Source of the DNA: a virus
Virus record (IMG/VR): IMGVR_UViG_3300032242_002920
Coordinates: 1-64,000 of that record
DNA length: 64,000 bases
Strand: one strand, 5' to 3'
Shown: piece after piece, positions 1-64,000 of the stretch
Layout: every line of letters starts with the position of its first letter
Numbering within the stretch: position 1 is the stretch's first letter
Position numbers and translations under genes: made by a program
The notes under the pieces: model-generated
What the model was told of the DNA's origin: nothing
The model's input: only the letters and a program-made list of their open reading frames with translations
The model's database searches: none

Positions 1-142
1 AAACCTTTACCCCGGCCCTATAAACCCCATAGTAAAGATATGGTAAAGGCTGAGGATCCTTTACCTCCCCTTTGAAGTTGGTGGATAGGGTAACCCCCGG
101 TTTCCTTTGATTCCCCCTAGACGGGGGTGTTCGCTTAGGAGC

Positions 143-246
143 GGGTCCCCTTTTGGAATAAATAAATGGGTCCCCTTTTGATGGTACCAAATATTTTGGG
201 TCCCTTAGGGTCCCATAAATAAAAAATAAAAAGTGGTTCCCTTAGG
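143..246. repeat. Short GGGTCCC-core direct repeats in homopolymer-rich window start
   Basis: GGGTCCCCTTTTG is identical at 143-155 and 168-180; GGGTCCC recurs at 198 and 208; GGTTCCCTTAGG at 235-246. Confidence 0.5.
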
Positions 247-496
247 CGGGTAGTTGGGCTTGGGCTTGTTCGCCCTCGCCACCTTCAAGGACAATGCTCA
301 TGTCAACACGGGGGTTGTTTTCGAGTGCCATCTTCAGGCCTTCGACAATTTGCCCAGCTTCCAGTCCTTGGTACACTTGTCCGTTGAATGTGACAGTGTA
401 GAGGGCTTGTGGTCCCCTAACGTCTTGGAAATTTACCCAACTTGGGATGTCTTCCATGCTTTCACGGATGATTTGTGCGTGTGAGCTATGCTCCAT
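242..496 (-). CDS. Hypothetical protein
   Basis: ORF from the second ATG (MEHSSH...), with CATAAT 4 nt upstream on the minus strand; the 3' end runs into low-complexity sequence. Confidence 0.5.
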   Translation of the reverse strand: MEHSSHAQIIRESMEDIPSWVNFQDVRGPQALYTVTFNGQVYQGLEAGQIVEGLKMALENNPRVDMSIVLEGGEGEQAQAQLPA

Positions 497-534
497 ACAC
501 ATTATGCCGCGTTTTGCGTGTAAAACAATAGGGC

Positions 535-563
535 TTGTGTTTTAAAACCTTTTGTGTTACAAT
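535..563 (+). promoter_or_regulatory. SigA-type promoter, leaderless start at ATG 570
   Basis: TTGTGT-N17-TACAAT with TG extension, 6 nt before the ATG. Confidence 0.6.
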
Positions 564-569
564 CGGATC

Positions 570-1088
570 ATGTCTATAAAGTTAACACAAAACAAATATG
601 ATGAAGTAGCAGATAAAATTGATTGCACTTGGGTTGATCCCTATCAGGGTGCCCATACGCCTTCAACAATTCGTTGTAACAAGTGCGAGTTTGAGTGGAA
701 GGTTCGCGTTTATGATGCACGACGGGCTTCTGGTTGTAAGAGATGCGGCCCTAAGCGCTTTAAGAATGATGAGCCTGCTTACTTGTACCTCATGGAAGAC
801 GGCAAGGGTGCGGTTAAGGTTGGCGTGACGGGTAAGTTCCAACGTCGTAATCGCATTTCAAAGCTGTCTGCTTATGGTTGGAAGCTTGTTGATTGTTGGG
901 AGTTTGACAGAGGTGAAGATGCTCACAAGGTTGAGCAGGAGATCCTTTCATGGTGGCGTAATGATTTGGACCTTCCTCCAGCCTATGAGGGTGAGTTCTC
1001 TAACGGCGTTAAAGGCGCTTCTGAGACAGTTGACACAAGTAAGATTTCAAAAGAAGAAATCATTAAGAGAATCGAAGGACTTATTTAA
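570..1088 (+). CDS. Zn-ribbon plus GIY-YIG/T5orf172-like nuclease (homing-endonuclease-like)
   Basis: CNKC...CKRC pairs, then YLYLM...VKVGVT...RISKL...AHKVEQEIL...GASETV. Confidence 0.7.
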   Translation: MSIKLTQNKYDEVADKIDCTWVDPYQGAHTPSTIRCNKCEFEWKVRVYDARRASGCKRCGPKRFKNDEPAYLYLMEDGKGAVKVGVTGKFQRRNRISKLSAYGWKLVDCWEFDRGEDAHKVEQEILSWWRNDLDLPPAYEGEFSNGVKGASETVDTSKISKEEIIKRIEGLI

Positions 1089-1276
1089 GTCGCGCCCAAT
1101 CATCCCGGATTGCTTGCAATCGTTTCAGGATTGCCTTCCGGGGTGACAAGCGTGAGGCTTGCGTTCCTTCAGATTGCTCTCAGCGTCATTTTAACAGCCT
1201 TCTGGCTAATTCTAATTAAATATTCGGGTGCAGGCAAGGTCCGAAGGGATAAATTTTTAAAACAAGGATTTTAAAC

Positions 1277-1438
1277 ATGATATACCATACTGAAGATAAA
1301 CAAAGTTTCATTTGGGTTTTTAATGATGAAGAAACCAAAGAGACAAGATTGCATTGGGGAACTTACGACAAAGGTACAAGGGCATACAAGGGAAGCGTAA
1401 CTCTACCCAAGAATACTGCAAAATTCTTTACTAAATAA
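1277..1438 (+). CDS. Small hypothetical protein (53 aa, not in ORF track)
   Basis: AAGGA SD, then MIYHTEDKQSFIWVF...AKFFTK*. Confidence 0.6.
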   Translation: MIYHTEDKQSFIWVFNDEETKETRLHWGTYDKGTRAYKGSVTLPKNTAKFFTK

Positions 1439-1549
1439 TGATTAGTTAAGAAAGCCTGTAAAATCGAAGGGGAATTTTTCTTTTTTAGGGGCTGCGCCAC
1501 TTTTCGACCGAAAACCTAATAAGATAGAAAGAACTAATAGTTAAATATT

Positions 1550-2776
1550 ATGGAAAATAAAGACGGATACGAGCTTGACCCGACTCTTGAAACGGTACTT
1601 GAAGAGCAAATGATTGAAGGTGGCGTTCCTGAAAGCGAAGTTGCTCCAAGCATTAAAGATATTGAAGAGGCTATGGACGAAAGGCTCAAGGAGAAGAAAG
1701 GCAATCAGGAATATGACGCCGAAGCGTATGCTAGTGTACCTGAGGAGTTTAATCAAAAGTTAATTGAACTTATGGGCCACATGCGAGCCGCAGGCGTTCC
1801 GCAAGAAACCATTATGTATGAGATTAGAGACCTCATCGACATTTATGTAAACTCAGCTACTAACAATATGGAAAGTAACAATCAGGTAATTAGCATGGAT
1901 AACAATTCAAAAGCCAGCAAGTACGATCACAAGTTTGAGGAGTACAAAGAGGAACTTCGTGCTAAAGGCAAGAAGAAGCATCATGGAGAAAAGGAGTCTA
2001 ATGTGAGTCTTGACCGTCAAACGATGCCAAATGAGCATCTTGGCTGGTATGCCGAAGATGATGACAATGCGGGTTACACCGACGAAGAACTTTATGCTAT
2101 TGATAATCCCGCCGAACCTTCTGCTGCTGAAAAGGTAGCCGAATATCTTGATAAGTATGACGAAGAGGGTAGCGAACTTTGGACCCATCTTTGGGAGGGC
2201 AGCCGCGCTCTTTCTAATGGAAACGTTGAAGACGGTTCCGCTCACTTGCGCATCCTTATTGAAATTTTCCAAAATCTTTTGGCTCAACTTGATCAGGGAC
2301 ATACTGCTAAGACTTCTGCCAGCGAGCCTATGGGACTTGATACAAAGGGATGGACTATTACTGATTATCAATGGGGTCAAACAAATCGTCCCGATTACCT
2401 TGAATATGTTTTGTTGGAGCATCCAACGCAGGGTTGGATTCAGGCCGATGGTATCGACATTGATTACGAAGGTGGAACCGTTAATTTCTCTACAGAAACA
2501 CACGGACTTCCTTCTGGTCCTTATGAAAACCTTGTTGACATTGATCGTGGAAACACTCAAGCATCATTTAAAACCGTTGGTTACTTTTCACCACAGAATG
2601 ATACCGACGTTCCTGATGTAACATTTGACGCACAGGATGCCCCATCAGATATCATTGATATTGTAAATTCATATGTTTCTGAGGATGAAAGCATCAACGA
2701 GGCAATTGATACTCATCTTGCCGAAAATCCGCCAGAGCCTGATTGGGACTCAATGCCCGGAGGGGCTGACTGGTAA
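1550..2776 (+). CDS. Acidic modular protein, candidate head-internal protein
   Basis: 408-aa acidic ORF with HTAKTSA and FKTVG motifs; possible internal start at 1895. Confidence 0.75.
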   Translation: MENKDGYELDPTLETVLEEQMIEGGVPESEVAPSIKDIEEAMDERLKEKKGNQEYDAEAYASVPEEFNQKLIELMGHMRAAGVPQETIMYEIRDLIDIYVNSATNNMESNNQVISMDNNSKASKYDHKFEEYKEELRAKGKKKHHGEKESNVSLDRQTMPNEHLGWYAEDDDNAGYTDEELYAIDNPAEPSAAEKVAEYLDKYDEEGSELWTHLWEGSRALSNGNVEDGSAHLRILIEIFQNLLAQLDQGHTAKTSASEPMGLDTKGWTITDYQWGQTNRPDYLEYVLLEHPTQGWIQADGIDIDYEGGTVNFSTETHGLPSGPYENLVDIDRGNTQASFKTVGYFSPQNDTDVPDVTFDAQDAPSDIIDIVNSYVSEDESINEAIDTHLAENPPEPDWDSMPGGADW

Positions 2777-3210
2777 TGGATGAAGGGCGTGAGTTCTACC
2801 AATCTGGGGGATTCACTAAAGGGCCAAACGGATGGCTCGTTTATGTTCAACCAGCAGGGGGTCAAAGGCCCCCTCAAGCGGGAGATTGGGCAGAAATCGT
2901 TCAGCGCACAAAGTCTTTTGCTCGTCCCGTTCCTGTTACTCTGGTAAATGATGTTGGAGGGGCTTGGACTTTCCGTAATGGTCATCATCCAGACGTTGCA
3001 GAACCTGTTACAGCGGCAGTAGAAGATTTTCCTCATCCGCATAGGCAGCCTGCAATGCAACCTAGAAAGCGAACTCGTCCCGGACAAGTTCCCGCTCCGC
3101 CAGCGCTTTGTTTATCACCAGTCGGTCAACAGCCTGAAGTATCACCTGAAGAAGAGCCACCAGAAGAGCCGCAGCAACAGCAACCTTGGTGGAAAAGATT
3201 AGGACCATGA
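2776..3210 (+). CDS. Hypothetical protein, Pro/Gln-rich C-terminus
   Basis: TAATG translational coupling to the upstream gene. Confidence 0.7.
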   Translation: MDEGREFYQSGGFTKGPNGWLVYVQPAGGQRPPQAGDWAEIVQRTKSFARPVPVTLVNDVGGAWTFRNGHHPDVAEPVTAAVEDFPHPHRQPAMQPRKRTRPGQVPAPPALCLSPVGQQPEVSPEEEPPEEPQQQQPWWKRLGP

Positions 3211-3346
3211 GACTGTTTAAAAGGTGTAAAGGTCTTATCAAGTATAATTCGGCTTATCTTGCTAACCAAGAAGCCGCTAATCATATTGGACGCTGGTCAT
3301 TTTATAAATGCAGGCGATGCAAAGTTTGGCATATAAAAGAGTATAA

Positions 3347-3373
3347 ATAAGGGCCGCATATAGCGGCCCTTAT
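3347..3373. terminator. Intrinsic terminator between convergent genes
   Basis: ATAAGGGCCGC-atata-GCGGCCCTTAT, 11-bp stem. Confidence 0.8.
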
Positions 3374-3393
3374 CATTTGCTATCTTGTATTGC

Positions 3394-4383
3394 TTATCGT
3401 ACTGGGCGAACGTCAATAATCTTGAAATCGCCAGCGGCGCTAGCTGATGCTGGGGCGACAATAACAGCGAGAGGAAGCTGATCCTTAAGAAGATCGGCAA
3501 ACCTAACTCCTGCCAAAGCTGCCTGAGTACCAGTAGCAGTGGCTGCGGTACCAGCGAGAACGCCGTAGGTAACCGAGTTTGGATTAGAAACGTCAACATA
3601 AAGAAGATCGTTCCTTAGCTTATTGGTAGTACCCGCAACTGCAAGGGCGCTTGTTGCATCCGCAGCAACGGCAATCGAATAAAGAGTCTGATTGTCAGCA
3701 TTACGAATTTCACCAACGCCAACCGAGATCTTTAGAGTGCTTGATGAGTAAGTACCAGCAGTTGCCTTAAGGCCAGTATTGACCTGAAGATCGCCGGGTG
3801 CACTTGTAAGGGCACCAGTATGGTAAACAGCACCAATTGATGAGTGATAGGCAAGCTCCTTAGCGGATACGGGATCATTTAGATCGACGTATACGTTTGA
3901 ATTAGACCTAACAACCTGCTTACCAATACGAACGGCCTGTGAGCGATTAAACGCACGGACTGGAAGGTAATCAGGGGTATCACGAACATCAGTACGAGGG
4001 CTGATAGTAGCAACAGTTGAATCAGAAACTGCAATTGTTGCAATTGGGAACTGTGACGATGACCCAATGGCGGGAGCAACAGCGGTTGCGGCTGTAAGAA
4101 CAGGCGTACCGGTGATGATCTTAAATGGAGCAGTTGCAAGTGTGCTTGTATCAACAACTACAAGATCAATACGCTTATAACCAGTTGAAGCGTAAGCAAT
4201 AACTCCTGAAATGGCAGCGCCTACAACAGAGGTGTAAGCAGAGTTGCCATAAGTTGTGGTACCCGGAGTACGAGTCCGATATACACCAGATGATACTGTT
4301 ACGGTATCGTTTGTATTAGTTGTGGTGCCTTGAGTAACCTCAAAACCACCAATAATATCATAGCTAGTATTTGCTAAAGACAT
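3394..4383 (-). CDS. Putative virion structural protein with an internally duplicated domain
   Basis: Thr/Ala/Val-rich; two repeats of R-x-D-L...G-T...P-[IL]-A...D-V-R; AAAGGA SD; own terminator. Confidence 0.7.
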   Translation of the reverse strand: MSLANTSYDIIGGFEVTQGTTTNTNDTVTVSSGVYRTRTPGTTTYGNSAYTSVVGAAISGVIAYASTGYKRIDLVVVDTSTLATAPFKIITGTPVLTAATAVAPAIGSSSQFPIATIAVSDSTVATISPRTDVRDTPDYLPVRAFNRSQAVRIGKQVVRSNSNVYVDLNDPVSAKELAYHSSIGAVYHTGALTSAPGDLQVNTGLKATAGTYSSSTLKISVGVGEIRNADNQTLYSIAVAADATSALAVAGTTNKLRNDLLYVDVSNPNSVTYGVLAGTAATATGTQAALAGVRFADLLKDQLPLAVIVAPASASAAGDFKIIDVRPVR

Positions 4384-4480
4384 TTAACATATTTCCTTTA
4401 TTTATGTAATTGGCCTTCCGAAGCAATCTCCGGTTGGTTGTTCCAATTACTATTTGTATAGATTAACCATGCTAAATTAA

Positions 4481-4840
4481 TTAAAATGTAGCAGGCTCTC
4501 GAAGACGATCTTCAAGTGGTTTAATGTGGGTGACGAGGACCGTAATGCCTTCGTCAGCAAATCGGGTTGCTTCACTAACTGCACCCGTTTCACTATCAGC
4601 CCAAATAAAAACTCTTTTGGAATGTTTGATAGGGTCAATACCCTTACGGGTATAAATATCAACAGCCCATAAATCACAAAATTTACCGCGTTCATTTTGA
4701 ACTTGATTTGCACAATGAGTAAAGGTGTGTTCACCAGCCCAATATGGCTTGTTTAAAACATGAACGGATCCGCCTTGACCAGATCTTACGAGTTCTGCAA
4801 ACCCGTTTAAATCATTTTCACTTGACTTCCGAATATTCAT
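4481..4840 (-). CDS. Hypothetical protein
   Basis: Overlapping member of the minus-strand operon. Confidence 0.7.
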   Translation of the reverse strand: MNIRKSSENDLNGFAELVRSGQGGSVHVLNKPYWAGEHTFTHCANQVQNERGKFCDLWAVDIYTRKGIDPIKHSKRVFIWADSETGAVSEATRFADEGITVLVTHIKPLEDRLREPATF

Positions 4841-5069
4841 TCCGCAATCCTTCTAGATCAGTAACATTAAGATCGTGCTTAACTCGATAAATAATACGAG
4901 CTACCTTTGCAATCATATCACCATCGCCGTGAGCAAAATCTTCTGAACGAATCATTGCATCAGCAATAGCAAGCAACGCCTCGGTATCAACTGAGGCAAG
5001 ATCAAGACGAGCCTTTTTAAGGTCCTCTGGATCAATAAACTTCTTTCCCAACGCGTACTTGTAATTCAT
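4818..5069 (-). CDS. Hypothetical protein
   Basis: GAAAGGA SD; operon position. Confidence 0.75.
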   Translation of the reverse strand: MNYKYALGKKFIDPEDLKKARLDLASVDTEALLAIADAMIRSEDFAHGDGDMIAKVARIIYRVKHDLNVTDLEGLRNEYSEVK

Positions 5070-5081
5070 TTCGTTTCCTTT

Positions 5082-5756
5082 CTAAGGGGCTATAAAGCCG
5101 TTATATTCAAATGCTTCTGCTGTGGCGGGCATAACCTCGGCCCAAAGCTCATAAAGCGCCTCAGCATACGCTCTAATTTCGTACATGGCACTGGATGCCA
5201 TTCGCAACTCTAAGAAATTCATAAGACTTCTAGCGTTGCAACTAAAGTAAAATTCTGTATAAGTATTAAGTGGCAGCACAATTCTTGCCTGCTCCTTAGC
5301 AATTCCTGCCTCAAGCAAATCTTGATAATGCTTGTAAGCATTCTTAGAATGCAGCATAACTGAACTTCTTACATGATCAGTTTGAAAATCATCTCCGTCT
5401 TCAAAGCTATAAGACCCCGGCTTTCCTTCCTGAGTCCTAGCTATTTCAGGAATATAAAAATCTGGTCTTAATTCAACATATCTACCCGATTCTTCATTGT
5501 ATGAAAAACCAATGCGATGTCTTTCCCATTCACGAACAACAAAGATTGGTGCGCGTACATGAAACTTGAAATAGTTGTGTTCAAATGGACTACCGTGTTG
5601 TTCACGCATTAGAAAACCAAGAACGCGTTTTTCCTCATCGCCAAAACCGTCTGACTGCTTGGCAAATGACACTTTAGCGGCATTAACTACACTTAGGTCC
5701 GAACCGCTGTGATTTTCTAAATCTACCCATCCATGTGGGGGAAATACTTTAATCAT
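5082..5756 (-). CDS. thyX: Flavin-dependent thymidylate synthase
   Basis: HGSPFEH, RHRIGFSYNEESGRY signature, KEQARIVLP, NARSLMNFLELR, AMYEIR. Confidence 0.97.
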   Translation of the reverse strand: MIKVFPPHGWVDLENHSGSDLSVVNAAKVSFAKQSDGFGDEEKRVLGFLMREQHGSPFEHNYFKFHVRAPIFVVREWERHRIGFSYNEESGRYVELRPDFYIPEIARTQEGKPGSYSFEDGDDFQTDHVRSSVMLHSKNAYKHYQDLLEAGIAKEQARIVLPLNTYTEFYFSCNARSLMNFLELRMASSAMYEIRAYAEALYELWAEVMPATAEAFEYNGFIAP

Positions 5757-5985
5757 TTTGTTTTATTCCCATCATTGTCCATATTAATGAACTTATTATA
5801 CCAGAGGCTGCCGAAAACCACAAGTTTAATGTTAAATCAGTTATTGAATATAATACAAGCATACTGCCCGTGATTAAACAAGTGCTTCGTGGCGGATATC
5901 TTTTTTCAAAAATAGCAGGAAGAAGCGCTATCGTAAAAATGATAGAACCCACTGTAAAAACAATATCTTGCCAATGTTCAATCAT
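5749..5985 (-). CDS. Small membrane protein with about 3 TM segments (PQ-loop/SemiSWEET-like)
   Basis: Start at MIEHWQ with AAAGG SD; three hydrophobic segments; LLPAI. Confidence 0.6.
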   Translation of the reverse strand: MIEHWQDIVFTVGSIIFTIALLPAIFEKRYPPRSTCLITGSMLVLYSITDLTLNLWFSAASGIISSLIWTMMGIKQND

Positions 5986-6241
5986 ATACCTTTGAAATGG
6001 CTTGTCGAACGCTATGGATCTCTTCCATAACTTTATCATCTTTGGCATCTTGCGCAATTGTATAAGCTTGCCCAAGGCCTTGAATAATATCGTTCATTTC
6101 AACTAATTGATTACTATGTGGGGTTTTAATACGAGCGGCATCAAGGTCTGAGCAAATGCTTACCGTAACCTTTTCGGTCTTTGACTGCATTGAAAAACAA
6201 AGCCCCTTGTTATTGATATAATTACGAAGTCTTTTGAACAT
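5978..6241 (-). CDS. Hypothetical protein
   Basis: GAAAGGA SD; overlaps the next gene. Confidence 0.7.
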   Translation of the reverse strand: MFKRLRNYINNKGLCFSMQSKTEKVTVSICSDLDAARIKTPHSNQLVEMNDIIQGLGQAYTIAQDAKDDKVMEEIHSVRQAISKVYD

Positions 6242-6315
6242 ACTGTCCTTTCATTGGTTAGTTTTAAAATGATATCACATCCTATCGAATGCGTCAATCC
6301 TTGTACTTAATTCGT

Positions 6316-6807
6316 ATGAGCAAATGGAATTTAAGCCATAGGCCCGATGCCGATTGGGGAGAGGACGATTCTTCAGGCAAGGCCGTACAACCAGATCATT
6401 ATCCAAACATAGCTCGCCCCGGCGGAGGGTATCCAGAGGGCAAGGGTCATAAGACTGATGCCTTTTGTAATAAGTGTAAGGATCAACTTGTTGACGGCTC
6501 ATGTTTGCGCTGCGATTGGGGTCCACAAAATCGTTCTGTTCCCGTTAAAAATTTCCCACTTGATCCATTTGAGGATGATAAAGCAGGCATTCGTGCCGGT
6601 AAATTTGTACCAACTGAGCATGGTGAACCAATTAATAAAGATGAATTTGGACCAGACGATTGGTATTACGAAATCGACACTAAATATAATCCGCCTAAAT
6701 TTTGGATTATGTATCCCGCACAAAATGCCGGTAGATTAATTACTAAAGAAGAGTTAGACCGAAAACTATCAGAAGATTCCGGTCAATTGTCTCTTTGGAA
6801 TTTTTAA
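6316..6807 (+). CDS. Hypothetical protein with Zn-ribbon (CNKC...CLRC), oriented opposite to its neighbours
   Basis: Start chosen at MSKWN behind a TAAT-N4-ATG motif. Confidence 0.65.
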   Translation: MSKWNLSHRPDADWGEDDSSGKAVQPDHYPNIARPGGGYPEGKGHKTDAFCNKCKDQLVDGSCLRCDWGPQNRSVPVKNFPLDPFEDDKAGIRAGKFVPTEHGEPINKDEFGPDDWYYEIDTKYNPPKFWIMYPAQNAGRLITKEELDRKLSEDSGQLSLWNF

Positions 6808-7223
6808 TAACCCTCTTTAGTAGGCCAAAAGTATGGAAGTTCTGGAAGATCGTTCCAAAACTGTTCATACCAAGTAGGCTCCTTATGAAATAAGTTTGAG
6901 CGATGTGATTTGTGAATGCGTTCATCGCCCCACCATGCAGGTAGATTGTTATCTGCGCCAAATGCTGCAATGCGACCCTCAAGGTCGGTATTGTCAGCGC
7001 CATCACGCAAACGCCATTCACGACAAATGGCAAGGCTGTAAGAAACGAGACCGCCGACGTGACCGCGCCACATATGAACAGCAGGATGATTTTGCCAACC
7101 GTAAGTGTCATCGGTAATAGCGCGTAGAATCTGAAATGATTCAATACGCTGTTTGTTGAGCCGCTTGTTGTCTAGAACCTCAGCACAAAGTTTAAAATCA
7201 TCATATGGTACAAATGTTTGCAT
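6804..7223 (-). CDS. Pyrimidine dimer DNA glycosylase/endonuclease V family (MSMEG_6728-like)
   Basis: MQTFVPY...LDNKRLNKQRIE..QIL...GWQNHPAVHMWRG...HKSHRSNL...LPYFWP. Confidence 0.92.
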   Translation of the reverse strand: MQTFVPYDDFKLCAEVLDNKRLNKQRIESFQILRAITDDTYGWQNHPAVHMWRGHVGGLVSYSLAICREWRLRDGADNTDLEGRIAAFGADNNLPAWWGDERIHKSHRSNLFHKEPTWYEQFWNDLPELPYFWPTKEGY

Positions 7224-7225
7224 TA

Positions 7226-7417
7226 TTAGCCTTCTGTAGGAGGTGTAACCATTTCAATTGTAGCAGATTGAACGAGCCTATTAGCAAGACGTTGAGCGTC
7301 TGACTTTTTAATACCATCGCCCTGATATACTCTGCGTCCATCTTCTCCAATAACCGCCCAGCGGCTACCATCGTCTTTTGGACCCTTTTCCTTAAATGCT
7401 ACCTTCTTCTTTTTCAT
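7226..7417 (-). CDS. Small basic hypothetical protein
   Basis: AAAGGA SD; first gene after the leftward promoter. Confidence 0.75.
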   Translation of the reverse strand: MKKKKVAFKEKGPKDDGSRWAVIGEDGRRVYQGDGIKKSDAQRLANRLVQSATIEMVTPPTEG

Positions 7418-7463
7418 ATTCCGTCCTTTATTATATATGGAGACCTTTTAAGGTCATTTCGTC

Positions 7464-7525
7464 ATTATACACATTTTGACGCAAATTACAAGTCGATTGT
7501 AATTTTAACAAACATCTGATATGAT
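7464..7525. promoter_or_regulatory. Back-to-back divergent SigA-type promoters
   Basis: Plus strand: TTGTAA(7497)-N17-TATGAT with TG extension. Minus strand: TTGTAA(7491)-N16-TATAAT. The two -35 boxes lie in the inverted repeat AAATTACAA-gtcga-TTGTAATTT. Confidence 0.75.
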
Positions 7526-7572
7526 GTAAGACGCCATCAATATGGCATGTAATTTATAAAGAAAGAGAAGAT

Positions 7573-7890
7573 ATGTTTGATAGTACAGTAGAACTTATTG
7601 GAGCATCCGTTGGTGCCGTTGAAACTGAAACCGGCAAGGAAGGCGTTCTTGAACTTGTTCTTGTAAGCGGACTTACTTTCCCAATTCAGGGACCAGATGG
7701 TAACCCTCTTCGCGTTCCAAGTGGGCAGTATCGTTTCCAGCTTACCAAGAGTCAGGCTCTTGAGTTCTTTAACAAGGTTAAGGAAACTGCTGATGATCTT
7801 CCTGAGGGTAGCAATTTAGTCGTGCCTACAAGTCAGGACGAAGTAGACAAGGTTGTTAAGACAATCGAGGAGATCAAGAAGGATGGATAA
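7573..7890 (+). CDS. Hypothetical protein
   Basis: Purine-rich SD; first gene of the rightward operon. Confidence 0.8.
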   Translation: MFDSTVELIGASVGAVETETGKEGVLELVLVSGLTFPIQGPDGNPLRVPSGQYRFQLTKSQALEFFNKVKETADDLPEGSNLVVPTSQDEVDKVVKTIEEIKKDG

Positions 7891-8155
7891 CGAAACTAAG
7901 GCGATTATTAGAACGCTTGAATTAGGCAACGAGTCTAAGGCTCAAGAGTTATCAATTGCTTATCAAAGAATCGTTGACCTTGAGCAGCAGGTGGCCGATC
8001 TGACAGGATCGGATCCCGCTTATATTACTAATGAATCTCAAGTAGATTTTATCAAGCGTATTGCGGCTTCAAGTTCTAAGTTTGCAAAAGAAGCTCAGGA
8101 CATTATTGACGCAATTGATAATCCCCCTGCACCTACGCCAGATCCAAATGCCTAA
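7883..8155 (+). CDS. Hypothetical coiled-coil protein
   Basis: Start MDNETK, 8-nt overlap with the upstream gene. Confidence 0.75.
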   Translation: MDNETKAIIRTLELGNESKAQELSIAYQRIVDLEQQVADLTGSDPAYITNESQVDFIKRIAASSSKFAKEAQDIIDAIDNPPAPTPDPNA

Positions 8156-8327
8156 GTTTCCACCTAAAGTTATTAAGATTGCAAATTGCGAAGATTGTAG
8201 CTTGACAATTAGAGAAGGAATTTCTACTTGTCAAAACTGTGGGTCTAGAGATTTTCAGACCCACAGTTACATTCTTGAATCTTTAGTAAAAAATGAATTA
8301 AAAGATAGTGAGTTATCAATTGCATAA
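8148..8327 (+). CDS. Small Zn-ribbon protein
   Basis: MPKFPP...CEDC...CQNCGS; 8-nt overlap. Confidence 0.7.
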   Translation: MPKFPPKVIKIANCEDCSLTIREGISTCQNCGSRDFQTHSYILESLVKNELKDSELSIA

Positions 8328-8559
8328 TAACGCCAAATCATTTAATTGCCTTGAATGTCAAGGTGACTTGGTACCTGTATCAAAAGATGTACAGTTTAAA
8401 CAAGCATATGATTACAAGCTCACAACTATATATTATTATTATAAATGTGTCGATTGTAAGAAAATGTTTGATGAGCGAATTAGTTCTACTGGACTAAGAC
8501 ATCTCTCTATAGCAAATAGAGAGAAGGCAGAAAAGCTAGCAGTTCAGCCGCTTAATTAG
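8308..8559 (+). CDS. Small Zn-ribbon protein
   Basis: CLEC...CVDC. Confidence 0.65.
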   Translation: MSYQLHNNAKSFNCLECQGDLVPVSKDVQFKQAYDYKLTTIYYYYKCVDCKKMFDERISSTGLRHLSIANREKAEKLAVQPLN

Positions 8560-8560
8560 T

Positions 8561-8848
8561 ATGAAACACATTCCAGAAGAAAGTCGGATTTATCGGAGTT
8601 GGAGTTATGATCCTCATTTAGATGAGGCATCAATTGACTCTAGAAACGAATCGGATCAAAATGGATATGTTTATCGTATTGATGGCGGTTGGCGGCTAAC
8701 TGATAAGGATCATAATGCAGTTGATGATCCCTACATCGTAAGAAAAGTAATGGATTCTCTTAGGGGCGATCAGCCCGCGCCAGAGGGTCCAAATGATTAT
8801 AATTTTGAAAAACTACACTATGGGCGACCATTGCCCATGAAAGGATAG
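8561..8848 (+). CDS. Hypothetical protein
   Basis: Contiguous ORF preceded by TAAT-N4-ATG. Confidence 0.7.
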   Translation: MKHIPEESRIYRSWSYDPHLDEASIDSRNESDQNGYVYRIDGGWRLTDKDHNAVDDPYIVRKVMDSLRGDQPAPEGPNDYNFEKLHYGRPLPMKG

Positions 8849-8850
8849 TA

Positions 8851-9216
8851 ATGTCTAAGTTAGGTAGAAAGATTACTGATTTATCCGCAGAAATTTGCGA
8901 TATTTCAGATGAAAAGGGTTTTTGGGACATTGAGGACATCAGCGAATTTGCCATTGTTCCAATTAAACTTGCCCTTATTGGGGATGAAGTAAGCGAAGCT
9001 CTCAAGGTTCATCGTGAAGAGTATGAGGGTGTTGAAGGTCCTATGCTTAATCACATGACCGAGCAGCAGGAGAAAGATTTTACAGAGGAGCTTGCGGATA
9101 TTGTTATTCGCACCCTTGACCTCGCTGGCGGCCTTGGCCTTGATATCGGTCATTCAATTACCGATAAAATTAAGAAGAATAAGAAGCGCCCGCACAGGCA
9201 CGGTAAGAGGTACTAA
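8851..9216 (+). CDS. MazG-like nucleotide pyrophosphohydrolase
   Basis: KGFW...KLALIGDEVSEAL...EELADIVIRTLDL...KNKKRPHRHGKRY. Confidence 0.9.
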   Translation: MSKLGRKITDLSAEICDISDEKGFWDIEDISEFAIVPIKLALIGDEVSEALKVHREEYEGVEGPMLNHMTEQQEKDFTEELADIVIRTLDLAGGLGLDIGHSITDKIKKNKKRPHRHGKRY

Positions 9217-11558
9217 TGTGGGAAGAGCTTAACACTATCGACATTACTTCGGCGTTTGTTGGTATTACAACGCCGTTGCCTGATATTATTGCTCAAATTC
9301 AACAGCTAGGTTGGGAAGTAGACAGCATTAATTTTAAAAATAATGCTTTTACGGCAGTTGGAAAGAGTCAAGCTGGTGAAAAGCTCGAAACTACAGGGAA
9401 CACTGAAGCTACAGCCGCTGGCAACTTGCTAGCGGCTATTCAGCGTCAACAGAGTATGCGGATGGTATTTAATACCCGAGTTGCCGCTTGGGATGATCCG
9501 TTTATAGATTTGCAAGAAGCGGTCGCTCACGAATACGCAGATGCTAAAGCGTATGATAAAAAAGCAGCATCAGCATGGACGGAGCTTGCAGAAGATTGCA
9601 GAAGGCGCGTTGAAATTATTCAAAGCGAGATTAAAATTGAAATTACTAATAACCCCATTCCATATAAAAGCTTTTCAGAAATGGCGGAAGATATTACGGA
9701 AAAGGGGCATTTCATTGTATCTAGAGCTAATGCCTCTCATCCTATTTGGAGTGTAAATCAAGTTGTAGACTTTCGCATTGCGCATGATATTTTAGGTCAC
9801 GCTGCTGCTGGCGGAGATTGGTCTTGGTTCGGTATCAATAGAGCATTTCAGGCACACGCACCACTTCTTACTTATACGGCACAAAAAGCCCTGTTTACAG
9901 AAGTCATTGGCCAAGGGGCGTTTAATTCTTATTACGGATCTATCGCTCCTCAAAAAATTGCCTTTCTCAAGATTTTTGACAATCCGGAAGACGGGGATGA
10001 ACCTTATCATCACCCCGTTCATCCTTCGCAAACCGTAATTCCCGGAGGAATGGCAAAAATCCCCGTTGAAGATAATTTTAAGGAAGCCTCATTGGACGGT
10101 TTTGTTGATCCAAACGAAGGATATCAAACGGGTATTGAACCAACTGAGGACAATGCATATAATTGGCACAGAATCAAAGATTCTCAAGGTAGAATGGTCG
10201 ATCCATTAAACAGTTACGAATTGCAAAATGTTGTTAATAACATTAAATCTGATTGGCATAAACTGGACGAATCTAGTCAAGAGCAAGCGGTTGCTAATGC
10301 TTTTAGAAATTCATTGCTTAAGCCGGGTAAGCACGAGCGCGCACACGCCCAACACTATCAAGCTATTAATCATCTTCCCGGATCAGTTGACGATCCTTCA
10401 AGGTATTGGGACGCTTTAACTCACGCTAGGGATACCCATAATACTGCGCGGGGATTTATGCAAGCTAACAAAGAACTTGATCAATACCTCATGCCGCTTA
10501 AAAGGCATATTCAAAGCATGAACCCAACTTTGAGACATGATGAAATTGGTAACATTGCAGATCATCATCTTTTGAATATGAGGGCTGAAGAGGAGCGCGA
10601 AGCTAAAAAGAAGCTTGGAGACGATGCAAGCGCAGAGGATATTCATAGAGAAGCTATTAAAAGGTTGCTTAAACGACTTAAAAGAATGACTAATACCAAA
10701 GTCAACCAAGATTATGACTTTGGTAATGAAAAAATGTTTTTTGAATCTAAGCATCCGGACCCAAGTGTTTATCCTTCGCCTCTGGCGCACCACGTCAAGC
10801 CAATTTCAGATATTTCTAAAAATATTAAAGATGTTACCAAGGCAGCCGTAGAAGATATTGAAAAAGGTGGCAAGGGTCATCATTTTAGGTCATCTTTGAT
10901 GAAGCAATATTACGAAGATCTTGATCCTCATCAAATTGATGAGGCTTGGTTTTATTTAGCCCCAGAGACCAGTCAGCTTGGAGCCGTCACGCCGGACATT
11001 TTAAAAGCTTTAGGGCGAAAGAAGGATGATCTCAACCTTAGAGATTATTTTAAAGCTGAGCGCGAGTTACAGGCCGCTAGAGACGCCTCTGGTTACGGTC
11101 ACATGCCTTTGGGACAATTTTCAAAAGGATTAAAAAATACAATGCGTCAAACTCCGGGACATCATCCAAGCAAAAGTCATTTGCATCCGCTTCGACCAAC
11201 TCCTCATACCGAAGTTAATTGGAGTAAACGTGAAAATAAATCGGAAAAACCAAGAGTGCCCGGATGGTTTAATACTACAAAAGATGCTCGTAAACAAGTT
11301 GCAAGCGAGTGGGATAGAGCAGAAGGAATCAAACATCCAAAGGGCGCAATTCCATTTAAAAAGAAAGCTGATGTCGATGCTGCATTTTCAACATTCTTGA
11401 CTCCATTTTTTCATGATCCAAATTCTGGAAAACGAGTAAACGGTATGCCGGGACAAACGCTTATGCAACATATGAGAGAATCAATGGGTCTAACAACTCC
11501 AGAAGTTTGGGTAATGAATCCTCAAACCGGAAAGGAAATGAATAATTATGGATCTTGA
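9216..11558 (+). CDS. Multidomain protein with an HDxxGH zincin-like domain; candidate head-internal/polyvalent protein
   Basis: PY.S..EM..D...HP...FRIAHDILGH...AL.TEVIGQ; RVAA, KEAS and KKA at apparent module borders. Confidence 0.65.
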   Translation: MWEELNTIDITSAFVGITTPLPDIIAQIQQLGWEVDSINFKNNAFTAVGKSQAGEKLETTGNTEATAAGNLLAAIQRQQSMRMVFNTRVAAWDDPFIDLQEAVAHEYADAKAYDKKAASAWTELAEDCRRRVEIIQSEIKIEITNNPIPYKSFSEMAEDITEKGHFIVSRANASHPIWSVNQVVDFRIAHDILGHAAAGGDWSWFGINRAFQAHAPLLTYTAQKALFTEVIGQGAFNSYYGSIAPQKIAFLKIFDNPEDGDEPYHHPVHPSQTVIPGGMAKIPVEDNFKEASLDGFVDPNEGYQTGIEPTEDNAYNWHRIKDSQGRMVDPLNSYELQNVVNNIKSDWHKLDESSQEQAVANAFRNSLLKPGKHERAHAQHYQAINHLPGSVDDPSRYWDALTHARDTHNTARGFMQANKELDQYLMPLKRHIQSMNPTLRHDEIGNIADHHLLNMRAEEEREAKKKLGDDASAEDIHREAIKRLLKRLKRMTNTKVNQDYDFGNEKMFFESKHPDPSVYPSPLAHHVKPISDISKNIKDVTKAAVEDIEKGGKGHHFRSSLMKQYYEDLDPHQIDEAWFYLAPETSQLGAVTPDILKALGRKKDDLNLRDYFKAERELQAARDASGYGHMPLGQFSKGLKNTMRQTPGHHPSKSHLHPLRPTPHTEVNWSKRENKSEKPRVPGWFNTTKDARKQVASEWDRAEGIKHPKGAIPFKKKADVDAAFSTFLTPFFHDPNSGKRVNGMPGQTLMQHMRESMGLTTPEVWVMNPQTGKEMNNYGS

Positions 11559-11613
11559 ATTGGATTTAGACATTGAATCTATTGAAATTACTCTCGAAGA
11601 CATTGGTTTATAG
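11548..11613 (+). CDS. Possible 21-aa acidic peptide
   Basis: MDLELDLDIESIEITLEDIGL*, with upstream AAAGGA, overlapping the previous stop. Confidence 0.35.
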   Translation: MDLELDLDIESIEITLEDIGL

Positions 11614-11639
11614 CTGAAACCTAACTGGTAATTAGTAGC

Positions 11640-11987
11640 ATGACTTTAATACCAGATACATACGATTTTACAATTTGGCAGGGTGCAAGCTTTTATGAAA
11701 CTTTAACTGTATATAGTGATGCAGGGACAACTATTCGCAATTTGTCAAATTGCACAGTAACCATGAATGTTACAAAGCAACCCAAGGGAGACTTGCTTAT
11801 TGCTTTAAGTACAAGTAATGGCAAAATTACCCTTGATGGACCAAATGGAATTATACGCTTGGCGCTGTCCGCATCTGATACTTCAAATATTCAGTGGAAA
11901 CGCGGATATTATGAAATTTCAATTGTTGATAATGGTAATAATATTACAGATATCATTATGTACGGCAATATTACTGTGGAGAAGTAA
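11640..11987 (+). CDS. Virion Ig-like adaptor protein (fibre-associated), paralog of 13302
   Basis: FTIWQGASFYETLT...I.L.L...T....WK.G.Y...G.I.V. Confidence 0.75.
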   Translation: MTLIPDTYDFTIWQGASFYETLTVYSDAGTTIRNLSNCTVTMNVTKQPKGDLLIALSTSNGKITLDGPNGIIRLALSASDTSNIQWKRGYYEISIVDNGNNITDIIMYGNITVEK

Positions 11988-13267
11988 TGGGTCAGGTATC
12001 AGTAACAAAAAACGTAGTAAAAGTTAATAGCAATGTAGGTAAATCTTCTATTAACGTTAATCTTAATACTGGTCCCAAGGGCGATACGGGCGCCGTTTCT
12101 ATTGTATCTCCAATTACTAATACTGGAACTGCAACAAATGCTATTATTGGAATTGATCAATCATTAATTTCAATTAATCCATCGCAAGTTATTGGCACGG
12201 CAGTCGTTACTACTGACAGTCGTTTAAGTGATTCGCGTACACCAACCGCGCATACACACGCAGCTACCGATATCACGAGCGGAACTTTTGACATTGCTCG
12301 CCTTCCAGTTGTCATTTCTGGTACAAGTAATGCAACTCAAGTAGTTAGAGCAGATGATTCACGGTTGTCAGATAACAGAAATCCCAAGTTTGATTATTCA
12401 TTAACTGGTGCTAGGGTTATTGGTTACGATTTAAATGAAACCCCATTTTCTAACATTACTGGTCAAGCGGGCGATGTTTATATTGGCAGGAGGTCTATTA
12501 CAGATATTACTGATCGTTCTACAACTCGTCGTTCTCCCGCCTTATATATTCAAAATACCAGTACTAATTGGCAGGAATTTATACCCCTTGGATTAAACGT
12601 AACGAATAACGGGAGTTCTTCAACTTCAACTAATTTTAGTACTTATACGGTTAGTTCAAAAAGTGTTACTGCGGCTCAATGGACCGGTTCATCTACATCG
12701 GGCAATCCAATTATTGATGTTGCGGGACTACCGGATGCTATGACATGGGATCCGGGTAGCGCAATTAACAACCTTTCAGGAAAAGCTAACTCTATTGCTA
12801 TTACGGGAACACAGTCTGGCAATGTTATTGATCCAAATAATAAATCGTTTACTGGAACTAACAAAATTATAGATTCGTTATATTTTGCGCTTAATAAAAG
12901 CAATACATTTACTGGTACTCAAACCTTTTCTGCCAGTCAAACTAAAATTCAGAATGAACTTGTTGTTGGTGGCGGCACATCCGGTGCGGTTACCTTGCCT
13001 TACCTTGCAATTACAGGTGCCACGACATTGGGCGCTACACATTATACAGTTAACTGCACAAGTGCCGGTTTTACAGTTACATTGCCAACGGCAGTAGGTA
13101 TTACGGGACGTACTTATGTCATTAAAAATACAGCCGCGTCTGGAACAATAACTATCGCAACAACTTCTTCGCAATTGATCGATGGAGCGTCTACTAAATC
13201 TCTGACTACTCAATATTCATCTTTGGTTGTTCAATCAACCGGATCAGGCTGGATCGTTATCAACTGA
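11987..13267 (+). CDS. Fibre-like virion protein
   Basis: GPKGDTG collagen-like start; DSRLSD.R.P twice; C-terminal TVTLPTA...G..Y.IKN...IDG...W. Confidence 0.75.
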   Translation: MGQVSVTKNVVKVNSNVGKSSINVNLNTGPKGDTGAVSIVSPITNTGTATNAIIGIDQSLISINPSQVIGTAVVTTDSRLSDSRTPTAHTHAATDITSGTFDIARLPVVISGTSNATQVVRADDSRLSDNRNPKFDYSLTGARVIGYDLNETPFSNITGQAGDVYIGRRSITDITDRSTTRRSPALYIQNTSTNWQEFIPLGLNVTNNGSSSTSTNFSTYTVSSKSVTAAQWTGSSTSGNPIIDVAGLPDAMTWDPGSAINNLSGKANSIAITGTQSGNVIDPNNKSFTGTNKIIDSLYFALNKSNTFTGTQTFSASQTKIQNELVVGGGTSGAVTLPYLAITGATTLGATHYTVNCTSAGFTVTLPTAVGITGRTYVIKNTAASGTITIATTSSQLIDGASTKSLTTQYSSLVVQSTGSGWIVIN

Positions 13268-13301
13268 TAACTGGATGATTACCTAGCATATAATAAATAA
13301 C

Positions 13302-13718
13302 ATGACCGTAATTCCAGATAAACATACTTTTGCCATTTGGCAGGGCGCAACTTTTTACGAAGTTTTAACATTGTTTGATTCAATGGATGCGACACAACCT
13401 CGTGATCTTACAGGCTATGCTGCCGAAATGATTATTCGTGACAAACCAAATGGAGAGGCGTTATTAACTTTATCTACTATTGCAAATGGTGGGTCAATGA
13501 CCAATGGAATTCATCCGTCTGATGTAGGGTGCAGTATTACGCTTGGATCCTCATCAAGCGCCGATACAAAGGGCAAAATTACTTTGAAGATTACATCATC
13601 AGTAACGTCTCTTTTGACTTGGAAAAGCGGAGTTTATGATTTAACCATTTCTGAAGCGTCGGGCACTGGTAATACAGACGCGCTTCTCTACGGAGGGATT
13701 AAGGTTAATGGCGTATGA
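13302..13718 (+). CDS. Virion Ig-like adaptor protein, paralog of 11640
   Basis: MTVIPDKHTFAIWQGATFYEVLT matches MTLIPDTYDFTIWQGASFYETLT. Confidence 0.75.
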   Translation: MTVIPDKHTFAIWQGATFYEVLTLFDSMDATQPRDLTGYAAEMIIRDKPNGEALLTLSTIANGGSMTNGIHPSDVGCSITLGSSSSADTKGKITLKITSSVTSLLTWKSGVYDLTISEASGTGNTDALLYGGIKVNGV

Positions 13719-15934
13719 ACTTAGAGGTAGATGGTACTAAGAAGATCATCCTTGTTGAAAACAATCAAGGATTAAATCTAGTTACTCAAAGCAAGCAGGT
13801 CAACCTTGCCCTTTCAGGTGTTACAGAAAAGGGTCCGCAGGGATTAAAAGGCGACCAAGGTGATCGCGGCCTTGTCGGACCATCCGGCATTGCTTACGTT
13901 GCAACTAATATTAGCAATCAAGAGGTTGCTCTTGACCCTGCTCCTATTTATTATTTGCCATACAATCAAAAAATTGTATTTCAAATATCTCAGCCGGGAA
14001 CGGGAGATAATTTTATTGTATTAGGCGACGATTCTCGTCTTACCGATTCTCGAATTCCAAAAGGAGCCGCTGGCGGAGATTTAACGGGAACTTATCCAAA
14101 TCCTACGCTTCAGTCTATTACAAATCAAAGAACCAATTTGGTTATTTATAAAACTTTAATTGATACAAAAGGTAGAATTACATCTTCTGTTCAAGCAACT
14201 GCCAGCGACCTTGGACTTGGTAATGTTGATAATACTAGAGATCTTGATAAACCTATTTCTGATTTAACTCAAACAGAATTAAATAGAAAACTTTATTCTT
14301 CAACGGCAGCAACAACATACACTCGTCTTGACGATAGTAAATTAACTCCACAAGCTCAATCAACCGCCAGTGTTCGCGCAATTGAAGGTACTGGATCAAA
14401 AATTACCGTTGCCGCTAGCGATCACACGCACACTGCTATCAATAATGACATTTCTTTAGGCGGACACAGATTAACTGGGGTTATTACTGATGCCGTCAGC
14501 CAGCCTACAGATGCAGCAAATAAACAATACGTAGATAGCTTTGCCGCTGGTATTAAACCACACGCCGCTGTTAAAGCAACTACAACCGGATCCGAAACTT
14601 ACACTGTTACAGGAACCGCAGTTTCACAAATTACGGGAACAACTATTGATAGTTATAGCCCCGCGATTGGAGAAAGAATCCTTATCAAAAATGCGCCTGC
14701 AAATGGGTCAAGTGGATTGGGATCTTTAACAGAAACTCAATCAAAATTAAATGGCGCTTATGTGATTACTGACAATACAACAAATTTGAACGTTCAAAGG
14801 GCAGATGATATGGGAGGCCCTCCAACTTCAAGCACAAGTTGGAGCCAAGTTGTAGGTGCGTACTTCTTTGTGGAAAATGGTGGCTCTCAAACAAATACGT
14901 CTTGGTCAGCCAATGTACTAAACACCGGATCAGAGGTTATTGGCGCTTCTTTAATTGGGTTTTCTAAATTTTCTAGCACGAATATTCAAGCCGGTAACGG
15001 TATCACTAAATCTGGATCAACCATTTCGGTTAAGCCAAATGCCACTACTGGCGCTAATAATGCAAATACTATTCAAGTTGATGGTAATGGCGTTGCCGTA
15101 AATTTGGATTCTACTAAGGGACTCTACTCAACAACAAGTGGAGCGGGAATTCAATTAGATACCAATTCCGGACTTGCATTTAATGGAACCTCTGGGGCGT
15201 TAAAACTTTCTTCAACAATTAATGGTTCTGGGTTAAATTACTCAAGCGGACAACTTAGTATTGCTGCCAATCAATCTAGTACAATTACTACACTTGGTAA
15301 TGTCACTCTTGGAAATATTACTACCGGATCGGTTAACTCTGGTAGTAGCGCGATTACTGGTGGATCAATTACGGGCAGTAGCCTTTCTCTTGGCAGTGGA
15401 AATATGACTACCACCGGTAACGTTTCGGGCGTTTGGGCAGGAACTGCGGTAGATGTAGCTCACGGAGGAACGGGAGCAAACAATGCGACGGACGCTAGAG
15501 GCAATCTTGGCGTCGGTAATGTTGGTAAACAAGGCTCTCTTACATTTAAAACAACACAAAGTTTTGCCATTCAAGGTAACGTTGTAACTAATTCGAGCCT
15601 GCCAATGCCTTCGTTTTTTGCAGTAAAAGCATTTCCTACTAATTGTGTTACAACGCTAGATCAAGTTATTTATAAAATAGGCGACGGTACAACGGGAGCT
15701 TGGGTACAATTTGCAATTGTTAATGCTGGATCTACTGCATTTACTACATCAACCTCTCCAACGGGAACGCCACCTGCTGCCAATTTAACAGGCACGTCCT
15801 CTCAATCAGTTACAACAAATAATTCAATTGGCGATACTTATAACGAAATTGCCTTGAATGTAATCCAAATTAATGGATCGCCTAAAAATCTTTCAGTAAC
15901 ATTAGTATTTAAACACATCTACTCTCCTTCTTGA
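13715..15934 (+). CDS. Fibre-like virion protein
   Basis: Short Gly-X-Y run; DDSRLTDSR.P; GGDLTGTYPNP; LGLGNVDNT.D.DKP.S; DAANKQYVD; RILIKN...NGAY; V.HGGTGA...AR.NLG. Confidence 0.8.
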   Translation: MNLEVDGTKKIILVENNQGLNLVTQSKQVNLALSGVTEKGPQGLKGDQGDRGLVGPSGIAYVATNISNQEVALDPAPIYYLPYNQKIVFQISQPGTGDNFIVLGDDSRLTDSRIPKGAAGGDLTGTYPNPTLQSITNQRTNLVIYKTLIDTKGRITSSVQATASDLGLGNVDNTRDLDKPISDLTQTELNRKLYSSTAATTYTRLDDSKLTPQAQSTASVRAIEGTGSKITVAASDHTHTAINNDISLGGHRLTGVITDAVSQPTDAANKQYVDSFAAGIKPHAAVKATTTGSETYTVTGTAVSQITGTTIDSYSPAIGERILIKNAPANGSSGLGSLTETQSKLNGAYVITDNTTNLNVQRADDMGGPPTSSTSWSQVVGAYFFVENGGSQTNTSWSANVLNTGSEVIGASLIGFSKFSSTNIQAGNGITKSGSTISVKPNATTGANNANTIQVDGNGVAVNLDSTKGLYSTTSGAGIQLDTNSGLAFNGTSGALKLSSTINGSGLNYSSGQLSIAANQSSTITTLGNVTLGNITTGSVNSGSSAITGGSITGSSLSLGSGNMTTTGNVSGVWAGTAVDVAHGGTGANNATDARGNLGVGNVGKQGSLTFKTTQSFAIQGNVVTNSSLPMPSFFAVKAFPTNCVTTLDQVIYKIGDGTTGAWVQFAIVNAGSTAFTTSTSPTGTPPAANLTGTSSQSVTTNNSIGDTYNEIALNVIQINGSPKNLSVTLVFKHIYSPS

Positions 15935-15938
15935 TAAT

Positions 15939-18900
15939 ATGATTACTCAACGGCTTAAAGTAGAAAAAGACCAAGCCGGTAATCCCACCGGAAATATTAT
16001 TAAAGACGATGGTTCTTTATTTACTGCATTTGGTCACAATTATGATAACCCTCGTAGTCAAATTATTGAAGATTCTTGGAATAAAGAACTATACGCTGGC
16101 GGCTTTAAAGGCGCTAATCATATTGCTAATGTTAGCAACTATCGTCAAGTAGACGCTGGTATTATTAATTTTGGTGGATTGTTAGTTCAAACTTATGAAG
16201 TTACATTAACAACTGATGGTAATCATAATTTTGCACCAAATGACAAAATTGTTTTAAGTAATGTTAATGGTACATATGAGAAAGCGCAAGCTTTTGATAT
16301 TAACGGATACATTGCAGATGCAAATACGCCCAGAATTACCTCAGTTTCATCTGATAATTTAACTATTAAATACACCATTGGCTGGCCCGTAGGATCGGTA
16401 CCATCTGATATTCCCGCTTTAAATAATGTTACAACATCGGTAACTGGATTAATTGTTGCTCCGTCAACAATAGAATCAGACCTTGCTATTTTAAATTTAA
16501 ATAAAAGTAATATTATTCGCATTTGTCTGCAATTAGACAAATTTATGACAGATAAAAATACTCCAAATCAAGACCAATTAAATAAATTATATGAGTTTTG
16601 TGATCTGGCCGCTAAATATGATATTTATGTTATTATTAATGGCGCTAACACTTGGGTTGCCGCAAACCAACCAGATTGGTTGATAGGAATTACCGAAGAG
16701 GATCGCTGGCTTACGCAGGCCAATTTTTGGAAAGCTATTGCAAGTAAAATCGGGGGTCATCCTGCGGTTGCATGGTATAGTTTAATTAATGAACCAATTG
16801 ATCAATACGATGACGCAGTTATTAGCGCATACTCTTCGGCATCTGGAATAGAAATCCACGTTACACAAACTGACGATGGAACATTTGACTCTTATTCTGT
16901 ATTTGCGGGTCGAGTCGGAAAACCCGGTTATGCTTTAATGTCTAACGGATCGGGAATTGAATTAATTCAATATCAAGATCTTCAAGTTGCTAGTGATCCA
17001 CTCAATACAGATGTGGACACTGTATTTGTAGCAAATTTGATTGGTATTACTAGGTCTGCGTATGGATCCAATCCGACAATCAATGATGCCAATGTTGTTG
17101 GTTCTTATATATCGTTAATCGATAAAAAACCAGATGTTACAAATCTTCAAATTACAAACATTGATGCAGTTCAAAGTACTGCATTAATTGATTTAGCTCC
17201 AAGTAATTCGTTTCAACCATTTCAAATACAAACAAATCAATATCAAAATAAATTTGGATTTGTTGGTAGTGATTATGCTGCTGCAACAAAAGCGGCATCA
17301 AGTGTTAATTGGGGAGGAGACGATCTACTGGGAGCAAATATTCCCGTTGGAGCAAGTAACAAGACGAATCGTTATTCAACGCAATTATCACTTGCAGTTG
17401 GACTAACGGAAGTTAATCATGCTATTTCAGGATCAGTTTTATCCTCAAATATCAATGTTTTTGGAGTACCGTTTGGTTATGGCCAAGTTTTAAATGCGCG
17501 AGGACAGGGCGCGTCAAGTGATTATGCAAATGGTAATACTTTTAAAATTAATTCAGTAAATTTTGGAACAAATGACTTTTTATCTTATGGAACTCCCTAT
17601 GGATACAACACCCAATTTTTCATTAATTCATTGCGCACCATTTTAAGTAGGTTGAGATCAAACGCAGTTAATGAATTTACTGGACTTTCTGGATTTTCAA
17701 CAGTATCTTTAAATAGCGCCTCCGGCGGAGATTATCAGCAGTATTCCGGAGGTGGAACAAAAACTGTCACATTTTCAACAGGATCGGGATTTATAGGCGG
17801 AACGATTGCTATTGGATTTATGGTAGAAAACAATGCCAATGTTCAAGCTAAGATTGCCGTAAATAGTAAGTCATATAATCAAAGTTTAATATCCGGAATT
17901 GACACTCGGCCCGGAATCACGGCACCAGTTGTAAAAAGAATTCCAAACCTACCCGCTGGTGCCAACAACATTACAATTACCTTTACCGTTACATCTGGTA
18001 ACGCATGTTTAGATTATTGGCAAATTGAATCAAGTAATCCGGCACCGATTATTGTTCATAATATAGCTGAATTGCAAGTTGCACCAATCACAATTTCAAG
18101 TGCGCCAACTGCTAGTGGTTATACGTACACATATACAACAAGTACAAATCATAACTTGTTTATTGGAGAATCGGTAAATATTAGCGGTATTGCGGCAGGA
18201 ACAAATTATAACAGTTTTAACGGAACGTTCACTGTTGTAGACACTCCATCTTTAAATCAATTTACGGTAACGGGGTCAACATTAAATCCTACTGCCACTG
18301 CAATTAGCAGCGCTCAAGTAATTGCCAATTATCAGGTTTCTGCAATACGTAATTGGAATCAAGAAATTGCCAATTTGGTTTCAACGGAATTTTTTGATGG
18401 AACCGTTTTTTATTTTGATGTTAACGACAGTTCTGTGTTAAATACCGGTTCGTATGTTAACTCGCCAATTACCTCGCCCAATCCTAATATTTCTTCTGAC
18501 TATTTAAATCCCAACGACACTGGTCATGCAAAAATTTCCGCAGGATGTAAAAACCTTCTTAATATTAATGGTTTTGGTGCAGTTAATGGCGTATCTGTTA
18601 CTGGCACTTCTTATACTTACACGACGGTAATTGAGCATGGATTAAATGTTGGAGACTTAGTTGTTATTAAAAATGCCACCCCATCAACTTGTAATGGAGC
18701 GTTTACTGTAAATGCAATAACTACTAAAACTTTTACAGTTAGCGGAATTGCCAATCCAGTTGGCTTATCTGCCGCAGGTGCAAGTTATGCCCAGTGCCTC
18801 GTTCAACCCAATACAACATATTTCATTTCAACTACAAATTCATCAAATATTCCTTCATCAAGTAGGGTGGGATTTACAACTGCGTCTATTGCCGGAGAAA

Positions 18901-21242
18901 CAAATTTCTTTGGTCAATCTAAAGTTGATTCTAATTTAAGATATCAAATTATTTTATCTAATACCAATCAAGTTAAAACGACGTTTTCTTCAGAAAATTG
19001 TTTAATTGTTGACAATACACAGTGGTTAAGAAGTCCATACAATGGAACTGACCGTCATTATTCTCCATATTTGACACTAACTCCAAAATCGCGTAATAAA
19101 TTTACTATTGCAAGACAGTGGATAAATCAGATTAAATCTGCAATTCATAATAACGATGTTAACACTCCTGTAACTTTTGGCACCATTTACGTAGATGCAA
19201 ACGGAGGTGCGGGTGCAGGATTTAGCGTAGATAACACTCGCGATTTGATTGACATTTTAAGTCCACATCAATACGTTGGAGGAATTTTTGGCAATCAAAC
19301 TATTGATGATAATGTATCTACGCTAGCGGCGTGTTACAACAATTATGATAAGCCGGTTTTCTTAGAAGAAGGCGCGATACCTCAAGGCGGAACTTATATA
19401 AATGCATTTGTGACATCTCCAAGAACGGTTGCCAATTATATTTTAAGAAGTAAAAAATATCTTGCTGGTGCTTTAAATAACTATCAGGCTAAAGGCGTTT
19501 GGGTTACCGATCCATTTAATTCAAATTATCAAGTCACCTTTGATTTATTAAAACCGTTTATGAATGATGCCTTATCAAATGATTTTGGAACAGATCCCTC
19601 CGATGGTTCCACTTTTGGTCAATCTACACCTTTCTTATCTTTAAGTTCGACTAATATTCCAAAGCGAAAAGGTCGTAGGTACCTTGTTCCATCAATTGAT
19701 AAAAATAGAATTCAATCATCGGCAAAAGCAATTTCTGGTTCATCCGATTGCTTACCTAGGGGAACTTATAAGTATATTGTAACCGCAGTTGTTAGCGGAA
19801 AGGAATTACCGGCATATCCGTCTGCTCAATGTTCGGTTAACATTTCTTCTGATAATAAATATTATGCGGAAATTGATTGGTCCCTGCCACTAGACGAATA
19901 CTCCATCGCTCAAATTGATTCATATAGAATTTATCGATATTCAGATTCTAATAACCAGTATTTGTTAGTAGGCATATCTCCTGCATATCTTGATAACACT
20001 TATATCGACAATTACTACAGCAATAGCTCTAGTGGATACTATCACGGGTTTCTTTTTTCAGATTTGGCCAAAACTATGACAACCAATACTACAAGAATTT
20101 ATATTAAGGATAATCAAAATTCTTTCTTTTTAGATTCAGGTGGATGTCGGATTGGTACACAAGATCTTGCTTATAACGCAAAGACTTACGAAAGCTCTTC
20201 AAATACATGGTATTTGACAATTTCAAATCACACCGGTTCTGACAATTCTCACTCTCTTGGAACAAACGTTTATCCGACATTTTCTCAATTTACAGACAAT
20301 AAGGGTTTGATAGATTTTTCACCCAACGCTTATACATATTCCGGATTTGTACCGATTCCAATTGATCCGTTGGCTCCTTCAAATTTTTATGGCGTTGACA
20401 TTGATGCTTCCTATATTGCTCAAACGCATTTAACTAAATCAATTTCTACAACGTCGCCCACATTTTCTCAAATGAGTTCTATATATTATAACGGAACAAA
20501 ACCCTTGGGATCAAAAATTATTTTAAATTTAAATAGCATCAATGTTAGCGCAAATCAAACGATTAATACATTAAAAACTGTAACAAATCTTAAAGTTACT
20601 AAATCTTCGTCTTCATCTGGTGGCAATACTGATCCGACTGGCACGGAAATTATGCAAGTAAAATTGTTTAGATCTCAAGATGTTATTAATAATCAAGATC
20701 AAAGCGGAGCAAGGATTTTAGTTAATAACAATTCTACTCCAACTGCGAATCAATGGTTTAATTCAGGACAACATACATGGTCGATTCCAATTGCAACTGG
20801 CACTTCGAGCTTTCCTATTAATTGGGGAACAAGCGGCTATGATTCAAACGGACAATTATTTATAAATTTCCTTGATGTTTATGATCTTTCGTCTGAGCCG
20901 CAACAGGGTCAATATGTTTCTGGGCCGGGTATAGCTCTTGGATCAACGATATTTTTTAGCGCTTATGTTAACACTCAAGATAATGGTCTTTATCATTATC
21001 AAATTCTTTTATCAAATTCAACCACTTCTGATCAAAGTGCGGCAAATGTAACGCTTACATTTACTGACGGTGACCCCAGAGCAGCATTGGACGGACTTGA
21101 ATTGCATTTTCTTCCAGATGATGGAACGAATTACAGTCCGGGAAATGATCCAAATAATTTAAGCCTTTATACTTCATATGTAGAAGTTAAATTAACAGAG
21201 ACATTATCAAGAGTTGGGACTCCCGTCGCGACAATTGTATAG
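15939..21242 (+). CDS. Large virion-associated protein: interrupted GH5-like glycoside hydrolase, degenerate SGNH domain and beta modules
   Basis: G.NY, IIRI, HPAVAWYSLINEP, ILSPHQY and KPVFLEE motifs, separated by long inserts. Confidence 0.7.
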   Translation: MITQRLKVEKDQAGNPTGNIIKDDGSLFTAFGHNYDNPRSQIIEDSWNKELYAGGFKGANHIANVSNYRQVDAGIINFGGLLVQTYEVTLTTDGNHNFAPNDKIVLSNVNGTYEKAQAFDINGYIADANTPRITSVSSDNLTIKYTIGWPVGSVPSDIPALNNVTTSVTGLIVAPSTIESDLAILNLNKSNIIRICLQLDKFMTDKNTPNQDQLNKLYEFCDLAAKYDIYVIINGANTWVAANQPDWLIGITEEDRWLTQANFWKAIASKIGGHPAVAWYSLINEPIDQYDDAVISAYSSASGIEIHVTQTDDGTFDSYSVFAGRVGKPGYALMSNGSGIELIQYQDLQVASDPLNTDVDTVFVANLIGITRSAYGSNPTINDANVVGSYISLIDKKPDVTNLQITNIDAVQSTALIDLAPSNSFQPFQIQTNQYQNKFGFVGSDYAAATKAASSVNWGGDDLLGANIPVGASNKTNRYSTQLSLAVGLTEVNHAISGSVLSSNINVFGVPFGYGQVLNARGQGASSDYANGNTFKINSVNFGTNDFLSYGTPYGYNTQFFINSLRTILSRLRSNAVNEFTGLSGFSTVSLNSASGGDYQQYSGGGTKTVTFSTGSGFIGGTIAIGFMVENNANVQAKIAVNSKSYNQSLISGIDTRPGITAPVVKRIPNLPAGANNITITFTVTSGNACLDYWQIESSNPAPIIVHNIAELQVAPITISSAPTASGYTYTYTTSTNHNLFIGESVNISGIAAGTNYNSFNGTFTVVDTPSLNQFTVTGSTLNPTATAISSAQVIANYQVSAIRNWNQEIANLVSTEFFDGTVFYFDVNDSSVLNTGSYVNSPITSPNPNISSDYLNPNDTGHAKISAGCKNLLNINGFGAVNGVSVTGTSYTYTTVIEHGLNVGDLVVIKNATPSTCNGAFTVNAITTKTFTVSGIANPVGLSAAGASYAQCLVQPNTTYFISTTNSSNIPSSSRVGFTTASIAGETNFFGQSKVDSNLRYQIILSNTNQVKTTFSSENCLIVDNTQWLRSPYNGTDRHYSPYLTLTPKSRNKFTIARQWINQIKSAIHNNDVNTPVTFGTIYVDANGGAGAGFSVDNTRDLIDILSPHQYVGGIFGNQTIDDNVSTLAACYNNYDKPVFLEEGAIPQGGTYINAFVTSPRTVANYILRSKKYLAGALNNYQAKGVWVTDPFNSNYQVTFDLLKPFMNDALSNDFGTDPSDGSTFGQSTPFLSLSSTNIPKRKGRRYLVPSIDKNRIQSSAKAISGSSDCLPRGTYKYIVTAVVSGKELPAYPSAQCSVNISSDNKYYAEIDWSLPLDEYSIAQIDSYRIYRYSDSNNQYLLVGISPAYLDNTYIDNYYSNSSSGYYHGFLFSDLAKTMTTNTTRIYIKDNQNSFFLDSGGCRIGTQDLAYNAKTYESSSNTWYLTISNHTGSDNSHSLGTNVYPTFSQFTDNKGLIDFSPNAYTYSGFVPIPIDPLAPSNFYGVDIDASYIAQTHLTKSISTTSPTFSQMSSIYYNGTKPLGSKIILNLNSINVSANQTINTLKTVTNLKVTKSSSSSGGNTDPTGTEIMQVKLFRSQDVINNQDQSGARILVNNNSTPTANQWFNSGQHTWSIPIATGTSSFPINWGTSGYDSNGQLFINFLDVYDLSSEPQQGQYVSGPGIALGSTIFFSAYVNTQDNGLYHYQILLSNSTTSDQSAANVTLTFTDGDPRAALDGLELHFLPDDGTNYSPGNDPNNLSLYTSYVEVKLTETLSRVGTPVATIV

Positions 21243-21265
21243 ACTGCCAAACTATAATATATGAA

Positions 21266-21562
21266 ATGCCAAACAAGATTAAATTAGAAAATCCAAATTA
21301 CGCAGTTAACCTAACTTTGACCAATGGTTTAAACTCTGCCGGTATTGGCAAATCAGATGAAAACTACGTTCATACGCAAACTCAAGTAAATCAAAGTTCA
21401 ACTTGGAATGTCAACCATAATCTTGGCAAATACTGCTCCGTAACAGTTGTAGACAATAATAACGACGTAATTATTGGCGAAATTCACTACGTTGACACAA
21501 ACAACGTGATTTTAACATTTAATTCAACAACTCCCGTTTGGGGATGGGCTTACTGTAACTAA
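21266..21562 (+). CDS. Small virion fibre-associated protein
   Basis: YVHTQ...STWNVNHNLGKYCSVTVVD...GEI.Y.D.N...LTF...G.AYCN. Confidence 0.75.
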   Translation: MPNKIKLENPNYAVNLTLTNGLNSAGIGKSDENYVHTQTQVNQSSTWNVNHNLGKYCSVTVVDNNNDVIIGEIHYVDTNNVILTFNSTTPVWGWAYCN

Positions 21563-23019
21563 TGGCAATTAAATTTTATACAAATATCAATTTAAATCGT
21601 AGTCAATTACAAAATGTGGCTATTGAAAATGCTAGCACCGATCCCGGAACGACCACTCTGGGTCACTTTTATTTTAATACAACTAATAATCGCATTGCTA
21701 TTAATAAAGGAACTAGCGTAAGTCCTAGCTGGGTTCAAATTCCTTACGCTGGCAGCATTGTCAATACAGATTTTGCTTCACAGGCTACTGCAAATAGAGT
21801 TCTTGCTTCTCCAACGAGTGGTAGTGGAACGCCAACATTCCGACAAATTGTAGTTGGCGATATTGATACAACTTCTGTAAGACTTGATACCGTTGGTTCG
21901 GCAACTGGAACAATTTCCGCTGGTACGAGCGGCGTACCTCAAAAAATTCAATACGTTGCCACCCCTACTGCCGATAATGATGCGGCCAATAAAAGTTATG
22001 TTGATGCTGCCGTTGCTAATCTTAATGTTCACGCCCCCGTTGTAGCAGCTACCACGGCAGACCTCGGAAATAGCTATACCGCGCCAAACGGAAACGGCAT
22101 TGGAGCTTATCTTACTGTTACGGCAACTAGTTCAACTTTGACAATTGATGGCAAGTTACTTACGGCGGGAACCAACTATACCGGCGACAGAATTCTTGTT
22201 AAAAATCAAACAACTCAAACCCAAAATGGCGTTTATTACCTTGATAGTTTTCCAACTTCATCTACCGCCAAACTTATTCGTGACACGGATTATGATGGAA
22301 GCGTTACTGGTGAAGTTGCAAACGGTGATTACATTTTCGTTCTTTACGGTGGTCAAAAATCAACTGCTTGGATTCAATCCGGCACCAACCCTCTTACTGT
22401 TGGCACAAGCAATCTTACATTTACTCAGTTTACACAACTTGCTTCATATACAGGAAGCAATGGCGTTAAACTTGTAAACGGTACTGATTTTCAAATTGAT
22501 AATACGACCGTTCCTGTCGCATCAAGCACTGGTAGCGGTAAATTTGTTCTTGATACTTCGCCAACTCTTACTACTCCAACAATTGGTGTTGCAACTGCAA
22601 CATCGGTAAATAAAGTTACAATTACCGCACCATCTTCATCTGCAACTTTAACACTTTTCAATGGATCGACCCTTGCAACAGGCAATGCCAACTCGGTTAC
22701 ATTTTCAGGAGTATCTGGCGGTTCTAATGTCAATGTTCCTTCATCAGGTACACTTGCAACCACTCCAACTGGAACTAATCAAAGTCTTCCAACTAAGTAT
22801 GTAACAACCTTTAATGCCACGTCTGGAAACGTATCAAAGGTTATCCCTCAAGCAACTCACGGACTTTCATCTAATAGAAATCTTATTGTTCAAGTTTCTG
22901 ATTCCTCTGGCAATGTCGTGTATACTGATATTGTTATTAGTGCGGCAGGTCAAGTTACTATTACATTTGCAGATGTTGCAGCAAGTTACGATACATACGA
23001 TATTACCATCATTGGTTAA
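21562..23019 (+). CDS. Fibre-like virion protein
   Basis: DAANKSYVD; DRILVKNQT..TQNGVY; FTQF; C-terminal THGL...VQV. Confidence 0.8.
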   Translation: MAIKFYTNINLNRSQLQNVAIENASTDPGTTTLGHFYFNTTNNRIAINKGTSVSPSWVQIPYAGSIVNTDFASQATANRVLASPTSGSGTPTFRQIVVGDIDTTSVRLDTVGSATGTISAGTSGVPQKIQYVATPTADNDAANKSYVDAAVANLNVHAPVVAATTADLGNSYTAPNGNGIGAYLTVTATSSTLTIDGKLLTAGTNYTGDRILVKNQTTQTQNGVYYLDSFPTSSTAKLIRDTDYDGSVTGEVANGDYIFVLYGGQKSTAWIQSGTNPLTVGTSNLTFTQFTQLASYTGSNGVKLVNGTDFQIDNTTVPVASSTGSGKFVLDTSPTLTTPTIGVATATSVNKVTITAPSSSATLTLFNGSTLATGNANSVTFSGVSGGSNVNVPSSGTLATTPTGTNQSLPTKYVTTFNATSGNVSKVIPQATHGLSSNRNLIVQVSDSSGNVVYTDIVISAAGQVTITFADVAASYDTYDITIIG

Positions 23020-23033
23020 AGTAAAGGGGCAGA

Positions 23034-25841
23034 ATGTCCGCTAAGTTTAAAAATGGTATAGATGTAAACTCGCAGAAAATTACCTCTGTTGCAGATCCTG
23101 CTGCATCAACTGATGCTACAACGAAGAATTACGTTGATACTCAAGATGCTCTTAATGCTAAATTAGCCTCTGCTAATACTTTTACTGCTGCTAACACTAT
23201 TGCCCCTACTTCTACAACCGCAGTACCCTTAACACTTAAGGGTACCTCAAGTCTTGGATCATCTCTTTCTGGTTTGGTAGTAACTACTTCAAACGCAACC
23301 GCCACTGCAACATTAACTGCCACCGGAGGTAGTCTTTCCGCAACAGGCCTTCAGCCTTATACTACATATGCCATTTCTTCCTCTGGTATTCCCAGCATAA
23401 CTAAAGATCCAACTGTAGCTTCTGGTCAAACCGGTTATACAGCATATACTTTTACTACTCGCGGCACTATTTCAACTTCAACAACGGTTGGTACTGATCC
23501 CGGTTCAAGTGGTACAACAATTACCGTTGCCAGCACCGCAGGTTTTTCATATACTGGAACAATTCAAATTGATAGTGAGCAAATTACTTATACGGGTTTA
23601 ACGGGAACAACTTTTACTGGATGCACTAGAGGCGCAAATTCTACAACTGCTGCTGCTCACACTGCTGGGGCAACGGTTACTTTTGCAGGTATGCCAATAT
23701 TTTTGAGTCCAACTCCTTCTGGTGTTACAGCCGCAACTAATGCTGCCGCAACAGTAACTTTATCTGCCGATATATCCGATGTAAGTGATGTTAATAATAA
23801 TGTGTTGGCAAAATTTGATCAAACTGGTTCATTAACTTTAAATAATGGTTTGATTATTAATAGGAGCATGTATACAGCAACATGGCCAGTTGTCATTAAT
23901 ACTGAAAGTTCATCATTTAGCTCTTCAGCAACAACGTATTATTACACCGTTGTTCCAGTATTTTCAAATGGCGACGGATTTGTAGCAACAACAAATGCAT
24001 CTACAACTTCAACCGCTTCTGGTTATGTGAGGCAAACGCAAACTACAGTTAATAATACAAATACCGTTACTTTGAATTGGGTTCAAACTGCGGGCGCGAT
24101 TGGTTACAAAATTTATCGCAATACGTCCAACGCTTTTACTGCATCCGGTCTACTTTTAACCACAATTACTAGCGGATCAATTACATCTTACAAAGATACA
24201 GGAACAAGTACTTCGGGTGCCGCTCCAGCCGGGGTATCATCAATGAACCAATACGCTTTTGCAATTTACGATCATGCCGGTACTGCTGCGTTTACCGTCA
24301 ACAGGGCTTTTGCAAATACTGCTATCAACAACGGTCTACAAGTTGGGCAGTCTGGCTCTGGCGGCGCTGGTACTTTGGTTTCGCCATCTTATGCCCTAAA
24401 CACGCAAGGAAGCTCGTCTACTGCTATTCCATTACTTGCTAGGTCAAGAGTTGATCAAACTCTAGATATTTTAAGAATTTCAGATCAAAATAACAGCATT
24501 TATGCTTCATTTGATAATTTTGGCAATTTAAAAAATAATGGTACAAATGTTTATGTTAATGCTTTGTCAGTTCCTTCTCCTTCTGCTGCATTGGCTTCGG
24601 GAGGATCGTTAACGGTTAGCACACAATACAATTATCAGGTTACGGCTGTTAACCCTCAGGGAGAAACAACGGTTAGCTCAACTGTAAATGTTACCCCCAC
24701 ATCCGGTAACCAGACTGCATCATTGTCTTGGACGCAAATTCCCGGTGCTTCTGGCTATAAAATTTATAGAGCGACTGGTGCAAGTCCAACATGGACGGGC
24801 GCACAATACATTCCAGTATCTGGAACTCAACAAACAACTGCTAGCTCTACAACAACAAATACATATAACGATACAGGAACAACTCCGTTTTCATCAGCAT
24901 CTGTATCGGGAACGACTGTCACTCTTACAACGTCTGTGGCTCACGGACTTTATGGCGGTCAACTTGTTTCTTTTTCAGGGTTTGCAAATAATGCAGGCAC
25001 GAACTGGACAACTCTTAACTCTGGTTCTTATGCAGTTTCTCTCAATAGCTCAACACAGTTTACTATTACTGTTTCATCTAGCACACCAACAAGTACCGCT
25101 ACATTAACAAATGCTTATTTTGCCGGTACCGCTCCAACCGCTCCTACTGGAACTAAATTAATTACTCAAGCTTGGAATGGTCAAACAGGAAATATTCAAG
25201 AATGGCAAAACAGTTCTGGTACTGCATTAACTAAAGTTGATGCCTCTGGCAATTTAACTGCGGCATCTATTATTAAAACTGGAGGAACATCATCTCAACT
25301 TCTCAAAGCAGATGGATCTGTTGTAAACTATGCCTCGCCTTGGGTAACTGTTTCTGAAAAATCAGGAACCATATCGGCAATTAACGGATTTCAATATATT
25401 CTTGGTAATAATAACGCAACCGTAATTAGTACAGCAACTACTGGCGCGGGTCACACTTTTTATCTCGATCCAGCCGATTATACAGTTAGCGGATTTACTA
25501 CTAACTGGAGGTTAATAGTTACTGGTCTAACAAATACCAATACCACAATTAGCGGTTCAACCAGAGTCGTTGCTTCGCTTTATCCAGCCGTTGCTGCAAC
25601 AACAACAACAGCGGGAAGCACCGCTCCGTCTATCAACGGATTACTTCAATATTTAGCAACTAATGTTCCGGCAGTAAGCGCGACATATTCGTTAATTAAT
25701 GCCACTAGCTCTACTTATACTTCAACATTTAATGGTGCCGGACTTTATGCATTAACAATATATGCACCATCGGGTTCAATCAGTGGCACAAACTTTGCCG
25801 CACAGTTTACAGTTCAATTACAAGTAAGATATACTGCTTAA
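23034..25841 (+). CDS. Fibre/appendage virion protein with FN3-like and other beta modules
   Basis: DATTKNYVD; two Y.Y.V..V...W....GA.GYKIYR modules; IDSEQI.Y...CTRG module; extreme Thr/Ser content. Confidence 0.8.
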   Translation: MSAKFKNGIDVNSQKITSVADPAASTDATTKNYVDTQDALNAKLASANTFTAANTIAPTSTTAVPLTLKGTSSLGSSLSGLVVTTSNATATATLTATGGSLSATGLQPYTTYAISSSGIPSITKDPTVASGQTGYTAYTFTTRGTISTSTTVGTDPGSSGTTITVASTAGFSYTGTIQIDSEQITYTGLTGTTFTGCTRGANSTTAAAHTAGATVTFAGMPIFLSPTPSGVTAATNAAATVTLSADISDVSDVNNNVLAKFDQTGSLTLNNGLIINRSMYTATWPVVINTESSSFSSSATTYYYTVVPVFSNGDGFVATTNASTTSTASGYVRQTQTTVNNTNTVTLNWVQTAGAIGYKIYRNTSNAFTASGLLLTTITSGSITSYKDTGTSTSGAAPAGVSSMNQYAFAIYDHAGTAAFTVNRAFANTAINNGLQVGQSGSGGAGTLVSPSYALNTQGSSSTAIPLLARSRVDQTLDILRISDQNNSIYASFDNFGNLKNNGTNVYVNALSVPSPSAALASGGSLTVSTQYNYQVTAVNPQGETTVSSTVNVTPTSGNQTASLSWTQIPGASGYKIYRATGASPTWTGAQYIPVSGTQQTTASSTTTNTYNDTGTTPFSSASVSGTTVTLTTSVAHGLYGGQLVSFSGFANNAGTNWTTLNSGSYAVSLNSSTQFTITVSSSTPTSTATLTNAYFAGTAPTAPTGTKLITQAWNGQTGNIQEWQNSSGTALTKVDASGNLTAASIIKTGGTSSQLLKADGSVVNYASPWVTVSEKSGTISAINGFQYILGNNNATVISTATTGAGHTFYLDPADYTVSGFTTNWRLIVTGLTNTNTTISGSTRVVASLYPAVAATTTTAGSTAPSINGLLQYLATNVPAVSATYSLINATSSTYTSTFNGAGLYALTIYAPSGSISGTNFAAQFTVQLQVRYTA

Positions 25842-25879
25842 CCTACTAAATACTCTACTACGAAGGAATAACTTATAGA

Positions 25880-26659
25880 ATGGCATATATTGGCGTCAAT
25901 ATTTACTCTTATAACAGCGGCATCACCTATGACAAGGGAGATATCGTAGCAGATTCATCTGCGGCACAGGTTTATGGAACTGTAACCGCTGCTATTGCAG
26001 GCGCGACTCAATTAACTCTTACTGCGACTGCTGGTACCCCGGCAGTTGGTATGGTCATTTCATCCTTAAATGGAGTCGGCATTCCCGCCGGTACTACTAT
26101 CACCTCAGTCTCAGGATCTAGCTCATATACGGTTGGTTTGAGTCAAGCTTTGACCGTGCCGCTTGCTAACGGTTCTAGGGTTGGAGCCGCCCTTTATTGG
26201 CAGTCCGCTGTCAATAACAATAAGGGTAATACTCCATCAGTATCTTCTCCTTTTTGGACCGCTCAACCAGTTGCCGCTGATGCTACGGTTAACCTTGCAC
26301 AAAACGGACTTACGCCTTATACTTGGGTATTTGATGGCACTAACGGTACGCTTACTACCGATGCCCTTAAAGTTGAAACGCATGATAAATTTACTGGAAC
26401 CGTTTTTAATACTGGAGCCGCTGGCAACCTTTACATTCAGCAAAGCTCGGATGGTAAGAACTGGGATTATGTCTCTTCGGCAGTAGCAACTGCATCGGCA
26501 ACCATCGATAATCGTTACGGCACACTTGCCGGTTTCTCAAATAAGTTTTCAGAAGAAGTAATTGCACCCTACATTCGACTTAAGTTTGTTTACGCTGCTA
26601 CTCTTCCAACAGTATTTAGGCTCAACGCCCGCACATCTGACTCTGGCGTTAAGTATTAG
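25880..26659 (+). CDS. Virion protein with an interrupted CBM5/12-like module
   Basis: YDKGDIV...[insert]...YWQSAVNNNKGNTP...W; C-terminal IQQSSDG.NWD...PYIRLKF. Confidence 0.7.
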   Translation: MAYIGVNIYSYNSGITYDKGDIVADSSAAQVYGTVTAAIAGATQLTLTATAGTPAVGMVISSLNGVGIPAGTTITSVSGSSSYTVGLSQALTVPLANGSRVGAALYWQSAVNNNKGNTPSVSSPFWTAQPVAADATVNLAQNGLTPYTWVFDGTNGTLTTDALKVETHDKFTGTVFNTGAAGNLYIQQSSDGKNWDYVSSAVATASATIDNRYGTLAGFSNKFSEEVIAPYIRLKFVYAATLPTVFRLNARTSDSGVKY

Positions 26660-26667
26660 GTGACATT

Positions 26668-29600
26668 ATGGATCATAAAGGTCCTGAGCACCATTACGAC
26701 GAAATTGAATGCCCCGGATGCGGATCATTCTTTCAACAGGGAGAGATTCAACCAGAGACGGTTCACAATAGCTGCCCAGATTGCGGCTATGATCTCCGTT
26801 CTGGTACCGGAGGTCGTCCTTATCGAGGCCAACCCTCGCCTGTTAATTCAGAAATGACCGAGCGTAATACTCCACTTGATGGAGCATCAGGTGATAGAGG
26901 CGGAAATCCTCTTGGCGAAGGCATCCTTGCTGGGCTTAAGGATAAAATGAATTGGGAAGAAATTGCTGAGCTTGATGAAGCAACTGAACCTGCCGGTCTT
27001 GGCGAAACTCATCCAGTCAAGGATAATCAGTGGAAACCCGGTGATCGCTCAGACCGCGCCAATGGTAGAGACGAAATGCTTGGTTCCGTGCGCAAATCAA
27101 ATGAGGATTGGGATCAAATTATTGAAGATTTTGAACAAGCTTCTGAAAGGGCTAAAGAGGTCAATGATCTTGAACGCGTCGCTGTTGCTAGTTGGTTAGA
27201 ACATACCGGCGCAGAAGAGTTTCCAATTGACCACCTTGGGTGGGACATCGTTGACGTTGTAGAGCCTTCTAAGGAGTTTACAGAGGCTTCTAATAAATAT
27301 TCGATGCCACTCCCCAAAGGTATTACAGATAATTTACACGAGGCTTTAATTAAAACTAACGCTTGGGTCGAAAATCCAGAGGAAAATGGCAAACTTCGTC
27401 CTTATAAAGAGTACTGGTCTGTGATCAGGCCAAAGACAAGTCAAGGATCAATTCAAATCGGAGTAGAAGACCCTCACATGGCGGATATTATTAATGATGT
27501 AGCTAGAACAGATAACCTGTCTGCTTTAAGTAAAGCTAGCAATACTAAAAATTCAGCATTTCTTGCAGCCCTTCCCGAATTAGCGGCTGGATTAGCTGCT
27601 GGTACAGTGGGATTAGGCGATGTTGCCGGAGTTGCTGGCCCTGCGCTTGCCGGTCATGCCTTAATGAGCGGAGTTGAGGACGTTGCTAACGAGGCACTTG
27701 GCGATCCCGGTCAAATTCCAAATATGCCAATGCAAGATGCTGCTGCTGGCGGACCCGGAAGCGGAGTAACTTCTTCTCATATTGCCACTTACGGCGATGA
27801 ATACGAGCATCCAAGCTCAATTACTCGTCGTATTGAAGATCCCGTTAATGGTGGCATTGACCCACATCAGCGTACAGATGAAAGCAATGATGATTGGGCT
27901 TATGACATGCTTGATGTAAACGAAATGGGTCAATCTAAAGATCCTAAAGGGGCAGATGACGTTAAAGAGCGTCATAAGAGGATGTTTACAACTAACGAGG
28001 ATAAAAAGACTGAAAAGAATCTAGCCGATTCCGAATCAATTCAAAAGTTTCTTAATTTTCTTCCGCTTGTTATGGAATTTTTTAATTCTCCTGAGCCGGG
28101 AGCAGAAGACCCAATCATGCAATCAATTCATGAGGGACTTAATGCAGAGTTTCCCGGTTACCTAGGCGAAGCCGTCCCAGAGGAAGAAAATCAAATTCTT
28201 CTCTTTTTTGGAGACGAGCCAAAGAAAGGTGATAAGAAAAGCAATGCTTTTGGACCCTCTTCTTTGGTAACTGATACGCCAGCTTCTTCACAAATGTCGC
28301 TAGGACAAGAGCATCCTACAACTATGAATAAATGTCATAATTGTGGCGCTGTATTAGACGCATCAGATAAAATTTGCCCCAAGTGCAGTGCTGCTAACGC
28401 GATGGGCGATTCAGCAGAATCGGGTTCTAGCCCAGCTTGGCCTTATGGAACTGCACAAAATCTCGTTCAACCTTACATGGGCAAAGTTCGCACGGCATCG
28501 GATCAGCAAGGTCCGCATACTGATGCTCAACAAGCTGCCGTCGCTGATCTTTTGATTGAACAGGGTCGCGAAGATGAAGTTGGAAACATGCTTGAAAAGC
28601 CTTATGAATATCATGAGGAATTGGCAATTGTTCAAAAGAAAGATCCACTTTTAGGTGAAGATCCAGAAGATCAACCAATGCCTCCAATGGAACAACCTGT
28701 TCAAAATCAAGGTATGCCTCCGGGAATTCCGCCAATGCAAGCTCCAACTCCCGGAGATTTAGGAGGAGGAATGCCTTCACCAATTGCATCTTCTATGCTT
28801 AAAGCTGCATTTAAGTATGGATCTGATAACGTTGCTGGAACTTGTCCAAAATGCGATAGTCATACTACTAAAATGGTTCAACAAGATGGCGTTTCTAAAT
28901 GTCATACTTGCAAGCATCAATGGCAAGATGAAACTTTTGAAAAAGCAGATGGCGACTCTAGCAATGCCAGCACTACGGCAAGTTTTTATCAATCTTTAAA
29001 TATTGATGAGCTTGGAAGCCCCGAGCCTGTTAGTCACATCGACTCATTTAGTGAACCTGAAGAAGAGATTGAAATTGATGATAGTTCACATACTTGGAAA
29101 GACGAGGATGGGGACGATATTCAGGAAGGAAAGGAATATGAAATCTATGCTAATGATTACGATATTCCAGATGTTGGTCGCGTAAATGAAGTCAAGCCAG
29201 ATGCGATTAGCTATACAATTGATAGCGACGGCGGCCTGCAAACAACTATTGAAATTGATCGAAAAGAAGCCGATCTTAATGGTTACCGTTTTGTTCCTGC
29301 CAACGAAGTTTCAGAGTCAAATCCCCATGGAATTGAACAAAATATGGATTCTAAGCCAGTGCCAGTTCCCGGAGAGAGCACAGATCTTTCAACGCCACAT
29401 AGAGAAATTGGAGCGTCAGCTAAAATGTCAAATTACGAACAACTTATCCAAGAAGCCCGCAATTGGCTTCTTGAGCTTGATGGACCCGCAGTCTTCAGAG
29501 AATTTGAAGGCCTAGATTGGGAAGATTACGCTGATGAAATTAACGCCTTGTCTCCTGATCAAGTGCATCAAGCAATTGATACCCATTATGGTGGAGGCTG

Positions 29601-29805
29601 GAATGAGTTTATTAGTAATTTACAACCCGGCCCACCTCCATCGGGTCCAATTATTGGTAAAACTGCCGGTAAACATTATACCCCAATGGAGCAGCGCGAG
29701 CTTATTGACGAATATGGTCAAGCCCGCAATGCTGATAAATTAGACCTTGAGGGAACGCATTACATTGAGTCTTCGCTCGATGATTCTTTTCTTTTCGGTT
29801 GCTAA
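26668..29805 (+). CDS. Large acidic head-associated protein with three Zn-ribbons
   Basis: CPGC/CPDC, CHNC/CPKC, CPKC/CHTC; C-terminal KTAGKHYTPMEQRELIDE...ARNADKLDLEGTHY; lies upstream of the protease. Confidence 0.7.
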   Translation: MDHKGPEHHYDEIECPGCGSFFQQGEIQPETVHNSCPDCGYDLRSGTGGRPYRGQPSPVNSEMTERNTPLDGASGDRGGNPLGEGILAGLKDKMNWEEIAELDEATEPAGLGETHPVKDNQWKPGDRSDRANGRDEMLGSVRKSNEDWDQIIEDFEQASERAKEVNDLERVAVASWLEHTGAEEFPIDHLGWDIVDVVEPSKEFTEASNKYSMPLPKGITDNLHEALIKTNAWVENPEENGKLRPYKEYWSVIRPKTSQGSIQIGVEDPHMADIINDVARTDNLSALSKASNTKNSAFLAALPELAAGLAAGTVGLGDVAGVAGPALAGHALMSGVEDVANEALGDPGQIPNMPMQDAAAGGPGSGVTSSHIATYGDEYEHPSSITRRIEDPVNGGIDPHQRTDESNDDWAYDMLDVNEMGQSKDPKGADDVKERHKRMFTTNEDKKTEKNLADSESIQKFLNFLPLVMEFFNSPEPGAEDPIMQSIHEGLNAEFPGYLGEAVPEEENQILLFFGDEPKKGDKKSNAFGPSSLVTDTPASSQMSLGQEHPTTMNKCHNCGAVLDASDKICPKCSAANAMGDSAESGSSPAWPYGTAQNLVQPYMGKVRTASDQQGPHTDAQQAAVADLLIEQGREDEVGNMLEKPYEYHEELAIVQKKDPLLGEDPEDQPMPPMEQPVQNQGMPPGIPPMQAPTPGDLGGGMPSPIASSMLKAAFKYGSDNVAGTCPKCDSHTTKMVQQDGVSKCHTCKHQWQDETFEKADGDSSNASTTASFYQSLNIDELGSPEPVSHIDSFSEPEEEIEIDDSSHTWKDEDGDDIQEGKEYEIYANDYDIPDVGRVNEVKPDAISYTIDSDGGLQTTIEIDRKEADLNGYRFVPANEVSESNPHGIEQNMDSKPVPVPGESTDLSTPHREIGASAKMSNYEQLIQEARNWLLELDGPAVFREFEGLDWEDYADEINALSPDQVHQAIDTHYGGGWNEFISNLQPGPPPSGPIIGKTAGKHYTPMEQRELIDEYGQARNADKLDLEGTHYIESSLDDSFLFGC

Positions 29806-29838
29806 CCTTGAAAACACCTTCGAACTAGAAAGTAAAAA

Positions 29839-30756
29839 GTGATGGAATATACAACACGCACAGTAACATCTTCCGAGGGTCTTTCACAGACCGAGGCCCT
29901 CATTTCCCTTCAGGAGCATCCTGAATTTAAGTCCGGTACTCGTATTACCGGCATTTACAACCAAGGCGGTCGCTGGATTGCTAAACTTGAAGAGCCTAAG
30001 GTTGCCAATGAGAATCCTTTTGAAGAGGATATTGAGGAATCACCCGCTGAACTTCATGAAGAAAAGCATGAGGAGCATGAGGAATCAGAATCTCCCCTTG
30101 AAGAGCTTGAAGAGCATGAGGGCGAGGATCACGAAGATTCAGAAGAAAAGAAGATCAAGCAACTTGAAAAAAAGATTGACCTTCTTCTTGATGCCCTTGG
30201 AATTAGCGAAAAAGGCGAAGAGCCTAAGCTTCCAGAGGCTCCCGATGCCCCTGCTGCCGACCTTCCTGCCGCTCCAGCCCCTAAGGGCGGTCCAGCAAAG
30301 TCCGATCCACTTCCTCCCGGATCTGGCGCAAAACTTAAGCCCGGTGAGGTTCCCAACAAGCCCGGTATGACTCCAGTTGGCGCTCCTGCGTTTGCTTCTG
30401 TCAAAACTGCTGGCTGTGATGGTTCTTGTGACGAGGGTTCTTGCGAACATTGCGATAAACAGCGCAAGGAAGCTACCTCAGTTCCACCAAATGCTGTTGG
30501 CATGAGCGCTACTGATAGTGCTGCAACCGCACCTGAATCAAATGAGGCAGATTGCGCCCGCTGTGGTGGATCCGATCCTAGTTGCACTCAATGCTCAGGT
30601 CAAACTGTAGCTTCTTTTACAGCTTCAAGGTTAGATCCTGAGCGCGAATTGACTATCCGTCAAGCTAAGGCTGGACTTGAAAATGAATTTAAGGGATTCA
30701 AAGTTTCAAGAATTAAGCGCGATGGAGATTACCTTCACGCCCTAATTTCACGATAA
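29839..30756 (+). CDS. Acidic Pro-rich head/scaffold-like protein
   Basis: Glu/His-rich tract, short coiled coil, Cys clusters, KVA/KTA/KEA motifs. Confidence 0.7.
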   Translation: MMEYTTRTVTSSEGLSQTEALISLQEHPEFKSGTRITGIYNQGGRWIAKLEEPKVANENPFEEDIEESPAELHEEKHEEHEESESPLEELEEHEGEDHEDSEEKKIKQLEKKIDLLLDALGISEKGEEPKLPEAPDAPAADLPAAPAPKGGPAKSDPLPPGSGAKLKPGEVPNKPGMTPVGAPAFASVKTAGCDGSCDEGSCEHCDKQRKEATSVPPNAVGMSATDSAATAPESNEADCARCGGSDPSCTQCSGQTVASFTASRLDPERELTIRQAKAGLENEFKGFKVSRIKRDGDYLHALISR

Positions 30757-30757
30757 A

Positions 30758-30934
30758 ATGGTTCCTACTCCCGAGGAGATTATTATCAAAGAGTTTAATA
30801 CTCTTCGGGGCAGAATTCTTGGCCTTATTGAATCTTGGGGTTTACCTGAGAAGCAAGAACGCGGTTGCAAGGCTACTTTTAAATCTTTAACTTATGATGC
30901 TGAACGGGCAATCAAGGATACTATAACTAAATAA
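30758..30934 (+). CDS. Small hypothetical protein (58 aa, not in ORF track)
   Basis: MVPTPEEIIIKEFNTLRGRILGLIESWG...TITK* fills the gap exactly. Confidence 0.7.
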   Translation: MVPTPEEIIIKEFNTLRGRILGLIESWGLPEKQERGCKATFKSLTYDAERAIKDTITK

Positions 30935-30963
30935 TTTAGTTTATCCGTCACTTAAGAGGCGAT

Positions 30964-33864
30964 ATGGCATTTACAAAATACGCCTCTTTAGAGGTCAGCA
31001 AAATTTTAGACGTTAAGGGATCGGCAGAAAGAGACGCATCTGCGTCTCTTTCTAAGATTGCTGCATTTGAAGATTATCGCACTGAAGATGGTTATCTTTA
31101 CGCTCGTATTCGAGCCATTTCTTCAAGGGTTAACAAGAATCATGACGGTTGGCCTTCTGTAGAACTTGCCGGTAGTCAAGATATTTTTGATCATCATACT
31201 GCTAACTCTGAATCTGGCTTTACTGTTAGCGCTAGCAAGGATGCTGAATATGGTTTTTCAACTTTCCTTGGCAAGCCAATCTTTGTAGATCATCACAATT
31301 CAGACCCCTCTCGTGCGCGTGGGGTTATTGTTGATGCCAAACTTCATGTTGAAGATCACAAAACTGCTGCGCAAAAGGATTCATATTACCAAAATGCTCC
31401 TGCCAATCATACCCCTCCAACTTGGGTCGAGCTTCTTCTTGAAGTTGATGCAAAATCATTTCCCAAGCTTGCTAAAGCAATTATCAATGGATCAAAAAAT
31501 GCCAAGAGTGGCATCGACGGTTTTAGCATGGGTTGCGACGTAGAGCGTTCTGTTTGCAATATTTGCAAGAACTCTGCTACTACTCCCGATGAATTTTGCA
31601 ACCACGTTCGCATGAAAGGCGCAATTTGCGATTATATCGATCCTGAAACGGGTCATAAAACTTCTAAGAAATCATATGAGGATTGCTACGGCATTAAGTT
31701 TTTTGAGATTTCAGCAGTATTTGATCCCGCCGATGAGACCGCTCTTATCCGCGAGGTTCGTAGTTCTACACAAAAGACCGCTGAGAGGGCATTGAATCAT
31801 TCTGGCGAGTGTTCTCGTTGCGGTGACATTCATGATCCTCATGGCGAGCCTGATGAGCATGGTAATCGTCACATTGTTGAGCTTGGTATTTGCTCTAATT
31901 GCAATGAGGACGATATGGACACAACATATGGTGACATTCACGGCCTGCCAGAGGTTGAGATTAAGCATTTAGGAAATGTAAAGGAAGCTTCTATGAATAA
32001 ATTTGCTCCAATTAGTGAGTATGACAAGTATTTTGGTGGCGCTGGCGCTGCTAAGAAGGCTCATGATTCAATGATTGATCAGTATGGCGAGGAAAAGGGC
32101 AAGGAAGTTTTTTACGCTACCATGAATAAAAAGAAGAATAAGCAGGAAAAGAACGCATCAGAAGGATTTGTTCCGCCAGAGTCAGTTCAGAATAATGCTC
32201 GTCGCGGCCTTGAAATGGCTGAGGCTGGAGAGGCTGGCGACGGTCTTGAATCTGCAACCAAGGGTCGCGCTCACGACATTGCTTCTGGTAAGGCTCTTTC
32301 TTTAGATCATGTTAAGCGTATGCATTCATTCTTTGAACGTCATGACAAGACCCGTCCCGATGATGGCGGCAAGGGTAATTCTCCTTGGAAGACCGCTTGG
32401 ATGCTTTGGGGAGGAGATTCTGGTCGTTCTTGGGCAGAATCAGTCGTAGGCAAAGAAGTCGGTCATGATAAGAGCGAAAAAACTTCTAATGATAAACCTC
32501 AATTTACTAAAACTCGTGCGCCCGAAGATGTTGACACTTTGCGTGAAGACACAATTTGCGAAATTTGTGGTTCAACTATGGACGGTCCACAATGCGACGT
32601 ATGTGGATATGAAGAAGAGCCTAAGGGATTTAGTGATCCAGACCTTAATGCTGCTAAAAAGCATGACGAGGAAGAGGCTAATGAAGAAACCTTTAGTAAT
32701 CTTGACGTTGATACTATTAATTTGCCTACCGTCGCTCATGTAACTGATACGGAAGAGTTGAAAACCGACTTTAAGGTATCACAAATTAATAAAATTGAAA
32801 AACCAATACTTCCAGTTCAAGGCCCTCCAGCCTCGAACGAGCCGAAGGATCATGTTGTGAAGGACCAAAAGGCACCCGTCACATCATCATCAGTTCGCAC
32901 CGCATTGGATTTCCTTGCGGCTGCTGGTAACAGAAAAAGGAACAACATGGAAACACATATCGCTGACGCAATGACAAGCGCACCAGCAGTTGCTAAACCC
33001 GACTATAGTACAGAAGTTGAGGGTGTAGGCGGCGTTGGTGGAGCTTCGAATGAAGACGCATCCAAGGCTGACGCTCAGGTAAATGTTACCGAAATCGGTG
33101 GCGTTTCTGGCGTTGGTACTGGCGATGAAAAGACAGTAGAAGTTGATCAGGGCGATGAGCACTCAAAGAACATTGAAGTTATCCATACGGATACCTTCCA
33201 TGGCGATAAGGGTGATTCACTCGGTCAGCAAGATCCTGTAACTGACGTAAGTTCTTATCAGGTATTTAATTCTGATAGTTTTACGCCACTTAAGCATCAT
33301 GAGGAACCAGCCAAGAAGTCTTCTTGGGTAGTTTCTGATGTTAAGGGAACGGAGCCTTCTGACCCAATGGGCAAGGCTCAAGATCGCATCGACGTATCGC
33401 ATGGCGATGCGCACTCCATCACAACTCAGGATTCTGGCCCAACTAAGACTTGGACCGGCACTGAAGGTAATGGCGTAACCCGTCAAGCTGATCCGGTAGA
33501 TTCAAAGGATGAATCCTTCTACCACGAACAGAATAGTAAGGAGTTTTATCCAACTGGCGTATCTGATAAGGATTATGCTTTTGGTGATAAGAACTCGCAT
33601 CTCATGACAGCATTTAAACTTGCTGACACCGAGATCGAACTTGGTCTACTTGATGCTTCTCAGAAGTATCAGCGTGTGGCTGAGCTTGAAAAGGCAGCGC
33701 CCTCGATTGTTGAGGCTTCGCTTGAATACGCATCTCGCGTAAAGACGGCTGGTCTCAAGAAGTCGGCGCGGACAGCCCGGAGACTTCCGTCTCTGGTTAG
33801 GGAGGCAAGTACTGCTCCCGAGTCAACTCAGACTGATTCAGATGATTCAGCTCTGTTCATGTAA
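30964..33864 (+). CDS. Capsid maturation protease fused to cargo modules and a scaffold region
   Basis: RAISSRVNKNHDG, TFLGKPIFVDHHN, RGVIVDA, FSMGC (candidate catalytic Ser), CNIC, FFEISAVFDPADETA; lies upstream of the capsid genes. Confidence 0.85.
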   Translation: MAFTKYASLEVSKILDVKGSAERDASASLSKIAAFEDYRTEDGYLYARIRAISSRVNKNHDGWPSVELAGSQDIFDHHTANSESGFTVSASKDAEYGFSTFLGKPIFVDHHNSDPSRARGVIVDAKLHVEDHKTAAQKDSYYQNAPANHTPPTWVELLLEVDAKSFPKLAKAIINGSKNAKSGIDGFSMGCDVERSVCNICKNSATTPDEFCNHVRMKGAICDYIDPETGHKTSKKSYEDCYGIKFFEISAVFDPADETALIREVRSSTQKTAERALNHSGECSRCGDIHDPHGEPDEHGNRHIVELGICSNCNEDDMDTTYGDIHGLPEVEIKHLGNVKEASMNKFAPISEYDKYFGGAGAAKKAHDSMIDQYGEEKGKEVFYATMNKKKNKQEKNASEGFVPPESVQNNARRGLEMAEAGEAGDGLESATKGRAHDIASGKALSLDHVKRMHSFFERHDKTRPDDGGKGNSPWKTAWMLWGGDSGRSWAESVVGKEVGHDKSEKTSNDKPQFTKTRAPEDVDTLREDTICEICGSTMDGPQCDVCGYEEEPKGFSDPDLNAAKKHDEEEANEETFSNLDVDTINLPTVAHVTDTEELKTDFKVSQINKIEKPILPVQGPPASNEPKDHVVKDQKAPVTSSSVRTALDFLAAAGNRKRNNMETHIADAMTSAPAVAKPDYSTEVEGVGGVGGASNEDASKADAQVNVTEIGGVSGVGTGDEKTVEVDQGDEHSKNIEVIHTDTFHGDKGDSLGQQDPVTDVSSYQVFNSDSFTPLKHHEEPAKKSSWVVSDVKGTEPSDPMGKAQDRIDVSHGDAHSITTQDSGPTKTWTGTEGNGVTRQADPVDSKDESFYHEQNSKEFYPTGVSDKDYAFGDKNSHLMTAFKLADTEIELGLLDASQKYQRVAELEKAAPSIVEASLEYASRVKTAGLKKSARTARRLPSLVREASTAPESTQTDSDDSALFM

Positions 33865-33978
33865 AAATTAAGGAAATATTACTTTATTTTTACATACCGC
33901 CGTCTAGAAACAATTGAAACGGCGTAGCGCCATAAGGCGTGAAACTAATCACAAAAAAGAAATAGGAATAATACAAAT

Positions 33979-34584
33979 ATGCTTAGACTAAAGAATCTAG
34001 CTAATAAGTATCAGAAGCGCACTTGTCGGCCAGTATATGCCAATACTCAGGCTACGCCGTTTGCTGCGTCTCTGGACGATTCATTCCGTAGCTCGGGAGC
34101 ACTTGTGCTTCCCAAGAACAGCAGTGGTACTGCTGGTGCTGGTAACAACCCATCGGCTGTTACTCGTACCGCTGACGCATTTACCTCCAAGAACTCACTT
34201 GTCCCCGGACTTGTTCTTGTCAAGGTAGCAGGATCTGAAAAGGTCACTGTTGCTGCTGGTCTTGCAGGCACCGCTGAGCGCCCATTTGGTCTTCTTGCCA
34301 ACTTTGTTGGTGGAGATCTAGATGAGGGCTTCTCTGGTGACTCGCTACAGAATGAAGTAGGCGTATGGCGCGGTCCCGACGCAGTTTTCGAGATCCTCGC
34401 TCCTGCTTACGATGACACCAATATGGCGTCAACACTCACAACTAACGCAGGTACTGCAACAGCAACACCTCTTTATGCACAGGCTGATGGTCGCCTTGGC
34501 ATTAGCTCCGGTTCTTCAAGGACCGTCGTTGCTTATCTGCTTAAGCAAGAGACAAATCGTATTCTTGTGGACCTCGCGGTATAA
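33979..34584 (+). CDS. Capsid decoration/cement protein
   Basis: Lies between protease and MCP; PGLV...PFGLLANFVGG...VGVW.G...FEILAPA; biased codon usage like the MCP. Confidence 0.7.
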   Translation: MLRLKNLANKYQKRTCRPVYANTQATPFAASLDDSFRSSGALVLPKNSSGTAGAGNNPSAVTRTADAFTSKNSLVPGLVLVKVAGSEKVTVAAGLAGTAERPFGLLANFVGGDLDEGFSGDSLQNEVGVWRGPDAVFEILAPAYDDTNMASTLTTNAGTATATPLYAQADGRLGISSGSSRTVVAYLLKQETNRILVDLAV

Positions 34585-34593
34585 GAAAGGAAT

Positions 34594-35682
34594 ATGATAA
34601 ATATGTCACTTGAATTAACATCACGTAAGGCTGTTTCATCAGCCGATTACGAGGCCAAGCTTGCTAATGCTCCTAAGCTTAGCAAGGAGGCCAAGGCTCA
34701 GAAGCTTCAGTCAATCCTAAAGGATTCATCGAACGCTATGCGCCGCATCGGTCAGGGCATGATCGGCCCAATCCAGATCCGTCTTCGTTATGAGGGCATT
34801 ACTCGTAATGTTCTTATTGAGGATACTCTGGAGCGCGGTCCACTTATGCCTTACGACATCCTTGACGATCTGGGACGGGCTTATATCCTTAACCAGACCG
34901 ACTCGGAAGTTAAGATCACCCCATTCGAGGGCAAGCAGGCTTTCCCTCAGCTTTTCCGTATCGCTACGTTCCCACGTATCCGTAAGGAAGACCTCTACTA
35001 CCTTCGCGTAAACGCTGTTGAGTACGCACAGGATGAGAGCCGTCAGGCAATCCAGAAGCAGGAGGACGCTCGTCTTATCCTTCTTCTTGAGGCTGCCATT
35101 GCTGAGCTTGGTTCAGCCCGCACTGCCACAGGTTCAAATGCCGTCACTGGCGTTGCTCCTACAGGTGGTCGTCAGACAGGTATCGCTGCTGGTTCATCAG
35201 GTGAGCAGACCGTTCTCATTGGAGACGGCAACCCACTTGAGCCTAGCGATTTCTATCAGGCCGTATCACAGATCGAGATCAACCAGCTTGAAGCTCGTCG
35301 TATCCTCATTCACCCTGCGGATGCCCGTGACTTCTACAACTGGGATCTCAATGTAACCGGCTTTGAGTTCAAGGATAAGGTATTTGGTGGAGAGAAGATC
35401 ACCACATTTGGTGAGTTCCAGATCCAGCGTTCGATCATCGTCCCACAGGGCGAGGTTTTCCTTACCGCTGAGCCTGACTACGTTGGTGTCTTCCCCGTCA
35501 TGTACTCACTTGACGTTGAGGAGAATCACTCCGTTGAAACATTCTGGAAGGGATGGGTCATGGACGAACTCGTTGGTATGCTTATTCTTAACGCTCGCGG
35601 TCTTTCGCGCATTGTTAAGGGTAGCTCGAACCCTGTTTCGCCAACCTACCCAACCAAGCTGGACATCTCAGGTCTTTCCTGA
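34594..35682 (+). CDS. Major capsid protein (alternative start 34603)
   Basis: GQGMIGPIQIRLRYEGITRNVL...FRIATFPRIRKEDL; strongly biased codons; strong terminator follows. Confidence 0.92.
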   Translation: MINMSLELTSRKAVSSADYEAKLANAPKLSKEAKAQKLQSILKDSSNAMRRIGQGMIGPIQIRLRYEGITRNVLIEDTLERGPLMPYDILDDLGRAYILNQTDSEVKITPFEGKQAFPQLFRIATFPRIRKEDLYYLRVNAVEYAQDESRQAIQKQEDARLILLLEAAIAELGSARTATGSNAVTGVAPTGGRQTGIAAGSSGEQTVLIGDGNPLEPSDFYQAVSQIEINQLEARRILIHPADARDFYNWDLNVTGFEFKDKVFGGEKITTFGEFQIQRSIIVPQGEVFLTAEPDYVGVFPVMYSLDVEENHSVETFWKGWVMDELVGMLILNARGLSRIVKGSSNPVSPTYPTKLDISGLS

Positions 35683-35708
35683 TTCTAGCTATCCTCTTTG
35701 AGGTAAAG

Positions 35709-35737
35709 AAAAGGCCCCCAGAAATGGGGGCCTTTTT
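35709..35737. terminator. Bidirectional intrinsic terminator
   Basis: AAAAGGCCCCCA-gaaa-TGGGGGCCTTTTT between convergent genes. Confidence 0.92.
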
Positions 35738-35757
35738 ATTTGTCTAAATGTTTAAAT

Positions 35758-36309
35758 TTATGCAAGACCTAGGCCGGTCACATGCCTAGTTCGATATTGA
35801 TGATAAGTATTAGTTTGAGTAGTGTAATAATAGCACTGAGATCCAGTTTTTGGTGACCAGCAGGTTCTTGATTCGCCACTTTCTTTTGAAATTGGGTGAT
35901 CCCATCTAATGTGAGTACCAAACCACCATAATTCCATAAATATATGAGATGCTTTGTAATAAATTACAACACCGGCATCTTTATAATTTGCACCCTTACC
36001 GGCTCCACCAAAACTAGAAAAAGTCGTGCTAATTGGGTTAGCTGGTAATCCACCGTGCCATTGAGATTTAAGTCCAGCTTTATAAGTAACGTAAGCTATG
36101 GAAGAAGAGCAATCGTAAGCTTTATTTAATCTTGTATATTGATAATCTCCATGAGATCCTCCATATACGTATGGTTTTTTATAAATTTGATTGCCATGTT
36201 GAATTAAAGCTGAAAGAACATTGTACGAATGCTGAGCCTTTGCATTCAAATTATGAATGTCAGTGTGGATAAAAGCTCTGCCGTTTTGAGTTCCAATTTT
36301 ATTCGCCAT
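35758..36309 (-). CDS. NlpC/P60-family cysteine peptidase-like protein
   Basis: PYVYGGSHG...YDCSSSI...SHIFME. Confidence 0.75.
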   Translation of the reverse strand: MANKIGTQNGRAFIHTDIHNLNAKAQHSYNVLSALIQHGNQIYKKPYVYGGSHGDYQYTRLNKAYDCSSSIAYVTYKAGLKSQWHGGLPANPISTTFSSFGGAGKGANYKDAGVVIYYKASHIFMELWWFGTHIRWDHPISKESGESRTCWSPKTGSQCYYYTTQTNTYHQYRTRHVTGLGLA

Positions 36310-36342
36310 GTCTATTAAATTTCAGATACAATCAATTTTAAT

Positions 36343-37260
36343 TTATAAATTGATAGGGTGCCTAGCAACATAGGCGCTATTGTCTACTGTAGCGGCCTGC
36401 CACCTAGACGGGTGCGCGCCTGACGTGTCAAATCTAAGTCCGGCAACGTACATGTAAGCATGACCGGAATTAGCGTAAACAGTAACCCACTTACCCGTTC
36501 CTGCGCGACCCCATGATTCTAATGATCCTGAGTCCATTGGAGTATCAAGTAGTTTTGCTCCGTGAAGAGCATATGATACCGAACCAGAACAATCATAACC
36601 CGAGTCTAAAAAAGATCCGTGGCCACCGCCCCATAGGTAAGGAAGAGTATTAATTTGATTTCCAGCCCAAATAACGCGTTTAACGGATTCTGGAGCATTA
36701 TTGGGGGCATATGCCACATTATTATAAAAAATTGCTCTAGAACCCATTACAATGGGTCTGAGAGGGTCTAGGCTAACCTTATAGGCGATCCTAGCGCGAA
36801 TCTTTTTAATTTTAGTTTTCCACTTGTATGTGTAGAAGTGAACAACGGGATTATTCCAATTATTCATTTGAATTCCACAGTGAACCCAAATGTCAAGTTG
36901 AGAACCCCAGCCAATGTGATCCTCTACCCTAAAGTAGTGTTTGCCATAAATAGCTTTAGGAAAATAAATATTCGTTCCTAATGGAAGAAAATTGTTGGCA
37001 ACTTCGCCAAACCTTGGCGTTGTTCCCATTGATGTGCTACCGCCACCACCTGAAGCATCACAACCTTCGGTAGAATAAGCAGTTGCTTGAACCGTAAACG
37101 ATTGAATTGGCACTCGTACACGATATTTTTGCGTCTTAATTACTACAGGACCCGGAATTGTTGTTGTAGGGATCTGTACTGTATTGGCTTTCGCCGTTTC
37201 AGGGGCAACAAATGTACCCAGAATAGCAGCAACAACTACTGCCGTTTTTGAATAAAGCAT
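36343..37260 (-). CDS. Secreted 3D-domain plus NlpC/P60 cell-wall hydrolase
   Basis: Signal peptide ending AKA; ATAY...T..G...VA...LPLGT...VED.IG...LDIW (3D); PYLWGGGH...YDCSGSVS...GHAY (NlpC/P60); AAGGA SD before ATG 37260. Confidence 0.88.
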   Translation of the reverse strand: MLYSKTAVVVAAILGTFVAPETAKANTVQIPTTTIPGPVVIKTQKYRVRVPIQSFTVQATAYSTEGCDASGGGGSTSMGTTPRFGEVANNFLPLGTNIYFPKAIYGKHYFRVEDHIGWGSQLDIWVHCGIQMNNWNNPVVHFYTYKWKTKIKKIRARIAYKVSLDPLRPIVMGSRAIFYNNVAYAPNNAPESVKRVIWAGNQINTLPYLWGGGHGSFLDSGYDCSGSVSYALHGAKLLDTPMDSGSLESWGRAGTGKWVTVYANSGHAYMYVAGLRFDTSGAHPSRWQAATVDNSAYVARHPINL

Positions 37261-37418
37261 AAAGTTTCCTTGGAACACACCCTCTTGTCCTACATTTACT
37301 TCGCAAGCCCGTCTACTTTACAGCTAGACTTTAAACTACTTGGGCTGAGTGAGACCAGTGGAATAACTCCTTTCGTTCGTTTTAGAAAAACAAAAACCAA
37401 ATATCGGCTTGTGCAGAT

Positions 37419-37447
37419 ACTATACCAGATAGCACTGTATTAATCAA
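37419..37447 (-). promoter_or_regulatory. SigA-type promoter of the hydrolase cassette (about 150-nt leader)
   Basis: TTGATT-N17-TATAGT with TG extension. Confidence 0.7.
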
Positions 37448-37558
37448 GCTTCACTTTGGCTTACTATTTACATGGTCGGTTCGCTGAGATAATCAGTGGC
37501 AAAGTCTCGTTAGTAGTATCAAGTTAAGTCATATATTGTTATAGAAAGAGAGAAATTT

Positions 37559-38173
37559 ATGCCACCTAAGAAAGTATCCCCTAGGGGTCAGGCTGCTGAA
37601 CCTGCCGGAGCTAAGGCGACACCTGCCAAGCGCACGGCAACAAAGGCTAAGCCAGCCCCCAAGAAAAGTGCACCATCTAATACAAATAAGTACGTGCGGA
37701 ATGTTCGTGGAGTCGATGTTCGTGTAACATTTGATTCCGGTCGCAGGATTCAGCTTGCACCTCGCGGTCAGCGCAATGATATGACTGCGATTAGTAAAGA
37801 AGAATTGGATGATCCAATTTTCCTTAACAATCTCGGAATGCTTTACGAAGTTATTTCATCTTCTGAAGCTAATGAAATTCGTGAAAAGCAAGCAACTAAC
37901 GCATCGTCATACACCCATCCTCGTCCAGAGCACATTCTGACAACAGAGCATGGTAAGCCAAGTGACTTTGGAGGTATCGCTCCTTCAAATGTTGAGCAAA
38001 GTATTACCATCGGACATCTTACAGAAACCGAGGGTAGAAACAATGAACAGAAGTCTATTGAGGTAACTCGTAGCGTTCAGCCAGAAAGGGTTGACGTTCC
38101 CGGATCTGCCTCATCGGACCAATATGGAGCATCAATTTCAGTTGCTCCACTACCCCCAATTAGTGAACGTTAA
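37559..38173 (+). CDS. Hypothetical protein with a Lys/Ala/Pro-rich N-terminus
   Basis: Clean ORF with purine-rich SD. Confidence 0.8.
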   Translation: MPPKKVSPRGQAAEPAGAKATPAKRTATKAKPAPKKSAPSNTNKYVRNVRGVDVRVTFDSGRRIQLAPRGQRNDMTAISKEELDDPIFLNNLGMLYEVISSSEANEIREKQATNASSYTHPRPEHILTTEHGKPSDFGGIAPSNVEQSITIGHLTETEGRNNEQKSIEVTRSVQPERVDVPGSASSDQYGASISVAPLPPISER

Positions 38174-38187
38174 AATAAAGGAATAAT

Positions 38188-38478
38188 ATGATCGATTACA
38201 ATCGAGTAAGTCGCGATATTACTGAATCATACAAGCATACTGTTGAGCAGTCCATTGAAGAGACCAAGGCTCATCTTGCAAAGCTTGAAGGTTATCTTAA
38301 AGAAGTAACTGACTTTCTTAACAAGGCGGTTTCAACTGCAACTGAAGTCGCAGAAGTTGCGGTAGAAGAAGTTGTTGAGACTGTAAAGAAGGCCGCCCCT
38401 AAGAAGGCTGTCGCCAAGAAGGTTGAGTCTAAGGTAGAGGAAGTTTCTGCCGAAGAGCCTGAAGCAGACAAGAAGTAA
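38188..38478 (+). CDS. Hypothetical coiled-coil protein with KKAAPKK tail
   Basis: AAAGGA SD; terminator follows. Confidence 0.8.
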   Translation: MIDYNRVSRDITESYKHTVEQSIEETKAHLAKLEGYLKEVTDFLNKAVSTATEVAEVAVEEVVETVKKAAPKKAVAKKVESKVEEVSAEEPEADKK

Positions 38479-38501
38479 TTTTAATTGCATATGATTTTGC
38501 G

Positions 38502-38528
38502 AATGAGCCGTCTAAATGACGGCTCATT
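38502..38528 (+). terminator. Intrinsic terminator
   Basis: AATGAGCCGTC-taaat-GACGGCTCATT followed by TGTT. Confidence 0.8.
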
Positions 38529-38576
38529 TGTTATGTCACCTTTTAAGAACCGTTACCTCTAGCAATTAATTATTGC

Positions 38577-39482
38577 ATGAGCCTTGGATATGACAGACAA
38601 ACAAAAATCGTTGCTCTTAACGATTCGGCACGACTTGTTGCTCGTCTTTATGATGATAAAGAACAGCTTTATTCTTATGAAGACCTCGCTGCCGTAACAT
38701 TTACTATTCAAAGGCCCGCTGATCGGGCAAATGACGATAATACTAATCAAAGAAATAATTCTGAGTATGCTAGCCCACCGGAACAAATTGTTCGAGACGG
38801 AGAAATTTTAGAAAATGGAACGGGAGTTGTAGTTCTTGGAGGCACCGGCGAGACCGACCGTTTAGGTCATCATATTGTGGTTGCAACTTTTGAACTGGTT
38901 GATGGAACAATTAAATCAACAAGGTGCGATTTTGAAATATTCGATCCATTTGCAGTTATTGATACACCGATTCGCGTTGTTGCAGATGGCGTTTGGACTA
39001 AACTTGAAGATTGTTTTGATGCAGAAAATGAAGGACCTTGGGTTCAAGATATGACTCTTCATTTTTTCCGTGAAGAAAAGATGGAAAAGTTTATTAACGA
39101 TGCTCTTTTTGATATTAATTATCAAAATCCTCCGACCAATGTTGGCGTAACTGGTTTTGTTGGAGGAGACAATGTTCCAACTTCGGACTATCCGCTTCTT
39201 GTTCAAGCCATTTTTGTTCAAGTTCTTCGTCACATTATGCGTTCTTATGTTGAGCAACCGCTTCCAACTGGAGCGCAAATTGCATATCAAGATCGTCGGG
39301 ACTACCTTCAACGTTGGCAAAGCATGTATGAATTAGAACTTGAACAGTACATGCGTTGGCTTGCCCTTTGGAAGCGCGGTTTCCTTCAGCTTGGTCACAG
39401 CAGACTACTTGTATCCGCCAAAGCTGGTCGCCTCATTCCTGCTCCAATGCGAGCAAGGTCTGTTGGACGCGGTTATTGGTAA
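38577..39482 (+). CDS. Head-to-tail adaptor
   Basis: Synteny; Ig-like N-terminus and helical C-terminus with RSYVEQP...DRRDYLQRW. Confidence 0.65.
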   Translation: MSLGYDRQTKIVALNDSARLVARLYDDKEQLYSYEDLAAVTFTIQRPADRANDDNTNQRNNSEYASPPEQIVRDGEILENGTGVVVLGGTGETDRLGHHIVVATFELVDGTIKSTRCDFEIFDPFAVIDTPIRVVADGVWTKLEDCFDAENEGPWVQDMTLHFFREEKMEKFINDALFDINYQNPPTNVGVTGFVGGDNVPTSDYPLLVQAIFVQVLRHIMRSYVEQPLPTGAQIAYQDRRDYLQRWQSMYELELEQYMRWLALWKRGFLQLGHSRLLVSAKAGRLIPAPMRARSVGRGYW

Positions 39483-39505
39483 AACTACGACACTTAATAT
39501 ATACA

Positions 39506-39961
39506 ATGGCAAATATTACAAAATACTTAGAAAAAGCACTTCTTGCGCAAAGCGTTGGCGTTACCAACCCTACTAATAATAATAATTTTTCTGTTAGCGG
39601 TACTTACGCAGCTTTGTTTACAACATCTCCAACTGCTGATTATACCAGCACATATCCAGATGGGGTTGAGGTATCAAATAGTATTGGTTCTCCGGTTTAC
39701 ACAAGGCAAGCAATTACTTGGGGTACGGCTATGAATAATGTAGACCAGACTAATTCTTCTAAAATTCAAAACACCAATTCAATTGTATGGACTGCAAGTG
39801 GCAATTGGGGCACAGTTACTACTATCGGCATTTTTGATAATTCCAATGTTGGATCTGGTAACCTCCTTTGGTTTGGACCGCTTTCAGCAAGTGCAACATT
39901 GGGATCAAGCGGTGACACATTAACATTGTCATCTGGAACCTTAACCTTGACCCTTGCATAA
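39506..39961 (+). CDS. Small virion structural protein
   Basis: Start MANITKYLE; Y.ALFT..P...EV...Y.RQ.I.W...WGTVT.IGIFD...GNLLWFG.L. Confidence 0.8.
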   Translation: MANITKYLEKALLAQSVGVTNPTNNNNFSVSGTYAALFTTSPTADYTSTYPDGVEVSNSIGSPVYTRQAITWGTAMNNVDQTNSSKIQNTNSIVWTASGNWGTVTTIGIFDNSNVGSGNLLWFGPLSASATLGSSGDTLTLSSGTLTLTLA

Positions 39962-39970
39962 GGGGTTAAG

Positions 39971-40759
39971 GTGGCTAATTACACCCCAACATCACTTTTA
40001 AGCTCAACCGCAGCGTTGGCTTCTTCTTATGGACTTGCTACTAAAGTTCATAATAATTTGCTATATGCTACTAAATATGTAGGCGAAGAAAACGCTCCGC
40101 AAGATATTAAACGTCTTCGTCGTCAAGTGCATGACATGATGCGTCGTATGGGTCAACCAGTTATTATTAAAAAAATGTTGACCATTAAAGATGTTGAATT
40201 AAATTATGCGATGAGGTCGCCAAATTACGATTCAATTTATGGTCAATCTAGAAATAATGACAATCTTGCTTGGGGCGCAGGATTTGTATCAAAAGAACTT
40301 TCAGAAGATGAATGGATTAATCCCTCAACAGGGGAAATTATTCGATCAGATTATGCTCCCGATTCAAGTTGGCCAAATGCTCCAAAATATCGCGGATTTG
40401 GTCCTAGCATCGTTACCTATCTTATTGAGCCTGATACTCCCCAAGATTACTTTACATTAACCCCTACGGGCGCGATGATTCAAGTGCAGAATGCAGATGT
40501 TACAATGGCGTGGTTTCCTAAAGTAAATGACAATGATCTTATCATTAATGTTGAATTAGACGATTACGGTCATGTTGTTAGCTCCGGACGTAGATATCAG
40601 GCTAAAATGACAAATCCTGTCACAATTCGAGGATTAGATCGTAAGGGTCGCAAAGAATACGAAGGAGATCTTGGTAATAGACACATGGTAAATCAAATGT
40701 ATCAAATGTCCTTGCTTCCTGAAAATCATGTTCTTAATAATGTGGAGATTGATCGATGA
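39971..40759 (+). CDS. Head-to-tail stopper/closure protein
   Basis: Synteny; W.P.VND.DLII...RY. Confidence 0.6.
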   Translation: MANYTPTSLLSSTAALASSYGLATKVHNNLLYATKYVGEENAPQDIKRLRRQVHDMMRRMGQPVIIKKMLTIKDVELNYAMRSPNYDSIYGQSRNNDNLAWGAGFVSKELSEDEWINPSTGEIIRSDYAPDSSWPNAPKYRGFGPSIVTYLIEPDTPQDYFTLTPTGAMIQVQNADVTMAWFPKVNDNDLIINVELDDYGHVVSSGRRYQAKMTNPVTIRGLDRKGRKEYEGDLGNRHMVNQMYQMSLLPENHVLNNVEIDR

Positions 40760-41418
40760 ATTATTTGCCTGAAAAAACAATTAGGTACAAGACTTATATT
40801 AAAACTGCTTTGGTTGAATCCCTTAGACCCGTTTTTAATCAGCATGTTGATCAAAAATTGCAAGATACTAAAGTCACAATTGATTTTCCTAAGGAGCGCC
40901 AATCGTTTCCATCTGTTGTTGTTAGATTTTATGAAAAAGAAATTTTTAATGCAGGAGTTGGTCACAAAGAGCAAGTTGTTAACGAAGATGGTCAAGTTTT
41001 AAATTTTAAACATTATTTTTACAAAGGAGATATTGAACTAGGTATTTATACTTTATCCGCCTTAGATAGGGACTTAGTTGCAGATACTTTGGTACAAACT
41101 ATTGCAATGGGAGACCTGTCTTCGTACACCAATCAATTTTTTAACAGAATTTATCCACCTAACTCAGACGAATTTCCTGACTCAATCGGACATTTTATTA
41201 ATATAAACAGTGATAAGATTACTGGATTTGGAGAAACTCAAACTTCCGTTCCGTGGGATTCGGAAGACGATTTAGTTTACAACATTTCTTATCGAGTAGA
41301 AGTATTTGGAGAATTCTATAGTCTTCCCCCAGATTTACCGTATTCATATGTTACGGATGTCAAATTGTATCCATTCATTACCGGAGTGGACACATCTTCA
41401 ACAGACAACCCAACATAA
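40756..41418 (+). CDS. Tail terminator/neck protein
   Basis: Immediately precedes the sheath; FPSVVV...I.TLS.LDRD. Confidence 0.6.
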   Translation: MNYLPEKTIRYKTYIKTALVESLRPVFNQHVDQKLQDTKVTIDFPKERQSFPSVVVRFYEKEIFNAGVGHKEQVVNEDGQVLNFKHYFYKGDIELGIYTLSALDRDLVADTLVQTIAMGDLSSYTNQFFNRIYPPNSDEFPDSIGHFININSDKITGFGETQTSVPWDSEDDLVYNISYRVEVFGEFYSLPPDLPYSYVTDVKLYPFITGVDTSSTDNPT

Positions 41419-41467
41419 ACCTTCTTTATTGTATTTCGCTAACTTATAATTTTTGAAAGATATTTAT

Positions 41468-43918
41468 ATGGCCAGAACTTACGACAGACCACCCGGTGTA
41501 AAAGTCACCGAAGTTGCATCTACCAGCGTTGATCCGCTAATTGCCACTCCCGACCTTCTTTGCTTAGTTGGTCCCGCATCAGGAACTATTCAAAAGCAAG
41601 AATTAGTTGGTCCCCTAACTTATGTAACCGTCACCGGTGTAAGCTCTACTGCTGGCAGCAGTACGATTACTGTTACCGGTGGAGCATCTAACCTTTCAGT
41701 AGGGATGCTAGTAGAAAATGCTACCACCCCCGCTAATACAACTAGTCCCTTTGCACCAAATACGACTATTACAAATGTAAGCGGTAGCACAGTTACTTTA
41801 AGTCAAAACGCACTTGCAACCATTTCAAACGCCACAATCACTTGCGGCGTTCCAGTTAAATTTAATAACATTGGTACTACCGACGTACTTACTTTGTCAA
41901 GTGTAACTGCGGTTGCCGACCCGGATTCGACTCAAGCGCCCACTGGATATTCTTCAGCTAGCGGTTATTACAATAACATTGGTACCAGCACATATGGCGT
42001 CGCCAATTTGCAATTTGGATCATATTATTTTAATCCAACAAATCACACAATTGCTCCTAGGGCAGTTATTGCTAAAGCTGCTTTAAAGGCCGATGTTACG
42101 TCAAGTAGCACGACAATTACAGCAATTGGTGATCCAGATCAATTTTGTTCAAGCGGAACGATTATCATTAATGATTCTACAAATGGATCAGAGCAAATTT
42201 CTTATACCGGAATTACTACCCCAGCCGATGAATACCAAACAATTACTCTTTTAAACGCTACCGGCGGAACTTTTACTCTTAGCTTCAATGGCGTCACAAT
42301 TGCAACTCCCCTTAATTCTACTGCAAGTTCAAGTGATGTTCAATCGGCACTAGCCGGATTGTCTACCATTGGTGGTACTGGTAACGTAAGCGTTTCCGGA
42401 TCTAATGGTGGCCCTTATCGGGTTGAATTCAAAGGCAACTTTGCTGGTACAAACGTTCCATCTATTGTTGCAAATGGAGCCGCTCTTACAGGAACCAGTC
42501 CAACAATTACGGTAGCCGTAGCAACTTCCGGGGACAACAGCGAATTTGATTTCACAGGGTGCACAAGAGGAATTAATTCAACAAATGCCGTTGGTCACTC
42601 AGCAGATACCGGCACAAACACTTCAATCCAACAGGGTTTGGCGGTTCCAAGCGGAAGGTCCGTATTTGTTACATACAATTATACTCCGGCTAATTATTAT
42701 CAACCATATCTTATTGATGGCGCTACAACAAGCGACATTGAAAGTCGTTTTGGTCAAGCTGTTTCAAGCACCGATGGTGTGACAGTTATTTCACCACTTT
42801 CGCTTGCTGCTAAAATTGCAATTGAAAACGGTGCCAATCGATTCATCCTTCAACCATTGTTTTATTCGCCCGACACGGATGATGTCATGGCAAATAGGCA
42901 GGCTCCAACTAATGCTCAATCAGTTCTTGCAGATACATGGGCCAAGGTATTCAAAGGACTAAGAAGCCAAAGAAATATTGGCGTAATTGTTCCAATTCTT
43001 GGGCAAACTGCATCTTATACATATGGATCAGATGGAACTACAACTCCGGCAGATTTGACATCAACTGCCGATGCATTGCAAATTAACGTTGCAAAGAAAC
43101 TTCAAGAGCATATTGCATTTGTTGATCAAAATAATCAACAGTACACAATTGGTATTTTTGGCGAAGATTCGACTCAGGCCACAACTGCTCATAATTATGC
43201 TGATCGAGTTACCGTTCTCTTTAATCACATTAAACAACTTCAAACTTATGTAAGCAATAATACTTCCTACAATGAGCGCATGGTATTTATTGCTCAAACC
43301 AAGTTTAGTAAACCATCACTTACCGGCGGAACTACACCAATGTATCTTGGCGGTCAGTATGCCGCAGCAGCTATTGGCGGAATGCTCGTATCTCGCTCAG
43401 TTGCAACGCCTTTAACAAGAAAGGCCCTCGGTTCATTTTCAACTGTTGAAGATCTTAGAACTGATAAGAATAAAACGGAAGATTCTGGCCTTGGATTCTT
43501 GGTTATTGAACAAAAGAGGGATGGCACCATTCAGGTTCGTCATTCGCTTACTACAGATGTTACCAGTGTTGCCAAATCTGAACTTTCGGTTGTTAGGGCT
43601 AAATACTTTATGCTTAATTCTTTGGTTAACACCATTGATACTCAAATTATTGGCAAGATGGTTGCGGACGATGCTGCGCCTATTACAATTCAGACAACAA
43701 TTTCAAATGCCCTTAGAACTCTTCAAGAGGATGGAAATATCGTTGGATTTAGCGGAGTACAGGCAACTCCAAAATCAACGGATCCAACAATTATTGAAGT
43801 ACGATTTAATTATCGCCCAGCATTCCCAATCAACTACATTAATATCGCCTTTACAGTTGACTTAACTACTGGGGCCACATCAGTTACAACTGCGGACCAA
43901 GCTAACTTAGGAGCATAA
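41468..43918 (+). CDS. Tail sheath protein with inserted beta modules
   Basis: Y.RPPGV.V.E N-terminus; LSLAA.IA.ENGA; PLTRK; VRHSLTT...ELSVVRA; V.F.Y.PA.PINYI.I.F. Confidence 0.92.
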   Translation: MARTYDRPPGVKVTEVASTSVDPLIATPDLLCLVGPASGTIQKQELVGPLTYVTVTGVSSTAGSSTITVTGGASNLSVGMLVENATTPANTTSPFAPNTTITNVSGSTVTLSQNALATISNATITCGVPVKFNNIGTTDVLTLSSVTAVADPDSTQAPTGYSSASGYYNNIGTSTYGVANLQFGSYYFNPTNHTIAPRAVIAKAALKADVTSSSTTITAIGDPDQFCSSGTIIINDSTNGSEQISYTGITTPADEYQTITLLNATGGTFTLSFNGVTIATPLNSTASSSDVQSALAGLSTIGGTGNVSVSGSNGGPYRVEFKGNFAGTNVPSIVANGAALTGTSPTITVAVATSGDNSEFDFTGCTRGINSTNAVGHSADTGTNTSIQQGLAVPSGRSVFVTYNYTPANYYQPYLIDGATTSDIESRFGQAVSSTDGVTVISPLSLAAKIAIENGANRFILQPLFYSPDTDDVMANRQAPTNAQSVLADTWAKVFKGLRSQRNIGVIVPILGQTASYTYGSDGTTTPADLTSTADALQINVAKKLQEHIAFVDQNNQQYTIGIFGEDSTQATTAHNYADRVTVLFNHIKQLQTYVSNNTSYNERMVFIAQTKFSKPSLTGGTTPMYLGGQYAAAAIGGMLVSRSVATPLTRKALGSFSTVEDLRTDKNKTEDSGLGFLVIEQKRDGTIQVRHSLTTDVTSVAKSELSVVRAKYFMLNSLVNTIDTQIIGKMVADDAAPITIQTTISNALRTLQEDGNIVGFSGVQATPKSTDPTIIEVRFNYRPAFPINYINIAFTVDLTTGATSVTTADQANLGA

Positions 43919-43921
43919 TAA

Positions 43922-44542
43922 ATGGCAGGAGATCTTAACGGAGCGCAAAATCGCGCAAGAGTAGGCGGCTCTGGTTTTACCGTCTTTACATGGGGTAATA
44001 AACCAATCCTTTTTGCTCGTCAGATTTCGCATCAGTCACCAATGCCCGTTGGCGCTGGTACCGTGCCAATTCATCCAATGGATGAGCCATATCCAGTTGA
44101 GCTTATTACACCTCAGGCCGCTTCAATGGGCACCCTTGTACTTGAGCTTTACGAACTTTATGGCGCACAAGTTTGGGAGCGTCTTGCTGACTATCTTGGT
44201 GGAGACGTTAGGGCCACTGGTACCGGTAGAGGTCCAGTAGACATTGTAGGCATCTTTCAAGCAGTTGCTAATACTCCAGACCCAATTCGCATTGTCAAGT
44301 ACGTCAAGCCACCACAAATTCGCGGCAAGAAAATGGCTCCTTACACAGAGGAATATCACAACTGCGTGATTTCTCAGGTAATGGACGGCGAAACAATTGA
44401 AGTTGGTACGATGGAAGTCATCAAACAACTTACTGTTAATTACACTTACATGACTCGTGGCGGCCAGAATAAGGTTGTCGATGGTTCTAAGTCTAAGAAC
44501 CTTGGCGGAGTATCTAACTCCGTTACTACGTCGTTTGTGTGA
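43922..44542 (+). CDS. Tail tube protein
   Basis: Follows the sheath; RVGGSGFT...YHNCVI...DGE.I..GTM. Confidence 0.85.
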   Translation: MAGDLNGAQNRARVGGSGFTVFTWGNKPILFARQISHQSPMPVGAGTVPIHPMDEPYPVELITPQAASMGTLVLELYELYGAQVWERLADYLGGDVRATGTGRGPVDIVGIFQAVANTPDPIRIVKYVKPPQIRGKKMAPYTEEYHNCVISQVMDGETIEVGTMEVIKQLTVNYTYMTRGGQNKVVDGSKSKNLGGVSNSVTTSFV

Positions 44543-44606
44543 TTTACGCTCTATAATTTATAGAAAAGTTTCCAGATTATTCTGGATCAGTTAAGGAGCG
44601 TCTTAT

Positions 44607-45131
44607 ATGGTAGAGGAAAACGTTGATCGTTTCCCTGATGAAGTTGTACAGGATGTAGATGGTTTACTATGGTTAGGTTTCCTTGAAGAAACCGTTGAGT
44701 TTTGTGGTCACGAATTTGTTATTCGTACACTTAAACTTGAAGATGAAATGCTTGCTGGCCTAGCAACTAAAGATTATAAAGATTCCGTTTCTCAAGGTAA
44801 GGCTTGGGTTGCGGCTCAGGTCGGAATGGCTCTTGTTTCTGTTGATGGAGATGAAAGTTTTTGTCCTCAAGCTAGTCCAAATAAAACAGATTATGCACGA
44901 GCTAGATTCAAGTATGTTACCAGCAATTGGTATGAACCTACAATTAATTACATTTATGTTAAGTATCTCGAATTGTTAGAACGACAAGAAGCAGTACTGA
45001 GAGAAATGGAAAATTTATCTCAAGAGGGTCGGATTTCGTATATGGCCTCGCCCGACTCTTCGACAAAGAAGGCAGATTCAATGCCGGAGGCAGCAATCAT
45101 GGAGTTTCTGGAGGACGAGGACGAGGATTAA
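44607..45131 (+). CDS. Tail assembly chaperone (G)
   Basis: Between tube and tape measure; AAGGAG SD; contains a slippery heptamer. Confidence 0.85.
   Translation: MVEENVDRFPDEVVQDVDGLLWLGFLEETVEFCGHEFVIRTLKLEDEMLAGLATKDYKDSVSQGKAWVAAQVGMALVSVDGDESFCPQASPNKTDYARARFKYVTSNWYEPTINYIYVKYLELLERQEAVLREMENLSQEGRISYMASPDSSTKKADSMPEAAIMEFLEDEDED
45008..45017 (+). other. Programmed -1 ribosomal frameshift site
   Basis: G GAA AAT TTA contains in-frame A-AAT-TTA; the -1 frame is open to 45373. Confidence 0.85.
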
Positions 45132-45373
45132 ACGCCGTTCAAAGGAGACTTTTAGTTTATATGCTTGAAAGAGATTCTGAAAGAGAGCAAAAAATTAGAG
45201 AAGATGATTTTAAATCTCTTGTATTTGCTAATAATCCAGATCTTTATCAATCAATTTATGGTGAAGATTCAGAAGTTATTGACGAGGAAAGCCTTGAACA
45301 CGTCATTCCAGACTCAGATCAAGATTTTAATAAATTAATGCGTGAGCTTCAACAACTTGGAGTGATTGAATAA
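45017..45373 (+). CDS. Frameshifted extension of the tail assembly chaperone (GT)
   Basis: The -1 frame reads ISRGSDFVYGLARLFD...RRLLVYMLERDSE and joins ORF 45161-45373. Confidence 0.8.
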   Translation: MSRGSDFVYGLARLFDKEGRFNAGGSNHGVSGGRGRGLNAVQRRLLVYMLERDSEREQKIREDDFKSLVFANNPDLYQSIYGEDSEVIDEESLEHVIPDSDQDFNKLMRELQQLGVIE

Positions 45374-45375
45374 TT

Positions 45376-45675
45376 TTAAGAAAAAATCTCATCTATAATT
45401 TTATTAATTCTAGCCTGACGCTCTTCTTCAAGTTCTTGACGCACTTTGGCTCTAAGAGCTTCCAAGTCTTCGGGGTTAGTAGGAGTTGGCGGGCCTCCCG
45501 CTGGAACATTAAAAATTGCGTCGGGCAGAGAGATAAGAAAAAATTCAACTATTGCCCAAAAAATTCCAACTGGAATTACGATTGGAGCAAGCAAAATAGC
45601 TTGCCAAATCGTCAGTTCGTTAAAAAGCCCAAATGCTCCGGCTGCTTTGCGATATTCGTATTCTAGATTTCCCAT
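45376..45675 (-). CDS. Small membrane protein (moron-like, antisense within the tail operon)
   Basis: Hydrophobic IWQAILLAPIVIPVGIFWAIVEFFLISL plus charged tail; own promoter. Confidence 0.7.
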   Translation of the reverse strand: MGNLEYEYRKAAGAFGLFNELTIWQAILLAPIVIPVGIFWAIVEFFLISLPDAIFNVPAGGPPTPTNPEDLEALRAKVRQELEEERQARINKIIDEIFS

Positions 45676-45683
45676 AGTTAGAG

Positions 45684-45712
45684 ATACTACCATACCGCAT
45701 CATAATAATCAA
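45684..45712 (-). promoter_or_regulatory. SigA-type promoter for the antisense membrane gene
   Basis: TTGATT-N17-TAGTAT with TG extension, 8 nt before ATG 45675. Confidence 0.65.
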
Positions 45713-45723
45713 GAGAATCTATA

Positions 45724-47487
45724 ATGCCTGAACAAAATCCAGAAAATCCCGGTTTTGATCCCACTATTTTGTCGGCTGCGGTTGCAGACGGCTTAGCTCG
45801 GGCAATGGAAAATCCTTCTGTTAAAGAAGCAATTGCCAAAATCATTGAGCATAAAGACAAAGGCGATTCAGGTCGCAACCTAAGTACGGCTGAAAAGGTT
45901 CAAAAAGCCGTTAGTACTAGTAGGCAAAGATTTACTGATGGCGACGAAAGACATACTAGTGGGGTCTCTTCTAGTGCCTCACGCGCCTCCAGAGGCCTTT
46001 TAGCGGGTCTTAGAGGCGAAAAGCTTTCAGAAGGGGAATACTACTCGGTTCCGCCCGGATTTGGAAATATGAGCGGTCGTATCACTGCTCAAAATGTTGC
46101 GCAAATGATCGCTAACAGACAGTACGCACGTATTGAAAATGCGGCACCCGGAAGCGCTGAACAGGAAGCGGCTATTCGTGGTTATAATAGGGCGTCTTAT
46201 TTTCAAAATGAATTAATTCCTATGGCCAAAGCTGGTCAGCAATTTTATAGACAATTTGCTCAACCAACGTATCGTAAAATGCAAGACATTTCGGCATACG
46301 GCGGAACTCAAATTACCGGTCCAGTAGGAGGCAACATTGGTACCTCTGGGTTTGGATTTAGAAATCCATTTAACGCAGCTTTTAGTCAAGGTTTAGGCAT
46401 TAAAATGCATCAAATGGGCGAGGCTTTGGCACCCGGACTAAATATGCAGCAAATGCAACAAATTGATAACACCTTATTTGGAATGGGATTTAATTTTAAT
46501 AATCCAAGATTTAGTCCTATGGAAAAAGCCTTAGAGAATATTACTCAATATAATCCTGCAATTGATACTGGGCTTGCTGGTCAAACTATGAATTATGCTG
46601 GTCGATATGGAACTACCGAAGATATTGCAAAATTAACTAGTACTATTGAAAATCTTGGCAAAGTGGCTGCTGGCAGTAACGTAAGTATTACTCAACTTCA
46701 ACAGCAGATTGTTTCTTACCAGCAAACTGCGGGTATGAGGGGCGGGCTTGCTACGCAATCGGGTCAGGCCGCCTCATATCTTGCAGAAAGATTTCCGGGA
46801 ATGGATCCAAGCATGTTTTCAAATCTTGCGGCCACTAATCCAATGGTTCAACAATATGCTATGAAAATGGGATATCAATCATATCAAGTTGGAGCAATGA
46901 ACGGTAAAGAATTGTCTCAAGCTACTATGGGCGGAATTGGCGACGCATGGAAGCAAATTACTGGTCGCGATATTATGCACCTTGACCCGCACTATCTTAA
47001 CACCAAAGAGGGAAGAAAAGCGCTGGGAACATTGCAGGGACTTTATGGTTTCAATGTCGATGCAAATCAGTTGCAAAATCTCATAAAAAATGAGAAAAAT
47101 AGACAGCGAGCGGATTCAGCATTGACTGAACTTGGCAACATTAAAACGCACAAATATAAATCTAGTCCGGGGCCACATTTTCACGATGCTAAAAAGTATC
47201 ACGATCCAGATCAAGCAGATTTATCAAGCGTTTCTCACGTACTTGCAACTGCTGGTTATAAAAAATCTGATATTGATAAAATTATGGATGATGTAACCGG
47301 ACCCGGAGGAACGCTCAAACAAGGTTGGCGAGATAAGATTCGACAAAAAATTGACCAACGTAGAACCGGGGATAAGCCTGCGAAAAATGATATTGACAGA
47401 ATGATCAAATCTTTGAATGATGCGGCCAATGCTGCCAAGGATTGGAAAAACAATAATCCAGATCCGCCAAGAAAGAATGGTGGTTGA
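45724..47487 (+). CDS. Tape measure protein (short)
   Basis: First plus-strand gene after the chaperones; Ala/Gly/Gln/Met-rich, helical character. Confidence 0.75.
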   Translation: MPEQNPENPGFDPTILSAAVADGLARAMENPSVKEAIAKIIEHKDKGDSGRNLSTAEKVQKAVSTSRQRFTDGDERHTSGVSSSASRASRGLLAGLRGEKLSEGEYYSVPPGFGNMSGRITAQNVAQMIANRQYARIENAAPGSAEQEAAIRGYNRASYFQNELIPMAKAGQQFYRQFAQPTYRKMQDISAYGGTQITGPVGGNIGTSGFGFRNPFNAAFSQGLGIKMHQMGEALAPGLNMQQMQQIDNTLFGMGFNFNNPRFSPMEKALENITQYNPAIDTGLAGQTMNYAGRYGTTEDIAKLTSTIENLGKVAAGSNVSITQLQQQIVSYQQTAGMRGGLATQSGQAASYLAERFPGMDPSMFSNLAATNPMVQQYAMKMGYQSYQVGAMNGKELSQATMGGIGDAWKQITGRDIMHLDPHYLNTKEGRKALGTLQGLYGFNVDANQLQNLIKNEKNRQRADSALTELGNIKTHKYKSSPGPHFHDAKKYHDPDQADLSSVSHVLATAGYKKSDIDKIMDDVTGPGGTLKQGWRDKIRQKIDQRRTGDKPAKNDIDRMIKSLNDAANAAKDWKNNNPDPPRKNGG

Positions 47488-47489
47488 TT

Positions 47490-48260
47490 ATGGCTGGATC
47501 TAAAGATAAAATTGTTTTTTCTCATCCCGCTTTAAGTGATGATTTGACCGTTGATGTCAATCCAGATTCCATTACTTGGTCTTATGGATTAAACACTCAA
47601 AATTATCCAACATTCGGTGGAGAAGTTGTTCAAATTCTTTCAATGTTTATTGAGGACATGACTATCACCGGTACAGTTGGTTCGTATGCAAAAATGGAAA
47701 AAATTTATAGTTGGTTTGTTGCTTATATGGAAAGGGCGACGCAAGGAAAAAGTCAGGCATACGATACAACTCCAGTCACGTTTTGGTACCCGACTCGTGG
47801 ATGGAAATTTTTAATTCAACCTAAAGCCGCCCCCGGCTTTAAATATGGCAAAGATGTTGTTGCTCCTACATGGTCGGTATCTGCCGCTGTTGTTGAATCT
47901 CCAGAAAGTTTTCAAAATACCTTGCAATCTACGGCTGAGGCTCAGGCTATGCAAGACCCTGAATTTAAACCATTTGGTACAGCTACTGCTCGTATTGGAT
48001 ACAGCGAATTTAATCCTTGGACAACACCAAATACTGGTAAGTCCTATAAGGAAGGTGCAACCAAAGAATATTATGCAGAATTAAGTGGTGCTAATGGCCC
48101 ATTTAATTCATTTATGAAATCTTGGCTTGGAGAAGGGTCGTCTGTTGCAGAAGCACTTGGAGCTAATTATTCTAAACCAGCATTTATGAATCCGGGTGCC
48201 GCCAAGGATGGCGCTCGTCGTCCTGATGGAACCACTCCCAAAACTCAAGGCGGTCAATAA
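47490..48260 (+). CDS. Baseplate/tail tube initiator-like protein
   Basis: NPDSI.WSY.LNT..YPT.GG.VVQILS; follows the tape measure gene. Confidence 0.65.
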   Translation: MAGSKDKIVFSHPALSDDLTVDVNPDSITWSYGLNTQNYPTFGGEVVQILSMFIEDMTITGTVGSYAKMEKIYSWFVAYMERATQGKSQAYDTTPVTFWYPTRGWKFLIQPKAAPGFKYGKDVVAPTWSVSAAVVESPESFQNTLQSTAEAQAMQDPEFKPFGTATARIGYSEFNPWTTPNTGKSYKEGATKEYYAELSGANGPFNSFMKSWLGEGSSVAEALGANYSKPAFMNPGAAKDGARRPDGTTPKTQGGQ

Positions 48261-49076
48261 ATGGCTGATAAAATTAAATATACTACACAAGACGCAGCTT
48301 TTTTAAATAGACAAGTTGGTCCACGACCTGATTTGGGTTGGGCGGTTAATAGTCCAGACATCAGTGCTAATGATAGTAAAAATTGGACCGTTCAATTAGT
48401 TAAAGCAAATAAAAAATATCTTAACCTTTGGGTTGAAGAAGCAGATATTGATTTTTCAATGTCCGGAACTACTGGTCAAAGTCGTTATAGAAGAGAATTT
48501 TATCCGCACTCTTTTAACGAACCTACATTGGTGCTAAAGGGTCGTATGCCAAATCAAAGAGAGTATAACAAATTAGCGGCGTTTGTTCGCGAGTCTCATT
48601 CAGAAGCACTTAATGCCAATGTTAATTACTCTGAAAAATCAGCAGGAAAGAAAGCTTACCCTACGGTTTCTTTAATTATGAGACCCCATGCCCCTGAAAA
48701 TCGTTTTCCAAGAACTCAAAAAGGTGGTCACCGGGGAATGCAACTTGAAGGATACATTAAATCGATTGCTGCGGGAGCACAAAAATTTGAATTCGCACCT
48801 GCATTTGAAATTCAATTTATTGTTGCGTCATCCGCCGTTTCTTCTGGAATTGGAATTTATCAAGATGATCTCGACCCCGGCTCTCAAGTTGTTAGTTGGA
48901 TGTCTATTTTTAAAGACGGTTATCTTGGTGCCAAATCTGGTTATCAAATTAAAGAGGCGATTGGACAAAGTACTCCGGGTTATTATATTAATGCTGCCGG
49001 AGAATCCGTTATTGAGCAACCTAAAGGTGCGCAAATTAATCACCGAGGCGTGGTTCCAAACGATTTAAGTAAATAA
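48261..49076 (+). CDS. Baseplate/minor tail protein (tube-like fold candidate)
   Basis: Synteny; QSR..R.FYP...G.I..I..G. Confidence 0.6.
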   Translation: MADKIKYTTQDAAFLNRQVGPRPDLGWAVNSPDISANDSKNWTVQLVKANKKYLNLWVEEADIDFSMSGTTGQSRYRREFYPHSFNEPTLVLKGRMPNQREYNKLAAFVRESHSEALNANVNYSEKSAGKKAYPTVSLIMRPHAPENRFPRTQKGGHRGMQLEGYIKSIAAGAQKFEFAPAFEIQFIVASSAVSSGIGIYQDDLDPGSQVVSWMSIFKDGYLGAKSGYQIKEAIGQSTPGYYINAAGESVIEQPKGAQINHRGVVPNDLSK

Positions 49077-49077
49077 T

Positions 49078-50700
49078 ATGAAAAGACTAGTTTATTCGCC
49101 TTCAGTTAAAGCGTGGGTAAAATCTGATTCAGGAGTAATAGATTTAAGTCCATATATCACTGATTGCAAAATTGAAAGAAAAGTAAATGATATAAGTACC
49201 GCTGAAATTACCTTTAGAAATCCTAGGGTATTACAAGACGGTAAACCTCGTTTTATGTTCACCGAAAAAACAAAAAACGATGGAACTGTTGGACCCGTTT
49301 TTCATCCTATGGACCCCATCACAATTGTTTTAAAAAGACTTGATGGCAAACCCGTTCAAGTATTTACGGGATATTGCGACAACGTGCCATATGTTCAGTT
49401 GTTTCCCGGAACTGCAAAAATTACTGCATCTTGTACTCTTAAAAGACTTCTTTACACTTATTGGGATCCGGGACTTGTTTTTGTTCGTGATTTTATGAAA
49501 AATTATGGATGGAGTTTAGGTGGCGATGGAGTAGTTCGACGCGGAAGTGGTGATTCGTATTTAACAGACACCACAAAAATTACTAATAATCAATTAAATG
49601 ATTCCAGTATTGGCAATTTGGTTTATGTTGTTTTAAATGAAATCGGTGGCTGGGATCCAAGTAATATTTTTATTGAACCACTTCCAGAAAATATTGGCGG
49701 AATTATCAGTCAATTATTTGATCAAATTGTAAGCGATAATAAAAAAGTTAATGCTGACATAGCAAAAGTGTTACAAGACATTGTTGGTAGCGGATCTTTT
49801 GGTACGTCAGGAACAGGATCGGGTATTTCAAATCAAACCACCGGCACGGTAACCATTATTGGTGACAGTATTACATACTACAGTGAAACTGCAATTCAGA
49901 ATGCAATATCAAACGCTCAAATTTTTGCGCAGATAGGAAAGCATATGAAACTTGATGCGGGAACAACTAACGGTGGAGATTCTGGATTAAAAATTCTTAA
50001 AGATAATAAAAATTCGCTTGGCGATGTTGTTGTTATTGCCTTGGGAACAAATGATGAAGACGTAAAAAATCCATCAACGTTTGAAGGTTGGATCGATCAA
50101 GCAATGCAAATTATTGGTTCTACTAAAACCGCCGTATTTGTTACTGTAACAAATAATGATAATGTTAACAATGCTATTAGAAATAGGGTTGCAAAATTTA
50201 ATAATTTAAAAATTGCCGATTGGAAATCAAAGGCACAACTTGGACCAGATGGCATTCACCCTACCGCTCACGGTCAAAAGGTATTTGCAAAAACTATAGC
50301 AGATGTTGTTAATTCAATTTTACCTGCAAACCCAGAAGCTACTACGGGAACTGCGGTTTACGAAGGAATTCGTATGGCGTCTTGGATTGTTCCAATTCTT
50401 AAATGGGCAAGGCAACATGGTTGGAATGGAACAATTATAAATGGATATAGATCATACGCTAAGCAAAAAGAACTTCATGACGCATGGATTGCAAGAGGCA
50501 AAACTGGTCTTCCGGCAGCCGCGCCGGGTACAAGTAATCACGAAGGAAGCGAGTTTCCTCGCGGTGCTGTCGATGTAGATGAAGCTTCCGCTCCCGAATT
50601 AAGTAGAATTCTTTTAAGTGGGCCATACGCTACTACTTTGGTATACGCTGGAGATGCTGACGTTGTTCACTTTTCACATCCTCATAACGGTGGATTTTAA
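49078..50700 (+). CDS. Baseplate hub N-half paralog 1 plus SGNH esterase plus M15-type peptidase
   Basis: Shared MKRLVYSP domain; GDS, GTND, DGIHP; GYRS..KQ...AAPGTSNH...AVD...VHF. Confidence 0.85.
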   Translation: MKRLVYSPSVKAWVKSDSGVIDLSPYITDCKIERKVNDISTAEITFRNPRVLQDGKPRFMFTEKTKNDGTVGPVFHPMDPITIVLKRLDGKPVQVFTGYCDNVPYVQLFPGTAKITASCTLKRLLYTYWDPGLVFVRDFMKNYGWSLGGDGVVRRGSGDSYLTDTTKITNNQLNDSSIGNLVYVVLNEIGGWDPSNIFIEPLPENIGGIISQLFDQIVSDNKKVNADIAKVLQDIVGSGSFGTSGTGSGISNQTTGTVTIIGDSITYYSETAIQNAISNAQIFAQIGKHMKLDAGTTNGGDSGLKILKDNKNSLGDVVVIALGTNDEDVKNPSTFEGWIDQAMQIIGSTKTAVFVTVTNNDNVNNAIRNRVAKFNNLKIADWKSKAQLGPDGIHPTAHGQKVFAKTIADVVNSILPANPEATTGTAVYEGIRMASWIVPILKWARQHGWNGTIINGYRSYAKQKELHDAWIARGKTGLPAAAPGTSNHEGSEFPRGAVDVDEASAPELSRILLSGPYATTLVYAGDADVVHFSHPHNGGF

Positions 50701-51978
50701 ATGAAACGCCTTGTATATAGCCCTTCAGTTAAAGCGTGGGTAAAAACTGATTCTGGTGTTGTAGATCTTAGTCCGTATATTATTAACTGTACAATTAAAA
50801 GAAATATTGACGATGTTAGTAAAGCTGAAATTACTTTTAGAAATCCTAAAGTAATTCAAAGCGGTAAAAACAGATTCATGTTTACTGAACACGAAGATGA
50901 AAATGGTCAAATCAAACCAGTTTTTCACCCCATGGATCCTATCACAATTGTTATGGAAAGAGTTGCAAATAAACCCGTTCAAGTATTTACCGGTTATTGC
51001 GATACAACTCCATATGTTCAATTATTTCCGGGTGCCGCTAAAATTAACGCGTCTTGTACTTTAAAGAGACTTTTGTATACGTACTGGGATCCCGGCCTTC
51101 TTTTTGTTCGCGATTTTATGAAAAATTACGGATGGACTATTGGTAATAACGGTCAAGCCGTAAATGAAAAACTTTCGACAAAAGCAGAAAATTTTGCTGA
51201 TAAACCGGCTAAATCGGTCAATCTTAATGATTCTAGTATCGGCAATTTAGTTTATGCAACTCTTAATGAAATTGGCGGCTGGGACCCAAGTAATATTTAC
51301 ATTCAACCTTTGCCCGACAATATTGCAACAACTGTATCCAAACTTTTTGACGAAATTGTTCAAGAAGACAAAAATATTGAAGAAAGTTTAGCGGATGTTA
51401 TGCAAAAAATTGTTGGTAGTGGAAGTTATGGAACTCTAGGTACCGTGAATGGTAGCAGTCAAGCATCTACTGGGGGTGGTGGAAGCGTTGGAACGGCCCC
51501 CGTTGCGGCGGCAAATGCCCCACAATTATTACAAAAATTAATTAACGAATGTAATCGTATTGCAAATCATAGGACCTATTATTCTCAAGCGCACAGAAAT
51601 GGTTCCGCTGGTGTTCAACAACCAAATAAAGCCAGTGACGGGTCGTATTATTTTGACTGCTCTAGTTTTGTATCATATATAATGAATTTCATCGGACATT
51701 ATGGGGGCAATATGACTTGGGCAGAAGTTTCAGGATGGTTTCAAAGTAGCTGGGGTAAACAGGGCAAGGGTAAATACTTAACTGTTTGGGCTAACCCGGA
51801 GCACGTTTTCTTAGAGATTAAAGATCAAAATGGATCGTCTAAATTTATTGGAACTTCGAGTTATATTGAGGGGCAAAATCCCGATTCAAATAGTCCCGTT
51901 GGTCACAGTCATACAGTTGGTTGGATGGGCAGTTATACCACTGATGCGTTTACTCCTAAGCACATTCCGGGGTTTTAA
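50701..51978 (+). CDS. Baseplate hub N-half paralog 2 plus NlpC/P60 domain
   Basis: Shared N domain; YSQ...FDCSSFVS...ANPEHVFLE. Confidence 0.85.
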   Translation: MKRLVYSPSVKAWVKTDSGVVDLSPYIINCTIKRNIDDVSKAEITFRNPKVIQSGKNRFMFTEHEDENGQIKPVFHPMDPITIVMERVANKPVQVFTGYCDTTPYVQLFPGAAKINASCTLKRLLYTYWDPGLLFVRDFMKNYGWTIGNNGQAVNEKLSTKAENFADKPAKSVNLNDSSIGNLVYATLNEIGGWDPSNIYIQPLPDNIATTVSKLFDEIVQEDKNIEESLADVMQKIVGSGSYGTLGTVNGSSQASTGGGGSVGTAPVAAANAPQLLQKLINECNRIANHRTYYSQAHRNGSAGVQQPNKASDGSYYFDCSSFVSYIMNFIGHYGGNMTWAEVSGWFQSSWGKQGKGKYLTVWANPEHVFLEIKDQNGSSKFIGTSSYIEGQNPDSNSPVGHSHTVGWMGSYTTDAFTPKHIPGF

Positions 51979-53207
51979 TGAAACGATTAGTTTATTCACC
52001 GTCAATTAAAGTTTGGGTAAAAACAGATTCGGGCGTTGTTGATTTAAGTCCATATGTCGTCAATTGCAGAATTGAACGCAAAATTGATGACGTAAGTTTT
52101 GCCGAAGTTGAATTTCGAAATCCTAAAATTACTCAAAATGGTAAAAATCGATTTATGTTTACTGAGCATGAAACTGACGGTAAGGTACTGCCAGTTTTTC
52201 ATCCCATGGATCCAATTACCATAGTTGTTGAAAGATTAGCTGGCAAACCCGTACAAGTGTTTACTGGTTATTGTGATACGGTTCCAGACGTTCAATTATT
52301 TCCGGGAACGGCAACAATTAAAGCATCTTGTACTCTTAAAAGATTACTTTATACGTACTGGGATCCGGGACTTCCTTTCGTTCAAGAATTTTTAAAAAAT
52401 TATGGATGGAATTTAGACATGACAACCGGTAAAGCTGGAAAACCATTAAGTACGGAAAATCAAAATGTTTCTAAAGTAAATAAATTAAACGATTCTAGTA
52501 TTGGTAATTTGGTTTACGCGGTTTTAAATGAAATCGGCGGTTGGGATCCGAGTAATATTTTTATTCAACCATTACCCGGAAATATTGCAGACATCGTTTC
52601 AAAACTTTTTGATGAAATAGCAAAAGAAAACAAAAATGTTAATAAAGAAATTGCAGACGTTTTACAAAAAATTGTTGGCAATGGTACATTTGGAACAGCT
52701 TCAGCAGGAGGCGGAGGTGGTAGCGCTCCCGGAGGCGAGCCGGGAACAAGTGGCGCGGTTCATAATTTAAGACAAAAAATCAACATTATACGCGCATCCG
52801 CAAATCAATATGGCATTCCACCTGAGTTTCCTCTTGCAGTTGCTATTGTTGAAACCAGTTTGGAAGATAATGCGGATACTGGAACTTATCATGGTTGGTA
52901 CCAATGGGCAAGTTCTGAATCCTATGTTGGTCAACCAACTTTGGATATGTCAAAGGCGCACGACCTTGGTTATGCATCAGGGCAATTTTGCAGAGCAGCC
53001 AAAGCTCGTGAAAAATACAAACAATATGGGTACCCAACATGGGCTAGATCTTGTCAGTTAAATCCATCTAGCGTTAATAACGCTGCGACGCATGGAATAT
53101 ACGGGGCCTTTAATCCAAACCCAGATAGCAATGCATTGTACAGTGACGCTAGATTTCCAGAATTTATTAATCAAGCTAAAGAATATTTAAGACAGTATCC
53201 AAACTAG
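51978..53207 (+). CDS. Baseplate hub N-half paralog 3 plus lysozyme-like/lytic transglycosylase domain
   Basis: Shared N domain; A.QYGIP....LAVAIVET...GWYQ. Confidence 0.8.
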   Translation: MKRLVYSPSIKVWVKTDSGVVDLSPYVVNCRIERKIDDVSFAEVEFRNPKITQNGKNRFMFTEHETDGKVLPVFHPMDPITIVVERLAGKPVQVFTGYCDTVPDVQLFPGTATIKASCTLKRLLYTYWDPGLPFVQEFLKNYGWNLDMTTGKAGKPLSTENQNVSKVNKLNDSSIGNLVYAVLNEIGGWDPSNIFIQPLPGNIADIVSKLFDEIAKENKNVNKEIADVLQKIVGNGTFGTASAGGGGGSAPGGEPGTSGAVHNLRQKINIIRASANQYGIPPEFPLAVAIVETSLEDNADTGTYHGWYQWASSESYVGQPTLDMSKAHDLGYASGQFCRAAKAREKYKQYGYPTWARSCQLNPSSVNNAATHGIYGAFNPNPDSNALYSDARFPEFINQAKEYLRQYPN

Positions 53208-53256
53208 CAAAGTAGCATTACCTTTAGAGTAATAAGAGAAAGATAGGAATAAAATT

Positions 53257-54777
53257 ATGAGAGCAAATGCGCCCGCAGGCGGACCGGCAACACCGGCAGT
53301 AAAGAAACCCGCTAATATTTTTCCACAAGGAACTAGTCAAAACGTTCATAAGATTCAAACTGATGCGGGAACGTATGGTGCGTCGGTTAACGGAAATACA
53401 GTTAAATATCAAACGTATGTAATACACACTGCGGGAACCCATTTTGATGTTGCAGCCCCTGTTAAATGTTTAGTCGCATCAGTTAAAAATTCGGGTAATA
53501 ATAAAAAAGTTTTAATTCAATTTTTAGAAACCATCGGTCTTTATAAAGCCGGTGATTATATGTCAATTTCTGCGCTTTCTGGCAGTATTAGCATTGGACA
53601 TCAATACAAAAAGGGCGCAGTTATTGGAACCAGTAGTGATAATACGGTTTCTATTGCTATGAATCCATCAGGAGCCAAAAATGGACGTATTACTCTTGAT
53701 GGAGCGGCTGACCCAGCAAAATTTGTTGATTATGCTCAAGGAGTGGCCGATGCAGCCGGGAATCCAACTAGTGCAACTAGTGCAACTGGAACTAATAATG
53801 ATACTGCTAGCGCTGGTGGAACGGACGTAGGTTCCATTGCAAAAGCTGCGGCATTTTCTACATTTTTTACACTGCCGGGTATCTTCAATACTTATGAATC
53901 TCAAAGTTTAACTGGTCAAAGAAGCTTAATGAATGATCAGCCACTTATGCCATTTATTCAACAATTATGTGGAGCTTGCCTTAGGCATTTTATGTCTACT
54001 CCTACCGGCGATTTCTTTGCATTTTATCCAGATTATTTTGGCGGATTAGGTAAAACCGCCTATTGGCTTATTGAAGACATTGAAGTTATAAATGGAAGTA
54101 TTGAATTATCTGACGATCAATTGGCAACTCATGTTTACGTTGTTGGAGACATTGTTGGAGCGCCATCCGGTGCGCTTGGAGGTAATGGTATTGATACATT
54201 AGATCGTTTAAACACGGGTGGAGTGGTAACTATTTTCAATGCATTTATGGCTGATTTCTTAAATGGTACAGATGTTTCTGGAGCCGCTAAAGTAGATAAA
54301 ACAAAGTACCCAACTCTTGCTGACAAAGCTGACGCCATCGCGTTCCTTCAAAAGTATGGGGCCAGACCATATTACGAAGAACAACCTACAGTTCGAGCGC
54401 CCATTTATGAAGCATTTTTAGCTTATCAAAAATTTTGTTTAAAATGGTCCGATCAATTTAAAACGACGTTTGAATTTACTTTTATGCCTGAACTTTATCC
54501 GGGCGGTTTAGTTGCATTTCCAGAGCATGGTTTGCAATGTTATGTTAACTCCGTAACGCATAACTGTTCTTACGAAACAGGATTTACTACAACTGCTGAA
54601 TTATCAGCGCCCTCTGCATTTAAGGGTGGCGATGGCAATCCACTTGATCCGGATAAAGCATGGGTTCACGCTGGCATGATTAGGTCTTGGCCAACCGATG
54701 ACAATGTTGGCGCTTTTACAGGAGCTACGGATACGGATCCAGCCCAACAAAAAACTAAGGGCAAGGGCAAGAAATAA
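53257..54777 (+). CDS. Baseplate hub C-half with a degenerate M23-like N-terminal domain
   Basis: LMNDQPL...R.FMS.P.GDF.A.YPDYFG...YGARP...TFMPELYPG...YVNSVTH...GFTT.A.L.AP. Confidence 0.75.
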   Translation: MRANAPAGGPATPAVKKPANIFPQGTSQNVHKIQTDAGTYGASVNGNTVKYQTYVIHTAGTHFDVAAPVKCLVASVKNSGNNKKVLIQFLETIGLYKAGDYMSISALSGSISIGHQYKKGAVIGTSSDNTVSIAMNPSGAKNGRITLDGAADPAKFVDYAQGVADAAGNPTSATSATGTNNDTASAGGTDVGSIAKAAAFSTFFTLPGIFNTYESQSLTGQRSLMNDQPLMPFIQQLCGACLRHFMSTPTGDFFAFYPDYFGGLGKTAYWLIEDIEVINGSIELSDDQLATHVYVVGDIVGAPSGALGGNGIDTLDRLNTGGVVTIFNAFMADFLNGTDVSGAAKVDKTKYPTLADKADAIAFLQKYGARPYYEEQPTVRAPIYEAFLAYQKFCLKWSDQFKTTFEFTFMPELYPGGLVAFPEHGLQCYVNSVTHNCSYETGFTTTAELSAPSAFKGGDGNPLDPDKAWVHAGMIRSWPTDDNVGAFTGATDTDPAQQKTKGKGKK

Positions 54778-56720
54778 TGGCTATTAAACATTTTGTTAAT
54801 CCATCGTTGGGTCCTAGACAAATGGGGCTTATTACAACTGTTGAACCTGCAACTCGCAAAATTGAAGCAAAATTAAAAGATGGTGGAGAGATTGCAGTTT
54901 CGCTCTTTGATATTCCTCCATTTTTTGTTTGGCCTAAAGTGGGCGACCTTTGGATTATTCGTAAAGATGGTGGATATTGGAAACTTGATACTAAAATTGA
55001 TACGGATAAAGAATACCCTGTAGATAATTTAAATGCAGGCGAGGGTAAAATTAGCGCGGACATTATCAAAACACCGTCTGGTAAAAACGTCGTCGTTGTT
55101 GATAAAACAAATGGCACTAACGGCCAAGTTGTTCAATATAAAGATGGCGCATGGATTCTTGGAGAAGTTGTAACCAGCGGAGGGTCCAGTACAGATATTC
55201 AGGCTACTGTAGCTGGGTCAGCCGCCGGAACAGATCCAACAGTAACAAAAAGAGTTGTTGGAACAACAACTTATTTTGATTTTACAATTCCTAGCGGAGC
55301 AACTGGCGCACAAGGTAATCCCGGAGCCGTTCAAACTGTTACCACATCTTCTGGGTCTGGTATCACAATTGGAGGAACCGGTGCTAATCCAACTGTAAGC
55401 ATTGACACAACAAAAGTTGCAACTTATAGCGGATCTACTCTTGCATCTGGAATCACATCATCTTCTTTAACCAAAATTGGCACATTGTCATCTGGCGCTG
55501 GAACGGCTTTTGTTAAAACAGACGGAAGCGGAAATTTAACTACTGATTCAAATACATATCTTACTGGCAACCAAACTATTACTATGTCAGGAGATGTTTC
55601 CGGTAGCGGTACAACTTCAATTACTAATATGGCAATTGGTTCTGGTAAAGTTACAGATTCTATGATTAATGCCGGTATAACTACCGGTAACGCCAGTCCT
55701 ACGTCGGGAGCCGCATCTTCGCTTCTTGTCAGCGCGGGGAACGCCCTTGGTTCTACAATTACTTCAACTAATCCAGTTATAGATAAATCATATCTTAATA
55801 ATACAATCGCTTCAACGGTTGATATTTCTACTGCCGCAATCTCGACTGGTACAAAAATTGTAAACATTGGAACCAATTCTGCTGCTGGTTCAACGACCAA
55901 TATTAATATTGGCTCGCAAGCAGGAACCGCTGGTTTAAATATATATTCTGGAGCGACAACTGCCGCAATGTCTTTTGGCGTATATGGATCGACGCCATTA
56001 ATTAGCTTCGGAACCAGTGCTTTGATAACTGACATTAATATGAATAGTCATAAAGTTACAAATGTTACAGATCCAACTTCCGCTCAAGATGCGACGACTA
56101 AGAATTATGTCGATTATAATGGAAGATTAAATTTTTCTACAACTGGTTACACTGCTAAGGCATCAATTGTGTGTGTGCAACAAAGACCGGAAATAGTTCA
56201 AGGTGTAACAAATATCAGTTTATCAACTGCGGGTTATACCTATTATGTCAAGTTTATTCCATCTACATCTATTACCGTTACTGCCGGATCTTCTACGGTT
56301 AAAGTATATAATACATTAAGCTCTAATTCAACTTTTAATGGTAAAATCAGATTTTATGATAGTTCGGGTAATTATTTGCTTAATTCTGGTTTAACTACAG
56401 TTGTAGAAACTTCTACAATTACATTAAGTGGAGGCGCGGGACTTAAAACTGGAACTTTTGGCGGAGGTATGACTGGCACCGCCTCTCTAACAGCGGGAAC
56501 GGTTTATTGGGCTGGAATTTGGGTTCCAACTACTGCAACTGGTACGGCCCCGGTTCTTTCTGATTCTTCATATTTACAAAATCAAGCTTGGTACGGTACC
56601 GGATTAACACTTGCTAATGCGGATTATTATGTATCAACTTCTACAAGTACCGGAAATCCACCCGCGACTATAACAGGTGCATCTGCAACTCAGGGTCCAT
56701 TTATTCTTATTACTCCATAA
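54777..56720 (+). CDS. Central spike-like protein (OB-fold N-terminus) with fibre-like extension
   Basis: G.ITTV.P...WPKVGD.W; position between hub and gp25-like gene; FDF.IP.G..G.QG; DATTKNYVD. Confidence 0.6.
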   Translation: MAIKHFVNPSLGPRQMGLITTVEPATRKIEAKLKDGGEIAVSLFDIPPFFVWPKVGDLWIIRKDGGYWKLDTKIDTDKEYPVDNLNAGEGKISADIIKTPSGKNVVVVDKTNGTNGQVVQYKDGAWILGEVVTSGGSSTDIQATVAGSAAGTDPTVTKRVVGTTTYFDFTIPSGATGAQGNPGAVQTVTTSSGSGITIGGTGANPTVSIDTTKVATYSGSTLASGITSSSLTKIGTLSSGAGTAFVKTDGSGNLTTDSNTYLTGNQTITMSGDVSGSGTTSITNMAIGSGKVTDSMINAGITTGNASPTSGAASSLLVSAGNALGSTITSTNPVIDKSYLNNTIASTVDISTAAISTGTKIVNIGTNSAAGSTTNINIGSQAGTAGLNIYSGATTAAMSFGVYGSTPLISFGTSALITDINMNSHKVTNVTDPTSAQDATTKNYVDYNGRLNFSTTGYTAKASIVCVQQRPEIVQGVTNISLSTAGYTYYVKFIPSTSITVTAGSSTVKVYNTLSSNSTFNGKIRFYDSSGNYLLNSGLTTVVETSTITLSGGAGLKTGTFGGGMTGTASLTAGTVYWAGIWVPTTATGTAPVLSDSSYLQNQAWYGTGLTLANADYYVSTSTSTGNPPATITGASATQGPFILITP

Positions 56721-56770
56721 CTTGAATCACACGCTTCACATATGACAAATACGCGCAGTTAATATATGAC

Positions 56771-57220
56771 ATGACTTGGAGTTTAAAATTAACAGCAGAT
56801 GGAGATTTGGCTCTAGGTAGCCATGGATTTGCCGAGGTTGCGAATGAAGAAAAACTTATTCAAGATTTGCGATGCGAATTATTGGAACCTAAAGGGTTAA
56901 ATCCTTTAAACCCTCAATATGGTTCAAACCTTGAAGGCGAATTGTCTTCTGATTTTATGACAACTGACAATGAGCTAATGACAAGGATTGAGGCCGATAT
57001 TATGGAGGTTATTAAAAGTTACCAAGACCGACAGCTTGCTAGGGCAAAATACGACAAAATGGTTAGAGGTTCAGCCACTTTGACTCCAAAAGAAGTAGTG
57101 GTTGCCGCTCAAATTTCAAATTTTGTTCCTAATCAAACAAGCGTAAATGTTACCGTAGACATTACCACTGCTTCGTCAAGTCCAACTCAATACCCCGTAC
57201 AACTCAATCTTACAATTTAA
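56771..57220 (+). CDS. gp25-like baseplate wedge/sheath initiator
   Basis: GDL...KL.QDL...L.EP.G....P.YGS.L. Confidence 0.8.
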   Translation: MTWSLKLTADGDLALGSHGFAEVANEEKLIQDLRCELLEPKGLNPLNPQYGSNLEGELSSDFMTTDNELMTRIEADIMEVIKSYQDRQLARAKYDKMVRGSATLTPKEVVVAAQISNFVPNQTSVNVTVDITTASSSPTQYPVQLNLTI

Positions 57221-57224
57221 TTAA

Positions 57225-60200
57225 ATGGCTACACAAAAACAAATTTCAGAAAGCATTAGACAGCAGTTAAGGATTTTAGATCCTTCAATTTCTGCTGAAG
57301 ACGGTACGCCAGAACGGAAAATTATCGATACGGTAGCGCAAGCAATTGCGGACGCTCAGGTAGACCTTAATGTTCTTAATGGCGCATTTGATGTTGAGGC
57401 TAAATATTCTTCTGATCTTGATAACATGCTTGCAATTTTGGGCTTTGGTCGTCAGCAAGGGTCAAAGGCAACTGGATTTGTTACATTTTCTAGAGCAGAT
57501 GTGGCTACTGCGCCAGTTGTTATTAATGCTAATACAACCATATTTACTCCATCTGGTGGTTCAAATAATACTAGCGTTGTATTTAGAACCACAACAACTG
57601 TCACCCTTCCAATTGGAAGTAAATCAGTTACAGCTCCAATTGAGGCAATTCAAGCGGGAACAATTGGCAACGTTGCTGCCGGTACTATTACCGAAACCGT
57701 TGGTAATCCAATTTATGGTATTACATCAGTAAACAATGATTATCCAACAACTGGTGGACAAGATGCTGAGTCGGATGTTGAATTAAAAGCTCGATTTATG
57801 ACAAATGGGGCCTTTCGTAATGTAGCTGGTACACGCGATCAATATACAGCGCTTGCCCTTTCTACGGTTTCTAAAAAAGCAAATGTTGTAGGACCCATTT
57901 CAACTTATCAAGAGTATATTCAAGTACCGGACAATTCAGATGTTTCTGGTGGCACAGAATACACTACTGCACTATCAAATAACACAAATTCAAAACATAT
58001 TTATGATAATGCGCCATATTTTGTTATGAATGACTCTGGAGTGTCTCCAGTTTATTACAATGCAGACATGGATTTTGTTTTAAATGTTCTTCCTACAAAA
58101 AAGGCAAAGGGGGACGCTTTAAGAAACGTAGCTTCGGTAGATCCAACTTCAACAACTGCTCCAACAATTTATCAGCCTAATGTAACATTTACTAATGTTT
58201 ATACCGATTTAATGACTAATAAACCGGAAGATGCAATCGCTCCCGGAGATACGCTTTTCTTTCAGCATAGTTACATGTCAACTGCTTCAAGAAATGATTA
58301 TGATCGAAATATTTTAAACTGCGTTGATGTATATGTAAATGGAGAAGACGCACAAAATGCAAGTTCCATGATTTCACGCCCCGGAGTTGAAGTCCCGACT
58401 CATTTGTTTACAGACGATGTTTATAGTGCATTTTATGTAAACAATTATCGTCGCGTTGATGAACCGGGTCATAGGCCTGTTAAGGGCAACGTTTATACTC
58501 CGTTGTATAAACAACCTATTATCAATTTGCCCAATCAAATCAGTTTATCAACTGGAACATTTCAAAAGGGCATTCATTATTGGCTGGTTGAAGAAACCAC
58601 AAACCTTTATGGAACAATTAGAGCAAGAAACGGCATTGAATGGTCTTCAACAATCAAAGCTAAAACATCTAATGACCCAGATATTGGTCCATATACTGGG
58701 CCGTATATTGCGGACACTTCAATTTCTAGCACAACGTTATCCGTAGATCTTCCTTCATCTAGTTCAATATCAACCACTACTGCTGCTCAAACTTATACAG
58801 TTACAAATAAACAACTTACGAGCAATGTGGCAAAGCTTACCATTGGAACTCACACGCTAAACGTTAACGATGTAGTTGCTGTGACCGGAGTTGATTCTAC
58901 GTTTAATCAAACTTCGGCAAAAATTACTGCAATTGATTCTACTAGTATTTCTTATCAACTTACAGCATCTAATGTTGCATCTACTAGCTCAAGCGGCACG
59001 GTTACTTTATCAACAATTTATTCTGGTAATAAAACGCCGATTAAATTAACTTCAACGGATTTTCTTCCCGCATCTGGATATATTTTAATTGGTAGTGAAA
59101 TTGTTCAATTTAGTGCAAAAACTGGATCTACTGGCAGTCCGGCAAATACATTAACTATTACGGGAAGAGGACAGTTTGGAACAACTGCCAAAGATATTCC
59201 TGCAAGTGCTACTACTGTTAATGTTCTTTTTCAAGTTGCTCAAGCTTCTGGTTTACCGACTAACGATACATTGTTAATTGGTTCTGAGCAAATTTCATAC
59301 AACCTTCCTGTGGGCACTTCAACTTCCCTAGTTCAGCCAATTTTACGAGGAATTAATGGCAGCTATGTAACTTCTCATAGTAACGGTGATACCGTTTCAG
59401 TATTGTTTACAACAGTTGATAAATCGATTTCAATTGAAAATTATCAATACGACGCAAATATTATCTTATTACAATCATTACTTGATAATAATAAACAAGT
59501 TACTACCGATGTACTTGCTCATAAGGCTAAAACACGTTACTTTAAACCCGATATTACGGTTATGTATTCGCCAAGTGCAAACAAAACAAATATTAATGAA
59601 TCTATTAGAAAATCTTTGGCAAATTATTTTGATACCGTTTACTTTGGTAACGAAATTCAAATGTCAGACATTCTTCAAACTGTTCACAATGTTGGCGGCG
59701 TTGACAATGTAAAATGGTCAAGAGATACCCTTGATGAGCAATCTAAAAATTATGATTCTGATGGTGACGCACGAATTAGAATGGTTGAAACAAATGTATA
59801 CGGCGACCCTGTTGCAACGCCCGTTTTAGATTTGGTAAGGGTTGGCGACGGAATTACGCCAACTGAATATAGACTTTATCTTCCATATTTATCAAAAATT
59901 GATCAAAGTGAACTTTCGGTTCCAACAAATATAACAACATCAACAAGTACTTCAACGGGAACACTCGGTGCAGGAACATATTATTATACTGTTACCGCCA
60001 TTAATGTTAATGGAGAGACTACAGCAGGTACGGCAACCTCTGGAGTTGCGGTTACCGGGTCAACCAATACTGTAACAATTAACTGGAACCCTGTTGATAA
60101 AGCAACCGGTTACAAAGTTTATCGTACCACATTAGCAGGTCCAGATTTTTCAACCGGTAAACTTCTTGTAGCGCAAATTGATGATCAAGGCACAACTTCT

Positions 60201-60818
60201 TTAGATGACGATGGAAGTTATACGCTTACAGCCGGAATTCCTCCTACAACAAACACCGCCATTATAGCAAACATTCATACCGATGTGGTTAGTACGTTTG
60301 ATATTCAATATGCTAATAATCAGCCAATTACAATTCAATATGATGATTTTATTCTTACGACATTTGATGTAAACGCCCTTTATGCTAAGGGTGATATTGT
60401 AATGTATGGAGGCTTGTATTATCAATCGCAAGTTGATAATAATGAAGGCAACGAACCTACTGCAACCTCTAGCTCGTATTGGAAACAAGATACTGTAAAC
60501 AAAATTGGATTCCAAGCAAAAATTAATTCACTTGGTAATGTTGTTAATGTGACAAGTCCCAATAATTTTGTTAGCGGTCCATCTTTTGATAATTATATCA
60601 CAATTAAACTTATTAATCCGGCTTCATCTGATCGTTTGCAAATTACTAATTCTATTATTAATAATGGATATGGTGCATACAATGACGATTTTCAAATTGG
60701 CGATGATGAATTAGTCGCACTTCCAAATGGTACGCAAGATGATGTGGGTAATTTAATAATGTCTTCGGTTATGACCGTCAGAGTAAAATCTCAAAATACT
60801 TGGAGCAATAGAGTATGA
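57225..60818 (+). CDS. Baseplate J-like wedge protein with inserted modules
   Basis: LD.....G..R.....ATG.VTF...A...G..GNV.AGTI...V.N.....GG.D.ESD.EL..R; G..I..SD....V..V.GVDNV. Confidence 0.92.
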   Translation: MATQKQISESIRQQLRILDPSISAEDGTPERKIIDTVAQAIADAQVDLNVLNGAFDVEAKYSSDLDNMLAILGFGRQQGSKATGFVTFSRADVATAPVVINANTTIFTPSGGSNNTSVVFRTTTTVTLPIGSKSVTAPIEAIQAGTIGNVAAGTITETVGNPIYGITSVNNDYPTTGGQDAESDVELKARFMTNGAFRNVAGTRDQYTALALSTVSKKANVVGPISTYQEYIQVPDNSDVSGGTEYTTALSNNTNSKHIYDNAPYFVMNDSGVSPVYYNADMDFVLNVLPTKKAKGDALRNVASVDPTSTTAPTIYQPNVTFTNVYTDLMTNKPEDAIAPGDTLFFQHSYMSTASRNDYDRNILNCVDVYVNGEDAQNASSMISRPGVEVPTHLFTDDVYSAFYVNNYRRVDEPGHRPVKGNVYTPLYKQPIINLPNQISLSTGTFQKGIHYWLVEETTNLYGTIRARNGIEWSSTIKAKTSNDPDIGPYTGPYIADTSISSTTLSVDLPSSSSISTTTAAQTYTVTNKQLTSNVAKLTIGTHTLNVNDVVAVTGVDSTFNQTSAKITAIDSTSISYQLTASNVASTSSSGTVTLSTIYSGNKTPIKLTSTDFLPASGYILIGSEIVQFSAKTGSTGSPANTLTITGRGQFGTTAKDIPASATTVNVLFQVAQASGLPTNDTLLIGSEQISYNLPVGTSTSLVQPILRGINGSYVTSHSNGDTVSVLFTTVDKSISIENYQYDANIILLQSLLDNNKQVTTDVLAHKAKTRYFKPDITVMYSPSANKTNINESIRKSLANYFDTVYFGNEIQMSDILQTVHNVGGVDNVKWSRDTLDEQSKNYDSDGDARIRMVETNVYGDPVATPVLDLVRVGDGITPTEYRLYLPYLSKIDQSELSVPTNITTSTSTSTGTLGAGTYYYTVTAINVNGETTAGTATSGVAVTGSTNTVTINWNPVDKATGYKVYRTTLAGPDFSTGKLLVAQIDDQGTTSLDDDGSYTLTAGIPPTTNTAIIANIHTDVVSTFDIQYANNQPITIQYDDFILTTFDVNALYAKGDIVMYGGLYYQSQVDNNEGNEPTATSSSYWKQDTVNKIGFQAKINSLGNVVNVTSPNNFVSGPSFDNYITIKLINPASSDRLQITNSIINNGYGAYNDDFQIGDDELVALPNGTQDDVGNLIMSSVMTVRVKSQNTWSNRV

Positions 60819-62449
60819 GTGCGCCTACTCAAATTGTAAACGTTGAACAAAGTTATTTAATTGAAGCATTAACCAGTTCTTCGTCACCATCTAGTTATTT
60901 AAATTATTTTCCACAGGAAGTTTATAATACTTCTTCTGATTCTAGGCTTTATAAATTTTTGTACGCTCTTTTGGGTCCCGCTGGTGTTTCTTTTTTAAAA
61001 ACTAATTACTTTTATGCTCGAATGCAGTTTGAAGAGCATGGTCTCATGTTTGATCAATTGGATAAGCTTTATGCTAATCCTTTGAGATTTGCTCGTACTG
61101 GCGACGAAACTTATCTTGAAAATTGGAAGGGCATGTTAAGCGTTGATGATTGGAATACTTTAAAATCATTAGACGAATCTTATCGAAATCGCGCCATTGA
61201 TTATCTTCATGCGGCTCGACTTGGAGCCACTATTGAAGGAATGCGGTATGCGGCTCGATCTGGATTAGGGCATGATGCTGCAATTTTGGAAAATTACAAA
61301 AATTTATTTAATCAGCACAGTGATCAAATTTTTGATTACAATTTTGTTGGTTCTTATCACGTAGACGGTACTCAAAGCGTAGAAGAATTTATTGTCATTC
61401 CAATTGATAATGGTTCAGACGCCCCCGTAACAATTGATGCAGAGGCGCAACACCTTGTTAAAAGTGCGACGGATAATTTAAAACCAGTTAATGCAATTCT
61501 TACTATTCAAGATGGTCAAGCGCCCATAGACATCCTTCCAATTAAATCAACGGCAGCTAGTAGCGAATATCATCAAACTATTCGATACGTTACCGGCGCA
61601 CAAAATATTCCTTGGCCTAATTCATCAGATTACTCAAATGATTTTAGCTCAATTTACTGGATTGAAGCTGGTGTTGAAAAAGAAGGTCCAAGAAATCTTG
61701 ATGGTTTTCAACAGCATTATCAGGGATTTCATACTCCAATTAGTATTTCTGCATCTTCTGAGCAACATGGTCAATTTGGTCCAGAATTTACTAAAAAATT
61801 TGCAACTCTTAAAGAGGCGAATTCGCTCATTGCAAGTCAAACAAATTATATTTGGAAGGGAAGCGATGCACTTGCAGATTATGCAGAGCGTTTAAATGTA
61901 ACTACTCAAAACTCTGTTACAAATACAAATTTTATTAATCATATGTATCCAGCCGATTATGCTGGACTCACTAACGTTCCTTCTATTAAATACCAACCGG
62001 CTAAATTTTGGTCATCTGCTGAACGTGATCAAGGATCAGAGACTTTAGAAATCGACCTTGGAGAAGAAAAGGCAATTAACTTTGTTATTTTTGATGCTCT
62101 TAAAGTCCCAGTTACAATTTCAATTCAATATGATGCTTCTGGATTGATTGCATCTGATGGATCAATTCAAAAACAATACAAAGACGTAAAATTTGATTCA
62201 TTTTTTCCTAACAATCAAACATTGGATTATGATCCAAATAGTTTAAATAAATGGGAAACCTTGCCATATGTATTTACAGATCTTAATGATAACATGATTT
62301 TTACAAGATATCTTAAAATTACATTCACTCGAAACGTAACCACTTCTCTTGGTCAATCAAGATTTTTGTATGATACCACAGTTAATCCTCCAATGCAAAA
62401 ACCTTGGTCCGTTGTTGTTAATAATCTTAGGTTAGGTAGGAATGTATGA
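60815..62449 (+). CDS. Baseplate wedge protein (P2 gpI-like position)
   Basis: Follows J; FP.EVY...YRNR...GAT.EG. Confidence 0.65.
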   Translation: MSAPTQIVNVEQSYLIEALTSSSSPSSYLNYFPQEVYNTSSDSRLYKFLYALLGPAGVSFLKTNYFYARMQFEEHGLMFDQLDKLYANPLRFARTGDETYLENWKGMLSVDDWNTLKSLDESYRNRAIDYLHAARLGATIEGMRYAARSGLGHDAAILENYKNLFNQHSDQIFDYNFVGSYHVDGTQSVEEFIVIPIDNGSDAPVTIDAEAQHLVKSATDNLKPVNAILTIQDGQAPIDILPIKSTAASSEYHQTIRYVTGAQNIPWPNSSDYSNDFSSIYWIEAGVEKEGPRNLDGFQQHYQGFHTPISISASSEQHGQFGPEFTKKFATLKEANSLIASQTNYIWKGSDALADYAERLNVTTQNSVTNTNFINHMYPADYAGLTNVPSIKYQPAKFWSSAERDQGSETLEIDLGEEKAINFVIFDALKVPVTISIQYDASGLIASDGSIQKQYKDVKFDSFFPNNQTLDYDPNSLNKWETLPYVFTDLNDNMIFTRYLKITFTRNVTTSLGQSRFLYDTTVNPPMQKPWSVVVNNLRLGRNV

Positions 62450-64000
62450 GTACGCCATACACTGCAACTGCAATTTTATATTCTAAGGGTGGCGCATCGA
62501 TTGCAAATTCGCCATTAGCGGATAACCCTAACGCATTTTCTAAAAACTTTAGCCACCCAGTTGTTAAACAAAATCACGTATCTACCGGATATGTATCTGG
62601 TACCGATGGTGCAGTTCAAGAATTTTATTTGCCAAGCGATTACGTTCGCGGAGACAAAGTTCCAGATTTAACTGGTTTTCAAGTTTATTTATCAGTTAAT
62701 GATTCTTCAAAACCCATTTCATACGACATTCAACGTTATGAGGATACATTAGCGGAAAGATTAACAGCTAATATTAAAATTACCGCCGTTACTCCTGCTG
62801 GCAGTGGCGGTAGTGCTACCGTTACGTATACAACACAACTTCCTCATTATTTAAAAATTAATGATAAAATTAAAATTTTTGGATTTGTTCCAAATGGATA
62901 CAACGGAACATATGTTATAACTGCCACCCCAAATTCAACTCAATTTACAGTAACTAGCACAGTAACCGACACTGTAACAACTTATGGAGCAATTGCAGGA
63001 TCTTCAATTTTAAGTAAAACCCTTCTTTATCAGAATAAAACTTATTTTGGCGTAGGTCAATTAAATTTGCGTTCTGTTTCAGTTAAAAATAAAATCAATA
63101 AACATCATAGCAGTCATGGTGAATACACTTACAAATGTACTCGAACAACAAAAGGTATTAAAAAAGGAACTTTGATCAGCATTGTTACTGGTACAAAACT
63201 TGATGGAGTTTTTAAAGTAAAATCGGTTACAACAAAACATGGTAAAACTTCTTTTGTTGTTTGGGGTTCAACGTGGAAATCAAAAACACCTTTGCCAAAA
63301 ATTAATGCTAAAACTTGCAAAGTTTTAGTTTGGTCTAGTACTGATCCTACAATCAAAACTATTGCAAACATTCCCGAAGTGCCCGAAGACGTTGATGATC
63401 GTTACGATTCACCTCAAGGATGGACGGGACTTGTTAAAGGAACGGCAAGCGTTGGTTCCGTTACTGGTGATCAATGGTTAGACGTTAAGTTTAAATCTGT
63501 GACAATTGATTCAGATTGGGTAAATCAAAAATTTAAATTGACGATTTATGGAGACGGTATAGATAAAATTTATTATACTGCTCCTAGTCCAATTAACAAC
63601 GTACAAGCTTTCAAAAAATCAACTAATCAACAAATTGATGCTAGTAGTTCTGCAATATTATTTAAAATGCTAGCATCAACTGCCGATTCGGGTACCGACT
63701 TTTTGTCTAACGCTTATAGATCAATTACAGTTAAAAATGAAATCAACAATATTTTAGATTCAGGGTTTAATTTTTGGTCCTCTAAACCAAATCCTTCAAA
63801 GTATGGAGTTGAAAGTCTTTATTTTGATGTTTCTAATAACAGCGGCGATGCAATTATAATTGATTCAATTTTTGTAGACTCGCTAACTCCCGGAGCAAAT
63901 TTTCATGTTTATTATTCAACTGATAAATCTGGTCCGGGAACCGATGAAAATTCTTGGGATCTTCTTTTATGGACTCCAGTTTCAAAAACTTTTACAACTA
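62446..64000 (+). CDS. Large minor tail/baseplate protein, truncated by the window end
   Basis: ATGA overlap; reads MSTPYTATAILYSKGG... and stays open through WSSKPNPS...VESLYFDV to the end. Confidence 0.8.
   Translation, partial: MSTPYTATAILYSKGGASIANSPLADNPNAFSKNFSHPVVKQNHVSTGYVSGTDGAVQEFYLPSDYVRGDKVPDLTGFQVYLSVNDSSKPISYDIQRYEDTLAERLTANIKITAVTPAGSGGSATVTYTTQLPHYLKINDKIKIFGFVPNGYNGTYVITATPNSTQFTVTSTVTDTVTTYGAIAGSSILSKTLLYQNKTYFGVGQLNLRSVSVKNKINKHHSSHGEYTYKCTRTTKGIKKGTLISIVTGTKLDGVFKVKSVTTKHGKTSFVVWGSTWKSKTPLPKINAKTCKVLVWSSTDPTIKTIANIPEVPEDVDDRYDSPQGWTGLVKGTASVGSVTGDQWLDVKFKSVTIDSDWVNQKFKLTIYGDGIDKIYYTAPSPINNVQAFKKSTNQQIDASSSAILFKMLASTADSGTDFLSNAYRSITVKNEINNILDSGFNFWSSKPNPSKYGVESLYFDVSNNSGDAIIIDSIFVDSLTPGANFHVYYSTDKSGPGTDENSWDLLLWTPVSKTFTT

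Follow-up and report, generated by a model that had tools for sequence, protein, structure and literature searches.

The window analysed in this work, positions 1 to 64,000 of the IMG/VR virus record IMGVR_UViG_3300032242_002920, carries on its plus strand, as do all features described below, four consecutive genes for a putative baseplate hub: three N-half paralogs at 49078..50700 (paralog 1, 540 aa), 50701..51978 (paralog 2, 425 aa) and 51978..53207 (paralog 3, 409 aa), and a C-half at 53257..54777 (506 aa). All four reading frames are intact, with exactly the coordinates given in the first-pass annotation. The N genes follow one another directly or with a short overlap (TAAATG, TAATG), whereas the C-half is set off by its own 49-nt spacer. 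The locus is flanked by genes for the sheath, a chaperone, a baseplate protein and a wedge subunit. Upstream lie a tail sheath gene (41453..43918; phrog_2839 'tail sheath', E 1.3e-47), whose presence indicates a contractile tail, a tail assembly chaperone gene (44607..45131; phrog_2792, E 1.5e-13) and a candidate tape measure gene (45724..47487), the last assigned only by its position after the chaperone, as in Mycobacterium phage Myrna; a gene is kept at this position in the relatives L005-L009, and its PHROG match is weak. The interval to the hub (47484..49076) holds two genes of unknown role (258 and 271 aa) which are conserved in L005-L009 (46-72% identity); the first matches phrog_2786 (E 1.9e-14), and for the second there was no PHROG match. 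The gene directly after the hub (54777..56720) is, from this position, a candidate for a central spike or a minor tail protein; its product has an N-terminal part of ~126 aa conserved in L005-L009, a variable C-terminus and, in the Atlas, weak similarity to the OB-fold clusters IF-1 and Phage_base_V (TM 0.43-0.45). It is followed by a baseplate protein, gp25-type by PHROG annotation (56771..57220; phrog_2669 'baseplate protein', E 1.6e-9), and a baseplate wedge subunit (57225..60818; phrog_6 'baseplate wedge subunit', E 7.1e-42).

The N domain occupies approximately residues 1-240 of all three N-half proteins (49078-49803, 50701-51432 and 51978-52694 in paralogs 1, 2 and 3), with 150 alignment columns invariant through residue 243. 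Amino acid identity is 67% between copies 1 and 2, 69% between 1 and 3, and 72-73% between 2 and 3, and an N-domain profile HMM recovers all three with E values of 1e-102 to 1e-107 (paralog 1, 3.8e-102; paralog 2, 1.2e-105). Judged from sequence, this similarity is far beyond chance, in agreement with the common domain of about 240 aa noticed earlier in the three abutting genes. At the DNA level the copies are direct repeats of 69-79% identity, spaced by 1623 and 1274-1277 nt. Nei-Gojobori estimates gave dS 1.17-1.64 and dN 0.23-0.26 for every pair (dN/dS ~0.15-0.2 at dS 1.2-1.6); the copies are old and under purifying selection. These dS values, together with a longest identical nucleotide run of 24 nt, exclude assembly duplication and recent gene conversion.

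The first-pass annotation had drawn the same conclusion from the many synonymous differences, and had regarded the copies as an old, retained triplication. Their age and selective constraint are confirmed, but the mere retention of a single ancient triplication does not suffice as an account, because among the relatives the N copies cluster by phage lineage rather than by position. It is extremely improbable that the arrangement reflects misassembly, a single gene broken by a frameshift, or pseudogenes in decay. That the record is a viral contig from a metagenome (CheckV completeness 82%) leaves some room for such an error, but the copies have diverged to dS 1.2-1.6 and carry different tails, the same layout recurs in independently assembled genomes with 48-69% protein identity, and the break between the third N gene and the C gene is maintained in relatives with differing reading frames.

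The regions after the Gly/Ser linker show no relation among the three N paralogs. Paralog 1 has, after a Gly/Ser/Thr linker, a putative SGNH-type esterase module (~49858-50280) and an M15/VanY-like peptidase module (~50395-50697). The corresponding Pfam matches, Lipase_GDSL_2 (E 4.3e-5, 24.5 bits) and VanY (E 2.1e-4, 21.5 bits), are under their cut-offs (32.9 and 25, respectively), and there is a weak PDB sequence match to 'Acyltransferase' chains 5ug1_A/5ufy_A (E 0.036-0.05). The tail of paralog 2 (~51508-51975, after the linker) is a candidate Cys-His peptidase, NlpC/P60- or Amidase_5-like: D319-C320-S321, H368 and H421 are invariant across 10 homologues and Atlas leads to NLPC_P60 and Amidase_5 clusters; the Pfam search yielded nothing at E<=0.01 and a profile search of PDB sequences nothing relevant. 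For the enzyme module of paralog 3 (~52752-53204) sequence search returned no match. In the AlphaFold2 model of this protein (m506c3a8f1ed5, pLDDT 80.2) a linker of low confidence (residues 234-258) precedes a predicted lysozyme-fold, muramidase or lytic-transglycosylase-like module, of which residues 261-409 align with the muramidase 8b2h (Z 12.4, rmsd 2.6, 118 aligned) and with MltE 6ghz_B (Z 10.7). The kinds of enzyme proposed at first, SGNH plus M15, NlpC/P60 and lysozyme-like, are thus borne out by evidence of uneven strength (sub-cut-off Pfam scores, conserved residues and fold, respectively). Although the sequence support is weak, we infer that the tails are cell-wall enzymes.

The C-half had been thought to consist of the complementary hub region only. 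In its model (ma1c7e55b4677, pLDDT 79) the first ~170 residues form instead a separate domain of M23/LytM fold (~53299-53766), which is followed by a disordered linker (residues 174-208) and the hub core, the equivalent of domains II-IV (~53863-54747). Residues 15-170 resemble M23 enzymes in structure (9gy1, Z 12.3; lysostaphin 4qpb_B, Z 11.7), but the columns of the usual His/Asp metal ligands are occupied by A106, T130, S132 and a gap, and the domain is probably non-catalytic. Stand-alone C-halves in the family commonly begin with M23, Amidase_2, Amidase_5, NlpC/P60 or VanY domains.

Both halves match one protein family, PHROG 2810, whose profile is 952 positions long. The three N domains align with positions 47-262/307 (E 1e-35 to 1e-41; paralog 1, 1.8e-36 at positions 47-262; paralog 2, 2.6e-35), and residues 150-454 of the C-half with positions 632-920 (E 9e-62). 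In cultured actinophages the PHROG 2810 protein is the product of a single gene (~850-1100 aa), and a search of cultured phages with 224 matching records, with the C core at one place in 224/224 and the N query at 225 places in 224, found no split hub; nor was a description of this arrangement found in the literature searched. Single-gene homologues with both halves, which the first-pass annotation had suggested looking for, are common: among the best 150 N-domain representatives 65 (830-1280 aa) extend into the C region, whereas the other 85 (182-616 aa) lack it. These results support the view that the N domain and the product of the gene at 53257 correspond to complementary portions of a single hub protein.

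In fused relatives a glycosidase module (residues ~250-380) is followed by a second module, of M23, Amidase_2 or GDSL type (~440-750). Compared with them, the split appears to fall between two inserted enzyme modules, so that the C-half retains a module of its own. The break had been placed at the enzyme insertion point; it does lie inside the enzyme-bearing insert, but not at a simple single point. A lysozyme-fold module is present in 20 of the best 150 N-domain representatives, 15 of which are fused, and in 12 of these 15 it stands directly after the N domain. Because the module of copy 3 matches many fused relatives in this way, copy 3 together with the C-half resembles the ancestral gene.

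Structural comparison points to a hub fold. Residues 6-125 of the paralog 3 model align with the pyocin R2 hub 6u5h_A 1-103 (Z 9.1, rmsd 2.9, 98 aligned), with Pa193 9b45_d 3-126 (Z 9.1) and with 3d37_A 6-94 (Z 8.7), so that the modelled N domain matches domain I of the pyocin R2, Pa193 and Mu-like hubs. For the C-half the alignments are to Mu gp44 9ki1_G 107-375 over residues 203-497 (Z 8.6, rmsd 4.9, 196 aligned) and to the Milano hub 8fqc_C1 145-366 over residues 201-453 (Z 8.6). Hub Z scores of 8.6-9.1 are moderate, 7-8 being a common best score for models without a clear match. Foldseek also returned hubs, for paralog 3 (7b5h_AJ, 3.6e-4; 1wru, 3.2e-3; 2z6b_D, 5.9e-3) and for the C-half (3d37_A, 6.2e-7); a Pfam search of the window's proteins gave no hub family at E<=0.01. 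A two-chain N:C model reached an ipSAE of 0.71 (runs 0.73, 0.70 and 0.71) against 0.00 for the best control, with at least 71% of contacts in common between runs and a partner pLDDT of at least 65. The mark that it reached is attained by 58/80 solved complexes and 2/110 mismatched pairs, a calibration which is only approximate here because our own alignments served as input. The model supports binding of the two halves, but its score expresses likeness rather than binding, and may reflect intrachain contacts of solved hubs that the predictor has learned. Together, the folds, the family alignment and the two-chain model agree with the earlier proposal that the two parts complement each other into a hub.

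It is instructive to compare this locus with known hubs. The closest are the fused hub-lysins of cluster C-type actinobacteriophages (PHROG 2810), with 29-32% identity to the window in the N domain and ~39% in the C core. They carry enzyme modules between the N and C regions and are encoded by one gene per genome, whereas the window's hub gene is cut in two, with the N-half in three copies. Myrna gp132 (963 aa, fused) is annotated 'virion structural protein / LysA' and has the same place in the gene order, between the tape measure and baseplate genes; Rhodococcus phage E3 gp119, another member, is annotated 'baseplate protein'. The term 'virion structural protein' for PHROG 2810 is an annotation of relatives only. 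Bacillus phage 0305phi8-36 has a 'remodelled' gp27 homologue, gp147, described as a hub core bearing cell-wall-degrading domains that are thought to have been imported via intragenomic recombination (PMC2147016); the shuffled enzyme sets that we found among the window's relatives fit this idea as presented there. Unlike the window's hub, gp147 is encoded by one gene with enzymes at both chain ends and has no split or multiplied halves. Gp110 of Staphylococcus phage 812 / K (PDB 9euf_E) is described as a hub trimer that has channel domains I-IV and, attached to them, a wall-degrading domain, a CHAP 'cleaver' unmasked upon host binding; alternation of domains I and III lends the trimer pseudo-sixfold symmetry (PMC13433997). 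The window's C-half model aligns with 9euf_E 212-623 (Z 8.6, in the moderate range given above) and the N model matches it in Foldseek (5.9e-3), with no sequence similarity detected between the two hubs; gp110 is one polypeptide that assembles into a homotrimer and carries a single type of enzyme, unlike the split hub. Hubs of the Mu gp44, T4 gp27 and P2 gpD type (1wru, 9ki1_G, 1k28_D, 2z6b_D) share the fold and the place in the tail gene order, but they are single chains without enzymes, whereas the window's hub is in two parts. In T4 the lysozyme sits on gp5.

We propose, with reasonable confidence, that a baseplate hub of the T4 gp27 / Mu gp44 kind has been cut into two polypeptides, with three cargo-bearing N-halves and one C-half, and that the tail tip holds a mix of enzymes, more likely an unordered one. 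The N-half would supply the first tube-like beta-barrel (hub domain I) and a small helical subdomain and the C-half the rest of the hub domains; the halves would rejoin without a covalent link, and three N:C pairs would complete a ring capping the tail tube. Since the cut would lie within the insert that carried the enzymes in the ancestral unsplit gene, each half would bear its enzyme on a flexible Gly/Ser linker (N-enzyme, enzyme-C). The three old N paralogs would have kept a common docking surface and diverged in cargo: an SGNH esterase and M15 peptidase in paralog 1, a Cys-His peptidase in paralog 2 and a lysozyme-fold glycosidase in paralog 3.

It is improbable that only one N-half belongs to the hub, the others being free lysis enzymes, assembly helpers or spare parts, or that the phage makes homotrimeric virions of three kinds. 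The resemblance to the ancestral gene of the C-half plus copy 3, which adjoins it, is in line with a single hub partner, but the copies are equally conserved (the same dN range in every pair), and 44/61 predicted contact residues are invariant in the three paralogs compared with 98/172 other N-domain residues, a marginal enrichment (Fisher p 0.047). Such conservation of predicted docking residues is hard to explain for proteins that do not dock. The genes also belong to a single, tightly packed late-gene string without an excess of promoter-like (29 found vs 33.4 expected) or terminator-like sites (9 vs 10.8), and no inverted repeats suggestive of a switch were found around the three N genes.

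If all three N-halves dock, the trimer could also be a fixed asymmetric one, with one of each N-half and three C-halves (1:1:1:3) and the full enzyme set in every virion, as the first-pass annotation had suggested, a reading that we consider possible though rather doubtful. Eight of 13 distinct split genomes, the window's and seven other distinct uncultured ones, have three N genes and one C gene; neither half exceeds three copies in any of the 13, and L013 has three C-halves. The purifying selection on all three N copies, and the abutting N genes next to a spaced C gene, which would suit coupled, equal translation of the N-halves, are also in its favour. On the other hand, the family functions with other numbers (2N+3C in L013, 2N+2C in L052, 1N+1C in L012 and L050, a split pair plus a fused copy in L017), thus one of each is not required and a fixed ratio may occur but is no rule. 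The C cores of the eight 3N genomes and L012 form one clade (98 SH-aLRT), and the presence of three N copies in 8/9 of its members may be mere inheritance. In the close relative L008 the first N copy is 246 aa long and lacks the enzyme. To judge from the ring of phage 812 as described (PMC13433997), a single kind of C-half offers no evident surface to distinguish the N-halves.

VgrG of type VI secretion systems provides a parallel for such mixing: paralogs of a gp27-like spike/hub subunit bear different cargo each, like the N-halves. These are unsplit subunits of a bacterial secretion system, unlike the window's hub; in Vibrio cholerae VgrG1-3 reportedly form a complex. VgrG heterotrimers are mentioned, and mixed trimers proposed, in PMC4453574, but Serratia VgrG1 and VgrG2 are reported in PMC4924876 not to form heterotrimers, thus, as far as that report goes, mixing is not to be assumed.

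We nevertheless prefer the unordered mix, one of each included, to the fixed 1:1:1 order because one kind of C-half would flank each N-half; this is an architectural argument, and one of each fits 8/9 clade members equally well. What the analysis establishes is the anatomy of the genes, their homology to a single-gene family, the folds, and the age of the copies with the selection acting on them; the assembly, activities and stoichiometry we infer for the virion would be those of a hub in which three N-halves compete for the same C-half, and a single tail tip would probably carry a mix of cell-wall enzymes.

The first-pass annotation had placed at 49078-54777 three genes sharing an N-terminal domain of about 240 residues and a fourth, complementary gene, and open reading frames, all on the plus strand, as well as an alignment with long invariant blocks confirmed this layout at exactly these coordinates. 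The three N-half genes, which we call paralogs or copies 1, 2 and 3 (49078-50700, 50701-51978 and 51978-53207), encode proteins of 540, 425 and 409 aa, and the C-half gene (53257-54777) encodes a protein of 506 aa. Genes 1 and 2 abut (TAAATG), genes 2 and 3 overlap (TAATG), and the C-half gene follows after a 49-nt purine-rich spacer. The N domains share 67% (copies 1 and 2), 69% (1 and 3) and 72-73% (2 and 3) amino acid identity, and at the DNA level they are direct repeats of 69-79% identity; the tails, each preceded by a Gly/Ser-rich linker, are mutually unrelated. Because dS between the copies is 1.17-1.64, with a dN of 0.23-0.26 and at most 24 nt identical in a row, the three copies are old and are kept under purifying selection, which bears out the earlier view that they are no assembly artefact. 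The shortness of the longest identical run also rules out recent gene conversion among them. A search for a regulatory switch between the paralogs was negative: promoter- and terminator-like sites were not in excess, and convincing inverted repeats were absent.

The IMG/VR virus record containing the window is 132 kb long, and the window covers its first 64 kb. The genes are arranged in the order sheath, chaperone, tape measure candidate, two small genes, hub genes, a 647-aa protein (54777-56720), baseplate protein and wedge. The gene order of phage Myrna is the same, with the hub genes located between the tape measure and the gp25-like/wedge genes of a contractile tail. In the relatives the N-terminal approximately 126 aa of the 647-aa protein are conserved, and the overall length varies from 167 to 647 aa (the counterpart in the related locus L006 is at 11489-11992), thus the variable C-terminal part looks like an exchangeable distal part, such as a receptor-binding domain or a spike tip. 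A search of the Atlas yielded for the 647-aa protein only weak OB-fold leads (TM 0.43-0.55), and these being weak, we do not claim from them that it is the spike. Upstream of the head genes there is a 1767-aa ORF (15939-21242), and no tRNA genes were detected by ARAGORN anywhere in the window.

The N- and C-halves match two separate parts of a single protein family, PHROG 2810. The three N-halves align with profile positions 47-262, 47-269 and 47-307 (E 1.8e-36, 2.6e-35 and 3.3e-41), and residues 150-454 of the C-half with positions 632-920 of 952 (E 9e-62). The N domain and the hub part of the C-half (C core), when used as queries, each found 224 cultured-phage records at 29-39% identity, the C core in one place per record and the N domain in 225 places. 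The hosts of these phages are Mycobacterium (209), Gordonia (9), Rhodococcus (4), Mycolicibacterium (1) and Eggerthella (1). The GC content of the window is 34-49%, far lower than in the high-GC bacteria which the cultured relatives infect, therefore the phage probably has a low-GC host that belongs to Actinomycetota or neighbours them. The first-pass annotation had proposed looking for single-gene homologues containing both halves, and such fused proteins do exist. The Myrna match, gp132 (963 aa, annotated as 'virion structural protein', with the note LysA), is encoded downstream of the tape measure gene, from which three small genes separate it, and is followed by minor tail, baseplate and wedge genes. 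When the N domain was used in an exhaustive HMMER search, 678 representative clusters were detected at E<=1e-3; among the best 150 of these the C region was also present in 65 (830-1280 aa) and absent in the other 85, which measure 182-616 aa and include some fragments.

The AlphaFold2 models of paralog 3 (pLDDT 80.2) and of the C-half (pLDDT 79) were compared with known structures. Residues 6-125 of paralog 3 align with residues 1-103 of pyocin R2 6u5h_A (Z 9.1, rmsd 2.9, 98 aligned), 3-126 of Pa193 9b45_d (Z 9.1) and 6-94 of the Neisseria Mu-like protein 3d37_A (Z 8.7), and by this alignment form, at moderate Z values, the tube-like beta-barrel known as hub domain I. Foldseek matched paralog 3 to the hubs of the Anabaena CIS, diffocin, Mu gp44, T4 gp27 and phage 812 (E 3.6e-4 to 6e-3) with a probability of 1.00 to hub chains. 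The C-half aligns through residues 203-497 with residues 107-375 of Mu gp44 9ki1_G (Z 8.6, rmsd 4.9, 196 aligned) and through residues 201-453 with residues 145-366 of the Milano hub 8fqc_C1 (Z 8.6); further structural neighbours of its model are the phage 812 hub and the lambda, T5 and Chi tip proteins, and Foldseek matched it to 3d37_A (E 6.2e-7). Hub domains II-IV are thus present, encoded by a separate gene and consecutive to domain I, and because of these structural alignments the N- and C-halves cover successive stretches of a classical hub without overlap. The separate fold checks therefore agree with the earlier expectation of complementary gp27/gp44-type hub parts, at moderate Z values (8.6-9.1). 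Neither the N domains nor the C-half matched any Pfam family at E<=0.01, and no NCBIfam hub model matched. Membership of the window proteins in PHROG 2810 is based on sequence, and their kinship with the gp27/gp44 hubs on fold and gene position only, because the Z values are moderate and the Pfam hub families gave no match.

A two-chain (1:1) prediction with N residues 1-236 and C residues 205-482 gave an ipSAE of 0.71 (0.73, 0.70 and 0.71 in the individual runs; best control 0.00), with at least 71% of the contacts in common between runs and a partner pLDDT of at least 65. In the calibration of the method 58 of 80 solved complexes attained this mark, as did 2 of 110 mismatched pairs, and since own alignments were used and the halves of a split gene can pass through the model's memory of solved hubs, we read the score as supporting complementarity without proving that the halves bind. 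In the predicted interface beta-strands pair between N 30-37 and C 432-437, and between N 193-196 and C 252-255. Contact residues are invariant in all three paralogs at 44 of 61 predicted interface columns, as compared to 98 of 172 elsewhere (p 0.047). Because the predicted docking surface is kept in this way, all three N-halves can probably dock on the C-half.

In the fused relatives two modules are inserted between the N and C regions. The first one (approximately residues 230-380) is a glycosidase of the SLT, Phage_lysozyme2 or the window's third-tail type, the second one (approximately 440-750) is M23, Amidase_2 or GDSL. Stand-alone C-halves (270 matches) often have M23, Amidase_2, Amidase_5, NlpC/P60 or VanY at their start. 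Because the fused relatives carry both modules and the stand-alone C-halves often begin with one, the split, as judged from these sequences, falls between the two enzyme modules, yielding an N-enzyme and an enzyme-C piece; paralog 3 and the C-half retain the ancestral module order. The suggestion that the gene was split at the enzyme insertion point was correct as to the inserted region but not as to the exact point, which, according to the fused relatives, lies between two modules.

The fourth gene had been described as holding only the complementary hub region. This description has to be abandoned: residues 15-170 of the C-half adopt an M23 fold, with 9gy1 (Z 12.3), LytM 2b13_A (Z 11.6) and lysostaphin 4qpb_B (Z 11.7, rmsd 2.9, 122 aligned) as structural neighbours. 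Pfam gave no M23 match for the C-half. A106, T130 and S132 of the window protein stand at columns occupied by His in 46-48 of 94 homologues, and there is a gap at a column with Asp in 56 of 94; by the M23 motif we take these His/His/His/Asp columns to be the zinc ligands. The alignment was built from stand-alone C-halves; another one with full-length fused proteins was dropped, as it placed the first approximately 50 residues of the C-half onto the N domain of the latter. The first domain of the C-half is, to judge from these substitutions, probably a degenerate, non-catalytic LytM-type domain. The usual His/Asp ligands of this domain (window 53299-53766) are also missing in the closest relatives (P0152-P0166), and a canonical M23 is kept in more distant stand-alone C-halves. 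Bacterial LytM domains without ligands are known as amidase activators, thus a regulatory or binding role is conceivable.

The enzyme labels which the first-pass annotation had given to the tails of the N-halves (SGNH plus M15 peptidase, NlpC/P60 and lysozyme-like) proved reasonable but are not proven, their support being weak Pfam matches, fold similarity or Atlas leads. In paralog 1 the SGNH-type module matches Pfam Lipase_GDSL_2 (E 4.3e-5, 24.5 bits, under the cut-off of 32.9), the translation contains the strings GDS, GTND and DGIHP, presumably the SGNH motif blocks, and there is a weak PDB match to the 'Acyltransferase' chains 5ug1/5ufy (5ug1_A, E 0.036). Its VanY/M15-like module matches positions 15-67 of the 132 of Pfam VanY (E 2.1e-4, 21.5 bits, cut-off 25). 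The tail of paralog 2 had no Pfam match, and a profile search against PDB sequences gave only chance-level matches (E 0.15-0.9), therefore its NlpC/P60 assignment stays a lead. C320, H368 and H421 of this protein are invariant in 10 homologues, the Atlas leads comprise Amidase_5 clusters and clusters with NLPC_P60 in 11-81% of the members, and a similar module is present in the third C-half protein of the related viral-contig locus L013 (NLPC_P60, E 0.0012). Residues 261-409 of paralog 3 have a lysozyme fold (8b2h muramidase Z 12.4, MltE Z 10.2-10.7, phiKZ gp144 Z 9.9, goose-type lysozymes Z 9-9.8), with an 'ETS' string after the first helix, whose Glu we assume to be at the catalytic position. 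Because Pfam gave no match for this tail (Glucosaminidase at E 0.052 only), the predicted glycosidase assignment is a fold-level one, which does not imply activity. An NCBIfam scan of seven proteins produced only an AxeA1 esterase match (E 0.0017), far below the cut-off.

Two HMMs were applied to count the N and C domains of 38 viral-contig, 2 genome and 33 metagenome loci. The 38 viral-contig loci comprised seven with three N-half genes and one C-half gene (3N+1C), one 2N+3C (L013), no 2N+2C, one 1N+1C (L012), one with a split pair plus a fused gene (L017), 27 with a single fused ORF and one with fragments. The corresponding numbers for the 33 metagenome loci were six, one, one (L052), two, none, 15 and eight. 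Both genome loci were fused; one is on a 4.3-kb contig from a MAG labelled Saccharibacteria, the other on a Candidatus Solirubrobacter pratensis scaffold. The latter (330384-351289) lies inside a 602-kb actinobacterial scaffold, which suggests a prophage or a phage-derived tail cluster. After removal of duplicates (100% nucleotide identity in the C core; L005 and L045, at 98.2%, counted once) there were eight distinct 3N+1C genomes, namely the window, L005, L006, L008, L009, L010, L011 and L049, and among the other split genomes one 2N+3C, one 2N+2C, two 1N+1C (L012 and L050) and one split pair plus fused gene. A quick tree of the C core placed all eight 3N+1C genomes together with L012 in one clade (98 SH-aLRT), and L050, L052 and L013 outside it. 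The enzyme sets of the relatives are shuffled (Amidase_2+SLT, DPBB_1, SLT, SLT_3, M23, NlpC/P60-like).

Some individual loci deserve mention. In L008 the first N copy (6270-7010) is a 246-aa adaptor domain without enzyme tail, and in L009, a near relative of L008, the first two N copies are in swapped order. L013 (7393-14186) has two N-half and three C-half genes, the modules of the latter being a canonical M23, a second M23-like and an NlpC/P60-like one; because its first two C-half genes begin with an identical peptide of approximately 21 residues, their sequences suggest a recent exchange at the 5' ends. In L017 (8139-13653) a split N and C pair is directly followed by a complete fused hub gene, so this locus encodes domains for two hubs. 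Several stand-alone C-halves with identical longest-contig values (for instance three at 38669 and two at 166534) hint at further genomes with multiple C-halves.

How the pieces might be assembled can be envisaged by analogy. After tail contraction the hub would be at the tip of the tube. In phage 812, according to PMC13433997, the wall-degrading domain of the hub trimer is uncovered as the spike and weld proteins leave, and the hub ring consists of barrels contributed in turn by domain I and domain III. In our case such a ring would be formed from three N-halves together with three C-halves, each trailing its enzyme on a flexible linker. Domain III would be supplied by a single C-half species, and nothing is apparent that would order the three N-halves, therefore unordered mixing of the N-halves on the ring is our preferred reading. 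A serious, though in our opinion less likely, alternative is that the hub has an obligate, genetically encoded composition with one of each N-half on three identical C-halves (1:1:1:3). Such a tip would break the three-fold symmetry and deliver a fixed, ordered enzyme kit, for instance a glycosidase, two peptidases and an esterase to take off a protecting group. The steady number of three N copies within one clade and the tight coupling of the N genes are in favour of this arrangement, as is the maximum of three copies of either half in the loci counted, a ceiling that would then reflect three ring positions; the 2N+3C, 2N+2C and 1N+1C relatives, however, weaken the 1:1:1:3 stoichiometry. If true, this would make it the first defined heterotrimer among phage hubs, and it would provide a natural scaffold to load three different cargoes on one contractile injector.

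The enzyme-2 module of the window is 57-59% identical to those of L008/L009 and 34-37% to those of L005/L006, and the N domains show the opposite pattern, therefore the enzymes move independently of the adaptor domain. In the tree the N copies grouped by phage lineage, not by position. Positional orthology was rejected by the AU test both for the copies bearing enzyme 2 as one clade (p 2e-60) and for the last copies as one clade (p 9e-29); as these groups were named only once the tree had been inspected, the test is weakened. The three deep lineage groups persisted without the 61 predicted interface columns, whereupon the relation of the window to L005/L006 was unresolved. The C copies of L013, L052 and L017 likewise cluster within their own genome. 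The tandem adaptors have been either homogenised repeatedly in the past or re-duplicated independently.

Baseplate hubs are textbook homotrimers, and where a hub bears wall enzymes, these are known as single domains of one chain. Such enzymes have been described for phage 812/K (PMC13433997) and for 0305phi8-36 gp147 (PMC2147016). We do not regard phiKZ as a precedent: in PMC13250141 the 'heterotrimers' are wedge proteins, and gp101, the hub protein, forms an ordinary trimer. Neither the literature searched nor the 224 cultured-phage records contained a split hub with multiplied halves. In sum, the observation of the first-pass annotation is confirmed and its interpretation is partly supported.

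The hub described here would be a two-piece docking system, in which the halves serve as adaptors, each with an exchangeable peptidoglycan hydrolase; the relatives have one to three of each half, with shuffled enzymes (SLT, SLT_3, DPBB, Amidase_2, M23, NlpC/P60-like and SGNH). If the halves mix on one ring, a tail tip could carry several wall-cutting activities without longer proteins, and this would provide a straightforward example on which symmetry breaking or combinatorial diversity at cell entry could be tested. The arrangement would also offer a natural design for equipping contractile injection devices with enzymes of choice. The hosts of the cultured relatives are all Actinomycetota, whose walls are thick, thus the arrangement may bear on the passage of myophages through thick cell walls.
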